Counted from the stretch's first letter, positions 1 to 64,000 are shown. The stretch: 64,000 bases of DNA from Candidatus Latescibacterota bacterium (GCA_965243025.1 CBDETY010000003.1:1312001-1376000); one strand, 5' to 3'. A program made the numbers and translations. Notes: generated by a model not told the origin, from the letters alone.

Positions 1-2004
1 GGGCGCGTCATCAACAATGTCCGTCATCAGTTGGATCAAGGTCCGAGTATCCCCGGACCAAAGATCCGCGAATACACTGGCGCCGGTGTAGGTAACACGT
101 GCTCGCGAGGGGCCCCGACGTTGGGAACTGCCATCAATGGGCACCGGGTTAGACACAATAGGGACCCTTGTCCTCAACCGACGTGCGAATTCAGTCTTGG
201 AGAAGGGCGTCTTGCCGAGGACGGCTCCGAGGGTGGCGTCTTGATCGGGAACACGCGGATCAAAGGCCAGCCTTCGGGAAAACACCTCCTCGAGGAAGGA
301 TAGGCGCTCCTCATCCGAAAGAAACAGAGCTTCCTCACCCATGTCGACCAATTGGTAATCGTCTCCGTCCTGCAGCTTTTTACCGCTGGAGTCTTCAGAG
401 ACAAACGTACAAAAGGCTTCGGTCGCGATCTTGGAGAGGAAGTTTGGAGACCGTTGGAGAAACAGCCGGTTCAGAACTCGCTGCATAGAATGGGAGACTC
501 GGGGAGTGGAGAAGTCATCGACAAACAAGAGCACTGACCTGTCTCCGAACCAAGGAGAACATGACCTAACAGCGGTGACAAACCTGGTCAGCCATCCAAA
601 CTGGGCCATGTCCGCAAAGGCAGGGAAAGGCGTAAAGGCGTCATCAAGAAATGTCCACTTGATGTGCTCAACAATTGTTCGATACCGCTCCAATCGGTCC
701 TCCCCGTCGATCAAGTGGACCTCGTCTGGCGGCACTACCCATCCCTCGACCATCGCAAGGAACTCGTCTGTCACCGGTTCCTGGAGCCGGCCCGTCCGCG
801 CTGATTGGACGCCAAGCAGATCGGCCAAGACACATAGGTTGGCGTAACAGACCAACCGCTTTTCATCATCCTTCGTAGGTCTCGATGGATAGCGTGAAAA
901 CACGTCAGCTAGATCGTTGGCATTGACGTACAACGCTACGAATTGGTTCCGCATCGGGAGAGCGGTAACCTCCCCGCACTCCACCACAAGCCGTTCGCTC
1001 AGCCGTCTAAACAGCATGGTCTTACCACAGCCTCGTGGTCCGGTCACAACAGTCGGAATGTCGAGGGCCAAGATCTTGGAACGGGCGGGCACGGTAGGGA
1101 CAAATAGGCGTTCCCACCAGTTCCACCGCTCACCGATCATTTCACTCACTTGGAATTGCCCCACAGACCCCTCTTCAGTGGATGTGTGACCAGGGGCCGC
1201 AGTTTGGAGCGCCGATAGATCGTGCGCTTTCGCCTGTCGCTTCATTTCGAGAAGCGCCTGAAGGAGTTCCCGGGGGCCCCTACGCTCTGATCCTAGATCT
1301 CTCAAGAGTTTTCCCAAGTCTTGGCGAATTCTTAGCAGAATCTTTCGGTCCGTAGCAGTGGTCTTTGAGTAGTCAATATGCTCAAGGATCTTGTTGATGA
1401 TGATCGCTAATCCCTCGTAATCATCCTTGGGCAACACGGCCGCACCTGTTGCTCCGTATCCGAAGTCGGATACAAATACTGGAGCCCGCCTCTGTAGGGA
1501 GTCGTCCAGCATGGTAGCGGAGGCGTCCCCGATGAGGATGTTGCCGGGATGCAAGTCTCCATGGCGAGCAACACCCCTCTCCTGGCAGGAGTTTAGCACG
1601 TGCAAAATGCGCTCAATCACTGAGACGAGGAAGCTTGTGCTGACTTGCTCCACGCGCTGGAGGTGGGCGTTCAAGTTTTCCCCAGGTGGTATGTAATCCC
1701 ATACGGTATACTGACAAAGATGTGTCTCTCCCTGGTGGGTTATCTGTTCAGGGCCTAGTCCGTGAAAGTGAACCACATGGGGAACGAGGTTCAGCAGCAT
1801 GACCTTGTTCAATTCGACCTGCCAGCCGTTTCTCAATTCGTCAAAAATCAGTTTGATTGCCCATGGGGGGCCGGGGAATTCGGTCTGTTCTGCGCGGTAC
1901 ACATAGCCAATCTTGCCGGCTCCGATAAATTCCAGAAGCTTGTACCCATTGACTAGGTGGCCCGATAGGCTGCGTCGCCATTCGTCGGACTGCCTTCTTT
2001 GCAT
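1..2004 (-). CDS. Ser/Thr protein kinase domain fused to a P-loop (AAA+/STAND-like) NTPase; 3' partial, runs off the window
   Basis: Hand translation from ATG at 2004 gives 668 codons with no stop (MQRRQSDEWRRSLSGHLVNGYKLLEF...). Kinase motifs: IGAGKIGYVY, AIK, HGDLHPGNILI, SDFG. NTPase motifs: Walker A GPRGCGKT, Walker B LLFVDD. It is absent from the ORF track because its stop lies outside the window. Confidence 0.9.
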   Translation of the reverse strand, partial: MQRRQSDEWRRSLSGHLVNGYKLLEFIGAGKIGYVYRAEQTEFPGPPWAIKLIFDELRNGWQVELNKVMLLNLVPHVVHFHGLGPEQITHQGETHLCQYTVWDYIPPGENLNAHLQRVEQVSTSFLVSVIERILHVLNSCQERGVARHGDLHPGNILIGDASATMLDDSLQRRAPVFVSDFGYGATGAAVLPKDDYEGLAIIINKILEHIDYSKTTATDRKILLRIRQDLGKLLRDLGSERRGPRELLQALLEMKRQAKAHDLSALQTAAPGHTSTEEGSVGQFQVSEMIGERWNWWERLFVPTVPARSKILALDIPTVVTGPRGCGKTMLFRRLSERLVVECGEVTALPMRNQFVALYVNANDLADVFSRYPSRPTKDDEKRLVCYANLCVLADLLGVQSARTGRLQEPVTDEFLAMVEGWVVPPDEVHLIDGEDRLERYRTIVEHIKWTFLDDAFTPFPAFADMAQFGWLTRFVTAVRSCSPWFGDRSVLLFVDDFSTPRVSHSMQRVLNRLFLQRSPNFLSKIATEAFCTFVSEDSSGKKLQDGDDYQLVDMGEEALFLSDEERLSFLEEVFSRRLAFDPRVPDQDATLGAVLGKTPFSKTEFARRLRTRVPIVSNPVPIDGSSQRRGPSRARVTYTGASVFADLWSGDTRTLIQLMTDIVDDAP

Positions 2005-2056
2005 GGTTGCTTGAAGTTTCTCCGGGCCTGGAGTGGGGGAAGGGCTTGGGCAGGGC

Positions 2057-3208
2057 TTAGGGCTTCCTGAATACCAGGACAGTTTCGTTCTTGGTGCCCT
2101 TGCATTTGCGTCTGGAGCGGCGGATGTCGGGAATCTTGTCCTCGTAGACGTGTTCCAGATGAAATTCCTTAAGCATAGGCTCAGTGTCAAATACGGTGTG
2201 AGCGAGAGTCGCCGTGCAACTCGGTCGGCGACGTCCGCGAGTTGAGTCGCCTAGCACTAGGACTATTCGGCCACCGGGGAGCACCTTAGGCCCAATTCGG
2301 GTGCACACCTTGGTAAGGAGTGCGCTGAACGATCGTTCACGGTCGCGGGCCTGCGGGTCGTAATTGCGTGGCAATCTACGTTCATGGAACCATAGGCGTA
2401 GGCGATTGTCCCTTACGTAATGAAGCTCATTCATGTAGGGGGGGCTAGTGATTACGGTTGTGATCTCGCGGAGGGGGGGGAACAGTCGTGCGTCTGTCTC
2501 GACTACCCACCTCCGCTGAAGGAGATGGGCCGGGGGGCGGCGGTATGTTCGTCGTAGCTTCGATTGCAGCCTGTGAAGGACGTCTCGTTGTTCGTACATT
2601 TCGGGGAAAGCGTCCCTTGGGAAGTTTTTGGTGCGGAGATATGGCACAAGATGGCTACTTGGGTAAGAGAGGAATCCTGGTCGCTGATGGTGTAGGATTC
2701 CGAGTAAGCAGGCTAGGAGGAAGTCGTCGTGCCTTTGGACGCACTCGTCGCGGAAAGCAAGGGCGCTTCGGAGCGTTTCTGGATGAAAGAAGGCGCGAAC
2801 CCATTTGGGTATTCGTCGCAGATCCTGGGACATCAGACGTTGGCGAGAGCCTTCCCACACTTCCTGCAATCTGAGGTTGGCACTCTCTATGGTAGGGGGA
2901 GCGAACAACTTTGCCCGGGTAAGCAGCACAGCATATGAATTCCAGTCACCTGCAATCACTTGACGATTGCCTAGTGCTGCCTCGAGAGCTACCACCCCGC
3001 TCCCACAGAAGGGGTCAACGAGGAGGTCGCCAGGGTCTGTATAACGGTCGATGAGTGAGCGAGCCATCGACGTCTTCATTCGGCCAATATATGGTGCCAA
3101 TTGATGGAATGTACAGTCGGTGGCGAGAGTTGACTCCTTAGTCCAGATTGGGCCTTGCTTTGAGCAGGGAAGCACCGGCGTAGTGGATGTACTTGGAAAG
3201 CCTGTCAT
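2057..3208 (-). CDS. DNA methyltransferase, N4-cytosine/N6-adenine family (SPPY motif suggests m4C)
   Basis: Motif I DPFCGSG followed by catalytic motif IV TSPPY; 383 aa. Confidence 0.85.
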   Translation of the reverse strand: MTGFPSTSTTPVLPCSKQGPIWTKESTLATDCTFHQLAPYIGRMKTSMARSLIDRYTDPGDLLVDPFCGSGVVALEAALGNRQVIAGDWNSYAVLLTRAKLFAPPTIESANLRLQEVWEGSRQRLMSQDLRRIPKWVRAFFHPETLRSALAFRDECVQRHDDFLLACLLGILHHQRPGFLSYPSSHLVPYLRTKNFPRDAFPEMYEQRDVLHRLQSKLRRTYRRPPAHLLQRRWVVETDARLFPPLREITTVITSPPYMNELHYVRDNRLRLWFHERRLPRNYDPQARDRERSFSALLTKVCTRIGPKVLPGGRIVLVLGDSTRGRRRPSCTATLAHTVFDTEPMLKEFHLEHVYEDKIPDIRRSRRKCKGTKNETVLVFRKP

Positions 3209-3401
3209 AGTTTCTTGCGGCTGGTAGAATTGTGTTTGGGGGAAGTTGGGGGGAGACCAGGGCAGGGAAAGGAGGAGGAAACTTGGGGAAAGGGCGTCTC
3301 TTCTCGTTGGGCTTCTGTGATCAGAAAGGGGGCAGGTTCGTACGAGGTGAGATGCATTGCTGAGCAGGAGGCGTAGTAGATGCTCTATCGGAAAGCTCTA
3401 C

Positions 3402-4129
3402 CTACCATGCGAAGTGTAGCCCGCGCTGCCGCAGATGCTCCCGCCGGCGTTCATAGTCCGGCATGAGCCTCCCGAGGGCCTGCCAGTACTCCCGCCCGTG
3501 GCCCCGGTGGCACAGGTGCACCAACTCGTGGACCACCACATAGTCCACCAAACGCATCGGGGCCTGGATGATGCGCCAGTTCAGCCGGATGGTGCCGCCG
3601 CGGTCGCAGCTGCCCCAGCGCCTCTTTTGGTCTGAGATCACAACCCGGGGCATTTCCACGCCGGCCTTCGGGCACCACATCTCCACCCTTTCCGGCAGCC
3701 GCTCTGCGGCGTGACCCCGCAGCCACGAAACCAGCGCCGCTCGCACGTGATCCCGCTGCTCCGCTCCCGCCGGCGCCGGCACGTGCAGCCACCCGCCTCG
3801 CAGCTTCGCCTCTCCGGTGCCGCCGGAATCAACCTTCAGCCGGTAGTGCCGACCCAGGTACATCACGCTCTCCCCGCTGACGAACTCCCGCGGCGATAGC
3901 GGCACTCCGTTTGACCCCACCCCCCGAAGCCGCTGGACGATCCACCCTGCCTTCCGCTGGACGACCGCATCGAGCCGGTCGGTGCTGAAATTCTCGGGCG
4001 CGAGAAGCAACACCCCGCCCCCGGGATCCACTGTCACCGCAACGGTCTTCTTCCGCCGGGCACTGCGCCGAATAGCGTACGTCACCCTCGTATCCCCCCA
4101 GGTGATGGCCGAGGTCTCCAGGCTTCCCG

Positions 4130-4133
<4 letters not shown>
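3402..4133 (-). CDS. M48/YgjP-like zinc metallopeptidase associated with type I R-M
   Basis: RWGSC and YVVVHELVH (HExxH) motifs; overlaps the hsdR stop by 4 nt. Confidence 0.9.
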
Positions 4134-7140
<3,007 letters not shown>

Positions 7141-7144
<4 letters not shown>

Positions 7145-8305
7145 GCAGCCTTGATGTCGGGGGCGACACGGAGTTCGCCGGTGAGGAGGACGGACATAAG
7201 GGCAGACTTAGCGACCTGCACTTGATCGATATACGCCTGTTTCCTCTGGAGGACTTCGTCCAGAGACGATAGGATCGTGGAAATCTCGGTTTGCTCTGAC
7301 AAGGAAGGCACAGGGATCGGGATGCTATTGAGGTCAGCCTGATTGAGTTTCGATCGTGTCGCCGCGTTGATGAATGGGCGAACATCCCTGTGCACCAAGG
7401 AGTAGTAGAACCATGAATTGTTGAATCCGTCCTTCGTGCGTAGGACATGCGCATGGTTGTTCACCCAACACTTCCCGTCGACCATATATGCGATGGGTCG
7501 AGTTCGGTACTCATCAAAGTAACCACCGTCCTCAGCCATCAGGATGAGTGGTTCATCAAAGATCCAATCCGACACGTGGTCAACAACACCGTTCGCACCG
7601 TAGTAGGGATACGGCCCTCTCATGCTCTCCCGCTGGCTCTTGTTGAGGGGCTTTCTCCTGCGGTCAAGAACTTCAAAAACCTCCTGAACTAACTTGACCT
7701 CCCACACCTCTGGAATTTCTCCGATCTCCGTCTGCTTGAACCGCGTGTGCCGGCCCGGCAGGCCCCGCGTGAGCAGCTCCTGCATCAGGCCCCGCTTGAC
7801 GACCTGCACTTGGTCGATGACCGCCTGGGTCTTCTCGATAGCGTCGTCCACCGAGGAGAGGATGGCGGCAATCTTCCGCTGCTCCGCCGGAGAGGGAAGC
7901 GGAAGTTTCAACCCACAAAGATCAGTCTTGTTCACTGCAGCGAATGTGCTGCCCTGGGAAACGCGGACAAGGCCAGACACCATCCTCCGGAGTGCATGCC
8001 ACAAGAAGGTAGATTCGACGCCGGTCGCGGTTATTGCGGACAACCCTCTTCCAATACAAATCCGCGTGTCCGCCAAGTTCAGAGCTCCAACCGGTGCTCG
8101 AACACTCAAGAGGATGTCCCCTAGCTGAGCCTCCTTCTGCGGCTTACTGCAGTATTTTACCGGTTGCGGGGTATGAGCACCGAACTCCGCATTTCCTTGG
8201 ATAAAGGGAGGTCCATCTCCGTCTTCGTTTACGGTGCTCGACGGAGGTGACTGGCCCATGTTGACCGTGGCAACGTCACCTAGACGAACCGTTTCCCAGT
8301 CAAGG

Positions 8306-8313
<8 letters not shown>
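7141..8313 (-). CDS. hsdS: Type I R-M specificity subunit S
   Basis: Two variable TRDs separated by conserved LPLPSPAEQRKIAAILSSVD and IPVPSLSEQTEISTILSSLD helices; GEIPEVWEV central motif; lies between hsdM and hsdR. Confidence 0.95.
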
Positions 8314-10141
<1,828 letters not shown>

Positions 10142-10509
10142 CGGAATGGGTCACGGTCAGGGCGAGCGTCCGTTCTTCATGGCGGACCTTCACCCGGCTG
10201 CGGTGCCCGCAGAAGGACGGTAAGTCGTTTACTGTTTCGTGCGGTCAGGTGTCTTTGATTGAACTGGCAAAGCTAAGGTCGCAGGCCACGTCGAGACAGC
10301 GGGGGGACTCGTCGGGTCCCGTTTCAGCGTGCAGTGCAGGCGTCCGGCCTATTCCCGGGGGCAGCGGGGCTGAATGCGCTCGGGAACGATGCCGAGGCGA
10401 GTCCATTATGACCGACGACAGCTGAGAGAGCGCATGGTCTGGGAGGAAGGGAAGGGGCCGCCGTTGTCGGTGCGGATAACGCGGGGGCCGGAGGCCTCGA
10501 AACTACAGG

Positions 10510-10546
10510 CGCGATTTTCGGAAAAATCTGGTATAACATAGTAGAG
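10510..10546 (+). promoter_or_regulatory. Extended -10 promoter-like motif; inverted homologue at 27041-27076
   Basis: CGCGATTTTCGGAAAAATCTGGTATAACATAGTAGAG, containing TGnTATAAC. Confidence 0.5.
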
Positions 10547-10995
10547 CAAGACGTTTACTCCCCTCCCCGCAGGACCTGGGAACTGCACGCTTCCCTCGAT
10601 CCGAAGGACTGCATCCCACCGAATCACCGTTTCCTCCTCCGCCACCGCCGCCGCCAAGGCGTTTCCTGTTTCGATCACTCACAGACCCATCCGTCGCCGT
10701 TGTCGTTCCACCGAATCGAGGGGCTTTCCTCCGGTAGGAACTCCGCCTGGGCTTCAGGGAACAGGGAAGGTCAGTGAGGATGCCGCCGGCCAGGGCCGTC
10801 TCAAAGGGCTCGCTCCCCCTGGTCTAATGCTCATTGCAATGAAGTGAAGCAGACGCAGTTGCCACAGCCGGATCGCTGAATTCTGCAAACGGGATTCCTC
10901 CCCACATCCCGACCCTGCCGGAACCCGAATAACCTGTCAACACCTGCTGCCGGCTTTCCGCTTCAAGGCCGGGTCAGGCCCGTTCTGTGCCCTTC

Positions 10996-11013
10996 TGTCG
11001 GTGTCCACCGACA
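10996..11013. promoter_or_regulatory. Palindromic operator-like site upstream of the XRE gene
   Basis: Perfect 8-bp inverted repeat TGTCGGTG-TC-CACCGACA; variants at 11925 and 13067. Confidence 0.6.
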
Positions 11014-11040
11014 AATCAACCCCCCAACTGGAGAATTGAA

Positions 11041-11286
11041 ATGACGCAAGATCAGCTGAAAAGAGCCAGAGACGCCCTGGGAATGAAGCAATGGGAGTTG
11101 GGCCTCGCCCTGGGAGTCAGTGAGGCCGAAGTGTGCCTGTGGGAGAAGGGAAAGCGAACGATGCCGGAACGGTATCTCCGGCTCATGGGAGCGATCATCC
11201 ACCATCAGGAGCGGGGCTTGATCCTGTCCTACAAGGCATTCAATCCACCAAAAAAGGAGCAAGAAAATGGGAACCACCGTCTGTGA
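11041..11286 (+). CDS. XRE/Cro-family HTH transcriptional regulator
   Basis: LKRARDALGMKQWELGLALGVSEAEVCLWEKGKR pattern; GGAG RBS before ATG 11041. Confidence 0.85.
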   Translation: MTQDQLKRARDALGMKQWELGLALGVSEAEVCLWEKGKRTMPERYLRLMGAIIHHQERGLILSYKAFNPPKKEQENGNHRL

Positions 11287-11488
11287 TATCTGCAACGGGG
11301 TCGTATCCGAAGACGATTTGCGCGGGGAGCTCAAGGTCGGAACGGCCAGCATGATGGCCGAGGGGAGAAAGTTCGATGTCTGCATCGAGTGCGTGCACGG
11401 CCTTACCAAGTCCTCCCGGAAAACGGTGGCTTCGCCCTTCCGGATCTTCGTGGACGAGGAGGGCAGAATCCGGGACACGAGGGAGTAA
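11267..11488 (+). CDS. Small hypothetical protein with two CxxC motifs
   Basis: CDIC...CIEC; AGGAG RBS; TAATG coupling to the next ORF. Confidence 0.65.
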   Translation: MGTTVCDICNGVVSEDDLRGELKVGTASMMAEGRKFDVCIECVHGLTKSSRKTVASPFRIFVDEEGRIRDTRE

Positions 11489-11643
11489 TGGTTTTCAAGC
11501 CGGTCTGCTGCGTATGCGGCCAGGAAATCAGACCCTGGCACCTGTTCTACAGGCCCACCCCCGGCGAGCACATCTGCATCCCCTGCAGCGAGAAGGAAGC
11601 TCCCGATGAGGAACAGAGATCAGCCGACGATGATGACGGATAG
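11488..11643 (+). CDS. Small Zn-finger-like protein with acidic tail
   Basis: MVFKPVCCVCGQEI...HICIPC, ending DEEQRSADDDDG; start overlaps the upstream TAA. Confidence 0.6.
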   Translation: MVFKPVCCVCGQEIRPWHLFYRPTPGEHICIPCSEKEAPDEEQRSADDDDG

Positions 11644-11924
11644 TTTGTGGCAGGGGGGATCGAGCAGGCTGGAAGGCAATGGGCCGGAGTCTCCTGTCCG
11701 TCCATTGAGCTATGCCCCCCGAGCGTAGTCTCTTGAGCCGGAAAGAGAGCATTCCCGCATTTTGCCGATTTCGTCCAGCCCGGCCTTCGGTACCCTCTGC
11801 CACTTCTCTCAACCTCACCAGACAGGCGCAGGGCAGCCGCCCCGTCATCCCGGCACCCTCCCGGATCAGCTTTTTCAGCCTGGCTCCATGCTCCCCATCA
11901 ACAGAACGAACCCCTTCAATGAAC

Positions 11925-11943
11925 TGTTGGTAAACCACCGACA
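11925..11943. promoter_or_regulatory. Operator-like palindrome, copy 2
   Basis: TGTTGGTA-AAC-CACCGACA directly before the RBS of ORF 11956. Confidence 0.5.
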
Positions 11944-11955
11944 AAGGAGAAAACC

Positions 11956-12165
11956 ATGTCCGACGAAGTGGATCTACCCAGGTGGGTCATCCGCCGATAT
12001 GCGGTGGTCAAGGAGGGTAAGGTTGACCGGTTTGAAACCCTTCCCGAAGCAACCGCACACCGCCAGAAGCACGGAGGGGAAGTTCGCGAGCTCGTGTTCC
12101 GTCTGTCCGAGGTCAAGACCCTATCCCAAAGGGTCGAGGGGTGGGTACGGGCTGATGGAGAGTGA
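11956..12165 (+). CDS. Hypothetical protein, paralogue A
   Basis: AGGAG RBS; protein closely similar to 12757-13005 with mostly synonymous DNA differences. Confidence 0.8.
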   Translation: MSDEVDLPRWVIRRYAVVKEGKVDRFETLPEATAHRQKHGGEVRELVFRLSEVKTLSQRVEGWVRADGE

Positions 12166-12246
12166 CAGGACAGGCCGACACCCCATTGCTCTCCACAAGC
12201 TCGCACTAATACGCAAATCCCCCTTTCCGGAAAAGGAAACCAGTCC

Positions 12247-12519
12247 ATGAACCAGAAAACGAGAAACAAAATCGAATCCGTATATCAGGACGTGGCCTTC
12301 GAGAAGGTTCACCTGATGGCGGACGTAGATCCAGCCTGTATTGCCATCTTCTTCCGGCACCCCGAGATGGGAGGGATCGCCCTCCCGGTGTCGGCAGTGC
12401 AGGCTATATGCCTCACCTTCGCACTGCTGGAGTTGTTCGGAGAATCGGAGGGTATCATGGATCCGTATCTGGACATCGCCCTGGAGGAGATCAGGAAAAT
12501 GGCGGTGAAGAAAGGATGA
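12247..12519 (+). CDS. Hypothetical protein
   Basis: AAGGA RBS; ATGA overlap with the SWIB gene. Confidence 0.65.
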   Translation: MNQKTRNKIESVYQDVAFEKVHLMADVDPACIAIFFRHPEMGGIALPVSAVQAICLTFALLELFGESEGIMDPYLDIALEEIRKMAVKKG

Positions 12520-12764
12520 CAGAACTATACCAGCCTTCCCCGGCCCTAGCAGCGATTGTCGGAGACACTCCGTTGTCCTGGGTGAAAATCATCGAGTTGG
12601 TAGGGGATCATATCAAGGAAAACAACCTGGAGGCGGAGCCGCTATACATCCATACGGATGCCGCTCTCCGCGCCCTGGTGGACCGGGACACGGTGTCTGC
12701 GAAGGAGCTGACCGAGGTCCTGAAGAATCACATAACCCCACAGGAAGGAATGCCGGATGGCTGA
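12516..12764 (+). CDS. Stand-alone SWIB/MDM2-domain protein
   Basis: PSPALAAIVGDTPLS...HIKENNL...IHTDAALRAL...ELTEVLKNHI resembles the SWIB consensus. Confidence 0.75.
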   Translation: MTELYQPSPALAAIVGDTPLSWVKIIELVGDHIKENNLEAEPLYIHTDAALRALVDRDTVSAKELTEVLKNHITPQEGMPDG

Positions 12765-13005
12765 CACGGAACGTCGATGCAGCAGTTCCGTTGAGGAAGC
12801 GGATTTCCCCCGGTGGGTGATCCGTCGATGGGCAGTCGTGAAAGACGGCAAGGTGAGCCGCTTCGAAACGCTGCCGGAGGCCACCCGGCACCGCCAGGAC
12901 CATGGCGGCGAAGTCCGGGAGCTGGAATTCAGGCTGGCAAGTGTCAAGACGGTCCCCCAGGGCTACCAGCCCAACCAGGGCTGGACCAGGGCGGATGGAG
13001 AATAG
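12757..13005 (+). CDS. Hypothetical protein, paralogue B
   Basis: PRWVIRRWAVVKDGKVSRFETLPEAT...GGEVREL...RADGE, matching 11956-12165. Confidence 0.8.
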   Translation: MADTERRCSSSVEEADFPRWVIRRWAVVKDGKVSRFETLPEATRHRQDHGGEVRELEFRLASVKTVPQGYQPNQGWTRADGE

Positions 13006-13034
13006 TCCTGCAGTCCATCTCTCCTCCCCCTTTT

Positions 13035-13070
13035 CCCCTGTCGGCTTCGTGCCGGCAGGGGGTTTTTGTT
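13035..13070 (+). terminator. Intrinsic terminator
   Basis: CCCCTGTCGGC-TTCGT-GCCGGCAGGGG stem-loop followed by TTTTTGTT. Confidence 0.8.
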
Positions 13071-13084
13071 GGTGTTCACCGAGC
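13067..13084. promoter_or_regulatory. Operator-like palindrome, copy 3, upstream of radC
   Basis: TGTTGGTG-TT-CACCGAGC. Confidence 0.5.
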
Positions 13085-13137
13085 GAAGACGGACGAAGTC
13101 ATCACCCCCCGACAGAACAGTACCAGAAAGGACCCCC

Positions 13138-13575
13138 ATGAAACTCGAAGTCGTAGAACGCAAGGTGCGGCAGATCTGGCAGGACGTATGCTCGGAGCCG
13201 CTCACCAGTCCCGACGAGGTGCTCGCCTACCTGGATACCCTCGACATAGCCTCAGCCGACAGGGAGGTATTCATCGTCCTCCACCTCGACACGCGCAATC
13301 GCGTAGTCGCACATGAGACGACCTCCATCGGCAGTCAGAACGCTTCCCTTGTCCATCCCCGAGAGGTGTTCAAGGCAGCGATCCTCAAGGGAGCAACCAG
13401 CATCATTCTGGCGCACAATCACCCCTCCGGGGATCCGGCGCCCTCCAAGGAAGACATCGATCTCACCCACCGTCTTGCCGAGGCCGGCGGCCTGATGGGG
13501 ATTCAGGTGCTCGATCATGTCGTCGTCGCTCCTCCTGGCGAAAGCGTGTCCATGAAGGAGCTCGGGATCGTATAG
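13138..13575 (+). CDS. radC: RadC-like JAB-domain protein (short form typical of mobile elements)
   Basis: REVFIVLHLD, VHPREVFK, AHNHPSGDPAPSKEDI, VLDHVVV. Confidence 0.92.
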   Translation: MKLEVVERKVRQIWQDVCSEPLTSPDEVLAYLDTLDIASADREVFIVLHLDTRNRVVAHETTSIGSQNASLVHPREVFKAAILKGATSIILAHNHPSGDPAPSKEDIDLTHRLAEAGGLMGIQVLDHVVVAPPGESVSMKELGIV

Positions 13576-13617
13576 AGGAAGGACCCCGTTCTTCCATCTC
13601 ACTCAGGAAAGGAACTC

Positions 13618-14610
13618 ATGAAACTTTTTAAACGATTCCTGGGCCGCTGGTCCAAAGCCGGCAGGGGGCTCGTCCCGGAAGGGCCGGGAAGGAACGACCG
13701 GAAAGGTCTGTCCCTGATCGAGCTGTTCGCCAGGTTCCCCGACGACGCGGCCGCGGAACGCTGGTTCGAGGAAACCCGGTGGAGCAAGCAGATCCACTGC
13801 CCCCACTGCGGCTGTTACGGCATGATATCGGAATGTCCCGACCGCAAATCCATGCCCTACTGGTGCGGGGACTGCCGAAAGCGATTCAGCGTTCGCACCG
13901 GAACGGTGCTGTCCCACTCCAAGGTCCCCCTGCAGAAATGGGTGATCGCCATCTACCTGCACCTGTCCAGCCTCAAGGGCGTGTCCAGCCTGAAGCTGCA
14001 CCGGGACCTCCAGGTAACGCATGCAACGGCCTGGTTCATGGGCCACCGGATACGCGAAGCCTGGTCGGACCAGGAGAAGCTCTCAAGCAGGAGAGGCGAG
14101 ATCGACCAGGCCTATTTTGGCGGAAAGGAGGCCAACAAGCACGCCGACAAGAGACTGCGGGAACGGTGGATGGAGGGAAAAACCATCGTCGTCGGGATGA
14201 AGGACAGGAAAACCGGCAAGGTCGCCGCCAGCGTGGTTCCTGCCGAAACGGCGGACATTCTGAGGGCATTTGCCCGGAAGCACCTGAGAGCAAACGGCAC
14301 CCTGTACAGCGACGGGGCCAGTGCCTTGAAGGATTTCAAGTGGCCGGGAAAATCCGAGTTCGTCATCCACTCGAAAGGCCAGTTCTCTACCGATGGGTCC
14401 CACACCAACGGCATCGAAAGCTTCTGGTCCATGATCAAGCGAGCCTACAAGGGGACCTATCACAAAATGTCCCCGAAGCACCTGCAGCGCTACGTCGACG
14501 AGTTCGTCGGAAGGCACAACATCCGCGACAAGGACACTCTTGAGCAGATGGAAGACCTGGTTGCCCGGATGGTGGGGAAACGGCTGCTGTACCGGGATCT
14601 GGTTAAATAG
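13618..14610 (+). CDS. IS1595-family transposase (Zn ribbon plus ISXO2-type DDE)
   Basis: CPHC...CGDC zinc ribbon; EIDQAYFGG, YSDG, HTNGIESFW, YH-MS-KHLQRYVDEF. Confidence 0.93.
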   Translation: MKLFKRFLGRWSKAGRGLVPEGPGRNDRKGLSLIELFARFPDDAAAERWFEETRWSKQIHCPHCGCYGMISECPDRKSMPYWCGDCRKRFSVRTGTVLSHSKVPLQKWVIAIYLHLSSLKGVSSLKLHRDLQVTHATAWFMGHRIREAWSDQEKLSSRRGEIDQAYFGGKEANKHADKRLRERWMEGKTIVVGMKDRKTGKVAASVVPAETADILRAFARKHLRANGTLYSDGASALKDFKWPGKSEFVIHSKGQFSTDGSHTNGIESFWSMIKRAYKGTYHKMSPKHLQRYVDEFVGRHNIRDKDTLEQMEDLVARMVGKRLLYRDLVK

Positions 14611-14634
14611 AAACAGCCAGGCCCCTTCGCTGCT

Positions 14635-14669
14635 CCCCCCGCCTCTTCGAAGGTCCGGGGGCTTTTTTG
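14635..14669 (+). terminator. Intrinsic terminator after the transposase
   Basis: CCCCCG...CGGGGG stem followed by TTTTTT. Confidence 0.65.
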
Positions 14670-14710
14670 TGCCCTTTCGCAACATCAAACCGCTCAGAAA
14701 AGGAAACCGC

Positions 14711-14920
14711 ATGGTCGAACATCGCACCGTGGAGATCCAGACCGTAGAGGAATGCACCTTCCTTTCGGGACTTCGGATACCTGGAATCTCCATTCAAGGG
14801 GACCGCCAGGGAGGCGGCACCTACGAAATCATCCTGCCCGTAGGCCGGGCAAGGCAACTCATCGAACTGCTGTCCCGGGAGGCCGGAGGAAAGACCCCCG
14901 GGCGTCCGAAGGACATCTGA
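14711..14920 (+). CDS. Hypothetical protein
   Basis: AAGGA RBS; MVEHRTVEIQTVEECTFLSGLRIPG; co-oriented with neighbours. Confidence 0.55.
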   Translation: MVEHRTVEIQTVEECTFLSGLRIPGISIQGDRQGGGTYEIILPVGRARQLIELLSREAGGKTPGRPKDI

Positions 14921-14936
14921 ACGCGAAAGGAGACTG

Positions 14937-15332
14937 ATGATTCCCAATCCCATCAAAGGCAACGGCGAACAGCGGAAACTGCTGAACTCCCTGAAACCGG
15001 TTGTCAAAATCGTCGCCGTGGTCGCGGCCCGAGAAGCGGGGGTGTACCTCTACAAGCTCGCCCTCAACAAGGTCCACACCGAGTGGATCAAGGCGAAGGT
15101 GAAGGACAAGCTGAGGGTCGTTCGCAGGGACTTCGGGATGGAAACCGACCCCGAGCCCGGTCCACGGGACACCCCCGGTATCCCTGACGACGACATCCAG
15201 AACGGCGTGGATCCGGAAGGACCCAGCCCGAGAAGTCGGGCTGCCCAGCGGGCTGCCCAGCGCAGAGTGCGGGACGAAACCGGGAAGTTCGTCCGGAAAG
15301 ATCCACCACGGGAAGGGGGTGATAGCTCATGA
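14937..15332 (+). CDS. Hypothetical protein
   Basis: AGGAG RBS; 131 aa; basic C-terminal RVRDETGKFVR. Confidence 0.6.
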   Translation: MIPNPIKGNGEQRKLLNSLKPVVKIVAVVAAREAGVYLYKLALNKVHTEWIKAKVKDKLRVVRRDFGMETDPEPGPRDTPGIPDDDIQNGVDPEGPSPRSRAAQRAAQRRVRDETGKFVRKDPPREGGDSS

Positions 15333-15412
15333 TGCCAAGGTGGTTGGCGATTCTGCTGGAAGTGGCGCTGGAGGTGATTCAGATCGTGCTGAACCACTGG
15401 CGCAGCCGGTAG
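15329..15412 (+). CDS. 27-aa hydrophobic peptide
   Basis: MMPRWLAILLEVALEVIQIVLNHWRSR; ATGA overlap with the upstream stop; GGGGGTGA RBS. Confidence 0.4.
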   Translation: MMPRWLAILLEVALEVIQIVLNHWRSR

Positions 15413-15664
15413 ATGCCGACCGAGGGGTAGGTGCAATCCGTTGCGCCTATCCTTTAGCCGGTAACGAAAATACAGGCAAGCGACGCAGCCTGGAGGGGCA
15501 GTCCTACGATGTTCCGTGTGGACGATTACATCTGCATCACCTGTGAGCCGCCATGGAAATCCGAAGGGCTCGACTGGCCTACATCATCCATCGATTCGGC
15601 CCCCTCTTGGTGAAGCCGACGGACTCCGGCCATTTCGCCGCCTTTCCGGCCGCGACGGCTTGCT

Positions 15665-15886
15665 GTCCTCCCCGCAGAGAGGAAGCCGCGCGGAAATCCC
15701 CGAATTGTCGAGGAAGGTCATCACCCCGTAGCGGACTACCGCCAGCGACCGGGCTGAGTCCAGGACTCCTTGCAGAACTGTGTTGAGTCGGGGCTCTCAT
15801 TGATGCGCAGGCTGGCCTGACTCAACCGGGGTCAGGCGCTCCCGCAGGACCTCGTTGTCTCGTTCCATCTCCTCAGCAGGTTTCAT
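15665..15886 (-). pseudogene. Frameshifted N-terminal fragment of a GAF-domain sensor histidine kinase
   Basis: Strong RBS, then MKPAEEMERDNEVLRERLT / RLSQASLRINES / TVLQGVLDSARSLAVVRYGVMTFLDNSG across frameshifts. This is a coiled coil followed by the start of a GAF domain. Confidence 0.6.
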
Positions 15887-16128
15887 CCCTCCTCTCCTTG
15901 TCGGGCTCGGTTTCCAAGCCAAATCGTCCGAAATGTCCATTTTCCACCCCCAATTTCCATAAAAAAACCGCCGAAATGGACCTTATTTTCACCGGTTTAT
16001 CACTCATGGGGGAGTTATATTATTGACCCGGTCTTTTCGTGTCGCAGCCGGTTTCCTCGGCGGAATCCCCACGCTTTTCGCAAGTGGGTTGCATCCGCCC
16101 CAGCAACGCACCAAGGGAGATATCTGGG

Positions 16129-18324
16129 ATGAAAAAGCATTCGGTGTTCCACATGGCCTTGTTGTTGGCCGGCGTCCTGATGACGCAGGACAGTATTGCC
16201 CAGAAGATCCCCCCTTTACCCGAAGGCACCCTTGCCCGCCTGGGCAAAGGGGGAATCAGCTCGGGCGACCGAGGGCTGGCCTGGTCCCCCGACGGCACGC
16301 GGCTGGCGGTGGCCGGCATAGGCGTCTGGTTGTACAACGCCCGCACCCTGTCCGAAATCGCCTGGCTCAGAGGCGATGGGGACCCTGGCCTCTCGTCGGT
16401 GTCGTTCTCCCCGGATGGTCAGACCCTGGCCAGTAGCAGTTCGGACGGGACGGTGCGGTTGTGGGAGGTGGAGACCGGGCAGGAAAAGGCCGTCCTCGAA
16501 GGCCATTCGGGTCCGGTCTACTCGGTGTCGTTCTCCCCGGATGGGTCGTTGCTGGCCAGTGGCAGTGAGGACCAGACGGTGCGGCTGTGGGAGGTGGAGA
16601 CCGGGCAGGAACAGGCGGTCCTCCAAGGCCATACGGGAAGGGTCTACTCGGTGTCGTTTTCGCCGGATGGTCAGATGTTGGCCAGTGGCAGTAGGGACGA
16701 GACGGTGCGGTTGTGGGAGGTGGAGACCGGGCAGGAACAGGCGGTCCTCCAAGGCCATGCGGGGAGCGTCTCCTCGGTGTCGTTTTCCCCGGATGGTCAG
16801 ACCCTGGCCAGTGGCGGTTGGGACGAAACGGTGCGGTTGTGGGAGGTGGAGACGGGGCAGGAACAGGCCGTCCACCAGCGCCATACGGGTGGAGTCTCCT
16901 CGGTGTCGTTCTCCCCGGATGGTCGGACCCTGGCAAGTGGCAGTTGGGACGATACGGTGCGGTTGTGGGATATGGAATCCGGGCAGCAAAGGGCGGTCCT
17001 CCGAGGCCATGCGGGGAGCGTCTCCTCGGTGTCGTTCTCGCCGGATGGTCAGACCCTGGCCAGTGGCGGTAATGACCAGAGGGTGCGGTTGTGGGATGTG
17101 GAGACGGGGCAGGAAAAGGCCGTCCTCCAAGACCATACGGGGATCGTCTACTCGGTGTCGTTCTCCCCGGATGGTCAAACCCTGGCCAGTGGCAGTTACG
17201 ACCAGACGGTGCGGTTGTGGGATGTGGAGACGGGGCAGGAAAAGGCCGTCCTCCAGGGCCATACGAGTGGAGTCTCCTCGGTGTCGTACTCCCCGGACGG
17301 TCAGACGCTGGCCAGTGCCAGTTATGACCAGACGGTGTGGTTGTGGGATGTGGAGACCGGGCAGCAAAGGGCGGTTCTCCAAGGACAGATCCAATCGGTG
17401 TCGTTCTCCCCGGATGGTCAGATGTTGGCCAGTGGCGGTTGGGACGAGACGGTGCGGTTGTGGGATGTGGAATCCGGGCAGCAAAGGGCGGTCCTCCAAG
17501 GACATAGGAGTGAGGTCGAATCGGTGTCGTTCTCCCCGGATGGGCAGACCCTGGCCAGTGGCAGTTGGGACGATACGGGGGTGCGGTTGTGGGATGTGGC
17601 CAGCGGGCAGGAAAAGGCCGTCCTCCAAGGACATACGGCTGGGATCGAATCGGTGTCGTTCTCCCCGGATGGTCAGACCCTGGCCAGTGCCGGTAATGAC
17701 CGGACGGTGCGGTTGTGGGATGTGGAGACCGGGCAGCAAAGGGCGGTCCTCCAAGGCCATACGGGTTTGGTCGAATCGGTGTCGTTCTCCCCGGATGGTC
17801 GGACCCTGGCCAGTGGCGGTTGGGACGATACGGTGCGATTGTGGGATGTGGAGACGGGGCAGGAACAGGCCGTCCTCCAAGGCCATACGCGATTGGTCTA
17901 CTCGGTGTCGTTCTCCCCGGATGGTCAGATTTTGGCCAGTGGCAGTTCGGACGGCACGATTCTGCTGTGGGACATGGCGCCCTATCTCTCCCCCATTACC
18001 GCGGTCGAAACCCTTTCTGCCTCGCTGCCGGCCTCGACGGCGCTGCTGGCCAACTATCCCAACCCCTTCAACCCTGACACCTGGATTCCCTTTCAACTGC
18101 ACGCGCCGGCCCCGGTGCGCCTGAGCATCTACGACGCCCGGGGGGCGCTGGTCCGGGAAATCGATCTGGGTCATCGGGCGGCGGGTCAGTACCTGACCAG
18201 CGCCGGCGCCCTCCGGTGGGATGGCCGCGATCAGCGCGGCCAGCGGGTCGCCAGCGGAGTGTATCTGTATCGGTTGCAGGCCGGCCGGTTCGCCCAGGTG
18301 CGCAGGATGCTCCTTCTCAAATAG
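16129..18324 (+). CDS. Secreted WD40-repeat protein 1 (14 blades) with C-terminal FlgD_ig/T9SS-type sorting domain
   Basis: Signal peptide MKKHSVF...SIA; 13 near-identical GH...SVSFSPDG..LASG..D.TVRLWD repeats plus one N-terminal blade; C-terminal NYPNPFNP...WDGRD...VASGVYLY. Confidence 0.93.
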   Translation: MKKHSVFHMALLLAGVLMTQDSIAQKIPPLPEGTLARLGKGGISSGDRGLAWSPDGTRLAVAGIGVWLYNARTLSEIAWLRGDGDPGLSSVSFSPDGQTLASSSSDGTVRLWEVETGQEKAVLEGHSGPVYSVSFSPDGSLLASGSEDQTVRLWEVETGQEQAVLQGHTGRVYSVSFSPDGQMLASGSRDETVRLWEVETGQEQAVLQGHAGSVSSVSFSPDGQTLASGGWDETVRLWEVETGQEQAVHQRHTGGVSSVSFSPDGRTLASGSWDDTVRLWDMESGQQRAVLRGHAGSVSSVSFSPDGQTLASGGNDQRVRLWDVETGQEKAVLQDHTGIVYSVSFSPDGQTLASGSYDQTVRLWDVETGQEKAVLQGHTSGVSSVSYSPDGQTLASASYDQTVWLWDVETGQQRAVLQGQIQSVSFSPDGQMLASGGWDETVRLWDVESGQQRAVLQGHRSEVESVSFSPDGQTLASGSWDDTGVRLWDVASGQEKAVLQGHTAGIESVSFSPDGQTLASAGNDRTVRLWDVETGQQRAVLQGHTGLVESVSFSPDGRTLASGGWDDTVRLWDVETGQEQAVLQGHTRLVYSVSFSPDGQILASGSSDGTILLWDMAPYLSPITAVETLSASLPASTALLANYPNPFNPDTWIPFQLHAPAPVRLSIYDARGALVREIDLGHRAAGQYLTSAGALRWDGRDQRGQRVASGVYLYRLQAGRFAQVRRMLLLK

Positions 18325-18461
18325 CCTGGCCGGGAGGGATAACGCCCAAAGTGAACCGGCCCCCGGTGTTGAAGGTCCCGGAGGTTTTCCAATTCCTGAG
18401 GCGGGATGACAGGGGAACCTGGCCGTCTTCGGGACCCCACACCCCAAAAGAGGTAGCTCGG
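18325..18461 (+). repeat. Intergenic repeat, homologous to 20652-20784
   Basis: Shared GGTCCCGGAGGTT, GGATGACAGGGGAACC and GAGGTAGCTCGGATG blocks. Confidence 0.85.
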
Positions 18462-20651
18462 ATGAAAAAGCGTTCAGTGTTCCTCATGGCCTGGTTGGCC
18501 GGCGTCCTGATGGCGCAGGAGAGTTTTGCCCAGACGATACCCCCTTTACCCGAAGGCGCCCTCGCCCGCATGGGCAAAGGGAGTATCGGAAAGGGCGACG
18601 GAGGGGTGGCCTGGTCTCCCGACGGCACGCGGCTGGCGGTGGCCAGCATAGGCGGCATCTGGTTGTACAACGCCCGCACCCTGTCCGAATTGGCCCTGCT
18701 CCAAGACCTTGCCTGGTCGGTCCACTCGGTGTCGTTCTCCCCGGATGGTCGGACCCTGGCCAGTGGCAGCAACAGGACAGTGCGGTTGTGGGATGTGGAA
18801 ACCGGGCAAGAAAAGGCCGCCCTCCAAGGACATACGGACAACGTCCGCTCGGTGTCGTTCTCCCCGGATGGCCGGACCCTCGCCAGTGGCGCGGGTGGGG
18901 ACGAGACGATCCGGTTGTGGGATGTGGAGTCCGGGCAGGAAAAGGCGGTCCTCGAAGGCCATGCGGGGGGGATCACCTCGGTGTCGTTCTCCCCGGATAG
19001 CCGGACCCTGGTCAGTGGCAGTTACGACCAGACGGTGCGGTTGTGGGATGTGGAAACGGGGCAGGAAAAGGCGGTCCTCGAAGGCCATACGCAAACGGTC
19101 ACTTCGGTGTCGTTCTCCCGGGATGGTCAGACCCTGGCCAGTGGCAGTTGGGACGAGACGGTGCGGTTGTGGGAGGTGGAGACCGGGCAAGAAAACGCCG
19201 TCCTTGGCCAGAGGTGGGTCTACTCGGTGTCGTTCTCCCCGGATGGTGGGACCCTGGCCAGTGGAAATGGGGACGGGACCATTCGATTGTGGGACGTGGC
19301 CAGCGGCCAGGAACAGGCCGTCCTCCAAGGCCATGCGCAAGCGGTCGCCTGGGCGCGGTTCTCCCCGGATGGTCAAAGCCTGGCCAGTGGCAGTTGGGAC
19401 GAGACGGTGCGGTTGTGGGAGGTGGAAACCGGGCAGCAAACAGCCGTCCTCCAAGACCATTCGGGTTTGGTCAACTCGGTGTCGTTCTCCCCGGATGGTC
19501 AAAGCCTGGCCAGTGGCAGTTGGGACCAGACGGTGCGGTTGTGGGAGGTGGAGACCGGGCGGCTGAAGGCCCACCTCCAAGGCCATACGCATAGGGTCAA
19601 CTCGGTGTCGTTCTCCCCGGATGGCCAGACCCTGGCCAGTGGCAGTGGGGACGAGACGGTGCGATTGTGGGATGTGGCCAGCGGCCAGGAACAGGCCGTC
19701 CTCGAAGGCCATTCGGACAGGATCCATTCGGTGTCCTTTTCGCCGGACGGTCAGACCCTGGCCAGTGGCAGTGATGGCGGGACGGTGTGGTTGTGGGAAA
19801 TGGAGTCAGGGCAAGAACAGGCCGTCCTCGAAGGCCATTCGGACAGGATCCTCTCGGTGTCGTTCTCCCCGAATGGTCGGACTCTGGGCAGTGGCAGTGC
19901 TGACGAGACGGTGCGATTGTGGGATGTGGCCAGCGGCCAGGAACAGGCCGTCCTCCAAGGCCATACGCATTGGGTCAACTCGGTGTCGTTCTCCCCGAAT
20001 GGTCGGACTCTGGGCAGTGGCAGTGCTGACGAGACGGTGCGATTGTGGGATGTGGCCAGCGGCCAGGAACAGGCCGTCCTCCAAGGCCATACGCATTGGG
20101 TCAACTCGGTGTCGTTTTCGCCGGATGGTCAGACCCTGGCCAGTGGCAGTTCGGACGAGACGGTGCGGTTGTGGGATGTGGAGACCGGGCAAGAAAAGGC
20201 CACCCGCTACCATACGTGGGGTGTCAACTCGGTGTCGTTTTCGCCGGATGGGCAGATTTTGGCCAGTGGCAGTGGGGACGGCACGATTCTGCTGTGGGAC
20301 ATGGCGCCCTACGTCCCCCCCATTACCGCGGTCGAAACCCTTTCTGCCTCGCTGCCGGCCTCGACGGCGCTGCTGGCCAACTATCCCAACCCCTTCAACC
20401 CCGACACCTGGATTCCCTTTCAACTGCTCGAGCCGGCCCCGGTGCGCCTGAGCATCTACGACGCCCGGGGGGCGCTGGTCCGGGAAATCGATGTGGGTCA
20501 TCGGGCGGCGGGTCAGTACCTGACCAGCGCCGGCGCCCTCCGGTGGGACGGCCGCGATCAGCGCGGCCAGCGGGTCGCCAGCGGAGTGTATCTGTATCGG
20601 TTGCAGGCCGGCCGGTTCGCCCAGGTGCGCAGGATGCTCCTTCTCAAATAG
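18462..20651 (+). CDS. Secreted WD40-repeat protein 2 (14 blades) with FlgD_ig/T9SS-type domain
   Basis: MKKRSVFLMAW signal peptide; 13+1 WD40 repeats; C-terminus nearly identical to gene 1. Confidence 0.93.
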   Translation: MKKRSVFLMAWLAGVLMAQESFAQTIPPLPEGALARMGKGSIGKGDGGVAWSPDGTRLAVASIGGIWLYNARTLSELALLQDLAWSVHSVSFSPDGRTLASGSNRTVRLWDVETGQEKAALQGHTDNVRSVSFSPDGRTLASGAGGDETIRLWDVESGQEKAVLEGHAGGITSVSFSPDSRTLVSGSYDQTVRLWDVETGQEKAVLEGHTQTVTSVSFSRDGQTLASGSWDETVRLWEVETGQENAVLGQRWVYSVSFSPDGGTLASGNGDGTIRLWDVASGQEQAVLQGHAQAVAWARFSPDGQSLASGSWDETVRLWEVETGQQTAVLQDHSGLVNSVSFSPDGQSLASGSWDQTVRLWEVETGRLKAHLQGHTHRVNSVSFSPDGQTLASGSGDETVRLWDVASGQEQAVLEGHSDRIHSVSFSPDGQTLASGSDGGTVWLWEMESGQEQAVLEGHSDRILSVSFSPNGRTLGSGSADETVRLWDVASGQEQAVLQGHTHWVNSVSFSPNGRTLGSGSADETVRLWDVASGQEQAVLQGHTHWVNSVSFSPDGQTLASGSSDETVRLWDVETGQEKATRYHTWGVNSVSFSPDGQILASGSGDGTILLWDMAPYVPPITAVETLSASLPASTALLANYPNPFNPDTWIPFQLLEPAPVRLSIYDARGALVREIDVGHRAAGQYLTSAGALRWDGRDQRGQRVASGVYLYRLQAGRFAQVRRMLLLK
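19853..20116 (+). repeat. Exact tandem duplication with 126-bp period (one WD40 unit)
   Basis: 19853-19990 is identical to 19979-20116. Confidence 0.9.
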
Positions 20652-20784
20652 CTGGCCGGGGGATAACTCCCAAAGCGAACCCGGCCCCCGGTTTGCAGGT
20701 CCCGGAGGTTATTCAATTCCCGAGGCGGATGACAGGGGAACCCCGGCCGCCTTCGGGACGCCACACCCAAAGGAGGTAGCTCGG
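20652..20784 (+). repeat. Intergenic repeat, copy 2
   Basis: Homologous to 18325-18461. Confidence 0.85.
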
Positions 20785-22992
20785 ATGAAAAAGCGTTCAG
20801 TGTTCCTCATGGCCTGGTTGTTGGCCGGCGCCCTGATGGCGCAGGAGAGTTTTGCCCAGACGATACCCCCCTTACCCGAAGGCGCCCTTGCCCGCCTGGG
20901 CAAAGGGGGTATCGGAGAGGGCGACCGAGGGGTGGCCTGGTCCCCCGACGGCACGCGGCTGGCGGTGGCCGGCGTGGGCATCTGGTTGTACGACGCCCGC
21001 ACTCTGTCCGAAGTCGCCTGGCTCAGAGGCGATGCGGACTATTTCCTCTCATCGGTGTCGTTCTCCCCGGATGGTCAGACTCTGGCCGGTGGCAGTGAGG
21101 ACAACACGGTCCGGTTGTGGGATGTGGAGACCGGGCAGGAACAGGCCGTCCTCCAAGGCCATTGGAGTTCGGTCACCTCGGTGTCGTTCTCCCCGGATGG
21201 TCAGATGTTGGCCAGTGGCAGTTGGGACGAGACGGTGCGGTTGTGGGAGGTGGAGACGGGGCAGGAAAAGGCCGTCCTCGAAGGCCATACGCAAGCGGTC
21301 ACCTCGGTGTCGTTCTCCTGGGATGGTCAGACCCTGGCCAGTGGCAGTTGGGACGAGACGGTGCGGTTGTGGGAGGTGGAGACGGGGCAGGAACAGGCCG
21401 TCCTCGAAGGCCATACGGGTCCGGTCTCCTCGGTGTCGTTCTCCCCGCATGGGCAGACCCTGGCCAGTGGCAGCTATTGGGACTCGTCCGTGCGGTTGTG
21501 GGATGCGGAGACCGGGCAGGAACAGGCCACCCTCCTCCATCCGGAGGGGGTCACCGCGGTGTCGTTCGACCGGGAGGGTTGGACCCTTGCCGGTGCCGGT
21601 ACTGGGGAGGGGATCATTCTAGTGTGGGAGGTGGAGACCGGCCAGGAACTGGCGTTCCTCACAGGCCCTGAGTGGGTGGATGTCACCTCGGTGTCGTTCT
21701 CCCCGGACGGTCAGACCTTGGCCAGTGGCGGTCTGGACCAGAGGGTGCGGGTGTGGGATCTGGAGACCGGGCAGGAAATGGCCGTCCTCCAAGACCATAC
21801 CGATGGGGTCAACTCGGTGTCGTTCTCCCCGGAGGGTCAAACCCTGGCCAGCGGCAACGGGGACGGGACGGTGCGGGTGTGGGATGTGGCCAACCAGGAA
21901 CAGGCCGTCCTTGAAGAGTTATACGGGGGGTGGGTCAGTTCGGTGTCGTTCTCCCCGGATGGGCAGACCCTGGCCAGCAGCCAAGGGGACCGGAGGGTGG
22001 TCCTGTTGTGGGAAGTGGAACCCTGGCAGGAAAAGGCCACTCTCTGTTGCCAGCAGTGGGAGGTCATTTCGGTGTCGTTTTCGCCGGATGGCTCGCTGCT
22101 GGCCAGTGGCCATATAGACGGAACCGTCCAATTGTGGGACATGGCCAGCGGCCAGGAACAGGCCGTCTTCGAAGGCCATACGGACTGGGTCAACTCAGTG
22201 TCGTTTTCGCCGGATGGGTCGCAGCTGGCCAGTGGCAGTCGGGACGAGACGGTGCGGTTGTGGGATGTGGAAACCGGGCAGGAACAGGCCGTCCTCCAAG
22301 GCCATACGGATTGGGTCCGGTCGGTGTCGTTTTCGCCGGATGGTCAGACCCTGGCCAGTGGCAGCAGGGATGGGGGGACCATTCGATTATGGGACGTGGC
22401 CAGCGGCCAGGGACAGGCCGTCTTCGAAGGCCATACGGATGGGGTCAACGCGGTGTCGTTTTCGCCGGATGGTCGGACCCTGGCCAGTGGCAGTGATGAC
22501 TACACGGTCCGGTTGTGGGATGTGGAGACCGGGCAGGAACAGGCCGTCCTCCAAGGCCATTCGGGGTGGGTCTCCTCGGTGTCGTTCTCCCCGGATGGTC
22601 AGATTTTGGCCAGTGGCAGTGGGGACGGCACGGTCTTGCTGTGGGACACGACGCGGTTTGTCCCCGACTCGTCCGTTCCTACTGCGGTCGCCGCAGCCGA
22701 GAGCAGCGCACCGGCGGCCAGCCGCCTGGAGCCGAATCACCCCAACCCCTTCAACGGACGCACCCGCATCTCCTATCGTCTGGCCGCATCCGGCCGGGTT
22801 CGGCTGGAAATCTGCAATGCCCTGGGACAGTCGGTGCGCACCTTGGTGGATCAGGTCCAGCCCGCCGGCGCGTATCGGGTCGTCTGGGACGCCCGCGATC
22901 AGCAGGGCGCCACGGTGGCCGCCGGAGTCTATCTGACGCGCCTGTCATTTCCGGGCGGACGGCAGACGCGCCGGCTGCTCTACCTAAAGTAG
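20785..22992 (+). CDS. Secreted WD40-repeat protein 3 (14 blades) with a divergent FlgD_ig/T9SS-type domain
   Basis: Signal peptide; 13+1 WD40 repeats; NHPNPFN...WDARD...VAAGVYL...LLYLK. Confidence 0.93.
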   Translation: MKKRSVFLMAWLLAGALMAQESFAQTIPPLPEGALARLGKGGIGEGDRGVAWSPDGTRLAVAGVGIWLYDARTLSEVAWLRGDADYFLSSVSFSPDGQTLAGGSEDNTVRLWDVETGQEQAVLQGHWSSVTSVSFSPDGQMLASGSWDETVRLWEVETGQEKAVLEGHTQAVTSVSFSWDGQTLASGSWDETVRLWEVETGQEQAVLEGHTGPVSSVSFSPHGQTLASGSYWDSSVRLWDAETGQEQATLLHPEGVTAVSFDREGWTLAGAGTGEGIILVWEVETGQELAFLTGPEWVDVTSVSFSPDGQTLASGGLDQRVRVWDLETGQEMAVLQDHTDGVNSVSFSPEGQTLASGNGDGTVRVWDVANQEQAVLEELYGGWVSSVSFSPDGQTLASSQGDRRVVLLWEVEPWQEKATLCCQQWEVISVSFSPDGSLLASGHIDGTVQLWDMASGQEQAVFEGHTDWVNSVSFSPDGSQLASGSRDETVRLWDVETGQEQAVLQGHTDWVRSVSFSPDGQTLASGSRDGGTIRLWDVASGQGQAVFEGHTDGVNAVSFSPDGRTLASGSDDYTVRLWDVETGQEQAVLQGHSGWVSSVSFSPDGQILASGSGDGTVLLWDTTRFVPDSSVPTAVAAAESSAPAASRLEPNHPNPFNGRTRISYRLAASGRVRLEICNALGQSVRTLVDQVQPAGAYRVVWDARDQQGATVAAGVYLTRLSFPGGRQTRRLLYLK

Positions 22993-23393
22993 ACCACCGG
23001 TACTCTTCAAGATCGAATCGACCACGTCTTTCCGGAAAGGACGAATCGTTGGGCAGGAAAGTAGATCACCCTGCTGCGATAAAATGCCGGAACGCCGATA
23101 TCAATTACCTCTTCTCTAACGAAGCCCTTTTCCAAGAAAAGAAGAAGGATCAGATGGCAGCTTGGGCGGACCAACTCATCATCGCTGAGCGGGCTTTACG
23201 GCTTCCAGATACGCATTTTCTGGACGAGCACGGTTTCCGCCACATTCTTTCACGATTTCCAGGTTCCGGATCCATTCCGGACAGGGATGATGAAGTCGAG
23301 GTTGAGGGAGTCTCAGCGAAAGACCCGCCCCGAAAGGTGCGTTGTGGCGACTTGGGATCTTGTTGCCATGAAGGGATGAAGATCTCCTCGTCC

Positions 23394-23583
23394 GCGAAGC
23401 TCTTGCCCGTCGGGAACCCCGCCATCATCAGGTTGATCCTTGCAGAAATTCGGTCAGCTGCGGGATTGCCTCGGGACCCTCGACACTCCGTTCCCTGAAT
23501 CTCCCGGACTCATCCGAGGCGGGAGCGACGGATCCCTTGCGAATCGTCGGCTTCTGTATTCTCCTACGGAGAATACTCCCTTT
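23394..23583 (+). repeat. Dispersed direct repeat, copy 1 (other copies 24580-24797 and 24881-24962)
   Basis: GCGAAGCTCTTGCCCGTCGGGAACCCCGCCATCATCAGG...GTTCCCTGAATCTCCCGGACTC is shared with copy 2. Confidence 0.9.
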
Positions 23584-23782
23584 ACCGTGACCGCCTGACC
23601 TCGAAATAGATCCAACTGGACAACCGGGAATCCTCCGATGGCGCATCGCCGGTTATGATTTCTCCTCCTCGTTGGGGGAACAATACCACCGCCACCCCTG
23701 TGGCGCGGTCTATTAGCCCAACGGGTGGTTCGAATCCGGGGGCGCACTTCACCCTTCTTTGGAAAAGAGGAAAAATGATCAT
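23582..23782 (-). CDS. Small hypothetical ORF
   Basis: Strong RBS AGGAGGTGA before ATG; 66 aa; no recognisable motif. Confidence 0.3.
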   Translation of the reverse strand: MIIFPLFQRRVKCAPGFEPPVGLIDRATGVAVVLFPQRGGEIITGDAPSEDSRLSSWIYFEVRRSR

Positions 23783-23881
23783 AGATTTCACCTCCTCTCC
23801 TGATTGCGGTCTGATTTCCAAAGCCGAATCACCCGAAAAGCCAATTTTCCGCTGTGAAAACCAACCCAAAGGAGGCCAGCG

Positions 23882-24307
23882 ATGGCGACGAAAGCGAGTT
23901 ATTTGCCGCTGATTCTTCTGATGGTCAGTTGCACCGATGCTCCCTTGTCCTACTCTGAAAGGGGGGAGTTGTCGGAGAAGATAGTCGGGCAATGGATATC
24001 CGAAGGCGGCTCCAGCGGGTACGAGTTCACCGACAGGGGCCGGTTCACGTTCCATGTCTGGAACAACGACGGTCCCACGGAATTCGTAGCCGGTCAGTGG
24101 TGGGTGTCCACTGAGAAGATCAAGATCCAAGCTGAAGTGCGGTGTCTCCTGAAGGGTGAAGACTATTGGGAATACGCTCTTACCGGGGGAAACAGGGGGA
24201 TCGAGTTTGACAGCTCGAAGTTCAAGGTCGGGGAAGCCGTTGCGAATTACGAGCGCAAGTCATTCGAAACACCGGCCCCCCCCGCTTGTGGGCTTGCGAA
24301 TCCCTGA
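23882..24307 (+). CDS. Putative lipoprotein (beta-rich, possibly lipocalin-like)
   Basis: AGGAGG RBS; lipobox LMVSC; IVGQW motif. Confidence 0.75.
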   Translation: MATKASYLPLILLMVSCTDAPLSYSERGELSEKIVGQWISEGGSSGYEFTDRGRFTFHVWNNDGPTEFVAGQWWVSTEKIKIQAEVRCLLKGEDYWEYALTGGNRGIEFDSSKFKVGEAVANYERKSFETPAPPACGLANP

Positions 24308-24579
24308 GTAACGGAGGGGAGACAGCTCTAATCCGGTTCCGATATGGGCGATGAAGGTGGCGCTTCCGCAGGAGCCTGTCGAGAGGAGTTCGCCGGGGTA
24401 AGCGCCCCCCTCGTGATGCGGCAGGTCTGCAAACTGGGATTCCTTCCAGCACTGACCGCACTGCCTTGTCGGTTCCTTGCCTCCGTCGACGACCTGCAGT
24501 CCCGGCTTCCTGCTATAGGCTCCGTTCGACCCGATTCGGGTATAGGAAGCCTCGGCAGGTCCCCTCGTTTTCCTTTCCG

Positions 24580-24797
24580 GCGAAGCTCTTGCCCGTCGGG
24601 AACCCCGCCATCATCAGGTGGATCCTTGCAGAAATTCGGTCAGCTGCGGGATTGCCTCGGGGCAGACCTCGCATTTGCGCACAGCCAGGACCCTCGACAC
24701 TCCGTTCCCTGAATCTCCCGGACTCCTCCGTGGCGGGAAGCGACAGGATCCCGGGAATCGTCGGCTTCCGTATTCTCCGTAGAGAATTCCCTCTTTT
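24580..24797 (+). repeat. Dispersed direct repeat, copy 2
   Basis: Near-identical to 23394-23583, with about 30 extra internal bases. Confidence 0.9.
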
Positions 24798-24880
24798 CGC
24801 CCCCAGTGTAATCTAAGCAAAAATCATGCCGGGGCTCGTTGCTTCCCGCATCGACCTTGGGCATTCACGGCCTGCCGGTT

Positions 24881-24962
24881 TTCGCCAGCTTTCGGGATGC
24901 CCTCCCCTCGTAGTTCCGGGCAGCCAGCACCCTCGGCATCCAGTTCCCTGAACCTCGCAGGC
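24881..24962 (+). repeat. Dispersed direct repeat, diverged partial copy 3
   Basis: CAGCCAGCACCCTCGGCATCCAGTTCCCTGAACCTC versus CAGCCAGGACCCTCGACACTCCGTTCCCTGAATCTC. Confidence 0.7.
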
Positions 24963-25316
24963 ACACCGATCCCGGACTGAGATCCCTCCCCGATCAGCCG
25001 GCAACCTCCTCGCCCTCCCCCTGTCCTGCCGCCCCTCCTCCGCTTCCAGAAACCAAAATTTTCCGCCGTCTTTACCGGCTTCGTTTGAACTAACGCGGAG
25101 TCGACTTGCTTTTTTAATCCAGCGGAATACACTAGAGGCACATGCAACGGGAAGCCGGCAGGATCCGCCACCGCTTCCCAGTCCCATCTGTCGGTGACAT
25201 TCCGGCAGAGTCACCATCCCACGAAACCCGAAAGGACTGCCATGGGAGCGTGAATCACACTATTTGTTGAGGGCCTGGTTTCAACACGGTACTCCACGGC
25301 CCGAAGGTCAGTAAGG

Positions 25317-26321
25317 ATGAGTAATGGTAAAAGCATCTCGTTAATCGAATTGTTCAGCATGTTTCCAGATGACGCAACCGCAGAAAAATGGTTCGAAGAA
25401 GACAGATGGGGGAAGACCGTAGACGGCCTGCCCGAATCCATATACTGCCCGCGCTGCGGCCGCTCCGACAGGATCTCGGAATGCCCCGGCCGCAAGCCCA
25501 TGCCCTACTGGTGCGGCGGCTGTCGAAAGCGCTTCAGCGTGCGCACGGAAGGGGGAATGTCCCACTCCAAGATCCCCTTGCGGAAATGGGCCATCGGCGT
25601 CCACCTGTACGAATCCAGACCGAAGGGAATCAGCGCCAGGCAGCTTGCGAGCGACCTCGACCTAGCGTATTCGTCGGCCTTGTTCATGCTGCACCGCCTC
25701 CGGGAAGCCTGGCCGGTTCCCGAACCGCTGCGCAGCAGGATGGCCGAGATAGACCAAGCCTATTTCGCCGGAGACGATGGGAACAGGCACGGCAACAAGA
25801 AGTTTCACCGGAAATGGAAGTATGGCACTACCACCGTGAACGGAGTGCGCTGCCGGGAAACCGGCAACGTGGGCCCCAAGGTGGTCCCTGACGTGACCCG
25901 CGAAACCGTGTTCCCCTGCGCAGAGGAACACGTACGCCCGGAGGGCGCCCTTTTCAGCGACAATGCCCCGACCTTTCGCGATGGTTTCGAATGGCCGGGA
26001 AGACACGAAACCGTCAACCACAAGGATGAATACGTCAGAGGAGAGGTCCATACGAACGGCATTGAATCGTTCTGGGCCAAGGCGAAGCGAACGATATACG
26101 GGACCCACCACCATGTGTCTCCCAAGTATTTTCCCCGGTACCTCAACGAGATCACAGGCAAGCACAACATCCGCAACCTGGACCCCGAGGAGCGGATAAG
26201 GTATCTGACGGCGCGGATGATGAGGAAACGGCTGACCTACCGGGATCTGCTGGCGACGGAGGTTCCTCCGACTCCCTACACTCATCACCGGTCGAAGGAA
26301 CGGGGGAAACTGTTCGAATAG
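25317..26321 (+). CDS. IS1595-family transposase, copy 2 (diverged)
   Basis: CPRC...CGGC; EIDQAYFAG, FSDN, HTNGIESFW. Confidence 0.92.
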   Translation: MSNGKSISLIELFSMFPDDATAEKWFEEDRWGKTVDGLPESIYCPRCGRSDRISECPGRKPMPYWCGGCRKRFSVRTEGGMSHSKIPLRKWAIGVHLYESRPKGISARQLASDLDLAYSSALFMLHRLREAWPVPEPLRSRMAEIDQAYFAGDDGNRHGNKKFHRKWKYGTTTVNGVRCRETGNVGPKVVPDVTRETVFPCAEEHVRPEGALFSDNAPTFRDGFEWPGRHETVNHKDEYVRGEVHTNGIESFWAKAKRTIYGTHHHVSPKYFPRYLNEITGKHNIRNLDPEERIRYLTARMMRKRLTYRDLLATEVPPTPYTHHRSKERGKLFE

Positions 26322-26514
26322 TCAGCAAGTCGACATCCCCGTTGCCGATGCCTGCCGTCTTCCGCATTGCCGGCGGAACGGGAATCGATTCTCATCTGGT
26401 CTGTGGATGGAAGGCGATCATTCCGAATGGTCGGCAAGGCGACATCCCTGCCGGCTGCCTCCCCTGTTGCGCCTGAAGCTCAGGCTGCACCCTGAGGAAT
26501 CCTCAGTCATCCTG

Positions 26515-26926
26515 CTTGCCCTCTTGTCGACCAAACGGGATGACTTCCTCCTCACCTCGGGCGACGACGGCTTTGCAGGCCCAGGGGGCTCGCGCATCCC
26601 CTCCTCGATCAGAGCGGTGGCTTCCGGTCCAAGGTGCTGACTTCAGGGGGGAGGTACCTGCGAGTCCGGATAGATCGCAGGATGCAGACTGCCTGACTTT
26701 GAGAACGCCATGATATGCCGCTGCCAGTCCCCGACTCAGATCAGGCAAGAGTCCCGGTTCCCTCCTCGATCCGAGTGGCCTTCCCGATCCGGAATCAGAT
26801 CCAGCTTGCCCCTTGCCATCTTGTCGACCAAAACGGAATGATCCTTCTCACCTCAACGACGGCTTTGTAGACCCAGGGGGCTCGCGCATCCACTCCTCGA
26901 TCAGAGTGGGGGTCGATCCATGGTGC
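26515..26926 (+). repeat. Imperfect ~120-bp direct repeats (26515-26637 and 26812-26926; partial copy 26760-26790)
   Basis: Shared TCTTGTCGACCAAA, CGACGGCTTTG, CCCAGGGGGCTCGCGCATCC, CTCCTCGATCAGAG. Confidence 0.85.
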
Positions 26927-27040
26927 CAATCTGGCAGGCTTCTCCGGTCAGCATGCAATCATGTGGAATTGCCAGCCAGTCGACATCCCCATCTCCCGGC
27001 TATACAGTGGGACAGGTGGTGTCCGTTTCTCTGCAATTTC

Positions 27041-27076
27041 TCTACTATATTATACCAGATTTTCTTTAAATTCGCG
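27041..27076 (-). promoter_or_regulatory. Extended -10 promoter-like motif pointing into the element
   Basis: Minus strand CGCGAATTTAAAGAAAATCTGGTATAATATAGTAGA with TGnTATAAT; homologous to 10510-10546. Confidence 0.6.
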
Positions 27077-27100
27077 GGTGAGATCACTAAAATTCCCTTG

Positions 27101-27122
27101 CGCAGTTATCTAGATAATTCCC
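27101..27122 (-). mobile_element. IS1595-like (ISNwi1-group style) terminal inverted repeat
   Basis: Minus strand GGGAATTATCTAGATAACTGCG, matching the ggnnatTAT end pattern; abuts a truncated CDS and marks a composition shift. Confidence 0.6.
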
Positions 27123-28305
27123 GAACGAGGAGATCTACGGAAGCTTCGTCGGCGGCCTGATGCCGCGCGAGAAGATGACCACGGGCGAGGAGTCGGCCAT
27201 GCACATCTGGCTGACCCTGATCGAGGGGGGGGCCGGCGCCATGTTCTGGCAGTACCGCCCCGAGTACATGACCTTCGAGGCTCCGGGGCTCAGCATCATG
27301 GCTCTCGACGGCGGCCCGACCGAACGCTTCGCCGCCGCGGAGCGGACGATCGCGCGGATCGATGCGGTCTCCGACCACCTGCCCCTGTCGATTCCGCGCG
27401 CCGACATGGCGATCGCCTACAGCGGCAGCAGCCACCAGGTCTTCAGCTTCAACGACGCCGACTACAAGTTCCTCCAGCATCACCGCGGCATGTACCGGGC
27501 GCTGTGGCCTCACAGCGTCGCCGTCGACCTGATCACCGCGAAGACGGACTGGTCCGGATACAGGCTGGTGTACCTGCCCGACTTCGCAGTCATGGGGGAG
27601 GAGGCCCTGGCGCGGGTCAGGGGAGTGCTCGAGCAGGAACAGGGGCCGCGTCTGCTCGCCGACGGGTATTTCGCGACGTTCGCCGGCAAGGGTCACTGGA
27701 GCTTCAGCCCACCGGAAGGACTCGGCGACCTGATCGACTGCCGCCTTGCCGACTTCGACATGGTGAACGGCCGGGACGTCGAAGCCGGGAGGAATCTCCT
27801 GGCGACGCCGTACGGGGAGTTCCCGCTGCCGGCCGGCACCTCGTACAGCATTCTCGAGCCAGGGCGCGGCATGGACGCGGTTGCCTCTATCGGAGACCGG
27901 GTGGTGGGGGTGCGGTCCCCGGATGCGCGGATGACCTGGTACGGAGTCCCGCTGGCGGCGACCGGCTCTTCCGCCGTCACCGGGCAGCCGGGAGGGCCCT
28001 CGCCGGTGCCGGTGGTCGACGAAGGGGTGGCCCTGGCGGTCGCCCGGGAAGCCGGGGTGGAGTCGCGGTTCGACATCAGCGGCGACCGCGTCGTCGCATA
28101 TCGCCGGCAGTCGAGGCGGGGCGGGTCGCTGGTGTTTCTGCTGAACCTCGAAGAGAGAACGGCGCGCACGAGGGTGCGGCTGCGCTGGAAGGTTGGAGCT
28201 GCCCGCGATCTGCTCGCGGGACAGCCGCTGGCGCTGGAAAACGGCTCCTTCGAGGTGGAGATCCCTTTCGGGGAAGTGTCGGTACTCCACTGCGCCGACG
28301 CCTGA
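27123..28305 (+). pseudogene. 5'-truncated GH42 beta-galactosidase-like gene
   Basis: The frame is open from the repeat junction (NEEIYGSFVGGLMPRE...IWLTLIEGGAGAMFWQYRPE), with an in-frame TAA at 27115 inside the repeat. The remainder resembles the GH42 trimerisation and C-terminal domains (YRLVYLP, LVFLLN). Confidence 0.65.
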
Positions 28306-28547
28306 ACCGGTGCGGGGAGCTTCCCAGGTCCGGCTAAACCCCGGCCGGCCTTTCTACCCCACCTCCTGGTGAAATTGCGTTATTCGCGGCCCCCGGGAAT
28401 GCACCGGCCGGCATTCCTGCTTCCGGCTGATGTCGCGTATTGGCGGCTTCGGGTCGGCACCGGAGTACCAACTCACTCCGGGGCCCGGGGGGATCAGACG
28501 ACGGACCCACCATGGACCCCGGGCGGCTGCAGTTGGCGCGGCCGCGG

Positions 28548-30152
28548 TCAGCCCGGCAGCTCGATGACCTGACCCTGCGAGGCCAGAATCCGCTGCAGCT
28601 CCGGGACCGGTATCGCGCGGGGGGCCACCTCGTGCCGAAGGACGAGGTGAGCGGCCACCCCGGCCGCCTGTCCGAGCGCCATCCAGGTCGGCTCCAGGCG
28701 AATTGAGGAGTAGGCGACGTGGGTGGTCGATGCGGCCACCGGAACGATGAGGCCGTCGGTCTTCCGGGGCAGCATGATCCGGTAGGGGATCTGGTAGGGA
28801 GCTTCCGCTTCGAGCATTCCGATGTATCCCTCCAGCACCGCTGCGTCTCCGGGGCGCCGCTTGTGGCAGGGAAAGCTGTCGATCGGGAACTCTCCCACGG
28901 CGATGCTGTCGGCATGCTCGCGCGACCCCCCGCTGACCCGGGGACCGGTGATGTCGAGCTCCGTCAACGTGTACTCACCCACCAGCCGGCGCGCTTCGCG
29001 GACGTACAGCTGAAAGGGGAAGTGCCCGTTGTCGGCGAACTCGTCGAGCGGCAGGTGGTACTGGTTGGCCAGCTCTCGGTGCCCGGCGGGGATTTCCCCG
29101 TCGTTCTGCAGGAACCACAGGAGGCCGAGGGTCAGGTTGCGGTGGCGTTCGCGGATGCGCTGACGGGTGTCCTCGTCCCCTTCGACGTAGCCGCGGTTCT
29201 CCTCGGGGAATGGGAACGCGAGGGGCCGAGGGTTGATGTTGACGTCGGTTTTGCGATTCGGGATGTCGCTGACCGAAAGGGCGCGGACCAGGGTGTCGAA
29301 ATGGGCGGGGTTGTACCCGCGGTCCGGCTTGGGGTGCCTGGGGCCGGCCAGGCGTCCGGCGGCGAGGTCGTCGAAATAGCCGAGGTATTCCCGGCGGTCG
29401 TACCCGGGAGGCGGCTGGACGAGACGGAAGGAGTTCTCCGCCTCCGTGGTCAGGCAGAGGCGGTAGGTGTAGGCCGGAAGGGCCGCGTCCCCGGCGCCGG
29501 TGGTTCCCGGCAGGAACCGGCGGGTCTGATAGTCGAAGTAAACGACCCCGGCATGCGGCTCCCCGTGCTCGTCGCGGGACTCCCGGCCGACGCGGAACTC
29601 CGCTCCCGCCGCGGCGTACAGGTCCCCCTCGTACGTGGCGTCGATGAAAACGCCCCCCTCGAGTCGCCGCACCTCGGCGGTGCTGCGATCGGCTGCCTCG
29701 ATGGCGGTAACCGCGCCCTCCTCGACATGGACCTCGAGCAGCCGCAAACCGCACAGCAGGGCGACGTTCTCCCCGCAGTTTGCCAGCATCTCGGAGAAAA
29801 CCGTTTCCGCCACGGAGGGCTCGCTGCGGTACCCGTCCCGGCAGAGCGCGACGTTCTCCGAGTCGGGTCCGTACAGGTCGGTGTAGTGGGTGAGGACCCG
29901 GTCGGTGAACTCGCGGAAGAGCCCGGCGATGGCGGCCCGGTTCTCGATGTCGCTCTTCCCCAGGCCGCTGGCCGCCATGCCCCCGATGTGCCGGTGGTAC
30001 TCGACCAGGGCGACCCGGCGACCCAGGCGGGCGGCGGCTACCGTGGCGGCGATTCCTCCCGGGGTGGCGCCGACAACGGCGACGTCGAACTTCAGGGGAA
30101 CGGCTGCTCCCGCTTCGGCGGCGTTGCCGGGGCGGCCCGAAGAAGCGGTCAT
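28548..30152 (-). CDS. FAD-dependent oxidoreductase (FAD_oxidored family)
   Basis: DVAVVGATPGGIAA, FIDATYEGDL, YVREARRL, YQIPYR, SSIRLEPTWM. Confidence 0.9.
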   Translation of the reverse strand: MTASSGRPGNAAEAGAAVPLKFDVAVVGATPGGIAATVAAARLGRRVALVEYHRHIGGMAASGLGKSDIENRAAIAGLFREFTDRVLTHYTDLYGPDSENVALCRDGYRSEPSVAETVFSEMLANCGENVALLCGLRLLEVHVEEGAVTAIEAADRSTAEVRRLEGGVFIDATYEGDLYAAAGAEFRVGRESRDEHGEPHAGVVYFDYQTRRFLPGTTGAGDAALPAYTYRLCLTTEAENSFRLVQPPPGYDRREYLGYFDDLAAGRLAGPRHPKPDRGYNPAHFDTLVRALSVSDIPNRKTDVNINPRPLAFPFPEENRGYVEGDEDTRQRIRERHRNLTLGLLWFLQNDGEIPAGHRELANQYHLPLDEFADNGHFPFQLYVREARRLVGEYTLTELDITGPRVSGGSREHADSIAVGEFPIDSFPCHKRRPGDAAVLEGYIGMLEAEAPYQIPYRIMLPRKTDGLIVPVAASTTHVAYSSIRLEPTWMALGQAAGVAAHLVLRHEVAPRAIPVPELQRILASQGQVIELPG

Positions 30153-30158
30153 CGCCGG

Positions 30159-30947
30159 TTACCCCCCGCCTCTCTCGATCCGCTCGATGAACCGGGTGCA
30201 GGCGCGAGCCACTTCGCCGGGACGTTCGATGTTGAGATAGTGGGAGGCGCCGGCGACCCAGACCAGCTCAATGTTTTCCCTGTCCGGGATGCGGAGCTCG
30301 TCGAGTCCGGGCCGCTTGCGGCCGCGGTCCCCATACAGCTCGAGGACCGGGACCCCGGTGCCTGCGAGGAATTCGTACCCGTCCCACTTCTTCCAGCAGG
30401 TGCGGAATTCAGCGACCTGTTCCGGGCTCCAGCGCTCGAAGACACGCCGGCGGGTCTCGTCCTTGCGGCTGATCAGCGACGGCGTCAGGGTGTCGAAGAT
30501 GCGGCCTGCGAAGGCGTCCTCCACCACCTCGTGGCTGGTCCAGCCCTCGATGGAGATCACCCCCCTGGCGATTTCCGGGCGTACCCGGGCCAGCTGCATG
30601 GCGATCATGCCGCCGATGCTGTGGCCCCCCACGAAAAGTGGAGAGGCGAGACCGAGGTCGGAGGCGGCGGTCAGCACGTCCTCTGCGAACAGCTCGATCG
30701 AGGCGTCTTGCGGGGGAGGCCAGCTTCCTCCGTGACCGCGCAGTTCCACGACGACCAGCTGCATCCTCGCGTCGAGCCGTTCGACGATATCCCTGCATCC
30801 GGAGCTGTCGTCAAAGCTTCCGGGAATCAGGATCAGGGTCGAGCCCGGTCCCGGCCGGTGCAGGCAGGAAAGGCGCCCCCACTCCATGGGGATGTTCCGC
30901 CGCGTGAAAGCGGGGCCGAGTTCGTGGTCCGGTGCGGAGAGCGTCAT
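30159..30947 (-). CDS. Alpha/beta-fold hydrolase
   Basis: LRGHGGS, nucleophile elbow GHSIGG, GASH; this is the C-terminal part of track ORF 30159-32528. Confidence 0.88.
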   Translation of the reverse strand: MTLSAPDHELGPAFTRRNIPMEWGRLSCLHRPGPGSTLILIPGSFDDSSGCRDIVERLDARMQLVVVELRGHGGSWPPPQDASIELFAEDVLTAASDLGLASPLFVGGHSIGGMIAMQLARVRPEIARGVISIEGWTSHEVVEDAFAGRIFDTLTPSLISRKDETRRRVFERWSPEQVAEFRTCWKKWDGYEFLAGTGVPVLELYGDRGRKRPGLDELRIPDRENIELVWVAGASHYLNIERPGEVARACTRFIERIERGGG

Positions 30948-31334
30948 GGAGGCGTTGGATTTGCTGTTGAGCGGGCCCGGGGGGCGAACTCGGGGGAACC
31001 ATCCCCCGGGAATGGCCACCAACCCGGGCCAATGTGGGGGTGGCCGGGATTTTTCCGGGTGATGCGAGAGGATAGGAAGCTTGACATACCCCGGCCAGCG
31101 GGTGAGACTGACCGCATTAACGACGCCGGAACAACCGGGCGTTACGAGCATCGTCCACGCCCGGACCGGAAGGCGGCAAGGGTCGCGGCCATCTTGCCCG
31201 GGGTGGAGGGCCCTCCTTCGAGGCAGGGTCGGAAAGTGTTTCGGCAAAGGGCGGGGAGTCATTGTCGCCCGGTCTCCCCTTCCCCCGGCTTTCGCCGGCA
31301 TCGGGCAATCGGCCGGCCTGGAATGGAAAGGATC

Positions 31335-32294
31335 ATGAGGCGGGTAGCCAAACCGGAAGGCCTGCACAACATCGTTGTCGAAGAGGTGGAGACGCCCCGG
31401 ATATCCCCCACCGAGGTCCTCGTGAAAACCAGGCGCACCCTGATCAGCCGCGGTTCGGAGATAGGCGCCCGTTACACCCGGGAGGGGCCTGTCGACCCGG
31501 CGATCATGGGGTACTCGCAGGCGGGCATCGTCGTCGAGGTCGGCGCCGGGGTCGACGGATACGCGGCAGGTGACCGCGTCGCCTCGGTGCGGCCGCATGC
31601 CGAATACGTAGTCGTCGACATCGACCGCCACGGCGGCGACATCATCCCCCTTCCGGATGGCGTCGGCTTCGAGACGGCTACCTTCTGGCCGCTTGCGACC
31701 AGTTCGGTCCGGTGGATGCATGAGTCCGGTATTTCCCGGGGCGAGACCCTCGTGATCCTCGGACAGGGGCTGGTGGGAAGCCTGTGCATGCAGGTGGCCA
31801 GGAAGCTGTACGATCCCAGGATCATCGCCGTCGATGCGCTGCCCCTGCGCTGCGACCTGGCGCGTGCGCTCGGTGCCGACCAGGTGGTCGACGCGTCCGT
31901 GGACGATCCGGTCGAGGCGATCCGCGGTCTCACCGGAGAGGGGGCCGACGTCGTCGTCGAGGCCGTTGGCGGGCGCGGGGGAGCCAGGGCATTCGAGCAG
32001 GCCCAGGAGATGCTGAAACGGGGCGGCCTGCTGCACGTTCTGGGTCTGTACGAAAACGAGCCGCTGCCCCTTTACTCGAGCCTGATTCAAGGCAGGCGGC
32101 TTCTGGGGGGGTACATCGACCTCGGAGCAAAAAGGGAGAGCTCGGAGGAGGCGATGTCCATGCTGGAAACCGGGGCCATCGCCACGGAGCGGATGATCAC
32201 CCACCGCATCCCGTTCACCGAAGCCAAGGCGGCATTCGACCTGCTCTACGACAGGCTCCCAGAAGCGATGGCCGTACTCCTGACCTGGGATTAG
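31335..32294 (+). CDS. Medium-chain (Zn-type) alcohol dehydrogenase-like oxidoreductase
   Basis: ISRGSE, MGYS, GQGLVG, GADVVVEAVG, MITHR; this is the C-terminal part of track ORF 28719-32294. Confidence 0.88.
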   Translation: MRRVAKPEGLHNIVVEEVETPRISPTEVLVKTRRTLISRGSEIGARYTREGPVDPAIMGYSQAGIVVEVGAGVDGYAAGDRVASVRPHAEYVVVDIDRHGGDIIPLPDGVGFETATFWPLATSSVRWMHESGISRGETLVILGQGLVGSLCMQVARKLYDPRIIAVDALPLRCDLARALGADQVVDASVDDPVEAIRGLTGEGADVVVEAVGGRGGARAFEQAQEMLKRGGLLHVLGLYENEPLPLYSSLIQGRRLLGGYIDLGAKRESSEEAMSMLETGAIATERMITHRIPFTEAKAAFDLLYDRLPEAMAVLLTWD

Positions 32295-32427
32295 CGGCCG
32301 GAAACACGCGGGAAGACCGCTGCGATTCTTCGATTTTTCGGACGAACCAGGCCGCCCTTTGACCGATTGACAGCCATTGGAGCGGGGCCTTGTTTCCAGG
32401 CGGTAACCCTCCTCTGGACCGCCAACA

Positions 32428-33459
32428 GTGAATATCCGGACCCCCGCCATACTCGGAGCCGTACTCCTTTTCGCGGTTTCCTGTGCACCCCTGACGAAAC
32501 CGGTTCCCGAAACTGATTCCTCCGCCACCGGGCCGGATCAGGAGCAGGAACCCCCCCTCGAGCGTTATCTGAAGAACCGGAAGGCGGAGGAACCGGATGC
32601 CGGAAGAAGCGGCAAGCCGTGGATCGCGGTCCTGCCGATGAAGGACGTGTCCGACTTTCGCGAGGGTGTGTGGGATATAGAGCATGAATTTCCCGCCCTT
32701 CTGACCGCGGAACTGGGCTCTCAGGATGTCTGGCGGGCCGTTCCCTACGACGCGGTGCGGCAGGTCGCCGGCGCTGCGCGGGAGCACTGGACGGACCAGG
32801 AGCTGCTTCGGGTCGCCGGCCTGCTGCGCGCGGACATCCTTCTGGAGGGAGAGATCCTCGATTACAACACGGAACGGCTCCACGTCGGCGATCCGCTCGT
32901 CGCCGGGTACAAGTCCTTCAGCGGCGTCGCCGAACTGGAGTTCACGGCTATGCGCGGGGAGGACCTGTCGACGATAGGGGGGCTGTACTCGAAGAAGGAG
33001 ACGACCGATCGCGATATTGGACTCGACCTGTTCGGGAAGCCGCGCGAGCGGGACTTCCAGTACGTCAATCTCGACAAGATGGTGTTCGGTTCCGACGATT
33101 TCCGAGCCACCCCGATAGGTGAAGCGACCGTGCGGGCGATCGTCGAGGTGGCCGACAAGCTCTCGGAGCTGATTCGCCCGGGGAACATCCGCCTCGGGAG
33201 CGACCCTGCCGAAATCCTGTCGGCATACGGCGACGAGATATTCATCAACCTGGGAAGCGAGAACGACGTGCACAGGGGGTACCGCTTCGAGGTCTTCCCG
33301 GGGCCGGAACGCGCCATCGAGGAAGGCCTGGACACCCTGGTGAGCGTAGCCCTGATCGAGGTGGCCGATGTCGTCGGGGCCCGTGTCTCCCGAGTCGTGA
33401 TGATCAGCGGCGGGGAAATTGCCTCCGGGGACCGCCTGAAGTTCGTGCAGACGCAGTAG
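32428..33459 (+). CDS. Lipoprotein, CsgG/FlgT-like fold
   Basis: Lipobox AVSC; IAVLP; C-terminal IFINLGSENDVHRGYRFEV beta domain. Confidence 0.7.
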   Translation: MNIRTPAILGAVLLFAVSCAPLTKPVPETDSSATGPDQEQEPPLERYLKNRKAEEPDAGRSGKPWIAVLPMKDVSDFREGVWDIEHEFPALLTAELGSQDVWRAVPYDAVRQVAGAAREHWTDQELLRVAGLLRADILLEGEILDYNTERLHVGDPLVAGYKSFSGVAELEFTAMRGEDLSTIGGLYSKKETTDRDIGLDLFGKPRERDFQYVNLDKMVFGSDDFRATPIGEATVRAIVEVADKLSELIRPGNIRLGSDPAEILSAYGDEIFINLGSENDVHRGYRFEVFPGPERAIEEGLDTLVSVALIEVADVVGARVSRVVMISGGEIASGDRLKFVQTQ

Positions 33460-33482
33460 TTGCCGGGGAGGAGAACCAGAGG

Positions 33483-34511
33483 GTGAAGGGAGTTGTGAAA
33501 TACCGGCGAGGCAGCGGGTTCGTGGAGCTTCGCGAGGTCGAGGAGCAGCCTCCCGGTCCATCGCAGGTGAAGATCGCCGTCAAGGCGAGCGGGATCTGCG
33601 GGTCAGACCTGCACATCCTGCACGACACCATCAACTACAACATCCGCACACCGGTGGTAATGGGCCACGAGTTCAGCGGGGTCGTGGTCGAAAAGGGGGC
33701 CGGCGCGGGAGCCGAGGTCGCTGTCGGGGATCGCGTCACCGGTGAGCCGAGCATCGAGATCTGCGGCAACTGCGCCTACTGCCTGAGCGAGCATTACAAC
33801 CTGTGCCCGGACCGCAAGGTTATGGGGTATTTCCACAACGGCTGCTTCGCCCCTTACGTCAACGCGAGGTTCGTCCACCGCCTGCCGGACAACGTCAGCT
33901 TCAAGGCGGGGGCGGTAACCGAGCTGCTGGCATGCTGCGTTCACTCCGTAATCGAACAGGCGGGGGTGGCTGCCGGTGATTTCGTCGCCGTTATCGGACC
34001 GGGACCGGTCGGTCTGTTCTCCGCCCTGGTAGCGAAGGCGGAGGGTGGCACGGTAATGGTCTGCGGCACTTCCAGGGATGGCGGTCGCCTCCGGTTTGCC
34101 GAGGAGCTGGGGATCGAGCAGACCGCAGTCGTCGACGAGACCGACGCCGCGGAGCGAGTCCGCGAGCTGACCGGCGGCTACGGGGCTGACGTCGTGGTCG
34201 AATGCGCCGGGGTGGCACCGGCCGTCGACCTCGCCCTGGACATGGTGCGCAAACGGGGCAAGGTGTCGCAGATGGGTCTCCCCGGGAAACCGGTGCAGAT
34301 CGACTTCGAGAAGGTGGCTTACAAGGAACTGCAGGTAAGCGGGGGGATCGGCCAGCGGCGGCCGGCCTGGGAGCGGTCGCTGAAGCTGATGGAGCAGGGG
34401 GTGATCGACTGCGAGAAGCTTATTTCACACGAGCTGCCCCTGGCGGAATGGGACCGCGGTTTCGAAATGATGGAGAAACAGGAAGGGATCAAGCTCGTTC
34501 TCAATCCTTGA
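33483..34511 (+). CDS. Zn-dependent dehydrogenase (sorbitol/threonine dehydrogenase family)
   Basis: GICGSDLH, GHEFSG, CGNCAYC...C, GPGPVG. Confidence 0.93.
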   Translation: MKGVVKYRRGSGFVELREVEEQPPGPSQVKIAVKASGICGSDLHILHDTINYNIRTPVVMGHEFSGVVVEKGAGAGAEVAVGDRVTGEPSIEICGNCAYCLSEHYNLCPDRKVMGYFHNGCFAPYVNARFVHRLPDNVSFKAGAVTELLACCVHSVIEQAGVAAGDFVAVIGPGPVGLFSALVAKAEGGTVMVCGTSRDGGRLRFAEELGIEQTAVVDETDAAERVRELTGGYGADVVVECAGVAPAVDLALDMVRKRGKVSQMGLPGKPVQIDFEKVAYKELQVSGGIGQRRPAWERSLKLMEQGVIDCEKLISHELPLAEWDRGFEMMEKQEGIKLVLNP

Positions 34512-34695
34512 CCTGCACCCCCCTCGGCAAAAGCGCCCGGATGTCTCAGGGCGCTTTCAGTTTCCGCATCCTTCCGGGCCTGGCGACCCGCTTCGAAATA
34601 CTCGTCCGGCGGTAAGTGCACAAGCAAATTGATTCCAGCCGGCAGGCCTTCGGGCAGGCGGTCGGAGGGACACAACCGCCTCACGGCCCCGGCCG

Positions 34696-36657
34696 CTATT
34701 TCTTCTTTTCGGAATCGTCGTCCACGACCTCGTAGTCGGCGTCGACGGCGCCGGAGGGCCGAGCTTCATTTCCAGCTCCGGAAGCCCTCGGTTCACCTCC
34801 GGCCTCGCCTGATTCCGGGGGCCCATCGCCCCCTGCTGCGCCGGCCTGCTGCTGGGCTTCCTGGTACATGATTTCGGCAAGCTTGTGCGAAGCGGCGTTC
34901 AGTTTCTGGACCGCAGCGTCGATCGCCGCGGAATCCCCGTCCTCTTCCAGGACCTTCTTGAGCTCGGCGATCGCATCCTCCACCGGCTTGCGGTCTTCTG
35001 CCGAAAGCTTGTCGCCGTGCTCGCCGAGCGACTTCTCGCTGGCGTAAACCAGCTGATCCGCTTCGTTTCGTTTGTCTACCTGCTCGCGTCGCGTCTTGTC
35101 CTCTTCGGCATGCGCCTCGGCGTCCTTCTGCATGCTTTCGATGTCTTCCTGCGACAGGCCGCTGGAGGCTTCGATGCGAATCGACTGTTCCTTGTTGGTG
35201 CCCTTGTCCTGGGCGGAAACGTTGAGGATTCCGTTTGCGTCGATATCGAAGGTCACTTCGATCTGGGGCATGCCGCGCGGCGCCGCGGGAATCCCGTCCA
35301 GGTGAAACCGGCCCAGGGTGCGGTTGTCCCTGGCGAACTCCCTCTCCCCCTGCAGGACGTGCACTTCGACGGAGGGCTGGTTGTCCGCGGCGGTCGAGAA
35401 CACCTGGCTCTTTTTCGTCGGTATCGTGGTGTTGCGCTCGATCAGCCGGGTCATCACCCCGCCCAGGGTCTCGATGCCGACCGACAGCGGGGTCACGTCG
35501 AGAAGCAGCACGTCATCCACGTCTCCTGACAGGATGCCGGCCTGAATGCCGGCGCCGACCGCCACCACTTCGTCCGGGTTGACGCCTTTGTGCGGCTCCT
35601 TCCCGAACAGCTCCTGCACCAGCTCCTGCACCTTTGGCATGCGCGTGGAACCCCCGACCAGGATCACCTCGTTTACCTCTGCGGCCGTCACTTCGGCGTC
35701 GCGCAGGGCCTGCTCGCAAGGAACCCGGGTCCTCTGCACCAGATCCTCGACCAATTGCTCGAACTTGGCTCGCGAAAGCGTGGTCTGGACATGCTTGGGC
35801 CCGGTCTGGTCGGCGGTGATGAAGGGGAGGTTGATTTCGGTCGAGCCGGCCGACGACAGCTCGCATTTCGCTTTCTCCGCCGCCTCCTTCAGGCGCTGCA
35901 GTGCCATCGCATCCTTGCGGAGGTCGATTCCCTCGGCCTGCTCGAACTCCTCGGCGATCCAGTCGATGACCCGCTGATCGAAGTCGTCGCCGCCCAGATG
36001 GGTGTCGCCGTTGGTCGATTTGACCTCGAATACTCCGTCGCCCAGTTCGAGAATCGAGATGTCGAAGGTGCCTCCGCCGAGGTCGTACACGGCGATCTTC
36101 TCGTTGCGGCCCTCCTTGTCGAGCCCGTAGGCGAGCGCCGCGGCAGTCGGCTCGTTGACGATTCTCAACACCTCCAACCCGGCGATGGCGCCGCTGTCCT
36201 TGGTAGCTTGCCGTTGGGCGTCGTTGAAGTATGCAGGAACGGTGATGACCGCCTGCTGGATTTCCTCTCCGAGGTAGTCTTCGGCGGTCTGCTTCATCTT
36301 CTGAAGCACCATGGCCGAAATCTCCGGGGGTGTGAACTCGCCCCCGCCGGCCTTGACCACCGCCAGGTCCCGGGCCCCCTTCGATACCTCGTACGGAACC
36401 TCCGCGATTTCCTGGGACACCTCTTCGAAGCGGCGTCCCATGAAGCGCTTGATGGAGAAGATGGTATTCCGGGGATTGGTGACCGCCTGGCGTTTCGCGG
36501 TCTGCCCGACAAGGCGTTCCCCGTCTTTGGCGAACCCGACCATAGAGGGGGTGGTTCTCCCCCCCTCCGCGTTCGAAATCACGGCGGGCTCCTTGCCCTC
36601 CATTACGGCAACACACGAATTCGTCGTACCCAGATCTATGCCGATTACCTTGGCCAT
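34696..36657 (-). CDS. dnaK: Chaperone DnaK
   Basis: [34 protein letters not shown]. Confidence 0.98.
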
Positions 36658-36713
36658 GGCCATTCCTCTTCTCTGGTTGCAATGCAACTGCTGGTGGTTG
36701 ACAGGAGAACCCC

Positions 36714-36731
36714 TTGCAATCGATGTACCAG
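36714..36731 (-). promoter_or_regulatory. sigma54-type promoter of dnaK
   Basis: Minus strand CTGGTAC-ATCGA-TTGCAA, with the GG-N10-GC -24/-12 spacing. Confidence 0.65.
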
Positions 36732-36892
36732 TTGCGGAAAAAACTCTCTAATTGTCTGGTGTTAAACCAGTTATACGATTTTGGCGGGTTCTTGAAAAAA
36801 ACCGAATGACTGCCATAATGGCTGCCATGCATGCATTTATTGCACTGGATGCCGCAATTTGCCGTTCCCTGCCAGAGCAGGTGGACCTGAAA

Positions 36893-36922
36893 TTGACACC
36901 TGTCGTACTGCCCGGATAGATT
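36893..36922 (+). promoter_or_regulatory. sigma70-type promoter upstream of uvrB
   Basis: TTGACA-18 bp-TAGATT. Confidence 0.5.
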
Positions 36923-37089
36923 AGGAGTTTGTCTTCAAGCCGGGAGGGCGTGTGAATCCAGGTCCCTCCAGGTACGGTGGAGCCGGACGGACCATTTGTC
37001 GGCGGGTGCGATTGCTGCGGCTACAGAGGCCAGCGCTGATTCGGCGGTTCTGAAGCAATGCCCCGGGATCCAGGGAGAGCAGAAAAAGC

Positions 37090-39087
37090 GTGTCCGGATT
37101 CGACCTGATTTCCGAGTACAGGCCAGCGGGCGATCAGCCCAGGGCCATAGAAGAGCTGGTAGCCGGGGTCGGAAGCGGACAGCAGTTCCAGACACTCCTG
37201 GGGGTCACCGGAAGCGGCAAGACCTTCACGATGGCCAATGCCATCCAGCAGCTCGACCGGCCGACCCTCGTCATTTCCCACAACAAGACTCTTGCCGCGC
37301 AGCTCTACGGTGAGTTTCAGGGGTATTTTCCCGACAACGCGGTAGAGTACTTCGTCAGCTACTACGACTACTACCAGCCGGAAGCGTATCGCCCGGCGAC
37401 AGACACCTACATCGAGAAGGAGGTCGACCTCAACGAGGAGATCGACCGCCTGCGGCTGCGGGCGATGACCTCCCTGCTCGAACGGCGGGACGTCGTTATC
37501 GTGGCGACCGTTTCCTGCATCTTCGGCCTGGGATCGCCTGTCGAGTTCCGGGAACAGAAGCTGACCCTGCGGGTGGGTGACCGGGTGGAACGGGACGAGA
37601 TCCTGCGCCGCCTGATCGACATCTACTACAGCCGCAACGACCTCGAGCTCAAGCGCGGACACTTCCGCGTGCGCGGGGACATCATCGAGGTCGTCCCGGC
37701 GGTCGAGGAGCAGGCCGTCCGCATCGAGCTCTTCGGCGACGAGGTGGAGGCGATTGCGGTGGTCGACGCCATGTCGGGCACGACGCGGGAAAAGAGGGAA
37801 GAGGCGACCTTCTATCCCGCCAAAGCCTACGTCACCGACGAGGACAAGACCGAGCGGGCCTGCGAGGGAATCCTGCACGAGCTCGAGGGCCGCCTACTCG
37901 ACCTGCGAACCGAGGACAGGCTCCTCGAAGCACACCGCCTCGAGACGCGAACCAAGTACGACGTCGAGATGATCCGCGAGATCGGCACCTGCCCCGGGAT
38001 CGAGAACTACAGCCGCTACATGGACGGTCGCGAGCCCGGCCAGGCGCCGTACGTGTTGATGGACTACTTCCCCGGGGACTATCTCCTGCTGATCGACGAA
38101 TCGCACATGACGATTCCGCAGATTCGCGGAATGTGGCGGGGAGACCGTTCGCGCAAGGACATGCTGGTCGAGCACGGTTTCCGCCTGCCCTCCGCGTACG
38201 ACAACCGGCCACTCTACTTCGAGGAGTTCGAGGACAGGGTCGGCGACGCGGTCTTCGTGTCGGCGACCCCGGGTCCGTACGAGCTCGAGCGGTCGGGCGG
38301 GGTTATAGTCGAGCAGGTGATTCGGCCCACCGGTCTCGTCGACCCGGAGATCGAGGTGCGTCCACTGGGAAACCAGGTCGACGATCTCATGGAGGAGATC
38401 CGGGGTCGGGCGGAGCGGAAGGAGAGAGTGCTGGTCACGACCTTGACCAAAAGGATGGCGGAGCGTCTGACAGAGTACCTCGATCAGAACGGCTTCCGGG
38501 TCCGCTACCTGCACTCCGAGGTCGACACCCTGGACCGCGTCAGCATCCTGCGCGACCTGCGCCTTGGGGAGTTCGACGTGCTCGTTGGGATCAACCTGCT
38601 GCGCGAGGGCCTCGATCTGCCCGAGGTTTCGCTTGTCGCCATTCTCGACGCCGACAAGGAGGGATTCCTGCGCTCCGAGCAGTCTCTTATTCAGACCGTG
38701 GGGCGGGCGGCGCGAAACGCCGCGGGACTGGTGATCTTCTACGCCGACAAAATGACCGGATCGATGCAGCGCACCATCGCCGAAACCCGTCGCCGCCGGC
38801 GCTTGCAGCAGGAGTTCAACGAGGAACACGGCATCGTGCCGCAGACGATCCTGCGCTCAGCGGAGGCCATTCTGCAGACGACCTCGGTCCTCGAACACGC
38901 GCGCCAAGACAAGACCGAAGCCGTGGGGGACCTCGCTGCCCATGGTTCCGCAAGGGCGGGAGATACCCGTGAGCTCCTTGCCGAACTGGAAAAACGGATG
39001 GCCGAGGCGGCTGCGGCCCTCGAGTTCGAAAAAGCCGCTCAGCTTCGGGACGAAATCAGTCGCTTGCGAGAAAAAGCGGCCGGGTGA
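37090..39087 (+). CDS. uvrB: Excinuclease ABC subunit B
   Basis: [36 protein letters not shown]-terminal UVR domain. Confidence 0.98.
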
Positions 39088-39198
39088 CAAACCGTTCGAA
39101 CGGGGAATTGATCGCCAGTGAAGGGAGTGTCATTTCCCGGTGCTTCATCGATGTCTGGTAGTGCCTCAAACCAAGGCACTGCCTGATGTTTCGGGTGA

Positions 39199-39227
39199 TT
39201 GACGATGCAAGTTCCTGAAAGTACATT
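39199..39227 (+). promoter_or_regulatory. sigma70-type promoter
   Basis: TTGACG-17 bp-TACATT. Confidence 0.5.
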
Positions 39228-39304
39228 GGAGCCCTTCATCAGCGGCTTCCCCCTGCGGTTTCCCCTTGTAATCCCCGGAAATACAACAAGAAAACAACAG
39301 GCCC

Positions 39305-40057
39305 ATGGCGAGTAGAAACGGTCGGATTATCGTCGACGTCCAGGATGTCACGATGGTGTACAACGCCAGGAATCGGGACGAATCCACCCATGTGCACGCC
39401 CTGAGGGGGCTCACCCTTCAGGTGTTCGAAAACGAGTTCTTCGCCATAATGGGGCCGTCGGGATCCGGCAAGAGCACCTTGTTCAACCAGATCGGGGCCC
39501 TGCAGACCCCGACATCGGGACAGGTGCTGATCGAAGGCGTCAATCTCGCATCCCTGTCGCCCCAGCAGCTGGCCGCGGTCCGGTGCTTCGAGTTGGGGTA
39601 CATCTTCCAGACCTACAACCTGCTGCCGGTCATGAGTGCGCTGATGAACGTGTCGCTGCCGACGATATTTGCCGGCATGTCCACGGTGGAAGGGGAGGAG
39701 CGGGCGATGGAGTGCCTGCGCATCGTCGGGCTGGATGACAGGGCCCATCACCTGCCGTCGGAGTTGAGCGGCGGGCAGATGCAACGGGTCGCCATCGCCA
39801 GGGCCTTCGTCAACAAACCCCGCATTATCCTGGCCGACGAACCGACCGGTAATCTCGACAGCAACACCGGCCAGGAAATCATCGATCACATGAAGAACCT
39901 GCAGCAGGGATCGGGCACTACCATCATCACCGTGACCCACGATGACAAGATGCTCACGGCGGCGGACCGGATGGCCTGGATTCGCGACGGCAAACTCGAG
40001 CGGATCGCCAACCGCGAGGATATCGAAATCCGCATGGGAAGCATCAGGGAGCACTAG
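39305..40057 (+). CDS. ABC transporter ATP-binding protein (LolD/MacB-like)
   Basis: [37 protein letters not shown]. Confidence 0.95.
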
Positions 40058-40090
40058 TGTCCCGGACTCCCTCCCTGATACTTCCCGGGC

Positions 40091-41014
40091 TCAGCGAGGC
40101 TGGGCCTTTCTTTTTTTCAACCCCTCTCTGAGAAACAGTTCCCGGTTCGCAAAAGCTCCTGCCAGGGTCAGACCGCCGTCCACTGCGATCAACTGACCGG
40201 TCATGAACGGCAGGCGAACGAAGGCGAAGGCGGCCTCCGCTATTTCTTCGGCAGTGCCGATGCGGGGGATCGCCTGGGCCCCTCCTGCCGCCATCAGGTC
40301 ATAGGTTTCGGCCACCGTCAATTCGCTTCCGTCCGGATCGAACAATCCGGAAGGGCGGCCCGTCAGGGGAGTGTCGATTACCCCGGGACGCAGCGCGTTG
40401 ACGGTGATATTGCAGGGTCCTCCCTCGAGAGCGGCGCCGATGACGGCGTGGTTCAGGCCTGCCTTGCTTACGCCGTACGGAATGCGGGTCGACTCGGGGG
40501 CAACGTCCGAAATCGACGTGATGAAGAGGATGCTGCGGTGTGCCGGCGTACCGCCCCGGGCCTTTTCCGCCTCTGACTGGGCGATCATGTGCCGGAGTGC
40601 GCGCTGCGCGAGCCGGTAGGCCCCTTTCAAATTGAGGTCGAGGACACGTGCCATCTCCCCCTCGAGATGTTCAGGGGGACACTCGTGGAAGCGAAACCGC
40701 TGCAACTGGCCGCTGTCATCCTTGAGGTAGTTGACGATACCGCTGTTGCTGATGGCGACGTCGAGTCTCCCGAACCTCTCGAACGCCTCGTCGACGAGGC
40801 GGAACGGCTCGTCGGGCCGCGCGAGGTCGGCGCCGATGCAGAGGGTCTCGACTCCGTCCCGGGAACGGATCGAGGCGGCGATGTCTTCGGCCCTCTCGCG
40901 CCCGGAATGGTAGTTGATGACTACGTCGTACCCATGGCGGGCAAAGCAGCGAACCATGGCCTCCCCGATCCCGCTGCTGGATCCGGACACGAGGCATACG
41001 GGTCGGTCGGCCAC
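40091..41014 (-). CDS. Short-chain dehydrogenase/reductase
   Basis: SGSSSGIG, YGVSK, PGVIDT, GQLIAVDGG. Confidence 0.92.
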   Translation of the reverse strand: MADRPVCLVSGSSSGIGEAMVRCFARHGYDVVINYHSGRERAEDIAASIRSRDGVETLCIGADLARPDEPFRLVDEAFERFGRLDVAISNSGIVNYLKDDSGQLQRFRFHECPPEHLEGEMARVLDLNLKGAYRLAQRALRHMIAQSEAEKARGGTPAHRSILFITSISDVAPESTRIPYGVSKAGLNHAVIGAALEGGPCNITVNALRPGVIDTPLTGRPSGLFDPDGSELTVAETYDLMAAGGAQAIPRIGTAEEIAEAAFAFVRLPFMTGQLIAVDGGLTLAGAFANRELFLREGLKKRKAQPR

Positions 41015-41058
41015 GGTGGTATGTTCCGGCTGGGAAGCGCGACGAATGCGCTCGCCTT

Positions 41059-42057
41059 TCAGGCGAGCGCCGATTCCCCCCTCATCGAGCGGACCGTTTC
41101 GACGACCCGGTCGACGCTGGGGATAGTGGGCACCTCGAGGGAGGGACTGAAGGGAACGGGAACATCGGCAGCTGCGATCCGCATCACCGGCGCGTCGAGG
41201 AAATCGAAGGCGGACTCGCTGATCCGGGAGGCGATCTCCCCGGTGACTCCGTAGCGGCCTGCGCCTTCGTCGATGACGACGGCATACCCCGTTTTTTCCA
41301 CCGAAGCGACCATCGTTTCGGTATCGAGGGGGAACAGGGTGCGGGGGTCGACGACTTCGGCACTGATACCCTCGTTTTCCAGGGCCGCGGCCGCTTCGAG
41401 GGCAACTCCGACCATGCTCGAGGTTCCGATCAGCGTGACATCGCTCCCTTCGCGTCGAATCGCCGCTTCGCCGAACGGTATGGTATACTCTTCGCGAGGA
41501 ACGGGCCCGACGTCGTTGTACATCATCTTGTCTTCGAACACGAGCACAGGGTTGTCGTCGCGAATTGCCGTCTTGAGGAGCCCCTTGGCGTCTTCAGGAC
41601 AGGAGGGAACGGCAACCTTGAGACCGGGGATGTGGGCAAACAGGGCGTGCAGACTCTGCGAGTGCTGGGCAGCCGAAGAGCGGCCCGCACCCATCGAAAG
41701 GCGCACTGTCAGACAGACCTGGCACTGACCCCCGGTCATGTAGCGGACCTTGGCCGCCTGGTTTACCAGCTGGTCCATCGTCAACAGGGAAAAGTCGCCG
41801 AACATGAGTTCGGCAATGGGACGCATTCCCGTCATCGCGGCACCGACGCTTACTCCGATGTAGCCGGCCTCGGCTATGGGAGCATCGATCACCCGTTCAC
41901 CGCCGAATTCCTCGAACAGGCCCTCGCTGCATTTGAAAATCCCACCCGACTTTCCGACGTCCTCGCCGATGAGAAAAACAGTCTCGTCGCGACGCATTTC
42001 CTCCGCCATCGCCTCGATGACGGCCTCTCTGAAACTGATTTCGGCGGTTTCAGGCAT
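41059..42057 (-). CDS. TPP-dependent dehydrogenase E1 beta subunit (acetoin/pyruvate type)
   Basis: GEDVG, DAPIAE, AAQHSQ, FLDAPV. Confidence 0.95.
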   Translation of the reverse strand: MPETAEISFREAVIEAMAEEMRRDETVFLIGEDVGKSGGIFKCSEGLFEEFGGERVIDAPIAEAGYIGVSVGAAMTGMRPIAELMFGDFSLLTMDQLVNQAAKVRYMTGGQCQVCLTVRLSMGAGRSSAAQHSQSLHALFAHIPGLKVAVPSCPEDAKGLLKTAIRDDNPVLVFEDKMMYNDVGPVPREEYTIPFGEAAIRREGSDVTLIGTSSMVGVALEAAAALENEGISAEVVDPRTLFPLDTETMVASVEKTGYAVVIDEGAGRYGVTGEIASRISESAFDFLDAPVMRIAAADVPVPFSPSLEVPTIPSVDRVVETVRSMRGESALA

Positions 42058-43144
42058 AGATATCCTCAAAGGCCTGTTCGGGAGGGGGCAGCTCGGAATT
42101 TCGCCCGAACTCGACCGCTTCGACGACTTCGTCTTCGACCTGGTTTTCCAGCGCCTCCAATTCCGACCTGGTCGCCATCTTCCAGGCGATCATCTGCTCT
42201 CCGAGGCGGTGGATCGGATCCTTGTTCTGCATCCACCAGTCGAGTTCCTCCCTGGTGCGGTACCCGGCCGCGTCCCCCACGTGATGTCCTCGATAGCGGT
42301 AGGTGTCGGCTTCGATGAAGGTCGGGCCGTTGCCGCTGCGCGCTTTCTCCACTGCCTCGGAAACTCCGGTGTACATTTCGACGACATCGGAGCCGTCCAG
42401 CCGGACACCCTCCAGACCGAGTCCGGCGGCCCGCTTCACTATCTGGTCGACTCCGGTGACCTTTTCGAACGGGGTATGCTCGCCGTACTGGTTGTTTTCG
42501 CAGATGTAGATCACCGGCAGGCTCCAGATGACGGCCATGTTCACGGTCTCGAGAAGGATGCCTTGATTCGCGGCTCCGTCGCCGAAGAAACAGACGGCAA
42601 CCTGGCCCGAGCCGCGCATCTTGGCGGAAAGGGCGGCACCGGTGGCGATTCCGAAGCTGCCCCCGACAATGCCGTTGGCCCCGAGGTTGCCTCCGGAGAA
42701 GTCGGCGATGTGCATCGAGCCCCCCTTGCCGCGGCAGTATCCGGCTTCCTTGCCCATGATCTCGGCCATCATCCGGTCGAGGGCCGCTCCCTTTGCCAGG
42801 CAATGTCCGTGTCCGCGATGGGTGCTGGTGATGTAGTCCTCCTCGCCAAGAGCCGAACAGGCGCCGACTGCGACGCCCTCTTCCCCTATGTACAGATGCG
42901 CGAGCCCCGGCATCAGGCCGCGGGTGTACACGTCCCATACATGTTCCTCGAACTTGCGGATCTCCCACATCTTCCGATACATCGACCATGTCAATCCGGA
43001 TCCGATCTTCGCTGTTTTCCCCGGGCGGGGGGAACCGGAGCCCGGAATGGCGGGGGTGGGACTTTTCGAGTTTCCGCCTTTTTTCACCGGCGACTTGGCC
43101 GTCTTCCTTTTCCGGGCGGCTTTACTTTTCTGCTTTTGCGCCAT
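42050..43144 (-). CDS. TPP-dependent dehydrogenase E1 alpha subunit
   Basis: HLYIGEE, STHRGHGH, GKGGSMH, FFGDGA...ENNQY, YRYRGH. Confidence 0.95.
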   Translation of the reverse strand: MAQKQKSKAARKRKTAKSPVKKGGNSKSPTPAIPGSGSPRPGKTAKIGSGLTWSMYRKMWEIRKFEEHVWDVYTRGLMPGLAHLYIGEEGVAVGACSALGEEDYITSTHRGHGHCLAKGAALDRMMAEIMGKEAGYCRGKGGSMHIADFSGGNLGANGIVGGSFGIATGAALSAKMRGSGQVAVCFFGDGAANQGILLETVNMAVIWSLPVIYICENNQYGEHTPFEKVTGVDQIVKRAAGLGLEGVRLDGSDVVEMYTGVSEAVEKARSGNGPTFIEADTYRYRGHHVGDAAGYRTREELDWWMQNKDPIHRLGEQMIAWKMATRSELEALENQVEDEVVEAVEFGRNSELPPPEQAFEDIYA

Positions 43145-43306
43145 GGTCGTCTGAGACGCCGCTCCCGAGGCGTTTCGTGTGGAGTTGTGCGACAAGCCGG
43201 GAAAGATAGACGCCGGTTGCCGAAGGCGTCAACACGGCCGGCCCCGCGGAAATCACCGGAGCTCGTCCCCCGTCCTTCGGGGTAATGGCCGGGGCCGGCA
43301 GGCACG

Positions 43307-43338
43307 AAAAAGGGCGGTGGCAAGTTGCCACCGCCCTT
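43307..43338 (-). terminator. Intrinsic terminator after the ferredoxin gene
   Basis: 13-bp stem AAGGGCGGTGGCA/TGCCACCGCCCTT with a T-run on the minus strand. Confidence 0.8.
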
Positions 43339-43360
43339 CGTTCGACCAACTCGTCAAAGG

Positions 43361-43612
43361 CTACTTGTTCTTGAAATAGTTGGCGTTGATCTCGATATAG
43401 CTGTTCCACTCTTCGGGGAGATCTTCCTCGGCGAAGATCGCTTCTACCGGGCACTCCGGCTCGCAGGCCCCGCAGTCGATGCACTCGTCCGGGTCGATGT
43501 AGAGCATGTTGACACCCTCACCGTCCGTGGGATGGATGCAATCGACGGGACAAACCTCGACACAGGCCTTGTCTTTTACATCGATGCACGGCTCGGCGAT
43601 GACGTACGTCAT
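43361..43612 (-). CDS. 7Fe-type (3Fe-4S/4Fe-4S) ferredoxin
   Basis: [26 protein letters not shown]...[12 protein letters not shown]. Confidence 0.95.
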
Positions 43613-43672
43613 TTATTCCCTCCTGCTACTGTCAAATTTCCCTCCCGCGACGAAAAAACACTGTACAGTCCG

Positions 43673-43701
43673 TATATACAGACGGCAAAAAGAACTGTCA
43701 A
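43673..43701 (-). promoter_or_regulatory. sigma70-type promoter of the ferredoxin gene
   Basis: TTGACA-17 bp-TATATA on the minus strand. Confidence 0.5.
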
Positions 43702-43823
43702 GAAAACGGAAACAGGCGCCATACCCAGCCGCTCTGGACAGGGCGATTACCGGGATTCGCCGGCCGCAGGGTCACCGTGGAAGGGGAAACCATTGAGGAT
43801 TTCAAAACGGCGAATGGGCCGTA

Positions 43824-44402
43824 TCAGGCGCGGCGAACGTTTTCCAGCAACGTGTCGACGTCGAAATCTCCGGCAACCTTGACCCGCAGGTTGAAGCGCT
43901 GCCCGGGGTCGGGATCGCGGGCGATGGAAACCTCCGCCCCCGTATACATGCTGCCGAGAACGGAGCGGAAATGCGGTTCCAGCACCGCAGCCGTTTCCTC
44001 GGTGTTGGGTGCGTTGAGCCGGTCGTTGACAGTCAACAACAGCTCGTCACCGCGAAAGCGCAGCTTCCCCGCGAATTCCGACTCCCGTTCCAGCCTTCGG
44101 CATGCCTGAAGTGCGGTCACCAGGACGGAGCGAAGGCGGTCCTCGATTTTTCCGTCGACTTCTCTCTTGCGGGAGCAGTACAGCCCGAAGCGGCGGTCGG
44201 TGCGGTCGAGAGCGTAGTTGTGCTCGTGCCCGACAAGCAGTGTGCCGGGTCCGTCCGGAACATGGCTGTAGTCGGCGACGTCGACCAGGGTTTCGCCGCT
44301 CGTCTCCGGGATCCAGGCGTTGAAGACGCGGAAGGCATCTTCGGCGCTTATCGAGGATTCATCCTCGAGATAGAACTTGATCTCGATGCGCTGCAGATCC
44401 AT
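43824..44402 (-). CDS. Hypothetical protein coupled to the nitrite/sulfite reductase
   Basis: 192 aa; 6 bp downstream of the reductase; DVADYSHV motif. Confidence 0.8.
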   Translation of the reverse strand: MDLQRIEIKFYLEDESSISAEDAFRVFNAWIPETSGETLVDVADYSHVPDGPGTLLVGHEHNYALDRTDRRFGLYCSRKREVDGKIEDRLRSVLVTALQACRRLERESEFAGKLRFRGDELLLTVNDRLNAPNTEETAAVLEPHFRSVLGSMYTGAEVSIARDPDPGQRFNLRVKVAGDFDVDTLLENVRRA

Positions 44403-44408
44403 TTCCGC

Positions 44409-46664
44409 CTACACCGTTTTCTCGGCCGTGGTGCTGCGGTCGTAGCAGGCGTAGGCGGCCTCGATGAAGAGCCCTGCTTCTTCGATGGCCCTGAAGGAGA
44501 CCTCCTCGCCGATATCGGTTGCGGCCGTTTCATGCATGCGCAGCAGGTAGCGCGCGAACTTGTCCTTTGCGTAGGTGTCGAAAAACAGTTCGGTATCGAC
44601 GAAGCGTTTGCGGAACTCTTCGACGACGACGTCCGCGTCTTCAGGCACGTCGAGCCACTGGCTCTTCACCAGTGCCCTGGCGGCGTGGACCATGGACCTG
44701 AAGGCAGTGCCGTAGGCCTTTTCGAAATCGCCGTCGTCGTGATGGATGTGGGCCTCGAACAATTCCCGCTCGCAGGCGGAGAGTTCGAAATAAGCCAGGG
44801 GCACCACTTCGCCCGCGCACTCCCCCTTGCCCATGTCGCCGGTGGTGAATTCCCGGGTGTCTCCCCAGTCGCGGTAGAAGGAGGAGTCCTGTTCGTACGC
44901 CGGAACCGGCGTCAGGTCCTCGAGCATCTCCTTTATTTCGCGCTTGCCCCGGCGGCCGATGAAGGACTGGAAGCTCTCGCCTCTTTCCCGCTCCTGCACG
45001 TAGCGCTCGGTCAGCCGCGTGACGACGGTGGGCACGTTCTTCGAGGGGATCGCGACCATGGGGAGTCCGAAGGCACCGGCGTTCTCCCTCCACATGCCTC
45101 CGAGCACAACCTGGAAGTGAGGCACGGTGATGCCGCCGATCTTGCGGCTGATGCCGTAGAACCCGAGATCGGCGGTATGGTGCTGTCCGCAGGCGTTGAA
45201 GCAGCCGCTGATCTTTATGTGCAGGTCTTTAACCGCTTCGTCGAGGTTGTGGTAATTCTCGGCAAGCCGCTTGCGCAGCTCGCCCGCCAAGCCGCGAGAC
45301 GAAGCGATCCCCAGTTTGCAGGTGTCGGTGCCAGGGCAGGCGGTCACGTCGACCACCGTGCCGGCGCCGCGGCCGTGCAGCCCCAGTTCCCTCAGCTCGC
45401 CGTAAAGGGCGGGAAGGTCCGCCTCGCGGACCCAGCGGAGGACGATATTCTGCTCGACAGTGGTTCGCACCGTGTCCTTGACGTAGCGGCGGCAGATGTC
45501 GGCCAGGCCCCGCAGCTGGTTGGAGGTAATGTCCCCGAGAGGAAGGTAGACGGTGGCGACGGCATACCCCGGTTGCCGCTGCTGGTAGACGTTGGTCTCG
45601 TGCCATTCGGAAAAACCTTCGGGGGCCTCGGCGCCGTTGAGTGCAGCCCCCGGCTTCAGCCCCTGTTCGTCGTGCGAGTGCATGTCCTCGATATACTCGC
45701 TCCAGCGCGGGTCATGCGGCAGCGTCTTGCGCTCCTCCGCCACGATGCGCTTGAACTCGTCGATGCCCAGCTTGGCAACCAGGAACTTTATGCGCGCCCG
45801 GGCGCGGTTGTTCTTTTCCCCCAGGCGGGCAAACACGCGCGAGATCGCCTGGGCAGTCGGCAGCAGCTCCTCGACGGGAAGGAAATCGTCGAACAGCTTC
45901 GCCTGGTGGGGAACCGCCCCCAGGCCTCCCCCGACGTACAGCTCGAAACCGCGTTTCTCGACGCCGTCGACGACCCTCGTAACCGCTATCCCCCCCAGGT
46001 CGTGGAGGTTCGTCAGCCCGCAGGCCTCGTGTTTGCATCCCGACAAGGCCGGTTTGAATTTGCGGCCGAAATCCTGAACATCCGGGTGGCCGAGGAGGTA
46101 CTTCGACAGGGCATTCGCATACGGGGTCACGTCGAAGGCTTCGGTGCGGCACACTCCGGACAGGGGGCATGCGGTAACGTTGCGCACCGAGTTGCCGCAC
46201 GCCTCCCGCGTCGTGATTCCAACCGAAGCGAGACGCCGCATGAGGTCGATGGTATCGTCGATGTGAACGTAGTGGAGCTGCACGTCCTGCCGGGTCGTTA
46301 TGTGGCAGATCGCGTCGGAGTATTCCTCCGCGGTGTCGGCGAGCACGTCCATCTGCTCGGTGGTCAACCCGCCGTAGGGGATCTTGATGCGCTGCATGCC
46401 GGGGGCGTGCCAGACGGTGTTGGGGCCCTTGGTCTTTTCCTCGGGATAGGAGAGCTCCTGGGTCTGAGAACCGTCGAAGCGCTGCCCGTTGTCGTAGCGT
46501 TGGCCGTACACCCCGCGCCGCAGGCGGGTTTCGGCAAAGATCACCTCGTCTAACTTGCCCTGCCTGCGCAGTTCGAGCTGGGTTTCGAACTGGTCGATTT
46601 CAGTACCGAGCGCCTCCGGAATCCGATCCCCGAGTTGCTCTTTCCAGGTTTTCGGTTCACTCAT
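44409..46664 (-). CDS. Siroheme nitrite/sulfite reductase with a C-terminal HEPN-like domain
   Basis: HITTRQDVQLH, RKFK, ACPGTDTC, SGCFNACGQH; helical C-terminal extension. Confidence 0.92.
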   Translation of the reverse strand: MSEPKTWKEQLGDRIPEALGTEIDQFETQLELRRQGKLDEVIFAETRLRRGVYGQRYDNGQRFDGSQTQELSYPEEKTKGPNTVWHAPGMQRIKIPYGGLTTEQMDVLADTAEEYSDAICHITTRQDVQLHYVHIDDTIDLMRRLASVGITTREACGNSVRNVTACPLSGVCRTEAFDVTPYANALSKYLLGHPDVQDFGRKFKPALSGCKHEACGLTNLHDLGGIAVTRVVDGVEKRGFELYVGGGLGAVPHQAKLFDDFLPVEELLPTAQAISRVFARLGEKNNRARARIKFLVAKLGIDEFKRIVAEERKTLPHDPRWSEYIEDMHSHDEQGLKPGAALNGAEAPEGFSEWHETNVYQQRQPGYAVATVYLPLGDITSNQLRGLADICRRYVKDTVRTTVEQNIVLRWVREADLPALYGELRELGLHGRGAGTVVDVTACPGTDTCKLGIASSRGLAGELRKRLAENYHNLDEAVKDLHIKISGCFNACGQHHTADLGFYGISRKIGGITVPHFQVVLGGMWRENAGAFGLPMVAIPSKNVPTVVTRLTERYVQERERGESFQSFIGRRGKREIKEMLEDLTPVPAYEQDSSFYRDWGDTREFTTGDMGKGECAGEVVPLAYFELSACERELFEAHIHHDDGDFEKAYGTAFRSMVHAARALVKSQWLDVPEDADVVVEEFRKRFVDTELFFDTYAKDKFARYLLRMHETAATDIGEEVSFRAIEEAGLFIEAAYACYDRSTTAEKTV

Positions 46665-46788
46665 GGGAATGTCTCCCCTGGTCCTGCAGTGGAGTTGGGT
46701 CGCCTTTCAGCGGCTGACAACCGAAGCCGTGAGAGGGGTCCCCGGCCGAATGAAAAGCGGAGCTGATCCTGCGCTGCTTCAGATCGGT

Positions 46789-46818
46789 ACGTTAAAGCGG
46801 CGGGTCCTGAAATGTCAA
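46789..46818 (-). promoter_or_regulatory. sigma70-type promoter of the reductase
   Basis: TTGACA-18 bp-TAACGT on the minus strand. Confidence 0.45.
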
Positions 46819-46876
46819 CCGCCGGGGTGAGGGAGAATGGCTGTCGACGGCCGCCGGTTTCAGGGACAAAGGGCGA

Positions 46877-46905
46877 TTGACACCCCGTTGGGGCTCTGGT
46901 ATTAT
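46877..46905 (+). promoter_or_regulatory. sigma70-type promoter
   Basis: TTGACA-17 bp-TATTAT with an extended TG. Confidence 0.65.
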
Positions 46906-46977
46906 GGACGCCTGTTCACCATATCGACCCGTTGCAGGACCATCCCTCCGGTCGCCGCCCGCCGACACCGAACTCGA

Positions 46978-48402
46978 ATGTCCCAGCCCCTGAGTTATCC
47001 AGAGCCGCCTGAAAACCTGCGCCGCGGCGGCCTCTGGGCATGCATGAAATACTTCGGACCGGGAGCGATTATCGCCTCGGTCACCATCGGCAGCGGAGAG
47101 ACGGTTTTCGCCTCTCGCGGCGGGGCGGTGTTCGGATACGCATTGCTGTGGTGCTTCGTCGGGGGCGGCATCATGAAATTCGTCCAGGTCTACAGCGCCG
47201 CCCGCTACATAACGCTGACCGGGGAGCATCCGATCGAGCGCTGGAAGCACCTGCCGGGCCCGGGCAGCTGGGCGGTGTGGGTCCTGGCGGTCGGTACCCT
47301 GCTCTGCTTTCCACTGTGGTTGTCGGGGCTTCCGAAGATGCTCGGCGGCCTCACGGTCTGGATATTCGATCTCGGAGAACAGCAGGTGTGGGGGGATCCG
47401 CGCGTCTGGGGAACCGCCTTTGTCGCCGCCGCCATCACCATGACGATGGTGCAGAGCTACGCGCTGCTCGAGCGTCTCCAGACCGTGATCGTCGGCCTTC
47501 TCCTCATCTTCATCCTGATCGCCCTCTTTGCCACCGATCCCGACTGGCTGGCGGTGGCATACGGCACTCTCGTGCCGGGCATTCCCGGGTATCAGCCCTG
47601 GCTGATGGAGAAGTACCCCGAAGTGGGGTCGCGGTCCCCCTGGATCGAGCTGGGTACCTATCTCGGCGCCATCGGCGGCGGCACCCAGGATTATTTCGGC
47701 TACATCGGGATGCTGCGTGAGAAGGGCTGGGGACTGCTGGGCAATCGGGTGGTCGGCGACTCCTCCGGAGTCGCGTTGAACAAGGACCCGGACAACCTGG
47801 CCAGGGGGCGGATCTGGCTGCGCGCACCTCTCGTCGATTCTCTCGGCTCCTTCGCCTGCATAGTCCTGTTCACGATGGCGTTCATGATACTCGGCGCCGT
47901 CATCCTCTATCCGCAGCAGATCGTTCCCTCCGGCCTGCAACTGCTCTCGGTTCAGGCGGAATTCCTGACCCAGCTCCATCCCCGCCTGCTCTACCTCTAC
48001 CAGGCCGGCGTCTTCATCGCTTTCATGGGGACGATCATGGGAGCCTACGAGCTGTACGTGCGCACCACCCACGAGTGTCTCAGGCCTGTGGTTGCCAGGG
48101 TCAGGGACATGCCGTTGTCGGAATTGCGTGTATGGGTGGTCGCCTACTGCGGTTTTGGCGGTGTCGCCATCATGTGGCTCGGGGGCAATCCCGTTGCGAT
48201 CGTAACGCCGGCGGCGATTTTCGGGGGCGTTCTGACGTGTGGTCTCTGGTGTCTGTTGATGGCCTGGACGGACCGCCGCTTCCTCCCCCCGGAATTGCAG
48301 ATGAAGCGGTCCCTTCTCATTCTCAACATCGTCTGCGGCCTGTTCCTGCTCGGGTGGGGTGTCCAGAGCGCGTTCGATTTTGTCCTGTCCCTGGCAGAGT
48401 AA
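46978..48402 (+). CDS. Nramp/APC-family membrane transporter
   Basis: FGPGAIIASVTIGSGE, FGYALLW; many hydrophobic helices. Confidence 0.85.
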   Translation: MSQPLSYPEPPENLRRGGLWACMKYFGPGAIIASVTIGSGETVFASRGGAVFGYALLWCFVGGGIMKFVQVYSAARYITLTGEHPIERWKHLPGPGSWAVWVLAVGTLLCFPLWLSGLPKMLGGLTVWIFDLGEQQVWGDPRVWGTAFVAAAITMTMVQSYALLERLQTVIVGLLLIFILIALFATDPDWLAVAYGTLVPGIPGYQPWLMEKYPEVGSRSPWIELGTYLGAIGGGTQDYFGYIGMLREKGWGLLGNRVVGDSSGVALNKDPDNLARGRIWLRAPLVDSLGSFACIVLFTMAFMILGAVILYPQQIVPSGLQLLSVQAEFLTQLHPRLLYLYQAGVFIAFMGTIMGAYELYVRTTHECLRPVVARVRDMPLSELRVWVVAYCGFGGVAIMWLGGNPVAIVTPAAIFGGVLTCGLWCLLMAWTDRRFLPPELQMKRSLLILNIVCGLFLLGWGVQSAFDFVLSLAE

Positions 48403-48443
48403 GGTTGCAGGGGTCCCGACTGCCGCGGGCCGCGATTGAGCCA

Positions 48444-49655
48444 TTGAGCACTCCGCCCCAGATCTGGGATGCCGTAGAGGGAATCATCGGCACCTCCATG
48501 AGGATCAGCCTGGCGGCCACCGGCGGGGGGAGCGTCGCGGTTCCGTGGCTGGTGAACCACCCGGGCGCCTCCGGCGCGGTTGTCGAGGTGCAGGTGCCAT
48601 ACCACGGCGGGGCTCTTCAAGACTTCCTGGGCATCTCGCGATCCCTTCCCGTCAGTGAGGAGACAGCGCGGCTGATGGCCCACCGCGCTTACCGGCGGAC
48701 TGTGGAACTCGTCGGTGGAAGTCAGACGGACGGTCCTGTTTCCGACTGCATCGGGGCAGGCTGCACCGCCGCGCTCGCAACGACGCGCCGCCGGCGAGGG
48801 GAGGACAGGGCCTGGATCGCGGTGCGCTCCGGCGATGCCTACGAGACCCTGGCAATCGAGTTCGAGAAAGGAAAGGCAGACCGCCTCGATCAGGAGGATG
48901 TGCTCGGCAGGGAACTGGTTTTCTCCATCGCCCGGGCGTGCGAAGTCCCGGTTCCGGCTTCCACCGGGGCGGAGTCCTGGTGGAAGCTCCGCCGCGGCCG
49001 CCATGCCGTCGTGGCGGAGCTCGAAGAGGTCATGTGTGGAGAGCGGGAGGTAGCCGTCTGGCCGTCCCCGATCGATGACAGCGGTGAGCTCGCAAAACCG
49101 TCCCCATCCGGCCGGTACCTGCTTCTGTCCGGGTCCTTCAACCCTCAGCACGAGGGGCACCTGGAGCTCGTTCGGGCCGGGGGGGAGTTGAGCGGACTCC
49201 CGCCGATGCTGGAGCTTTCGATCGCCAACGTCGACAAACCGGAGTTGGCCTACGCCGAAGTCCTCGCCCGGCTGGCCACAACGTCACTGCCGGTATTCGT
49301 AACCAGGGCAGCCACTTTCGTTGAAAAAGCGCGCCTGTTTCCCGGCTGCGGTTTCGCGATCGGTTACGACACCGCGGTGCGGCTCCTGGATCCGGCCTAC
49401 TACGGAGGGGATGGAGCGGCCCTGTCCCGGGCCCTGTCCGAGCTCGAACGCTCTTCGTGCCGATTCTACGTAGCCGGCCGGGTGCAGCAGGACCGGTTCG
49501 CGACCCTGAAAGACCTCGAGCTTCCCCGGCGCTTCGCGCATCTCTTCGTCGAAGTGCCGGAAACCCTTTTCCGCAGCGACATCAGCTCGACTTCGATCAG
49601 GGGAATCCGGGTCGGAACGGGGATAGATGCCGGTGAGGGATCCGCAGCACCCTGA
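48444..49655 (+). CDS. CinA-like N-terminal domain plus HxGH nucleotidylyltransferase (NadD/cytidylyltransferase-like); start uncertain
   Basis: ATGGG...PGAS; SGSFNPQHEGH; IGYDT; DISST. Confidence 0.8.
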   Translation: MSTPPQIWDAVEGIIGTSMRISLAATGGGSVAVPWLVNHPGASGAVVEVQVPYHGGALQDFLGISRSLPVSEETARLMAHRAYRRTVELVGGSQTDGPVSDCIGAGCTAALATTRRRRGEDRAWIAVRSGDAYETLAIEFEKGKADRLDQEDVLGRELVFSIARACEVPVPASTGAESWWKLRRGRHAVVAELEEVMCGEREVAVWPSPIDDSGELAKPSPSGRYLLLSGSFNPQHEGHLELVRAGGELSGLPPMLELSIANVDKPELAYAEVLARLATTSLPVFVTRAATFVEKARLFPGCGFAIGYDTAVRLLDPAYYGGDGAALSRALSELERSSCRFYVAGRVQQDRFATLKDLELPRRFAHLFVEVPETLFRSDISSTSIRGIRVGTGIDAGEGSAAP

Positions 49656-49673
49656 GAACCTGGTGGAACCCGC

Positions 49674-50909
49674 ATGACCATGAGGGCCCTCGAACATGTC
49701 GATAGATCCGGCAGCCGGATCGCCTCCCGGTTGCGCAGGCTGGTAGCAATTCCCACGGTCAATCCTCCGGGGGAACTGTACGGGGAGATAGTGGCCTGTC
49801 TGGAGAAGTCCTGCACGGACCTCGGCCTGAAGACGCGGGTGCACAAAGTGCCGGCGAAAACCGCCGAAGCCGCGGGAGTCGCTCCGGAATATCCGCGTTA
49901 CAACCTGATCGCGCGGTGGGACGTCGGTGCCGCGCGCACCGTCCATTTCAACGCTCATTACGATGTCGTTCCGGCCGCGGGAAAATGGAAGTTCTCTCCC
50001 TTTCAGCCGCAGGCGGAGAACGGCTGGATGTACGGTCGCGGCTCCGGGGACATGAAGGGATCGATCGTCGCTCTTCTGACCGCCATCGATTGCCTGCGCC
50101 GCAGTGGGGCACAGCCGGCGTTCAATGTCGAGTGCTCATTCACCGCAGACGAGGAGACGGGCGGAGAGCTGGGAGCCGGGTACATCGTTCGTCGAGGCCT
50201 GGTGAATGCCGATAGCGCGGTCGTGTGCGAGGGAGCGGCCGGCACGCGTGTAGGCCTCGGTCACAACGGCGTATTGTGGCTGTACGTCCACCTTCAGGGA
50301 AAACCTGCCCATGCCTCGAGTCCCGACCAGGGGCGCAACGCGTTCGAAGCGATGCTGGCCGTTGCCCGTCACCTGCAGCGATACAGGAAGGATCTGACGA
50401 GCGCCGGTCGGCGGTACCGCGATTTCACCGGAAAGGACCGCTATCCGACGCTGAATATCGGGGGCGTCTTCGGAGGCACCGGTCAGAAGGTCAATACAGT
50501 TCCCGGCGATGCAACTTTCAGCATCGATCGGCGGGTTCCCCCCAACGAGCGCCTCGGGCAGGTGGAACGGGAGCTGCGTTCCAGCATTGCGGTGGCAGCG
50601 GCAACGCAGCCGCAGGTCCGCTGCCGGGTCGAGACGGCGCTGCGGATCGACCCCTGCGTGATGGATGCAGCTCACGATCTTCCGCAGCAGTTCGCCCGTT
50701 CCGTCAAGGCGGTGCGCCGTCGCGGTGCGGCATTTCGAGTCGCCACGGGATTCACCGACCTCCATTATTTCATCGAGGAAGCCGGCATTCCCGGAATCGG
50801 GTACGGAGTCGACGGCCGGCGCGCCCACGGTGCGGACGAGCGCGTCCGCCTGCGGGATGTCGCCGGCACGGCGAAGACCTACGCCCATTTCATGTTGACC
50901 GGGGGGTGA
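49674..50909 (+). CDS. M20 (ArgE/DapE-family) metallopeptidase or deacylase
   Basis: HYDVVP, GRGSGDMKG, DEETGG, AHGADE. Confidence 0.92.
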   Translation: MTMRALEHVDRSGSRIASRLRRLVAIPTVNPPGELYGEIVACLEKSCTDLGLKTRVHKVPAKTAEAAGVAPEYPRYNLIARWDVGAARTVHFNAHYDVVPAAGKWKFSPFQPQAENGWMYGRGSGDMKGSIVALLTAIDCLRRSGAQPAFNVECSFTADEETGGELGAGYIVRRGLVNADSAVVCEGAAGTRVGLGHNGVLWLYVHLQGKPAHASSPDQGRNAFEAMLAVARHLQRYRKDLTSAGRRYRDFTGKDRYPTLNIGGVFGGTGQKVNTVPGDATFSIDRRVPPNERLGQVERELRSSIAVAAATQPQVRCRVETALRIDPCVMDAAHDLPQQFARSVKAVRRRGAAFRVATGFTDLHYFIEEAGIPGIGYGVDGRRAHGADERVRLRDVAGTAKTYAHFMLTGG

Positions 50910-50916
50910 GGTCCGC

Positions 50917-51639
50917 GTGAACGCTCTGAAGGAGTTCCTGAGCGCCGCGTACGACCACTTCGGGGGCTTGATCTGCATCAACATCCTGTGGTCCCTGTTC
51001 TCGATACCCTGGCTCGCGGCCGCTGCGGCTGCGGTTCTGTACGGGGCCGCCCTGCAGGGGGACTGGGCGCCCCATGTCCGGTTGCTGGCCATCGTTCTCG
51101 CCACGGAGTTCGTCTGGTTCGCTCCTCCGACCGTCCTGTTGTTTCTCGCCGCCCGGCAATGGCTCGATGGTCGCGGGGCTTCGTTCAGCTCCCTCGCCAG
51201 ACAGCTCCCCCGGCACGCCCTGCGCGCCCAGGCTGCGGGGCTGGCAATAATGGCGGCGACCTGCCTGCTGGCGATCAATCTGGTCTTCTATCACCACCTC
51301 GGGGGTTGGCTGGGAGCGGTTCTTTCAGGGCTCATGGGCTGGGTGCTTTTGGGGCTTGTCCTGGTTTCTCTCTATTTCGTACCCGTGCTGCTCGCCGGAG
51401 AAGCCGGCTTCCGGGGGGCATGCCGCGGCAGCCTGTTCCTCGTTATTTCCTACCCTGGCAGGACTCTGGTCCTGCTCGCCCTCGTGGCCGGACTGCTGGT
51501 CCTCGGATTGGCTTCGGGAATCGGACTCCTGTGCGGAGTCTCCGCGGCCATCGCCTTGATCGAGAGCGTCTGGGTGCGGCGGCTGGCGGGGGAAGCGGAG
51601 GGAGCGAGGTCCGACCTGTGGAATCGCAATGAGAGCTGA
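50917..51639 (+). CDS. Integral membrane protein (DUF624-like)
   Basis: Multiple hydrophobic helices; operonic position. Confidence 0.7.
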   Translation: MNALKEFLSAAYDHFGGLICINILWSLFSIPWLAAAAAAVLYGAALQGDWAPHVRLLAIVLATEFVWFAPPTVLLFLAARQWLDGRGASFSSLARQLPRHALRAQAAGLAIMAATCLLAINLVFYHHLGGWLGAVLSGLMGWVLLGLVLVSLYFVPVLLAGEAGFRGACRGSLFLVISYPGRTLVLLALVAGLLVLGLASGIGLLCGVSAAIALIESVWVRRLAGEAEGARSDLWNRNES

Positions 51640-53239
51640 ATGCACCAAGGTGGTCACCGGTACCCAGATGGCTGCCATCGACAGGGCGGCGATCGATGAC
51701 CACGGCATACCCGGGATCGAGCTGATGGAACGCGCCGGGTCCCGGGTTGTAGAGACGATCCGCTCGCAGTGGGACGGTCTGGAGGGGCTGGAGATCGCGG
51801 TGGTTTGCGGGAAGGGAAACAACGGCGGGGATGGTTTCGTCATCGCCCGCCTCCTTCACCAGGCGGGAGTTCCTGTTTGCGCGTTTTTCACCTGCGAGCC
51901 GGCGGCCTTGACGCCCGATGCCGCCCATCATCACGCCCTGCTCGTTTCCTCCGGGGCATCGGTCCGGGAATTCCCCAGGGGCAACGCCGCCGATGTTCTC
52001 GCCGGATGCGATCTCGTGGTCGATTGCCTCCTGGGTACCGGGCTGCGGGGGGCCGCCCGCGACGATGCGGCGGGGATTATCAGATCGATCAACGACAGCG
52101 GGCGTCCTGTCGTCTGCGTGGATATGCCGTCCGGTGTGGAAGCCGATTCCGGCAAGGTCCTCGGTGCGAGCGTCAAGGCGGCGGTCACCGTCACTTTCGG
52201 CCTCCCGAAAATCGGGCAGCTGTTCCACCCGGGCCGCAGCCGTTGCGGCATGCTGCACCTCGTCGAAATCGGCTTTCCGAAAGAGGTCTTGGAAGCGGCT
52301 CCCGCGGCGGGGTTCCTGATTTCCGAGGCGACCGCGGCGGGCCTGATTCCGCGGCGGCGGGAAAATGCCCACAAGGGGGACTGCGGGTCCGTTGTCGTAG
52401 TCGCCGGTTCGGCCGGGATGACCGGGGCTGCGGCATTGACCGCCATGACGGCGCTGAAAACCGGTGCGGGACGGGTCACGGCTGCCATCCCCGAGAGCCT
52501 CAACGACGTACTCGAGATAAAACTGACCGAACCCATGACCTGCCCCTTGCCGGAGGTGAAGCGTCGCCGTTGCCTGTCTCTGCGGGCGCTCGGGGGAATT
52601 GGCCGTATCGCCGCACGCGCAAACGCGCTGGCGGTCGGACCTGGTCTTGGAATCCATCCCGAAACTGCCGAGCTGGTGCGACGGGTGCTGGCCCGGGAGG
52701 ACTTGCCGGCTGTCGTCGACGCGGATGGGCTGAATGCACTGGTGGGCTGTTCCAATATATACGGGGCGACCGCCTGGCAGCGGGATTCCCGCCCGAACAG
52801 GGTGCTGACTCCCCACCTGGGTGAGTTCTGCCGGCTCACCGGCATGTCGAAGCAGGAAGTGGCCGGGGATCCGATTGCGAAAGTAAACCGGTTCGCAAAA
52901 GAGTGCGGAGCCGTCGTTCTCCTGAAGGGAGCTCCCACCTGTGTCGGTTTCCCGGACGGAAACACCTACGTCTGCCCCTCGGGAAATGCCGGCATGGCGA
53001 CCGCAGGCTCCGGAGATGTTCTGACAGGGCTGATCGCAGGGCTGATCGCCCAGGGTTTGTCTGTCGAGGAAGCGGCGTGCTGTGGCGCTTTTCTGCACGG
53101 CCGCGCAGGGGATATCGCCAGAGACCGCATCGGGGAGTGGGGGATGGTGGCAGGCGATATCCAGGATGCGGTTCCCGAGGCAATTCTCGGGGTATTCCGA
53201 AACAATACCGGGGTTTCCCACCGACCTGGCCCGGGTTGA
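51629..53239 (+). CDS. nnr: Bifunctional NAD(P)H-hydrate epimerase/dehydratase
   Basis: LMERAG, GKGNNGGDG, DMPSG, HKG, VDADGLN, TPHLGE, ATAGSGDVL. Confidence 0.95.
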   Translation: MRAECTKVVTGTQMAAIDRAAIDDHGIPGIELMERAGSRVVETIRSQWDGLEGLEIAVVCGKGNNGGDGFVIARLLHQAGVPVCAFFTCEPAALTPDAAHHHALLVSSGASVREFPRGNAADVLAGCDLVVDCLLGTGLRGAARDDAAGIIRSINDSGRPVVCVDMPSGVEADSGKVLGASVKAAVTVTFGLPKIGQLFHPGRSRCGMLHLVEIGFPKEVLEAAPAAGFLISEATAAGLIPRRRENAHKGDCGSVVVVAGSAGMTGAAALTAMTALKTGAGRVTAAIPESLNDVLEIKLTEPMTCPLPEVKRRRCLSLRALGGIGRIAARANALAVGPGLGIHPETAELVRRVLAREDLPAVVDADGLNALVGCSNIYGATAWQRDSRPNRVLTPHLGEFCRLTGMSKQEVAGDPIAKVNRFAKECGAVVLLKGAPTCVGFPDGNTYVCPSGNAGMATAGSGDVLTGLIAGLIAQGLSVEEAACCGAFLHGRAGDIARDRIGEWGMVAGDIQDAVPEAILGVFRNNTGVSHRPGPG

Positions 53240-53404
53240 CTTACCCAGGGGCATCGAGTACCCTTTTCCCGGCTCAGCGAGGGGTTTGCTCTTGCTGCCA
53301 TCCCGCGGCGTTCCATGCGCCGCAATACTCCCCAGACAGCTTCCCCGATACTTGGTGGCCTTGCCCGGGTCGGCATACTACCCAGACTCGTTCCGGAACA
53401 GCAA

Positions 53405-53938
53405 ATGACCAAAGTCCGAGAGGCGATAGAAGAGATTATCGAGGAGTCCTATCTCCTGGGGCGTTCGGAACGGGAAATCCGGCAGGATTTCAAGCGCTTC
53501 CTGGATACCTGTTACGCGGTCATTCACGAAAACATCGAGGATCGGGAGGCCGTTTCCAGTCTCCTGGAGCATCTCGAGCGGGAGCAGGCGAGGATCCTGA
53601 TCGCCGACCGCGGAGACGGCGCGGGGGAGGCTGAAGCGGATGGGGAAACCGTGGGTTCCGGCACTCCTCCCGCAGAGGAATTCTGTGTGAAGGTCGCGCG
53701 TCACAAACGCCAGATTCTCCGCGCCATCGCCAAATACGATCCGGAGCTGGTGCGACTGATCGACGAGCACCGCTTTCAGGGGGAAATGGACGAACCCCTC
53801 AGGCCCCGGTTCAGACGTACGCCTCCAGGGGGCCGGCAAATCGATTGGTCCGCAATGAAGCTGCAGCTGCTGAAAACCGGTTACGCATTGACAATCGGTC
53901 TGATCGTTCTGGTAACCTGGCTCAGCTTCATACAATAA
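53405..53938 (+). CDS. Hypothetical protein with a C-terminal membrane anchor
   Basis: Protein-like ORF from MTKVREAIEE; hydrophobic C-terminus. Confidence 0.6.
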   Translation: MTKVREAIEEIIEESYLLGRSEREIRQDFKRFLDTCYAVIHENIEDREAVSSLLEHLEREQARILIADRGDGAGEAEADGETVGSGTPPAEEFCVKVARHKRQILRAIAKYDPELVRLIDEHRFQGEMDEPLRPRFRRTPPGGRQIDWSAMKLQLLKTGYALTIGLIVLVTWLSFIQ

Positions 53939-54154
53939 ACTTACCCGTTTCCGGGATCCGCCTGTCCCCGAATGTGACAGCAACAGGGAGAATTTCCGGA
54001 GGTCGAATCGTGACCGCGCCGGGAAAACAACCCCGTTTTCGCCGAATCTGTCCGTTCACTGACCCTACTGCCCCCAGCGGGAACGCGCTGGAGTTCCGCT
54101 GTGCTGCATTTCGGAGCAGGGTGCGCGAATCGCCCCTTCCCCAAGTGGTGAGGT

Positions 54155-57100
54155 ATGCCCAGACGTACTGACATCGACAAGATAATGCTGATCGGTTCCG
54201 GCCCGATCGTCATCGGCCAGGCGTGTGAGTTCGACTATTCGGGCACCCAGGCCTGCAAGGCGTTACGCGAAGCGGGGTATGAGATCGTCCTCGTCAACAG
54301 CAACCCCGCCACGATCATGACCGACCCTGAGTTCGCCGACCGCACCTACATAGAGCCGATCACCGCCGAGGTGTGTGAGGCCATCATCGAAGCCGAGAGG
54401 CCCCAGGCGCTGCTGCCTACCGTCGGAGGGCAGACCGCCCTGAACACCGCCGTGGAGTTAGGGGAGCGGGGCGCTCTCGAGCGCTTCGGGGTGGAGCTGA
54501 TCGGGGCCCGCCTCGAGGCGATCCGAACCGCCGAGGATCGCGAGCTTTTCAAGCGGGCGATGGATGAGGCAGGGCTTGAGATGCCGCCAGGACACTTCGT
54601 GCACTCTCTCGAAGAGGCGGTGGCGCGGCAGCATGAGCTGGGCTACCCGACGATCATTCGCCCTTCCTTCACGCTCGGGGGGTCCGGTGGGGGCATCGCC
54701 TACAACGGCGAGGAGTTCGAACGCATCGTCAGCCACGGTCTCGATCTCAGTCCGATCGGAGAGGTATTGATCGAGATGTCGGTGCTGGGGTGGAAGGAAT
54801 ACGAGCTCGAGGTGATGCGGGACCTGAACGACAACGTCGTGATCATCTGCTCCATCGAGAACTTCGATCCGATGGGGGTACACACAGGCGACAGCATCAC
54901 CGTGGCCCCGGCCCAGACCTTGACCGACAAACAGTACCAGGAAATGCGGGACGCTGCGATCCGGGTGATCCGGCGCATCGGTGTCGACACCGGGGGATCG
55001 AATATCCAGTTCGCCGTGGAACCGGATACCGGGCGCATGGTTGTAATAGAGATGAACCCCCGTGTTTCGCGCAGCTCCGCCCTCGCCTCGAAGGCTACCG
55101 GTTTCCCGATCGCGAAGATCGCCGCCAAGCTGGCTGTCGGATACACTCTCGACGAGATCACCAACGACATAACCAGGGAGACGCCGGCCTCTTTCGAACC
55201 CACGATCGACTATGTGGTCACCAAGATCCCGCGCTGGGCTTTCGAGAAGTTCCCGCAGACTCCCGACTCCCTCGACACCCAGATGAGGTCGGTGGGTGAG
55301 ACCATGGCGGTCGGCAGGACATTTCACGAGTCGCTGCAGAAGGGGCTGCGCAGCCTCGAAATCGGCCGTTCAGGCTGGGGAGGAGACGGCAAGGACCTCG
55401 ACCCGTTGAGGGTTTCCGACCAGGAGATCAGGGAACGGCTCGTGAACCCCAGCTCCCAGCGGCTTTTTCATATCAAGGTCGCTGTGGCCAAAGGGTTTTC
55501 GCTCGAGGAGATCCACCGCCTGACCCGGATCGACATGTGGTTTCTCGATCGCCTTTACGAAATTTTCGAAATCGAGTGTGCTCTCGGCGAACGCCCGATC
55601 CTCGACGACCCGGCGCTGTTGCGGCGCGCCAAGGCGTTTGGATTCAGCGATGCTCAGCTCGCCTACCTGCAGGAATGCGACGAAGTGACAGTGCGCGAGA
55701 AGCGCCGGCGACATGGAGTCGAGCCGGTATTCAAAACGGTCGATACCTGCGCTGCCGAGTTCGAGGCCTATACACCCTACCACTACTCGACCTACGAAAG
55801 GGAGAACGAGTCCAGGCGTTCCGATCACGACAAGATCGTCATCCTCGGCGGCGGGCCGAACCGCATCGGGCAGGGAATAGAGTTCGACTACTGCTGCGTT
55901 CACGCCTGCTTCGCCCTCGCCGAAGACGGCTTCGAAACCATCATGGTAAACAGCAACCCCGAGACGGTGAGCACCGACTACGACACTGCGGACAAGCTCT
56001 ACTTCGAGCCGCTTACCGTCGAGGACGTCCTGGCCGTCGTCGAACGGGAGCAGCCGCTCGGGGTCATCGTCCAGTTCGGAGGCCAGACCCCCCTCAACCT
56101 CGCCCTGGACCTGGAAGCCGCCGGGGTCCCGATTCTCGGCACCTCTCCGCAGAGCATCGATCGCGCCGAGGACCGGGAGCACTTCGGCAATCTGCTGCGC
56201 GGTCTGGACATCCTGCAGCCGGAGAACGGAATGGCGAGAAGCCTCGGGGAAGCGCGGGACGTCGCCGAGCGCATCGGCTACCCGGTGCTGGTGCGGCCGT
56301 CGTACGTGCTCGGGGGGCGCGCCATGGTCACCGTCTACGACGAAAGCCGGCTCGAGACCTACATGGAATCGGCGATCTCGGTATCTCCCCAACACCCCGT
56401 TCTGATCGACCGTTTTCTCGAAGGAGCCCAGGAATTCGACGTCGATGCCGTCGCCGACGGACAGGAGGTTCTGGTCGCCGGGATCATGCAGCACATCGAG
56501 CACGCCGGTGTGCACTCCGGGGACAGCGCCTGCGTTTTGCCCCCCTACCGAATCGCGGACGAGAACCTCGAACTGCTGCGCCGTTACACGACCGAGCTGG
56601 CGCTCGCCCTCAACGTGGTAGGTCTGATGAACGTCCAGTACGCGATCTGCGACGAGCGCGTCTACGTCCTCGAGGTCAACCCGCGGGCTTCCCGCACTGT
56701 ACCGTTCGTCAGCAAGGCGACGGGAAAACCGCTGGCAAAAATTGCCGCCAGGGTGATGGCGGGGCGCAGCCTCCGCGAGCAGGGTATCACCTCGGACATC
56801 ACTCCAGTTCACATATCGGTCAAGGAGGCGGTGCTGCCGTTCAGCAAGTTCCCCGGCGCCGACGGCATCCTCGGGCCGGAGATGAAATCGACCGGCGAGG
56901 TGATGGGTATCGGCAACGATTTCGGGGAGGCTTTTCTCAAGGCCCAGATGGGGGCCGGATCCATGCTGCCGCGGGGCGGGCGCGTCTTCATCAGCGTCAA
57001 CGACCGCGACAAACCGGAAGTCCTGCCGATTGCCCGCCGCCTCCAGGAGGCCGGTTTTCAGCTGCTCGCGACCCGGGGTACCTGCGAATTCCTGCGCGCC

Positions 57101-57382
57101 GGGGGAGTCGTCGCCGAGAAGATCATGAAGATCCACGAGGGCAGGCCGCACGTCGTCGATGCGATCCGCAGCAAGGCGATCGAACTGGTGGTCAACTCCC
57201 CTCTCGACGAGCAGTCGCAGTACGACGACCACGCCGTGCGGCGTGCTGCGATCATGCACTCGATACCCTACACGACGACCCTGGCCGGGGCCCGCGCCGC
57301 GGCCGCCGGTATCGAGTCGCTGCAGCGCACACCCCTGAAGGTGCGCGCCTTGCAGGACTATCACGCGAGCGCCGACAGGTGA
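54155..57382 (+). CDS. carB: Carbamoyl-phosphate synthase large subunit
   Basis: MPRRTDI...[18 protein letters not shown]; duplicated ATP-grasp halves; MGS domain. Confidence 0.98.
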
Positions 57383-60300
57383 TTCCTCCCTTGCGGCATT
57401 TTCCCCCGGCCGCAGCGCTCCTTTTCTGCGCTGCCGTGGTGGGTGGATGCGTCTATTTCAACACTTACTACAATGCCCAGAGGTACTTCCGGCAGGCGGA
57501 AAAGGCGAGGAAGGAAATCGAGCGGCAGCAGCCGGAACGGAAAGGGCGGGAGGATAGTCGGAGCCGGACTTACGGCCGGCAACAGCGAAGTCGCGGCGGG
57601 AAGGATCCCAACCAACTGTACGACCAGGCGGCTCGCAAGGCATCCAAGGTCCTCGAGAAGCATCGCGACAGCGACCTCGTCGACGACGCCATGTTTCTTC
57701 TGGGCAGGGCGTTCTACTGGCAGGGCCACTACCGCGATGCCGCAAGGTCGTTCAGGGATCTCGAGACCAACTTTCCCGAAAGCGAGTACTTCACCCGTTC
57801 CCGGTACTGGCGCGGGTTATGCCTGGAGGGCCAGGGTGCCAATGCGGAGGCCCGAAGTATTTATCGCGCCCTTTCCAGTGCCGGGGACGCGGACATGGCC
57901 GCCCTCGCCGGTATGCGCCTCGGCGAAATGGCATTCGAAAAGGAAGAGTATGCCTCCGCCATCCAGGAATACAGATCGACCCTGGAAGGCTTTCCGAAAG
58001 CGGAGAACCGCGCCGAACTCTGGCTGCGACTGGGCGAAGCCGCGGTCGCACTGGAGGACTCCTCCCTGTTCGCTACGGCGGCAGAAGCCTTTTCGGAGGT
58101 GTTGCGCGAATCTCCCGGCAAACGGGTGGAGTACAGAGCGCGCCTCGAACAGGGCCGCCTGTTTTACCAGATGGGAGAGGTCGAGAAGGCAAAGGATACC
58201 TACTTGCGGCTGCTCAGGGAGGGGAGTTTCCGAACCTTTGAAGGACAGACCCGCCTGCTGATCGGTCAGTACTACGAAGACCAGGGCTTACCGGAAGAAG
58301 CCCTCCGTGAATTCACCCGGGTCCGCGATGATTTTCCCCAGACCGACGCCTCGGCGATGGCGGTTTACCGCACGGCCCTCATCTATTTGAGCCGCAACGC
58401 CGACCGCGTGGGGGCCCGGGAATACCTCGAGACCGTGTCGGCGGAGAAGAGGAACTCGGAGGCCGCGGAGCTCGCGAAGGAAACCCTGTCCGACCTCGTC
58501 GAGGTGGAAAAACTGCTGCACAAGATCCATGTGGCCGATTCCCTGGATGCCGTGGACGCTGCAGCCGCCGATTCGGCGGCCCTGGCTCTGGCCGCCACAT
58601 CCGACAGCGCCTCAGTTGCCGGTGGGACAACAGCGTCGTCAGACACCGCCTTCACGGACCGCGAAGTCGACCGGGCAATCCCGGATTTCGAGAGCCCCCC
58701 GGTGCTGCCTGCAGACAGCGCGAACGTGGCGGGCGCCGCAACCGCGCCAGGGGACATGTCGTTCCCGGGCAAGGAGGGCGGCCAAACCTCTCCCGACATC
58801 GGGATGCCCGGGTTTCCTCCCCTGAACGAAGCTCCCGGTGACGCAACCGGACCCGCGGACAGAACCTCGGGTCGGGAGGTCGACGAAGCCCCGGCGGGTG
58901 CCGAATTGCCGGAGGTGGCGCAAGATACGCCTGTTCGAGACCAGGATGACGGGGGGGGGCCCGGTTCGCGGACCTCGGTGCCGGGAGGAAGGAAGAAGTG
59001 GGAGGATCCCCGGAAAAAACTGGACGAGACTCTCCTGACGGTCGCCGAGATCTACCGGGACCGCCTCGCCATGCCGGACTCGGCAATCCATTTCTACCTT
59101 GAATTCACGCGGCGTTTCCCGGAATCGCACCAGGTTCCCAGGGCATTTTTCAGCATCGCCTGGATCCATACCGAGATGAAGGGGGACGAGGAGTCGGCGG
59201 CCTCCTGGTTGCACAAGCTGGCCGGGGATTTTCCGCTGACGGAACATGCGAATGCTGCTCGGGAGCTCCTCGGGAACGAGAAGGATATCACCGCGGAAGA
59301 GCGCGCCCTGGAGGAGTACGAACGCATCGAGGAGATCCGGCTGGAAAACATCGCCTCTCTCGACCGCTACATGCCCGAGCTCGACCAGCTGATCGCCGAA
59401 TTCCCGGCAACCGAGTCCGGAGCGAAGGCGCTGTGGCTGACCGCCTGGACCTTTGAAAACGTCGCCGGTGACACGTCCGAGGCGGAGCGCAGGTACGCGC
59501 GAATCAAGATGGAGTTTCCAGGTACCCGGATTGCCACCCACGCGCTCGAGCGCGAGGAGGCGCGCACCGAGGGCCTGCTGGACAGGCTGGAGCGTGAATT
59601 CATTACGCTCCGGGCAGGGGAAAAGCCGGGTGAGCAGGTAATGACTATCGCCGTCGAGCCGGACACGGCGGACTCGGTGCTGCTGGCGCGAAAATATCTC
59701 GGTTTTGCACTGCGCGCCCATCGCCGGGGAGCCCTGGAAACGGCGCGGGAATTTTACGAGTTGTGTCTCGAGGAGCAGCAGCGCAGGCCGGAAGCCCTGT
59801 TCGGGCTGGGAGAAATAGCCTGGGAAGGGGCCTACTACGACGACGCCCTGGACTACTATATCGAGGCTTTGCGCATGCGCGGCAACCTGGTCGGCATCAG
59901 TTACCGCCTGTTCGCCCTTCACACCCGGGAAGGCCGCGCCGATTCCTCCAACCACTATCTGCGCCAGATCCTTCGCAAGGACCGGGACAACCCGGCGGTA
60001 ACCGCCTTGAGGGACGAGTTCCCCGCTTTGTTGGAATCCGAGGACCTCGGCATGTCGACTCTGGAAGAAATCGACCTGCCCATGCCACCGCCGGAGGATC
60101 TGTTCGCTCCGCCCAGATCACTGCTTCCCCTGCGCGAGGAGCCGGTTGTCCGAAAAAGCACCTTGCCGCTTCTGCCTGCCGACGCCGGAGTGGACTCGGC
60201 CGAGGTCATCGTCGATTTCCTCGTCACCGTCGATGGGAAACCTGCCGTCGTCGAGGTCTTTGCCGGGGACGAGTCATTGGTTCCGGAAGCTCTCGAGGCA

Positions 60301-60564
60301 GCGCGCGGCTACGTCTTTTTTCCCGCCGTGGACAGGGACGAGGAAAAGGTGGAGGTATGGGTGGAGATTGCGATCCCGTTTTTCCCCGGCGGCCGCAGCG
60401 ATCAGGGGCTGACCTCGGAGTCAGTAGCGGGAGGAGCCGGCTCGGAAGACTCGGTACCCCGTGAGAGGGTGGCCGCGAATGACGCGGTAATTGTCGAGAC
60501 CCCGTCTCCGCCTGTTCGGCAGGAGGCGGCGGGTTCCCAATCCGGTCCAGAAGAAGCCGAATGA
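57379..60564 (+). CDS. TPR-repeat lipoprotein with a C-terminal TonB_C-like domain
   Basis: GTG start overlapping the carB stop; lipobox VGGC followed by VYFNTYYNA; TPR helices; [11 protein letters not shown]...[13 protein letters not shown]...[11 protein letters not shown]. Confidence 0.8.
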
Positions 60565-61379
60565 GCGAATTCACCGCTCCCCCGGACCCGGGGGTGCTGG
60601 TCGAGTCCAATGAGGAGGTAGCCGCCGACTTCTACCGCCTCCGACTTTCCCACCCGGAGGCGGCCGGAAAAGTCGCTCCCGGCCAGTTTGTCCAGCTGCA
60701 GGTGGGCGGCGGAGTGGCGCCGTTGTTGAGGGTGCCCCTCAGTGTCAGCGCCGCTGATTCGCGAACCGGAACGATCGAGGTTCTGTTCGAGGATATGGGG
60801 CCGAAGACCTTCCTGCTGAGTCGCGCCCGCGAGGGGGACCGGTTGCGTTGCCTGGGACCGCTGGGGATCGGTTTTCCGGATCCGCCGGCGGCCGCGGTCC
60901 TGGTGGGGGGAGGAATCGGGGTTCCCCCGCTGCTGTTCCTGGGCGAACGCCTGCGCCGCCGGCACCATGTGCGTCTTCTTGTGGGGGCGCGGGCGGCGGC
61001 GAAACTGCTGCCGGAAGAGCTGCTGTCCTCCGCCGCTTCGGAACACCGTATTGCGACCGACGACGGCAGCGCCGGGCAGAGGGGATTTGCCACCGATCTG
61101 CTGATCGAGGAGCTCGACGCCTTTTCCTCCGTTACTGTCTACACTTGCGGACCACCGGCGATGATGGCCGCGGTGGCGAAGATATGCGGCGCTCGCCGCA
61201 TCGCCTGTTTCGCCTCGCTCGAAGAATACATGGCCTGCGGTTTCGGAGTATGCGTCGGATGCGTCGTTCCCCGGGTCGAGGCCGCCTCCCCTTACCACCG
61301 TTACAGCCGTGTCTGCTTCGACGGCCCGGTGTACGATGCTCGCGAAATCGCCTGGGATGATGTCCACTCCCCCCCATAG
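60561..61379 (+). CDS. pyrK: Dihydroorotate dehydrogenase electron-transfer subunit
   Basis: PGQF, GPLG, GGGIG, CGP, MACGFGVCVGC...C.DGPV. Confidence 0.93.
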   Translation: MSEFTAPPDPGVLVESNEEVAADFYRLRLSHPEAAGKVAPGQFVQLQVGGGVAPLLRVPLSVSAADSRTGTIEVLFEDMGPKTFLLSRAREGDRLRCLGPLGIGFPDPPAAAVLVGGGIGVPPLLFLGERLRRRHHVRLLVGARAAAKLLPEELLSSAASEHRIATDDGSAGQRGFATDLLIEELDAFSSVTVYTCGPPAMMAAVAKICGARRIACFASLEEYMACGFGVCVGCVVPRVEAASPYHRYSRVCFDGPVYDAREIAWDDVHSPP

Positions 61380-61450
61380 CCCCGCTGGATTGCCCACGAA
61401 CAGGAATGGCGGACGCATGGGGCCGGGCTTCAGAAACGGCACGGGTGGCA

Positions 61451-62362
61451 ATGGTTGAACTGGCAGCGAGTTTTGCGGGTATCGGACTGCGAAACCCGGT
61501 GCTCCTGGCCTCGGGAACGTGCGGGTACGGGGAAGAGCTCGAGTCCTTCGTCGATCTGGCTCGGATAGGGGGTCTGGTGACCAAGACCATCACCCCCGAG
61601 CCGCGTTCGGGGAATCCGCCTCCAAGAATCGTGGAAACCCCCGCGGGGATGCTGAACTCGATCGGATTGCAGAATCCGGGCCTTCAGGGTTTCATCGCGG
61701 ACAAGCTGCCTTATCTGCGGGAGCTCGACACCGCGGTTGTCGTCAACATCGCCGCTCCCACGGCGGAGCTCCACGGCGAGATGGCCGCGGCCCTGGATGC
61801 TCTCGACGGAATCGCGGCCCTGGAAGTCAACATCTCCTCTCCCAACATGCGGGACGGGGGAATGCTGTTCGGCTGCCGGGCAGACGCGTCGGCAGAGGTC
61901 ATCGCCGCGGTCAGGGCGGCTACGAAGCTGCCGGTTATCGCCAAGCTCACGCCCAACGTCACGGACATCGGTGAAATCGCCAAGGCGGTGGAAGGTGCCG
62001 GAGCGGATGCGATTTCGCTGATCAACACCCTGGTCGGGATGGCCGTCGATGTGCGGGAGCGACGGCCGCTGCTGGCCAACGTCACCGGGGGACTGTCGGG
62101 TCCGGCGATCAAGCCGGTGGCGCTGGCCATGCTCTGGAAGGTGCGGAACGCGGTATCCGTGCCGCTGATCGGAACGGGCGGAATATCCACGGCGACGGAC
62201 GCAATCGAGTTCATGATCGCCGGAGCCTCCTGTGTGCAGGTGGGAACAGCGACCTTCGTTCTCCCCGATGCCGCACTCGCGGTCGTCGACGGCATGCGCG
62301 CGTACTGCGAAGAGAACGGCATCGACGACATCAACTCGATCATCGGAACTCTGAAGGCGTAA
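61451..62362 (+). CDS. pyrD: Dihydroorotate dehydrogenase, class 1B catalytic subunit
   Basis: NPVLLASGT, MLNSIGLQNPG, EVNISSPN, KLTPN, GGLSGPAIKP. Confidence 0.95.
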   Translation: MVELAASFAGIGLRNPVLLASGTCGYGEELESFVDLARIGGLVTKTITPEPRSGNPPPRIVETPAGMLNSIGLQNPGLQGFIADKLPYLRELDTAVVVNIAAPTAELHGEMAAALDALDGIAALEVNISSPNMRDGGMLFGCRADASAEVIAAVRAATKLPVIAKLTPNVTDIGEIAKAVEGAGADAISLINTLVGMAVDVRERRPLLANVTGGLSGPAIKPVALAMLWKVRNAVSVPLIGTGGISTATDAIEFMIAGASCVQVGTATFVLPDAALAVVDGMRAYCEENGIDDINSIIGTLKA

Positions 62363-62385
62363 CTCTCGGACGGAACGCAGCCACA

Positions 62386-62907
62386 GTGGCCAGCGCGCGG
62401 TCGACGGGAATCCGAAACAACCTGTTATCCCTGCTGCTTTTTTGGATCCAAGCGTTGGGGCTTGTCACCGCCTGCACTCCCCAGCCCATTTACAGGAATT
62501 CCGGAGCCGAAGTTTTGCCATCCTCCAGGTCTGCCGGCGGAGGGCGAATCGCCAAGCCGGGAAAGACCGCCCACCCGGTCGACCTTTCCCGGATCTCGAG
62601 GAAGAACGCCTACCAGGTCGGGGTGGCATCCTACTACGGCGAGAAGTTCCACGGTCGCAAGACGGCCAACGGCGAAACCTTCAACATGTACAAATTGACC
62701 GCCGCTCACCGGGTGCTGCCGCTGGGTACGATGATACGGGTAACCCATCTGACCAACGGCAGAAGAGTGGTCGTGAAGGTGAACGACCGCGGACCCTTTA
62801 TCGAGGGAAGGGTGCTCGATCTGTCGTTCGCCGCGGCCCTGGAGCTGGAGATGGTGTCGGCCGGGACCGCCGAGGTGATGATCGAAATCATCCAGGAAGT
62901 CGACTGA
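62386..62907 (+). CDS. rlpA: Septal ring lytic transglycosylase RlpA family lipoprotein
   Basis: ASYYG..FHGRKTANGE, TAAHR.LP, VNDRGPF, DLS. Confidence 0.93.
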   Translation: MASARSTGIRNNLLSLLLFWIQALGLVTACTPQPIYRNSGAEVLPSSRSAGGGRIAKPGKTAHPVDLSRISRKNAYQVGVASYYGEKFHGRKTANGETFNMYKLTAAHRVLPLGTMIRVTHLTNGRRVVVKVNDRGPFIEGRVLDLSFAAALELEMVSAGTAEVMIEIIQEVD

Positions 62908-62924
62908 CCCCGCCTCCGGCGTGT

Positions 62925-63584
62925 TCATCCTTTCTGCATCGGGACGAAACGAACCGGCATCAGGGTTTTTCGTTCGTATCCCCCGCCTGCATCCCGCCGC
63001 ACCAGAACGAGTTCCTGTCTCTGCGATCCGAGAGGCAGGATCATGCGGCCCTCCGGCCTCAGCTGCTCGAAGAGCCTGGGGGGGATCTCCCTGGGAGCAG
63101 CCGAAGCGATGATGGCATCGAATTCCGACCCTGCGGAATGGGGCCATCCCCGGGCTCCGTCGCCAACGAAAAACGAGATGTTGGAGTAGGTCAGCTGGCC
63201 CAGGTTTTTTCGGGCGCGGTCGGACAACTCCGGGATGAACTCCACCGTGTACACGGATGCCGACAACTCTGCGAGCAGGGCGGTCTGATAACCACAGCCT
63301 GTGCCTATTTCCAGGACTCGTTCCCTGCCCCGCAATTCCAGGACCTGAAGCATGTAGGCGACGACAAAGGGTTGCGAAATAGTCTGATCGAAACCGATTG
63401 GGAGAGGGTGGTCTTCGCAGGAACGGGTGCGGTATTCCGGAGCGACGAACAGATGACGCGGAACCTTCCGGAATGCAGAGAGCACAGCGGGGTCGCATAT
63501 GCCCCTTGCAGCGAGCTGCGACTGCACCATTCGCTCGCGGTCGGCGGTGAAATCGGGACCGTTCGCCTCCGCGTGCCTGCTCAC
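62925..63584 (-). CDS. pcm: Protein-L-isoaspartate O-methyltransferase
   Basis: VPRHLF, QTISQP, VLEIGTGCGYQ, VRFVPM; GTGA overlap with the upstream GT9 stop. Confidence 0.95.
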   Translation of the reverse strand: MSRHAEANGPDFTADRERMVQSQLAARGICDPAVLSAFRKVPRHLFVAPEYRTRSCEDHPLPIGFDQTISQPFVVAYMLQVLELRGRERVLEIGTGCGYQTALLAELSASVYTVEFIPELSDRARKNLGQLTYSNISFFVGDGARGWPHSAGSEFDAIIASAAPREIPPRLFEQLRPEGRMILPLGSQRQELVLVRRDAGGGYERKTLMPVRFVPMQKG

Positions 63585-64000
63585 CCGATTCCTTCGGAAC
63601 CAGCCACGCATTGCCTTTTCTCCAGTTTATCGAGGACGGTTCGGACCACGACGGCGACCGGAATCGAAGCCATACCCTGGTCTTGGGAGGCGATGACAGC
63701 GGCGTCCGTCCCCAGCGGTCTCCAGATATCGGGATTTGTCGGACCGAACAGGGAGATCGTGGGCGTCCCCACGGCTGCGGCGACGTGCCCCGGTCCGGAA
63801 TCGTTGCCGACGAACAGGTCGACGCGCTCGAGAACTGCTGCCAGGTGCGCCACCGTTTTCGGCCAGATGCTGTAGACGCCAGGGAATGCCGGCTTCCCGA
63901 AATCCCCCTGCGTCCCGGCTTCGACCGGACCGAGGAGAACCACGACCCTGACCCCTGAGAGAAGCAACTCCTTTATCAGCTCTGCAAAATACCGCTTCGG
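63581..64000 (-). CDS. Glycosyltransferase family 9 (heptosyltransferase-like), 5' partial
   Basis: FVGNDSGPGHVAAAVGTPTISLFGPT..WRP; frame open to the window end. Confidence 0.9.
   Translation of the reverse strand, partial: PKRYFAELIKELLLSGVRVVVLLGPVEAGTQGDFGKPAFPGVYSIWPKTVAHLAAVLERVDLFVGNDSGPGHVAAAVGTPTISLFGPTNPDIWRPLGTDAAVIASQDQGMASIPVAVVVRTVLDKLEKRQCVAGSEGIG

Follow-up and report, generated by a model that had tools for sequence, protein, structure and literature searches.

A tandem array of three putatively exported WD40 double-propeller genes with diversified top-face residues in a Candidatus Latescibacterota genome

Results

Three tandem genes with one common layout

The window analyzed here, a 64,000-nucleotide stretch from Candidatus Latescibacterota (GCA_965243025.1; CBDETY010000003.1:1312001-1376000), carries three genes in tandem on its plus strand at 16129-22992, which we call A, B, and C (Table 1). 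An initial annotation made from the sequence had proposed three secreted WD40 genes of 14 blades each at this locus, and both the coordinates, which are exact, and the blade number hold. All three genes have the same layout: a putative signal peptide, a degenerate blade, and 13 units of ~126 bp, followed by a linker and, at the C terminus, a sorting domain of T9SS type. Their frames are uninterrupted over 729-735 codons. Cutting at each unit start gives 39 units in total (13 in each of the three genes), to which the degenerate N-terminal blade adds the 14th blade of each gene; the tandem units, of about 40 residues, carry the GH...WD signature and match the WD40 profile (Table 1). The spacer between A and B, taken together with the sorting domain of A and the N terminus of B, belongs to a junction unit of ~2327 bp that is found again at the B/C junction (repeat families D7, D8, and D12); the sequences downstream of A and of B are 92% identical, and those upstream of B and of C are 91% identical.

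Table 1. Positions of the features discussed, counted from the first nucleotide of the window (arrays with a 126-bp period from Tandem Repeats Finder)
Feature	Position	Strand	Remarks
IS1595-family (ISXO2-like) transposase gene	13618-14610	+	PF12762, E 2.7e-33; upstream of array
Gene A	16129-18324	+	731 aa; WD40 (PF00400) in 13 stretches, E 3.9e-172; TIGR04183, 23.2 bits
Gene A putative signal peptide	about 16129-16203	+	
Gene A N-terminal strand and degenerate blade 1	up to 16395	+	
Gene A, 13 repeat units	16396-18027	+	final unit extends into linker
126-bp-period array	16396-17953		12.4 copies, 84% matches, score 1960
Gene A linker	about 17992-18033	+	low-confidence
Gene A T9SS-type sorting domain	about 18034-18321	+	
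A/B spacer	18325-18461	+	part of junction unit
Gene B	18462-20651	+	729 aa, layout as gene A; WD40 in 13 stretches, E 4.7e-160; TIGR04183, 25.4 bits
126-bp-period array	18719-20280		12.5 copies, 80% matches, score 1695
Gene B perfect tandem copy (units 11 and 12)	19853-20116	+	264 bp
B/C spacer	20652-20784	+	second copy of junction unit
Gene C	20785-22992	+	735 aa, layout as gene A, units more degenerate; WD40 in 12 stretches, E 2e-146; TIGR04183, 23.9 bits
126-bp-period array	21052-22634		12.5 copies, 74% matches, score 1415
IS1595-family transposase gene, second	25317-26321	+	PF12762, E 1.7e-29; downstream of array
PorW/SprE-like match	55537-60564		134 bits (cut-off 250)

The three proteins look exported. 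Inspected by eye, their N termini resemble signal peptides: they begin with MKK, have a hydrophobic core of ~14 residues, and end in AQ, a pattern repeated at the N termini of their relatives. Each C terminus matches the T9SS type A sorting domain TIGR04183 at a score barely above the cut-off of 23 bits, which suggests that export would lead to the cell surface. No gene of the T9SS machinery (PorU/PorV, SprA/Sov, GldKLMN) was identified within the 64-kb window, where the PorW/SprE-like match, below its cut-off, is the sole hint of this system; Kamke et al. 2014 (PMC3909097) detected none of the T9SS structural genes in Poribacteria.

Variation is concentrated on one predicted face of a double propeller

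The AlphaFold2 model of the gene A product (pLDDT 87.8, pTM 0.72) has an N-terminal helix at residues 2-22, 56 strands (14 x 4) at residues 34-615, and a beta domain at residues 637-729. In this predicted structure the blades are four-stranded and closed into seven-bladed rings. The count of 56 includes a conserved N-terminal strand before blade 1, blade 14 having three strands, and it is probably this N-terminal strand that supplies the fourth, as read off the strand count and not off contacts. The closest solved relative by sequence is 2ymu, a 14-blade highly repetitive WD40 protein from Nostoc (E 3.6e-158), which is also the top fold match (E 4.2e-57); tandem double propellers come next by fold.

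Across the 39 aligned units most scaffold columns have an entropy below 1 bit, and peaks are found at the residues before and after D (3.03 and 2.45 bits), at the three residues following GH (2.39, 2.89, and 3.23 bits), and at the residue following the conserved V (3.09 bits). This is the distribution that had been described from the sequence, and every string quoted after GH, like the variable residue before D, is present in the units. The six most variable columns fall into two regions, one being the b-c turn and the other the d-a loop or the beginning of strand a. The variable residues, x-D-x of the b-c turn and x-V-x of the d-a loop, form the top face of the propeller, to which Paoletti et al. 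2007 (PMC1805685) assign these positions.

The repeats had been called highly similar, a description that applies unevenly: among the 12 internal units of each gene, mean pairwise amino acid identity declines from 0.75 (A) through 0.69 (B) to 0.63 (C), which puts A above and B and C below the internal identity of 0.7 used for highly repetitive WD40 proteins by Hu et al. 2017 (PMC5587647), whose exact procedure differs from our pairwise mean. Small indels occur in 9/39 units, and the DNA of the units differs by 10-35%.

Selection on the top-face codons

Nonsynonymous change exceeds synonymous change at the variable codons, with omega about 3-4. In 18 disjoint nearest-neighbor unit pairs, pN at the six most variable codons is 0.420, while the pooled pS is 0.176 (ratio 2.39; bootstrap 95% interval 1.83-3.22; 0/2000 bootstraps at or below 1), the scaffold having a pN/pS of 0.53, and the eight closest nonidentical pairs give a six-codon pN of 0.40 against a pS of 0.13. 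A likelihood test with a shared synonymous rate, which presumes a single tree, equal synonymous rates, and units without internal recombination, finds beta > alpha at p < 0.05 in 7/42 codons (omega 1.7-8.9) and purifying selection in 21/42; the four codons selected in advance on the basis of the HET-E study reach omega 3.9 (likelihood ratio test, 132), and the scaffold is under purifying selection at omega about 0.45 (0.44 in this test). The signal is weaker with site-specific synonymous rates: beta > alpha at p < 0.05 in 3/42 codons (aligned columns 43, 45, and 46), beta is also larger than alpha at columns 18, 21, and 47 (p = 0.13, 0.10, and 0.15), and column 44 has alpha > beta. The parallel drawn in the initial annotation to the positively selected positions of fungal HET-E is supported: the same x-V-x and x-D-x codons outpace synonymous sites.

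Repeats form one pool within genes of mosaic age

Units with the same index in different genes are no closer to each other than to other units (0.808 vs. 0.808, 0.789 vs. 0.777, and 0.784 vs. 0.768), so that all units belong to a single pool in which a shared position implies no orthology. Their pS, 0.24-0.28, is not below that of nonmatching units, and the flanks, with estimates based on just 66-93 synonymous sites, have very unequal values: 0.10-0.14 among the N termini, 0.03 between the sorting domains of A and B, and 0.56-0.58 between either of these and that of C. The sorting domains of A and B are 97.7% identical in DNA. Gene C carries a different subtype, which shares 45% amino acid identity with the domain of A and 67% with its counterpart in a database protein (P0083), and the domain of A is 81% identical to one in a protein from another source. 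Scaffold identity between A and C is 0.80, against 0.53-0.74 to five other family proteins.

Units 11 and 12 of gene B are 100% identical, with 138 nt matching exactly at lag 126. No exact direct repeat in 16000-23100 is longer than this copy, which marks a recent event, either conversion or duplication, after which the number of blades was still 14. Other pairs of units have no exact match longer than 64 nt, implying that exchange is infrequent on a recent time scale. A tree built from the scaffold only is star-like (0/32 inner branches strongly supported); gene labels cluster weakly on it (14 changes, where shuffled labels average 17.6 and 2.8% of shuffles come out as low) and index labels marginally (26 against 28.5; 5.1% as low), so a single burst of amplification with independent divergence explains much of the pattern. 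The very unequal ages of the flanks and the perfect 264-bp tandem copy point to recombination between repeats and paralogues. The route by homologous recombination that had been proposed for this locus is indicated by these two observations together with the common unit pool.

A homogeneous member of a known family

We confirmed 191 relatives for this exported WD40 family. Of 76 loci, 30 are titled Candidatus Poribacteria and contain nearly all matches to the whole N terminus, and at least eight of these loci carry adjacent genes of this kind, two or more in number. Many proteins of Candidatus Poribacteria and of a few other phyla have the same architecture, and in these sponge-associated Poribacteria Kamke et al. 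2014 (PMC3909097) noted “eukaryote-like” WD40 proteins that end in a Por-type sorting domain; the suggestion of a new bacterial counterpart to the fungal receptors is not supported. The passages of that paper on the exported poribacterial WD40 proteins contain no selection or recombination analysis.

The window genes have the Poribacteria-type layout, with a putative signal peptide, an LPEGA-x-ARLGKG strand (L30, P31, E32, G33, A36, R37, and G41 invariant in 8/8 sequences), a degenerate first blade, and ~13 more blades, and they share with that family its frequent tandem arrangement; a TIGR04183-type tail is optional in the family. Its consensus, from 26 sequences, has 14 units, and Pereira and Lupas 2022 (PMC9218822) describe a preference for 7 or 14 blades in repetitive WD40 proteins, whose propellers are continuously amplified from single blades. 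The “fixed” number of 14 given in the initial annotation is the usual one and no peculiarity of the locus. Variable columns coincide in 4/4 repetitive relatives examined. The best relatives reach just 52-54% full-length identity, and there is no close orthologue among the 120 protein-collection matches listed (best identity at most 62%). The window genome is not that of a typical poribacterium: unlike the poribacterial loci, with a G+C of 39-50%, it has about 62%, and the nearest named proteins to the window's UvrB are from Latescibacterota and Gemmatimonadota (75-77%). Nucleotide identity at 126-nt spacing is 0.78-0.89 here and mostly 0.35-0.6 in the family relatives, placing the window repeats at the most homogeneous extreme of the Poribacteria-type family: the locus adds a new, particularly uniform member to a family that was already known.

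Relation to other diversified repeat proteins

With WRAP of Nostoc punctiforme (Npun_R6612, PDB 2ymu) the window proteins share 14 near-identical blades in two seven-bladed propellers, a conserved scaffold, and diverse hotspots; Hu et al. 2017 (PMC5587647) describe homogeneous scaffolds and diverse hotspot sites for prokaryotic highly repetitive WD40 proteins in general. WRAP-type propellers are described as sensor domains at the C terminus of STAND ATPases, which are cytoplasmic, whereas here the propellers stand between a putative signal peptide and a sorting domain; a STAND (NACHT or NB-ARC) NTPase is absent from the three proteins, whose residues 1-89 are signal peptide and blade 1. In the fungal HET-E/HET-D/NWD proteins units form a pool within and between paralogues, as they probably do here, and in both cases the selected codons are pairs flanking V in the d-a loop and D in the b-c turn. 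Combinations of four residues are distinct in 35 of 36 units here and in 55 of 69 in the fungus (PMC1805685). In contrast to the fungal receptors, the window proteins are predicted to be exported rather than cytoplasmic and have no HET or NACHT domain and no N-terminal effector domain; unit identity is higher in the fungus, and RIP is inapplicable to the window genes. Strains of the fungus have been shown to differ in repeat number, and a recognition phenotype has been shown as well (Paoletti et al. 2007, PMC1805685).

Targets of diversity-generating retroelements (DGRs) likewise have localized hypervariability in the ligand-binding surface of an exported protein, but the window has no template/variable repeat pair, and the variation here recurs at the same fixed structural positions throughout the 39 units. 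No match to a reverse transcriptase family was found in the 53 window ORFs scanned, as had been noted earlier, and the repeat analysis found no template-like repeat outside the three genes, which argues against a DGR target. The accompanying statement that no recombinase is visible is not entirely accurate, given the two IS1595-family transposase genes that flank the array. These are 51% identical in amino acids and so are not copies of a single composite transposon; they lie outside the WD40 genes, as context, and are not candidates for repeat shuffling.

Discussion

We consider it reasonably probable that the three genes encode exported double-propeller binding paralogues with a shared scaffold, recombining repeats, and distinct top faces maintained by selection. 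Each protein would leave the cytoplasm by a Sec-type signal peptide, carry two seven-bladed WD40 propellers, and be placed on the cell surface or released through its T9SS-type sorting domain. The blades of all three genes would derive from a recent amplification, hence their common scaffold, and would keep exchanging by homologous recombination, through gene conversion and unequal crossing-over among repeats and paralogues, while selection holds the ligand-binding top-face residues different between blades. The outcome would be six distinct propeller faces on one scaffold.

A rather less likely account, though still a possible one, is that a blade was amplified once to 14, that the gene was copied soon after, and that each blade specialized a single time, leaving ordinary binding proteins of stable specificity. 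The top-face excess of nonsynonymous change is equally expected from a freshly amplified propeller differentiating once toward a fixed asymmetric ligand, and the star-like scaffold tree and the shortness of all exact matches but one agree with such a history. So do the diverged repeats of most family relatives, the published general pattern of continuous single-blade amplification with peaks at 7 and 14 (PMC9218822), and the interpretation by Hu et al. (PMC5587647) of hotspot diversity in young WD40 proteins as adaptation to partners. Against it, one flavor of scaffold is present in all three genes despite sorting domains of different lineages, the perfect copy in gene B records a recent event, and the ages of the gene segments are incompatible with one another (a sorting-domain pS of 0.03 against 0.57), which requires at least some recombination after duplication.

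That the top-face loops are simply unconstrained is improbable. On this explanation omega would exceed 1 from post hoc codon choice and from synonymous change depressed by codon bias and homogenization; the high GC3 (about 0.76-0.79), with which codon bias may indeed have lowered synonymous change, the few codons individually significant under site-specific rates, and the variability of the same columns in WD40 repeats generally are in its favor. Homogenization, however, would reduce both classes of change equally, the four HET-E codons were set in advance, and the excess recurs in independent close pairs, including the closest. Very improbable, finally, is a mis-assembled repetitive region or a set of decaying pseudogenes: the copy in gene B is a stretch prone to copy-number mis-assembly and none of the three proteins (0/3) has an exact match in the protein collection, not even a self-hit, but the frames are open with one 14-blade layout, the scaffold is under purifying selection, the units differ enough for unique read placement, the UvrB cluster of the window lies on one 6.78 Mb contig, pointing to a contiguous assembly, and other, independent genomes also have genes of this kind in tandem arrays.

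The interpretation of the locus in the initial annotation is, as a whole, partly supported; its term “diversifying receptor locus” is too strong, as it implies diversification still under way in the population and a function in recognition. If the three paralogues do exchange blades by recombination, as we infer, the array would allow binding surfaces to vary by means of repeats; such surfaces may serve in binding proteins of a host, of phage, or of neighboring cells, and a receptor repertoire is a plausible reading of their sequences.

Architecture and Predicted Fold of the Putatively Exported WD40 Proteins

The three tandem genes A, B, and C share one architecture: a signal-peptide-like N terminus (an MKK start and ~14 hydrophobic residues, ending in AQ), a short conserved motif, a degenerate WD40 blade, 13 repeat units, every one of which opens with a shared eight-residue motif, a linker, and a C-terminal domain of ~95 residues. 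Tandem Repeats Finder detects 126-bp arrays of 12.4, 12.5, and 12.5 copies in A, B, and C (84, 80, and 74% matches), and Pfam recognizes 13, 13, and 12 WD40 stretches, respectively. For the T9SS type A sorting domain (NCBIfam: TIGR04183), which has a cut-off of 23 bits, the tails score 23.2, 25.4, and 23.9. The coordinates, counts, and sequence strings that the initial annotation had given for 16129-22992 proved correct when compared with the ORFs, Tandem Repeats Finder, Pfam, and the aligned units.

An AlphaFold2 model of A, built from an alignment of 26 family members (pLDDT 87.8, pTM 0.72), has 56 strands in residues 34-615: a single strand precedes blade 1, blades 1-13 consist of four each, and blade 14 has three. 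From this strand count alone, not from contacts, we infer that the conserved N-terminal strand would be the closing strand of blade 14. The closest solved structure to A is 2ymu, a 14-blade highly repetitive WD40 protein from Nostoc (sequence E 3.6e-158, fold E 4.2e-57), and the next fold matches of the model are eukaryotic tandem double propellers. The tail of A is modeled as a separate beta domain (residues 637-729).

Features of the window that carry the array, its surroundings, and further ORFs and repeats
Feature	Coordinates	Strand	Remarks
YgjP-like metallopeptidase gene	3402-4133	-	
HsdR	4130-7144	-	Complete type I restriction-modification system, upstream of array
HsdS	7141-8313	-	Complete type I restriction-modification system
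HsdM	8306-10141	-	Complete type I restriction-modification system
Inverted-repeat arms	10510-10549/27037-27076		40 nt, A+T-rich, 83% complementary
RadC-like gene	13066-13575		Upstream of array
IS1595-family transposase gene	13618-14610		Upstream of array
Gene A, WD40 protein, 731 aa	16129-18324	+	ORF in tandem array
Gene B, WD40 protein, 729 aa	18462-20651	+	ORF in tandem array
Gene C, WD40 protein, 735 aa	20785-22992	+	ORF in tandem array
Signal peptide and first blade of A, B, C	16129-16395, 18462-18725, 20785-21051
Direct repeats	23385-23524/24571-24738		~140 nt (91 nt at 95%, 51 nt at 96%), ~1.2 kb apart
Small lipoprotein-like ORF	23882-24307
Second IS1595-family transposase gene	25317-26321		Downstream of array
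1191-aa ORF	28719-32294	+	Zinc-dependent alcohol dehydrogenase domain in last ~300 residues
Six ORFs, 207-860 aa	41876-48444, 51443-55327, 62442-63875		Coding-like third-position G+C, no Pfam/NCBIfam match
1675-aa TPR protein	55537-60564	+	Weak TonB_C match

Variation Is Concentrated on the Predicted Top Face

Alignment of all 39 units reveals six entropy peaks: the positions before (3.03 bits) and after (2.45 bits) the D of the x-D-x motif, the three positions that follow GH (2.39, 2.89, and 3.23 bits), and the position after the conserved V (3.09 bits). Variable sites had been expected to cluster on the structure, and in the model of A the six peak columns do map to the b-c turn and to the d-a loop or the start of strand a. 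A second tier of moderately variable columns in the 39 units lies in the outer strand d and the bottom loops. In HET-E, a fungal NLR-type receptor with WD40 sensor repeats, positive selection is reported for two codon pairs on the top face, where proteins bind: one pair flanks a conserved V in the d-a loop, the other a conserved D in the b-c turn (Paoletti et al. 2007, PMC1805685). Both pairs are among the variable columns of A, B, and C. The four residues form distinct combinations in 35 of the 36 internal units, and tryptophan occupies 10% of these positions against 3% elsewhere.

Top-Face Codons Carry an Excess of Amino-Acid Change

We measured selection by pairwise counts and by a site test based on pruning likelihood, for which the 36 internal units were placed on an HKY+G tree. 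Across 18 disjoint nearest-neighbor unit pairs, pN at the six peak codons is 0.420 and pooled pS 0.176, a ratio of 2.39 (bootstrap 95% interval 1.83-3.22; 0/2,000 replicates at or below 1), against a scaffold pN/pS of 0.53. The 8 closest nonidentical pairs give similar six-codon values (pN 0.40, pS 0.13).

Under a shared synonymous rate (0.30), which assumes a single tree, equal synonymous rates, and no within-unit recombination, the 42 codons divide into 7 that are positive at p < 0.05 (columns 18, 21, 39, 43, 44, 45, and 47; omega 1.7-8.9), 21 negative, and 14 undecided. Omega in this test is 3.9 for the six-codon class (LRT 168), likewise 3.9 for the four codons chosen in advance from Paoletti et al. 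(LRT 132), and 0.44 for the remaining codons. With a site-specific synonymous rate, a test of low power, beta exceeds alpha at p < 0.05 for columns 43, 45, and 46 only; beta is 2.5-5.8 times alpha at columns 18, 21, and 47 (p 0.10-0.15), and alpha exceeds beta at column 44. Codon bias (GC3 0.76-0.79 in genes B and C) is a further caveat to these tests. The per-site dN/dS analysis called for by the initial annotation thus returns the nonsynonymous excess at x-D-x and x-V-x over a constrained scaffold, more weakly when synonymous rates are site-specific (3/42 codons). We conclude that the top-face residues change faster than silent sites, an excess that fits selection for difference between blades.

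In the signal peptide and first blade, pN (0.12-0.18) is about equal to pS (0.10-0.14), so that constraint here is far weaker than on the repeat scaffold (omega 0.44).

Segments of the Array Differ in Age

Units at the same index in different genes are no closer than other units (nucleotide identity 0.808 vs. 0.808 for A/B, 0.789 vs. 0.777 for A/C, and 0.784 vs. 0.768 for B/C), and their pS of 0.24-0.28 equals that of arbitrary unit pairs (0.20-0.30). Positional orthology of the units is supported neither by these identities nor by the tree, with one possible pair, A07/C07 (the seventh units of A and C; SH-aLRT 91). Outside the units, pS is 0.10-0.14 among the three N termini, and in the linker and sorting domain it is 0.03 for A/B, 0.58 for A/C, and 0.56 for B/C. 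The sorting domain of A is 81% identical to that of P0026, a database protein from another source, and that of C is 67% identical to that of a second database protein, P0083, against 45% between A and C. Scaffold identity is nevertheless as high between A and C units (0.80) as between A and B units (0.79), and higher than to five other family proteins (0.53-0.74).

The tail of A, the spacer, and the N terminus of B recur at the B/C junction with a period of ~2327 bp, the pattern that unequal crossing-over between arrays would give, and units 11 and 12 of B are identical, forming a perfect tandem copy of 264 bp. Four observations speak for exchange being infrequent: beyond the identical B pair, no exact match between units is longer than 64 nt; the scaffold-only tree is star-like, with none of its 32 inner branches strongly supported; gene labels cluster only weakly on this tree (14 changes vs. 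17.6 on average after shuffling, with 2.8% of shuffles as low); and index labels are marginal (26 vs. 28.5; 5.1% as low). Our reading is that the units probably derive from a fairly recent common pool and have undergone several recombination events since, with no rapid ongoing scrambling. The repeat shuffling proposed initially is thus retained as probable as far as several recombination events go, given the segment ages and the identity of the two B units, but not as rapid ongoing scrambling, which the short exact matches and star-like tree speak against.

A diversity-generating retroelement or other targeted mutagenesis is rejected, as a scan of 53 window ORFs turned up no reverse transcriptase. 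The same ORFs yielded no site-specific recombinase, but the view that no recombinase is visible needs qualifying for the two IS1595-family transposase genes that flank the array, which are poor candidates for shuffling the repeats.

A Putatively Exported Double-Propeller Family Common in Poribacteria

We searched one genome per species with the N-terminal module, confirming 191 relatives and keeping 76 loci. Candidatus Poribacteria account for 30 of the 76, with nearly all of the whole-N-terminus matches (38-53% identity). Latescibacterota and Gemmatimonadota contribute a single matching locus each, and matches in Planctomycetota, Actinomycetota, Chloroflexota, and cyanobacteria cover the generic WD40 part only. 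Relatives have in common the signal peptide, the N-terminal motif, and ~14 blades, and at least eight poribacterial loci have two to five such genes side by side. Their C-terminal ends are of four kinds: nothing, dockerin-like repeats, a sorting domain, or both of these modules. In many relatives (loci L002, L005, L006, L011, L018, and L022), tandem dockerin-like calcium-binding repeats replace or precede the sorting domain. This arrangement suggests interchangeable anchoring modules in the family.

Repeat homogeneity was scored as nucleotide identity at a spacing of 126 nt between units, over the best stretch of 378 nt. It is 0.89, 0.88, and 0.78 in A, B, and C; most relatives lie at 0.35-0.6 and a few at 0.78-0.84. 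The x-D-x and post-GH positions are again the most variable in all four repetitive relatives examined.

A whole-protein homology search, limited to 8,000 scored candidates, retrieves mostly cytoplasmic NACHT/NB-ARC WD40 proteins of ~1,200 aa, the family N-terminal or tail motif occurring in 22 of the 120 matches listed. Searching with the N-terminal region yields 212 proteins at E <= 1e-5 among 2,079 candidates; none of the 120 matches listed exceeds 62% identity, so that this search offers no close orthologues for strain comparison. A, B, and C are themselves absent from the collection of 15 billion proteins (exact look-up 0/3, no self-matches in homology searches), and the window UvrB is present there with relatives at 94-98% identity; gene calls may have been missed, or the collection may lack some proteins of the source contig. 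In those UvrB relatives the WD40 genes may likewise be absent, strongly diverged, or uncalled.

The genome that carries the window differs from a typical poribacterium in G+C (~62% vs. 39-50% in poribacterial loci) and in its UvrB, whose nearest named proteins are from Latescibacterota and Gemmatimonadota (75-77%). The cluster that includes the UvrB of the window was seen on one 6.78 Mb contig. This, the intact reading frames of all three genes, and the purifying selection that acts on the scaffold argue against an assembly artifact.

Genomic Surroundings

The stretch around the array is mobile-looking. A composite transposon is rejected, since the flanking IS1595-family transposases are only 51% identical. 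A promoter and terminator scan between 15400 and 23600 is uninformative, with no promoter-like sites (1.2 in shuffles) and 5 terminator-like ones (5.9 in shuffles).

The 16.5 kb bracketed by the inverted repeat include the WD40 array, the two IS1595-family transposase genes, and the RadC gene. An extended -10-like TGGTATAA(C/T) lies in each of the inward-facing arms, and the sequences beyond the arms are unrelated; the arms could be paired promoters or element ends. The direct repeats lie downstream of gene C in a stretch without convincing genes, except for the small lipoprotein-like ORF. Further along, the first ~850 residues of the ORF with the alcohol dehydrogenase domain have no Pfam or NCBIfam match. 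The TPR protein scores 134 bits against the T9SS lipoprotein PorW/SprE, below the cut-off of 250, and is the sole hint of T9SS machinery in the window.

Discussion

Of the genomic hallmarks of symbionts of sponges and other animals, WD40 "eukaryote-like" proteins belong to those cited most. They have been reported in sponge-associated Latescibacterota genomes, and WD40 domains are described as highly abundant in poribacterial single-cell genomes, in which T9SS structural genes were reported as not found (Kamke et al. 2014, PMC3909097; Tables S8 and S9 of that paper list the WD40 genes that have signal peptides). The blade numbers of highly repetitive WD40 propellers have maxima at 7 and 14, and new propellers arise continuously by amplification (Pereira and Lupas 2022, PMC9218822). 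Repeats of highly repetitive WD40 proteins are conserved except at predicted hotspot sites (Hu et al. 2017); the terms "signal peptide" and "secret" are absent from the main text of the latter paper (PMC5587647). Among the listings and abstracts that our literature search covered, none describes an analysis of selection, recombination, or exchange between paralogues for exported bacterial WD40 proteins.

The locus adds an unusually homogeneous new member to the exported WD40 double propellers, a family already known, and the counts and site tests indicate that the excess of amino-acid change on its predicted top face is real. As a counterpart of fungal HET-E/HNWD receptors, it probably matches in mode of repeat evolution, its repeats seeming to evolve like those of HET-E/NWD, but not in family membership: A, B, and C lie outside the HET-E/NWD family because they have no NTPase.

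We raise, tentatively and as a possibility we consider rather unlikely, that uncultivated bacteria of the Poribacteria/Latescibacterota/Gemmatimonadota sphere keep such arrays as a variable extracellular recognition repertoire that evolves like fungal NLR sensors and binds changing host, phage, or competitor proteins. Such a repertoire would resemble those sensors in its shared repeat pool, in paralogue exchange, and in having four to six residues of each blade's top face under positive selection, and would differ in being displayed on the cell surface without an NTPase. If true, NLR-type recognition would have a counterpart outside the cell, driven by recombination.

The locus is an unusually clean case: its 39 units share a single scaffold and make up six different top faces, with measurable excess change at predicted contact residues and segments of clearly different ages, and its variable positions are the residues to graft or mutate in binding screens. 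Were strains invariant, it would still be a good natural example of propeller amplification followed by differentiation. Reshuffled or rediversified units in close strains would place the family among the few bacterial surface repertoires that vary by recombination, and would extend the logic of repeat shuffling, as in fungal and bacterial NLR sensors, to the cell exterior.
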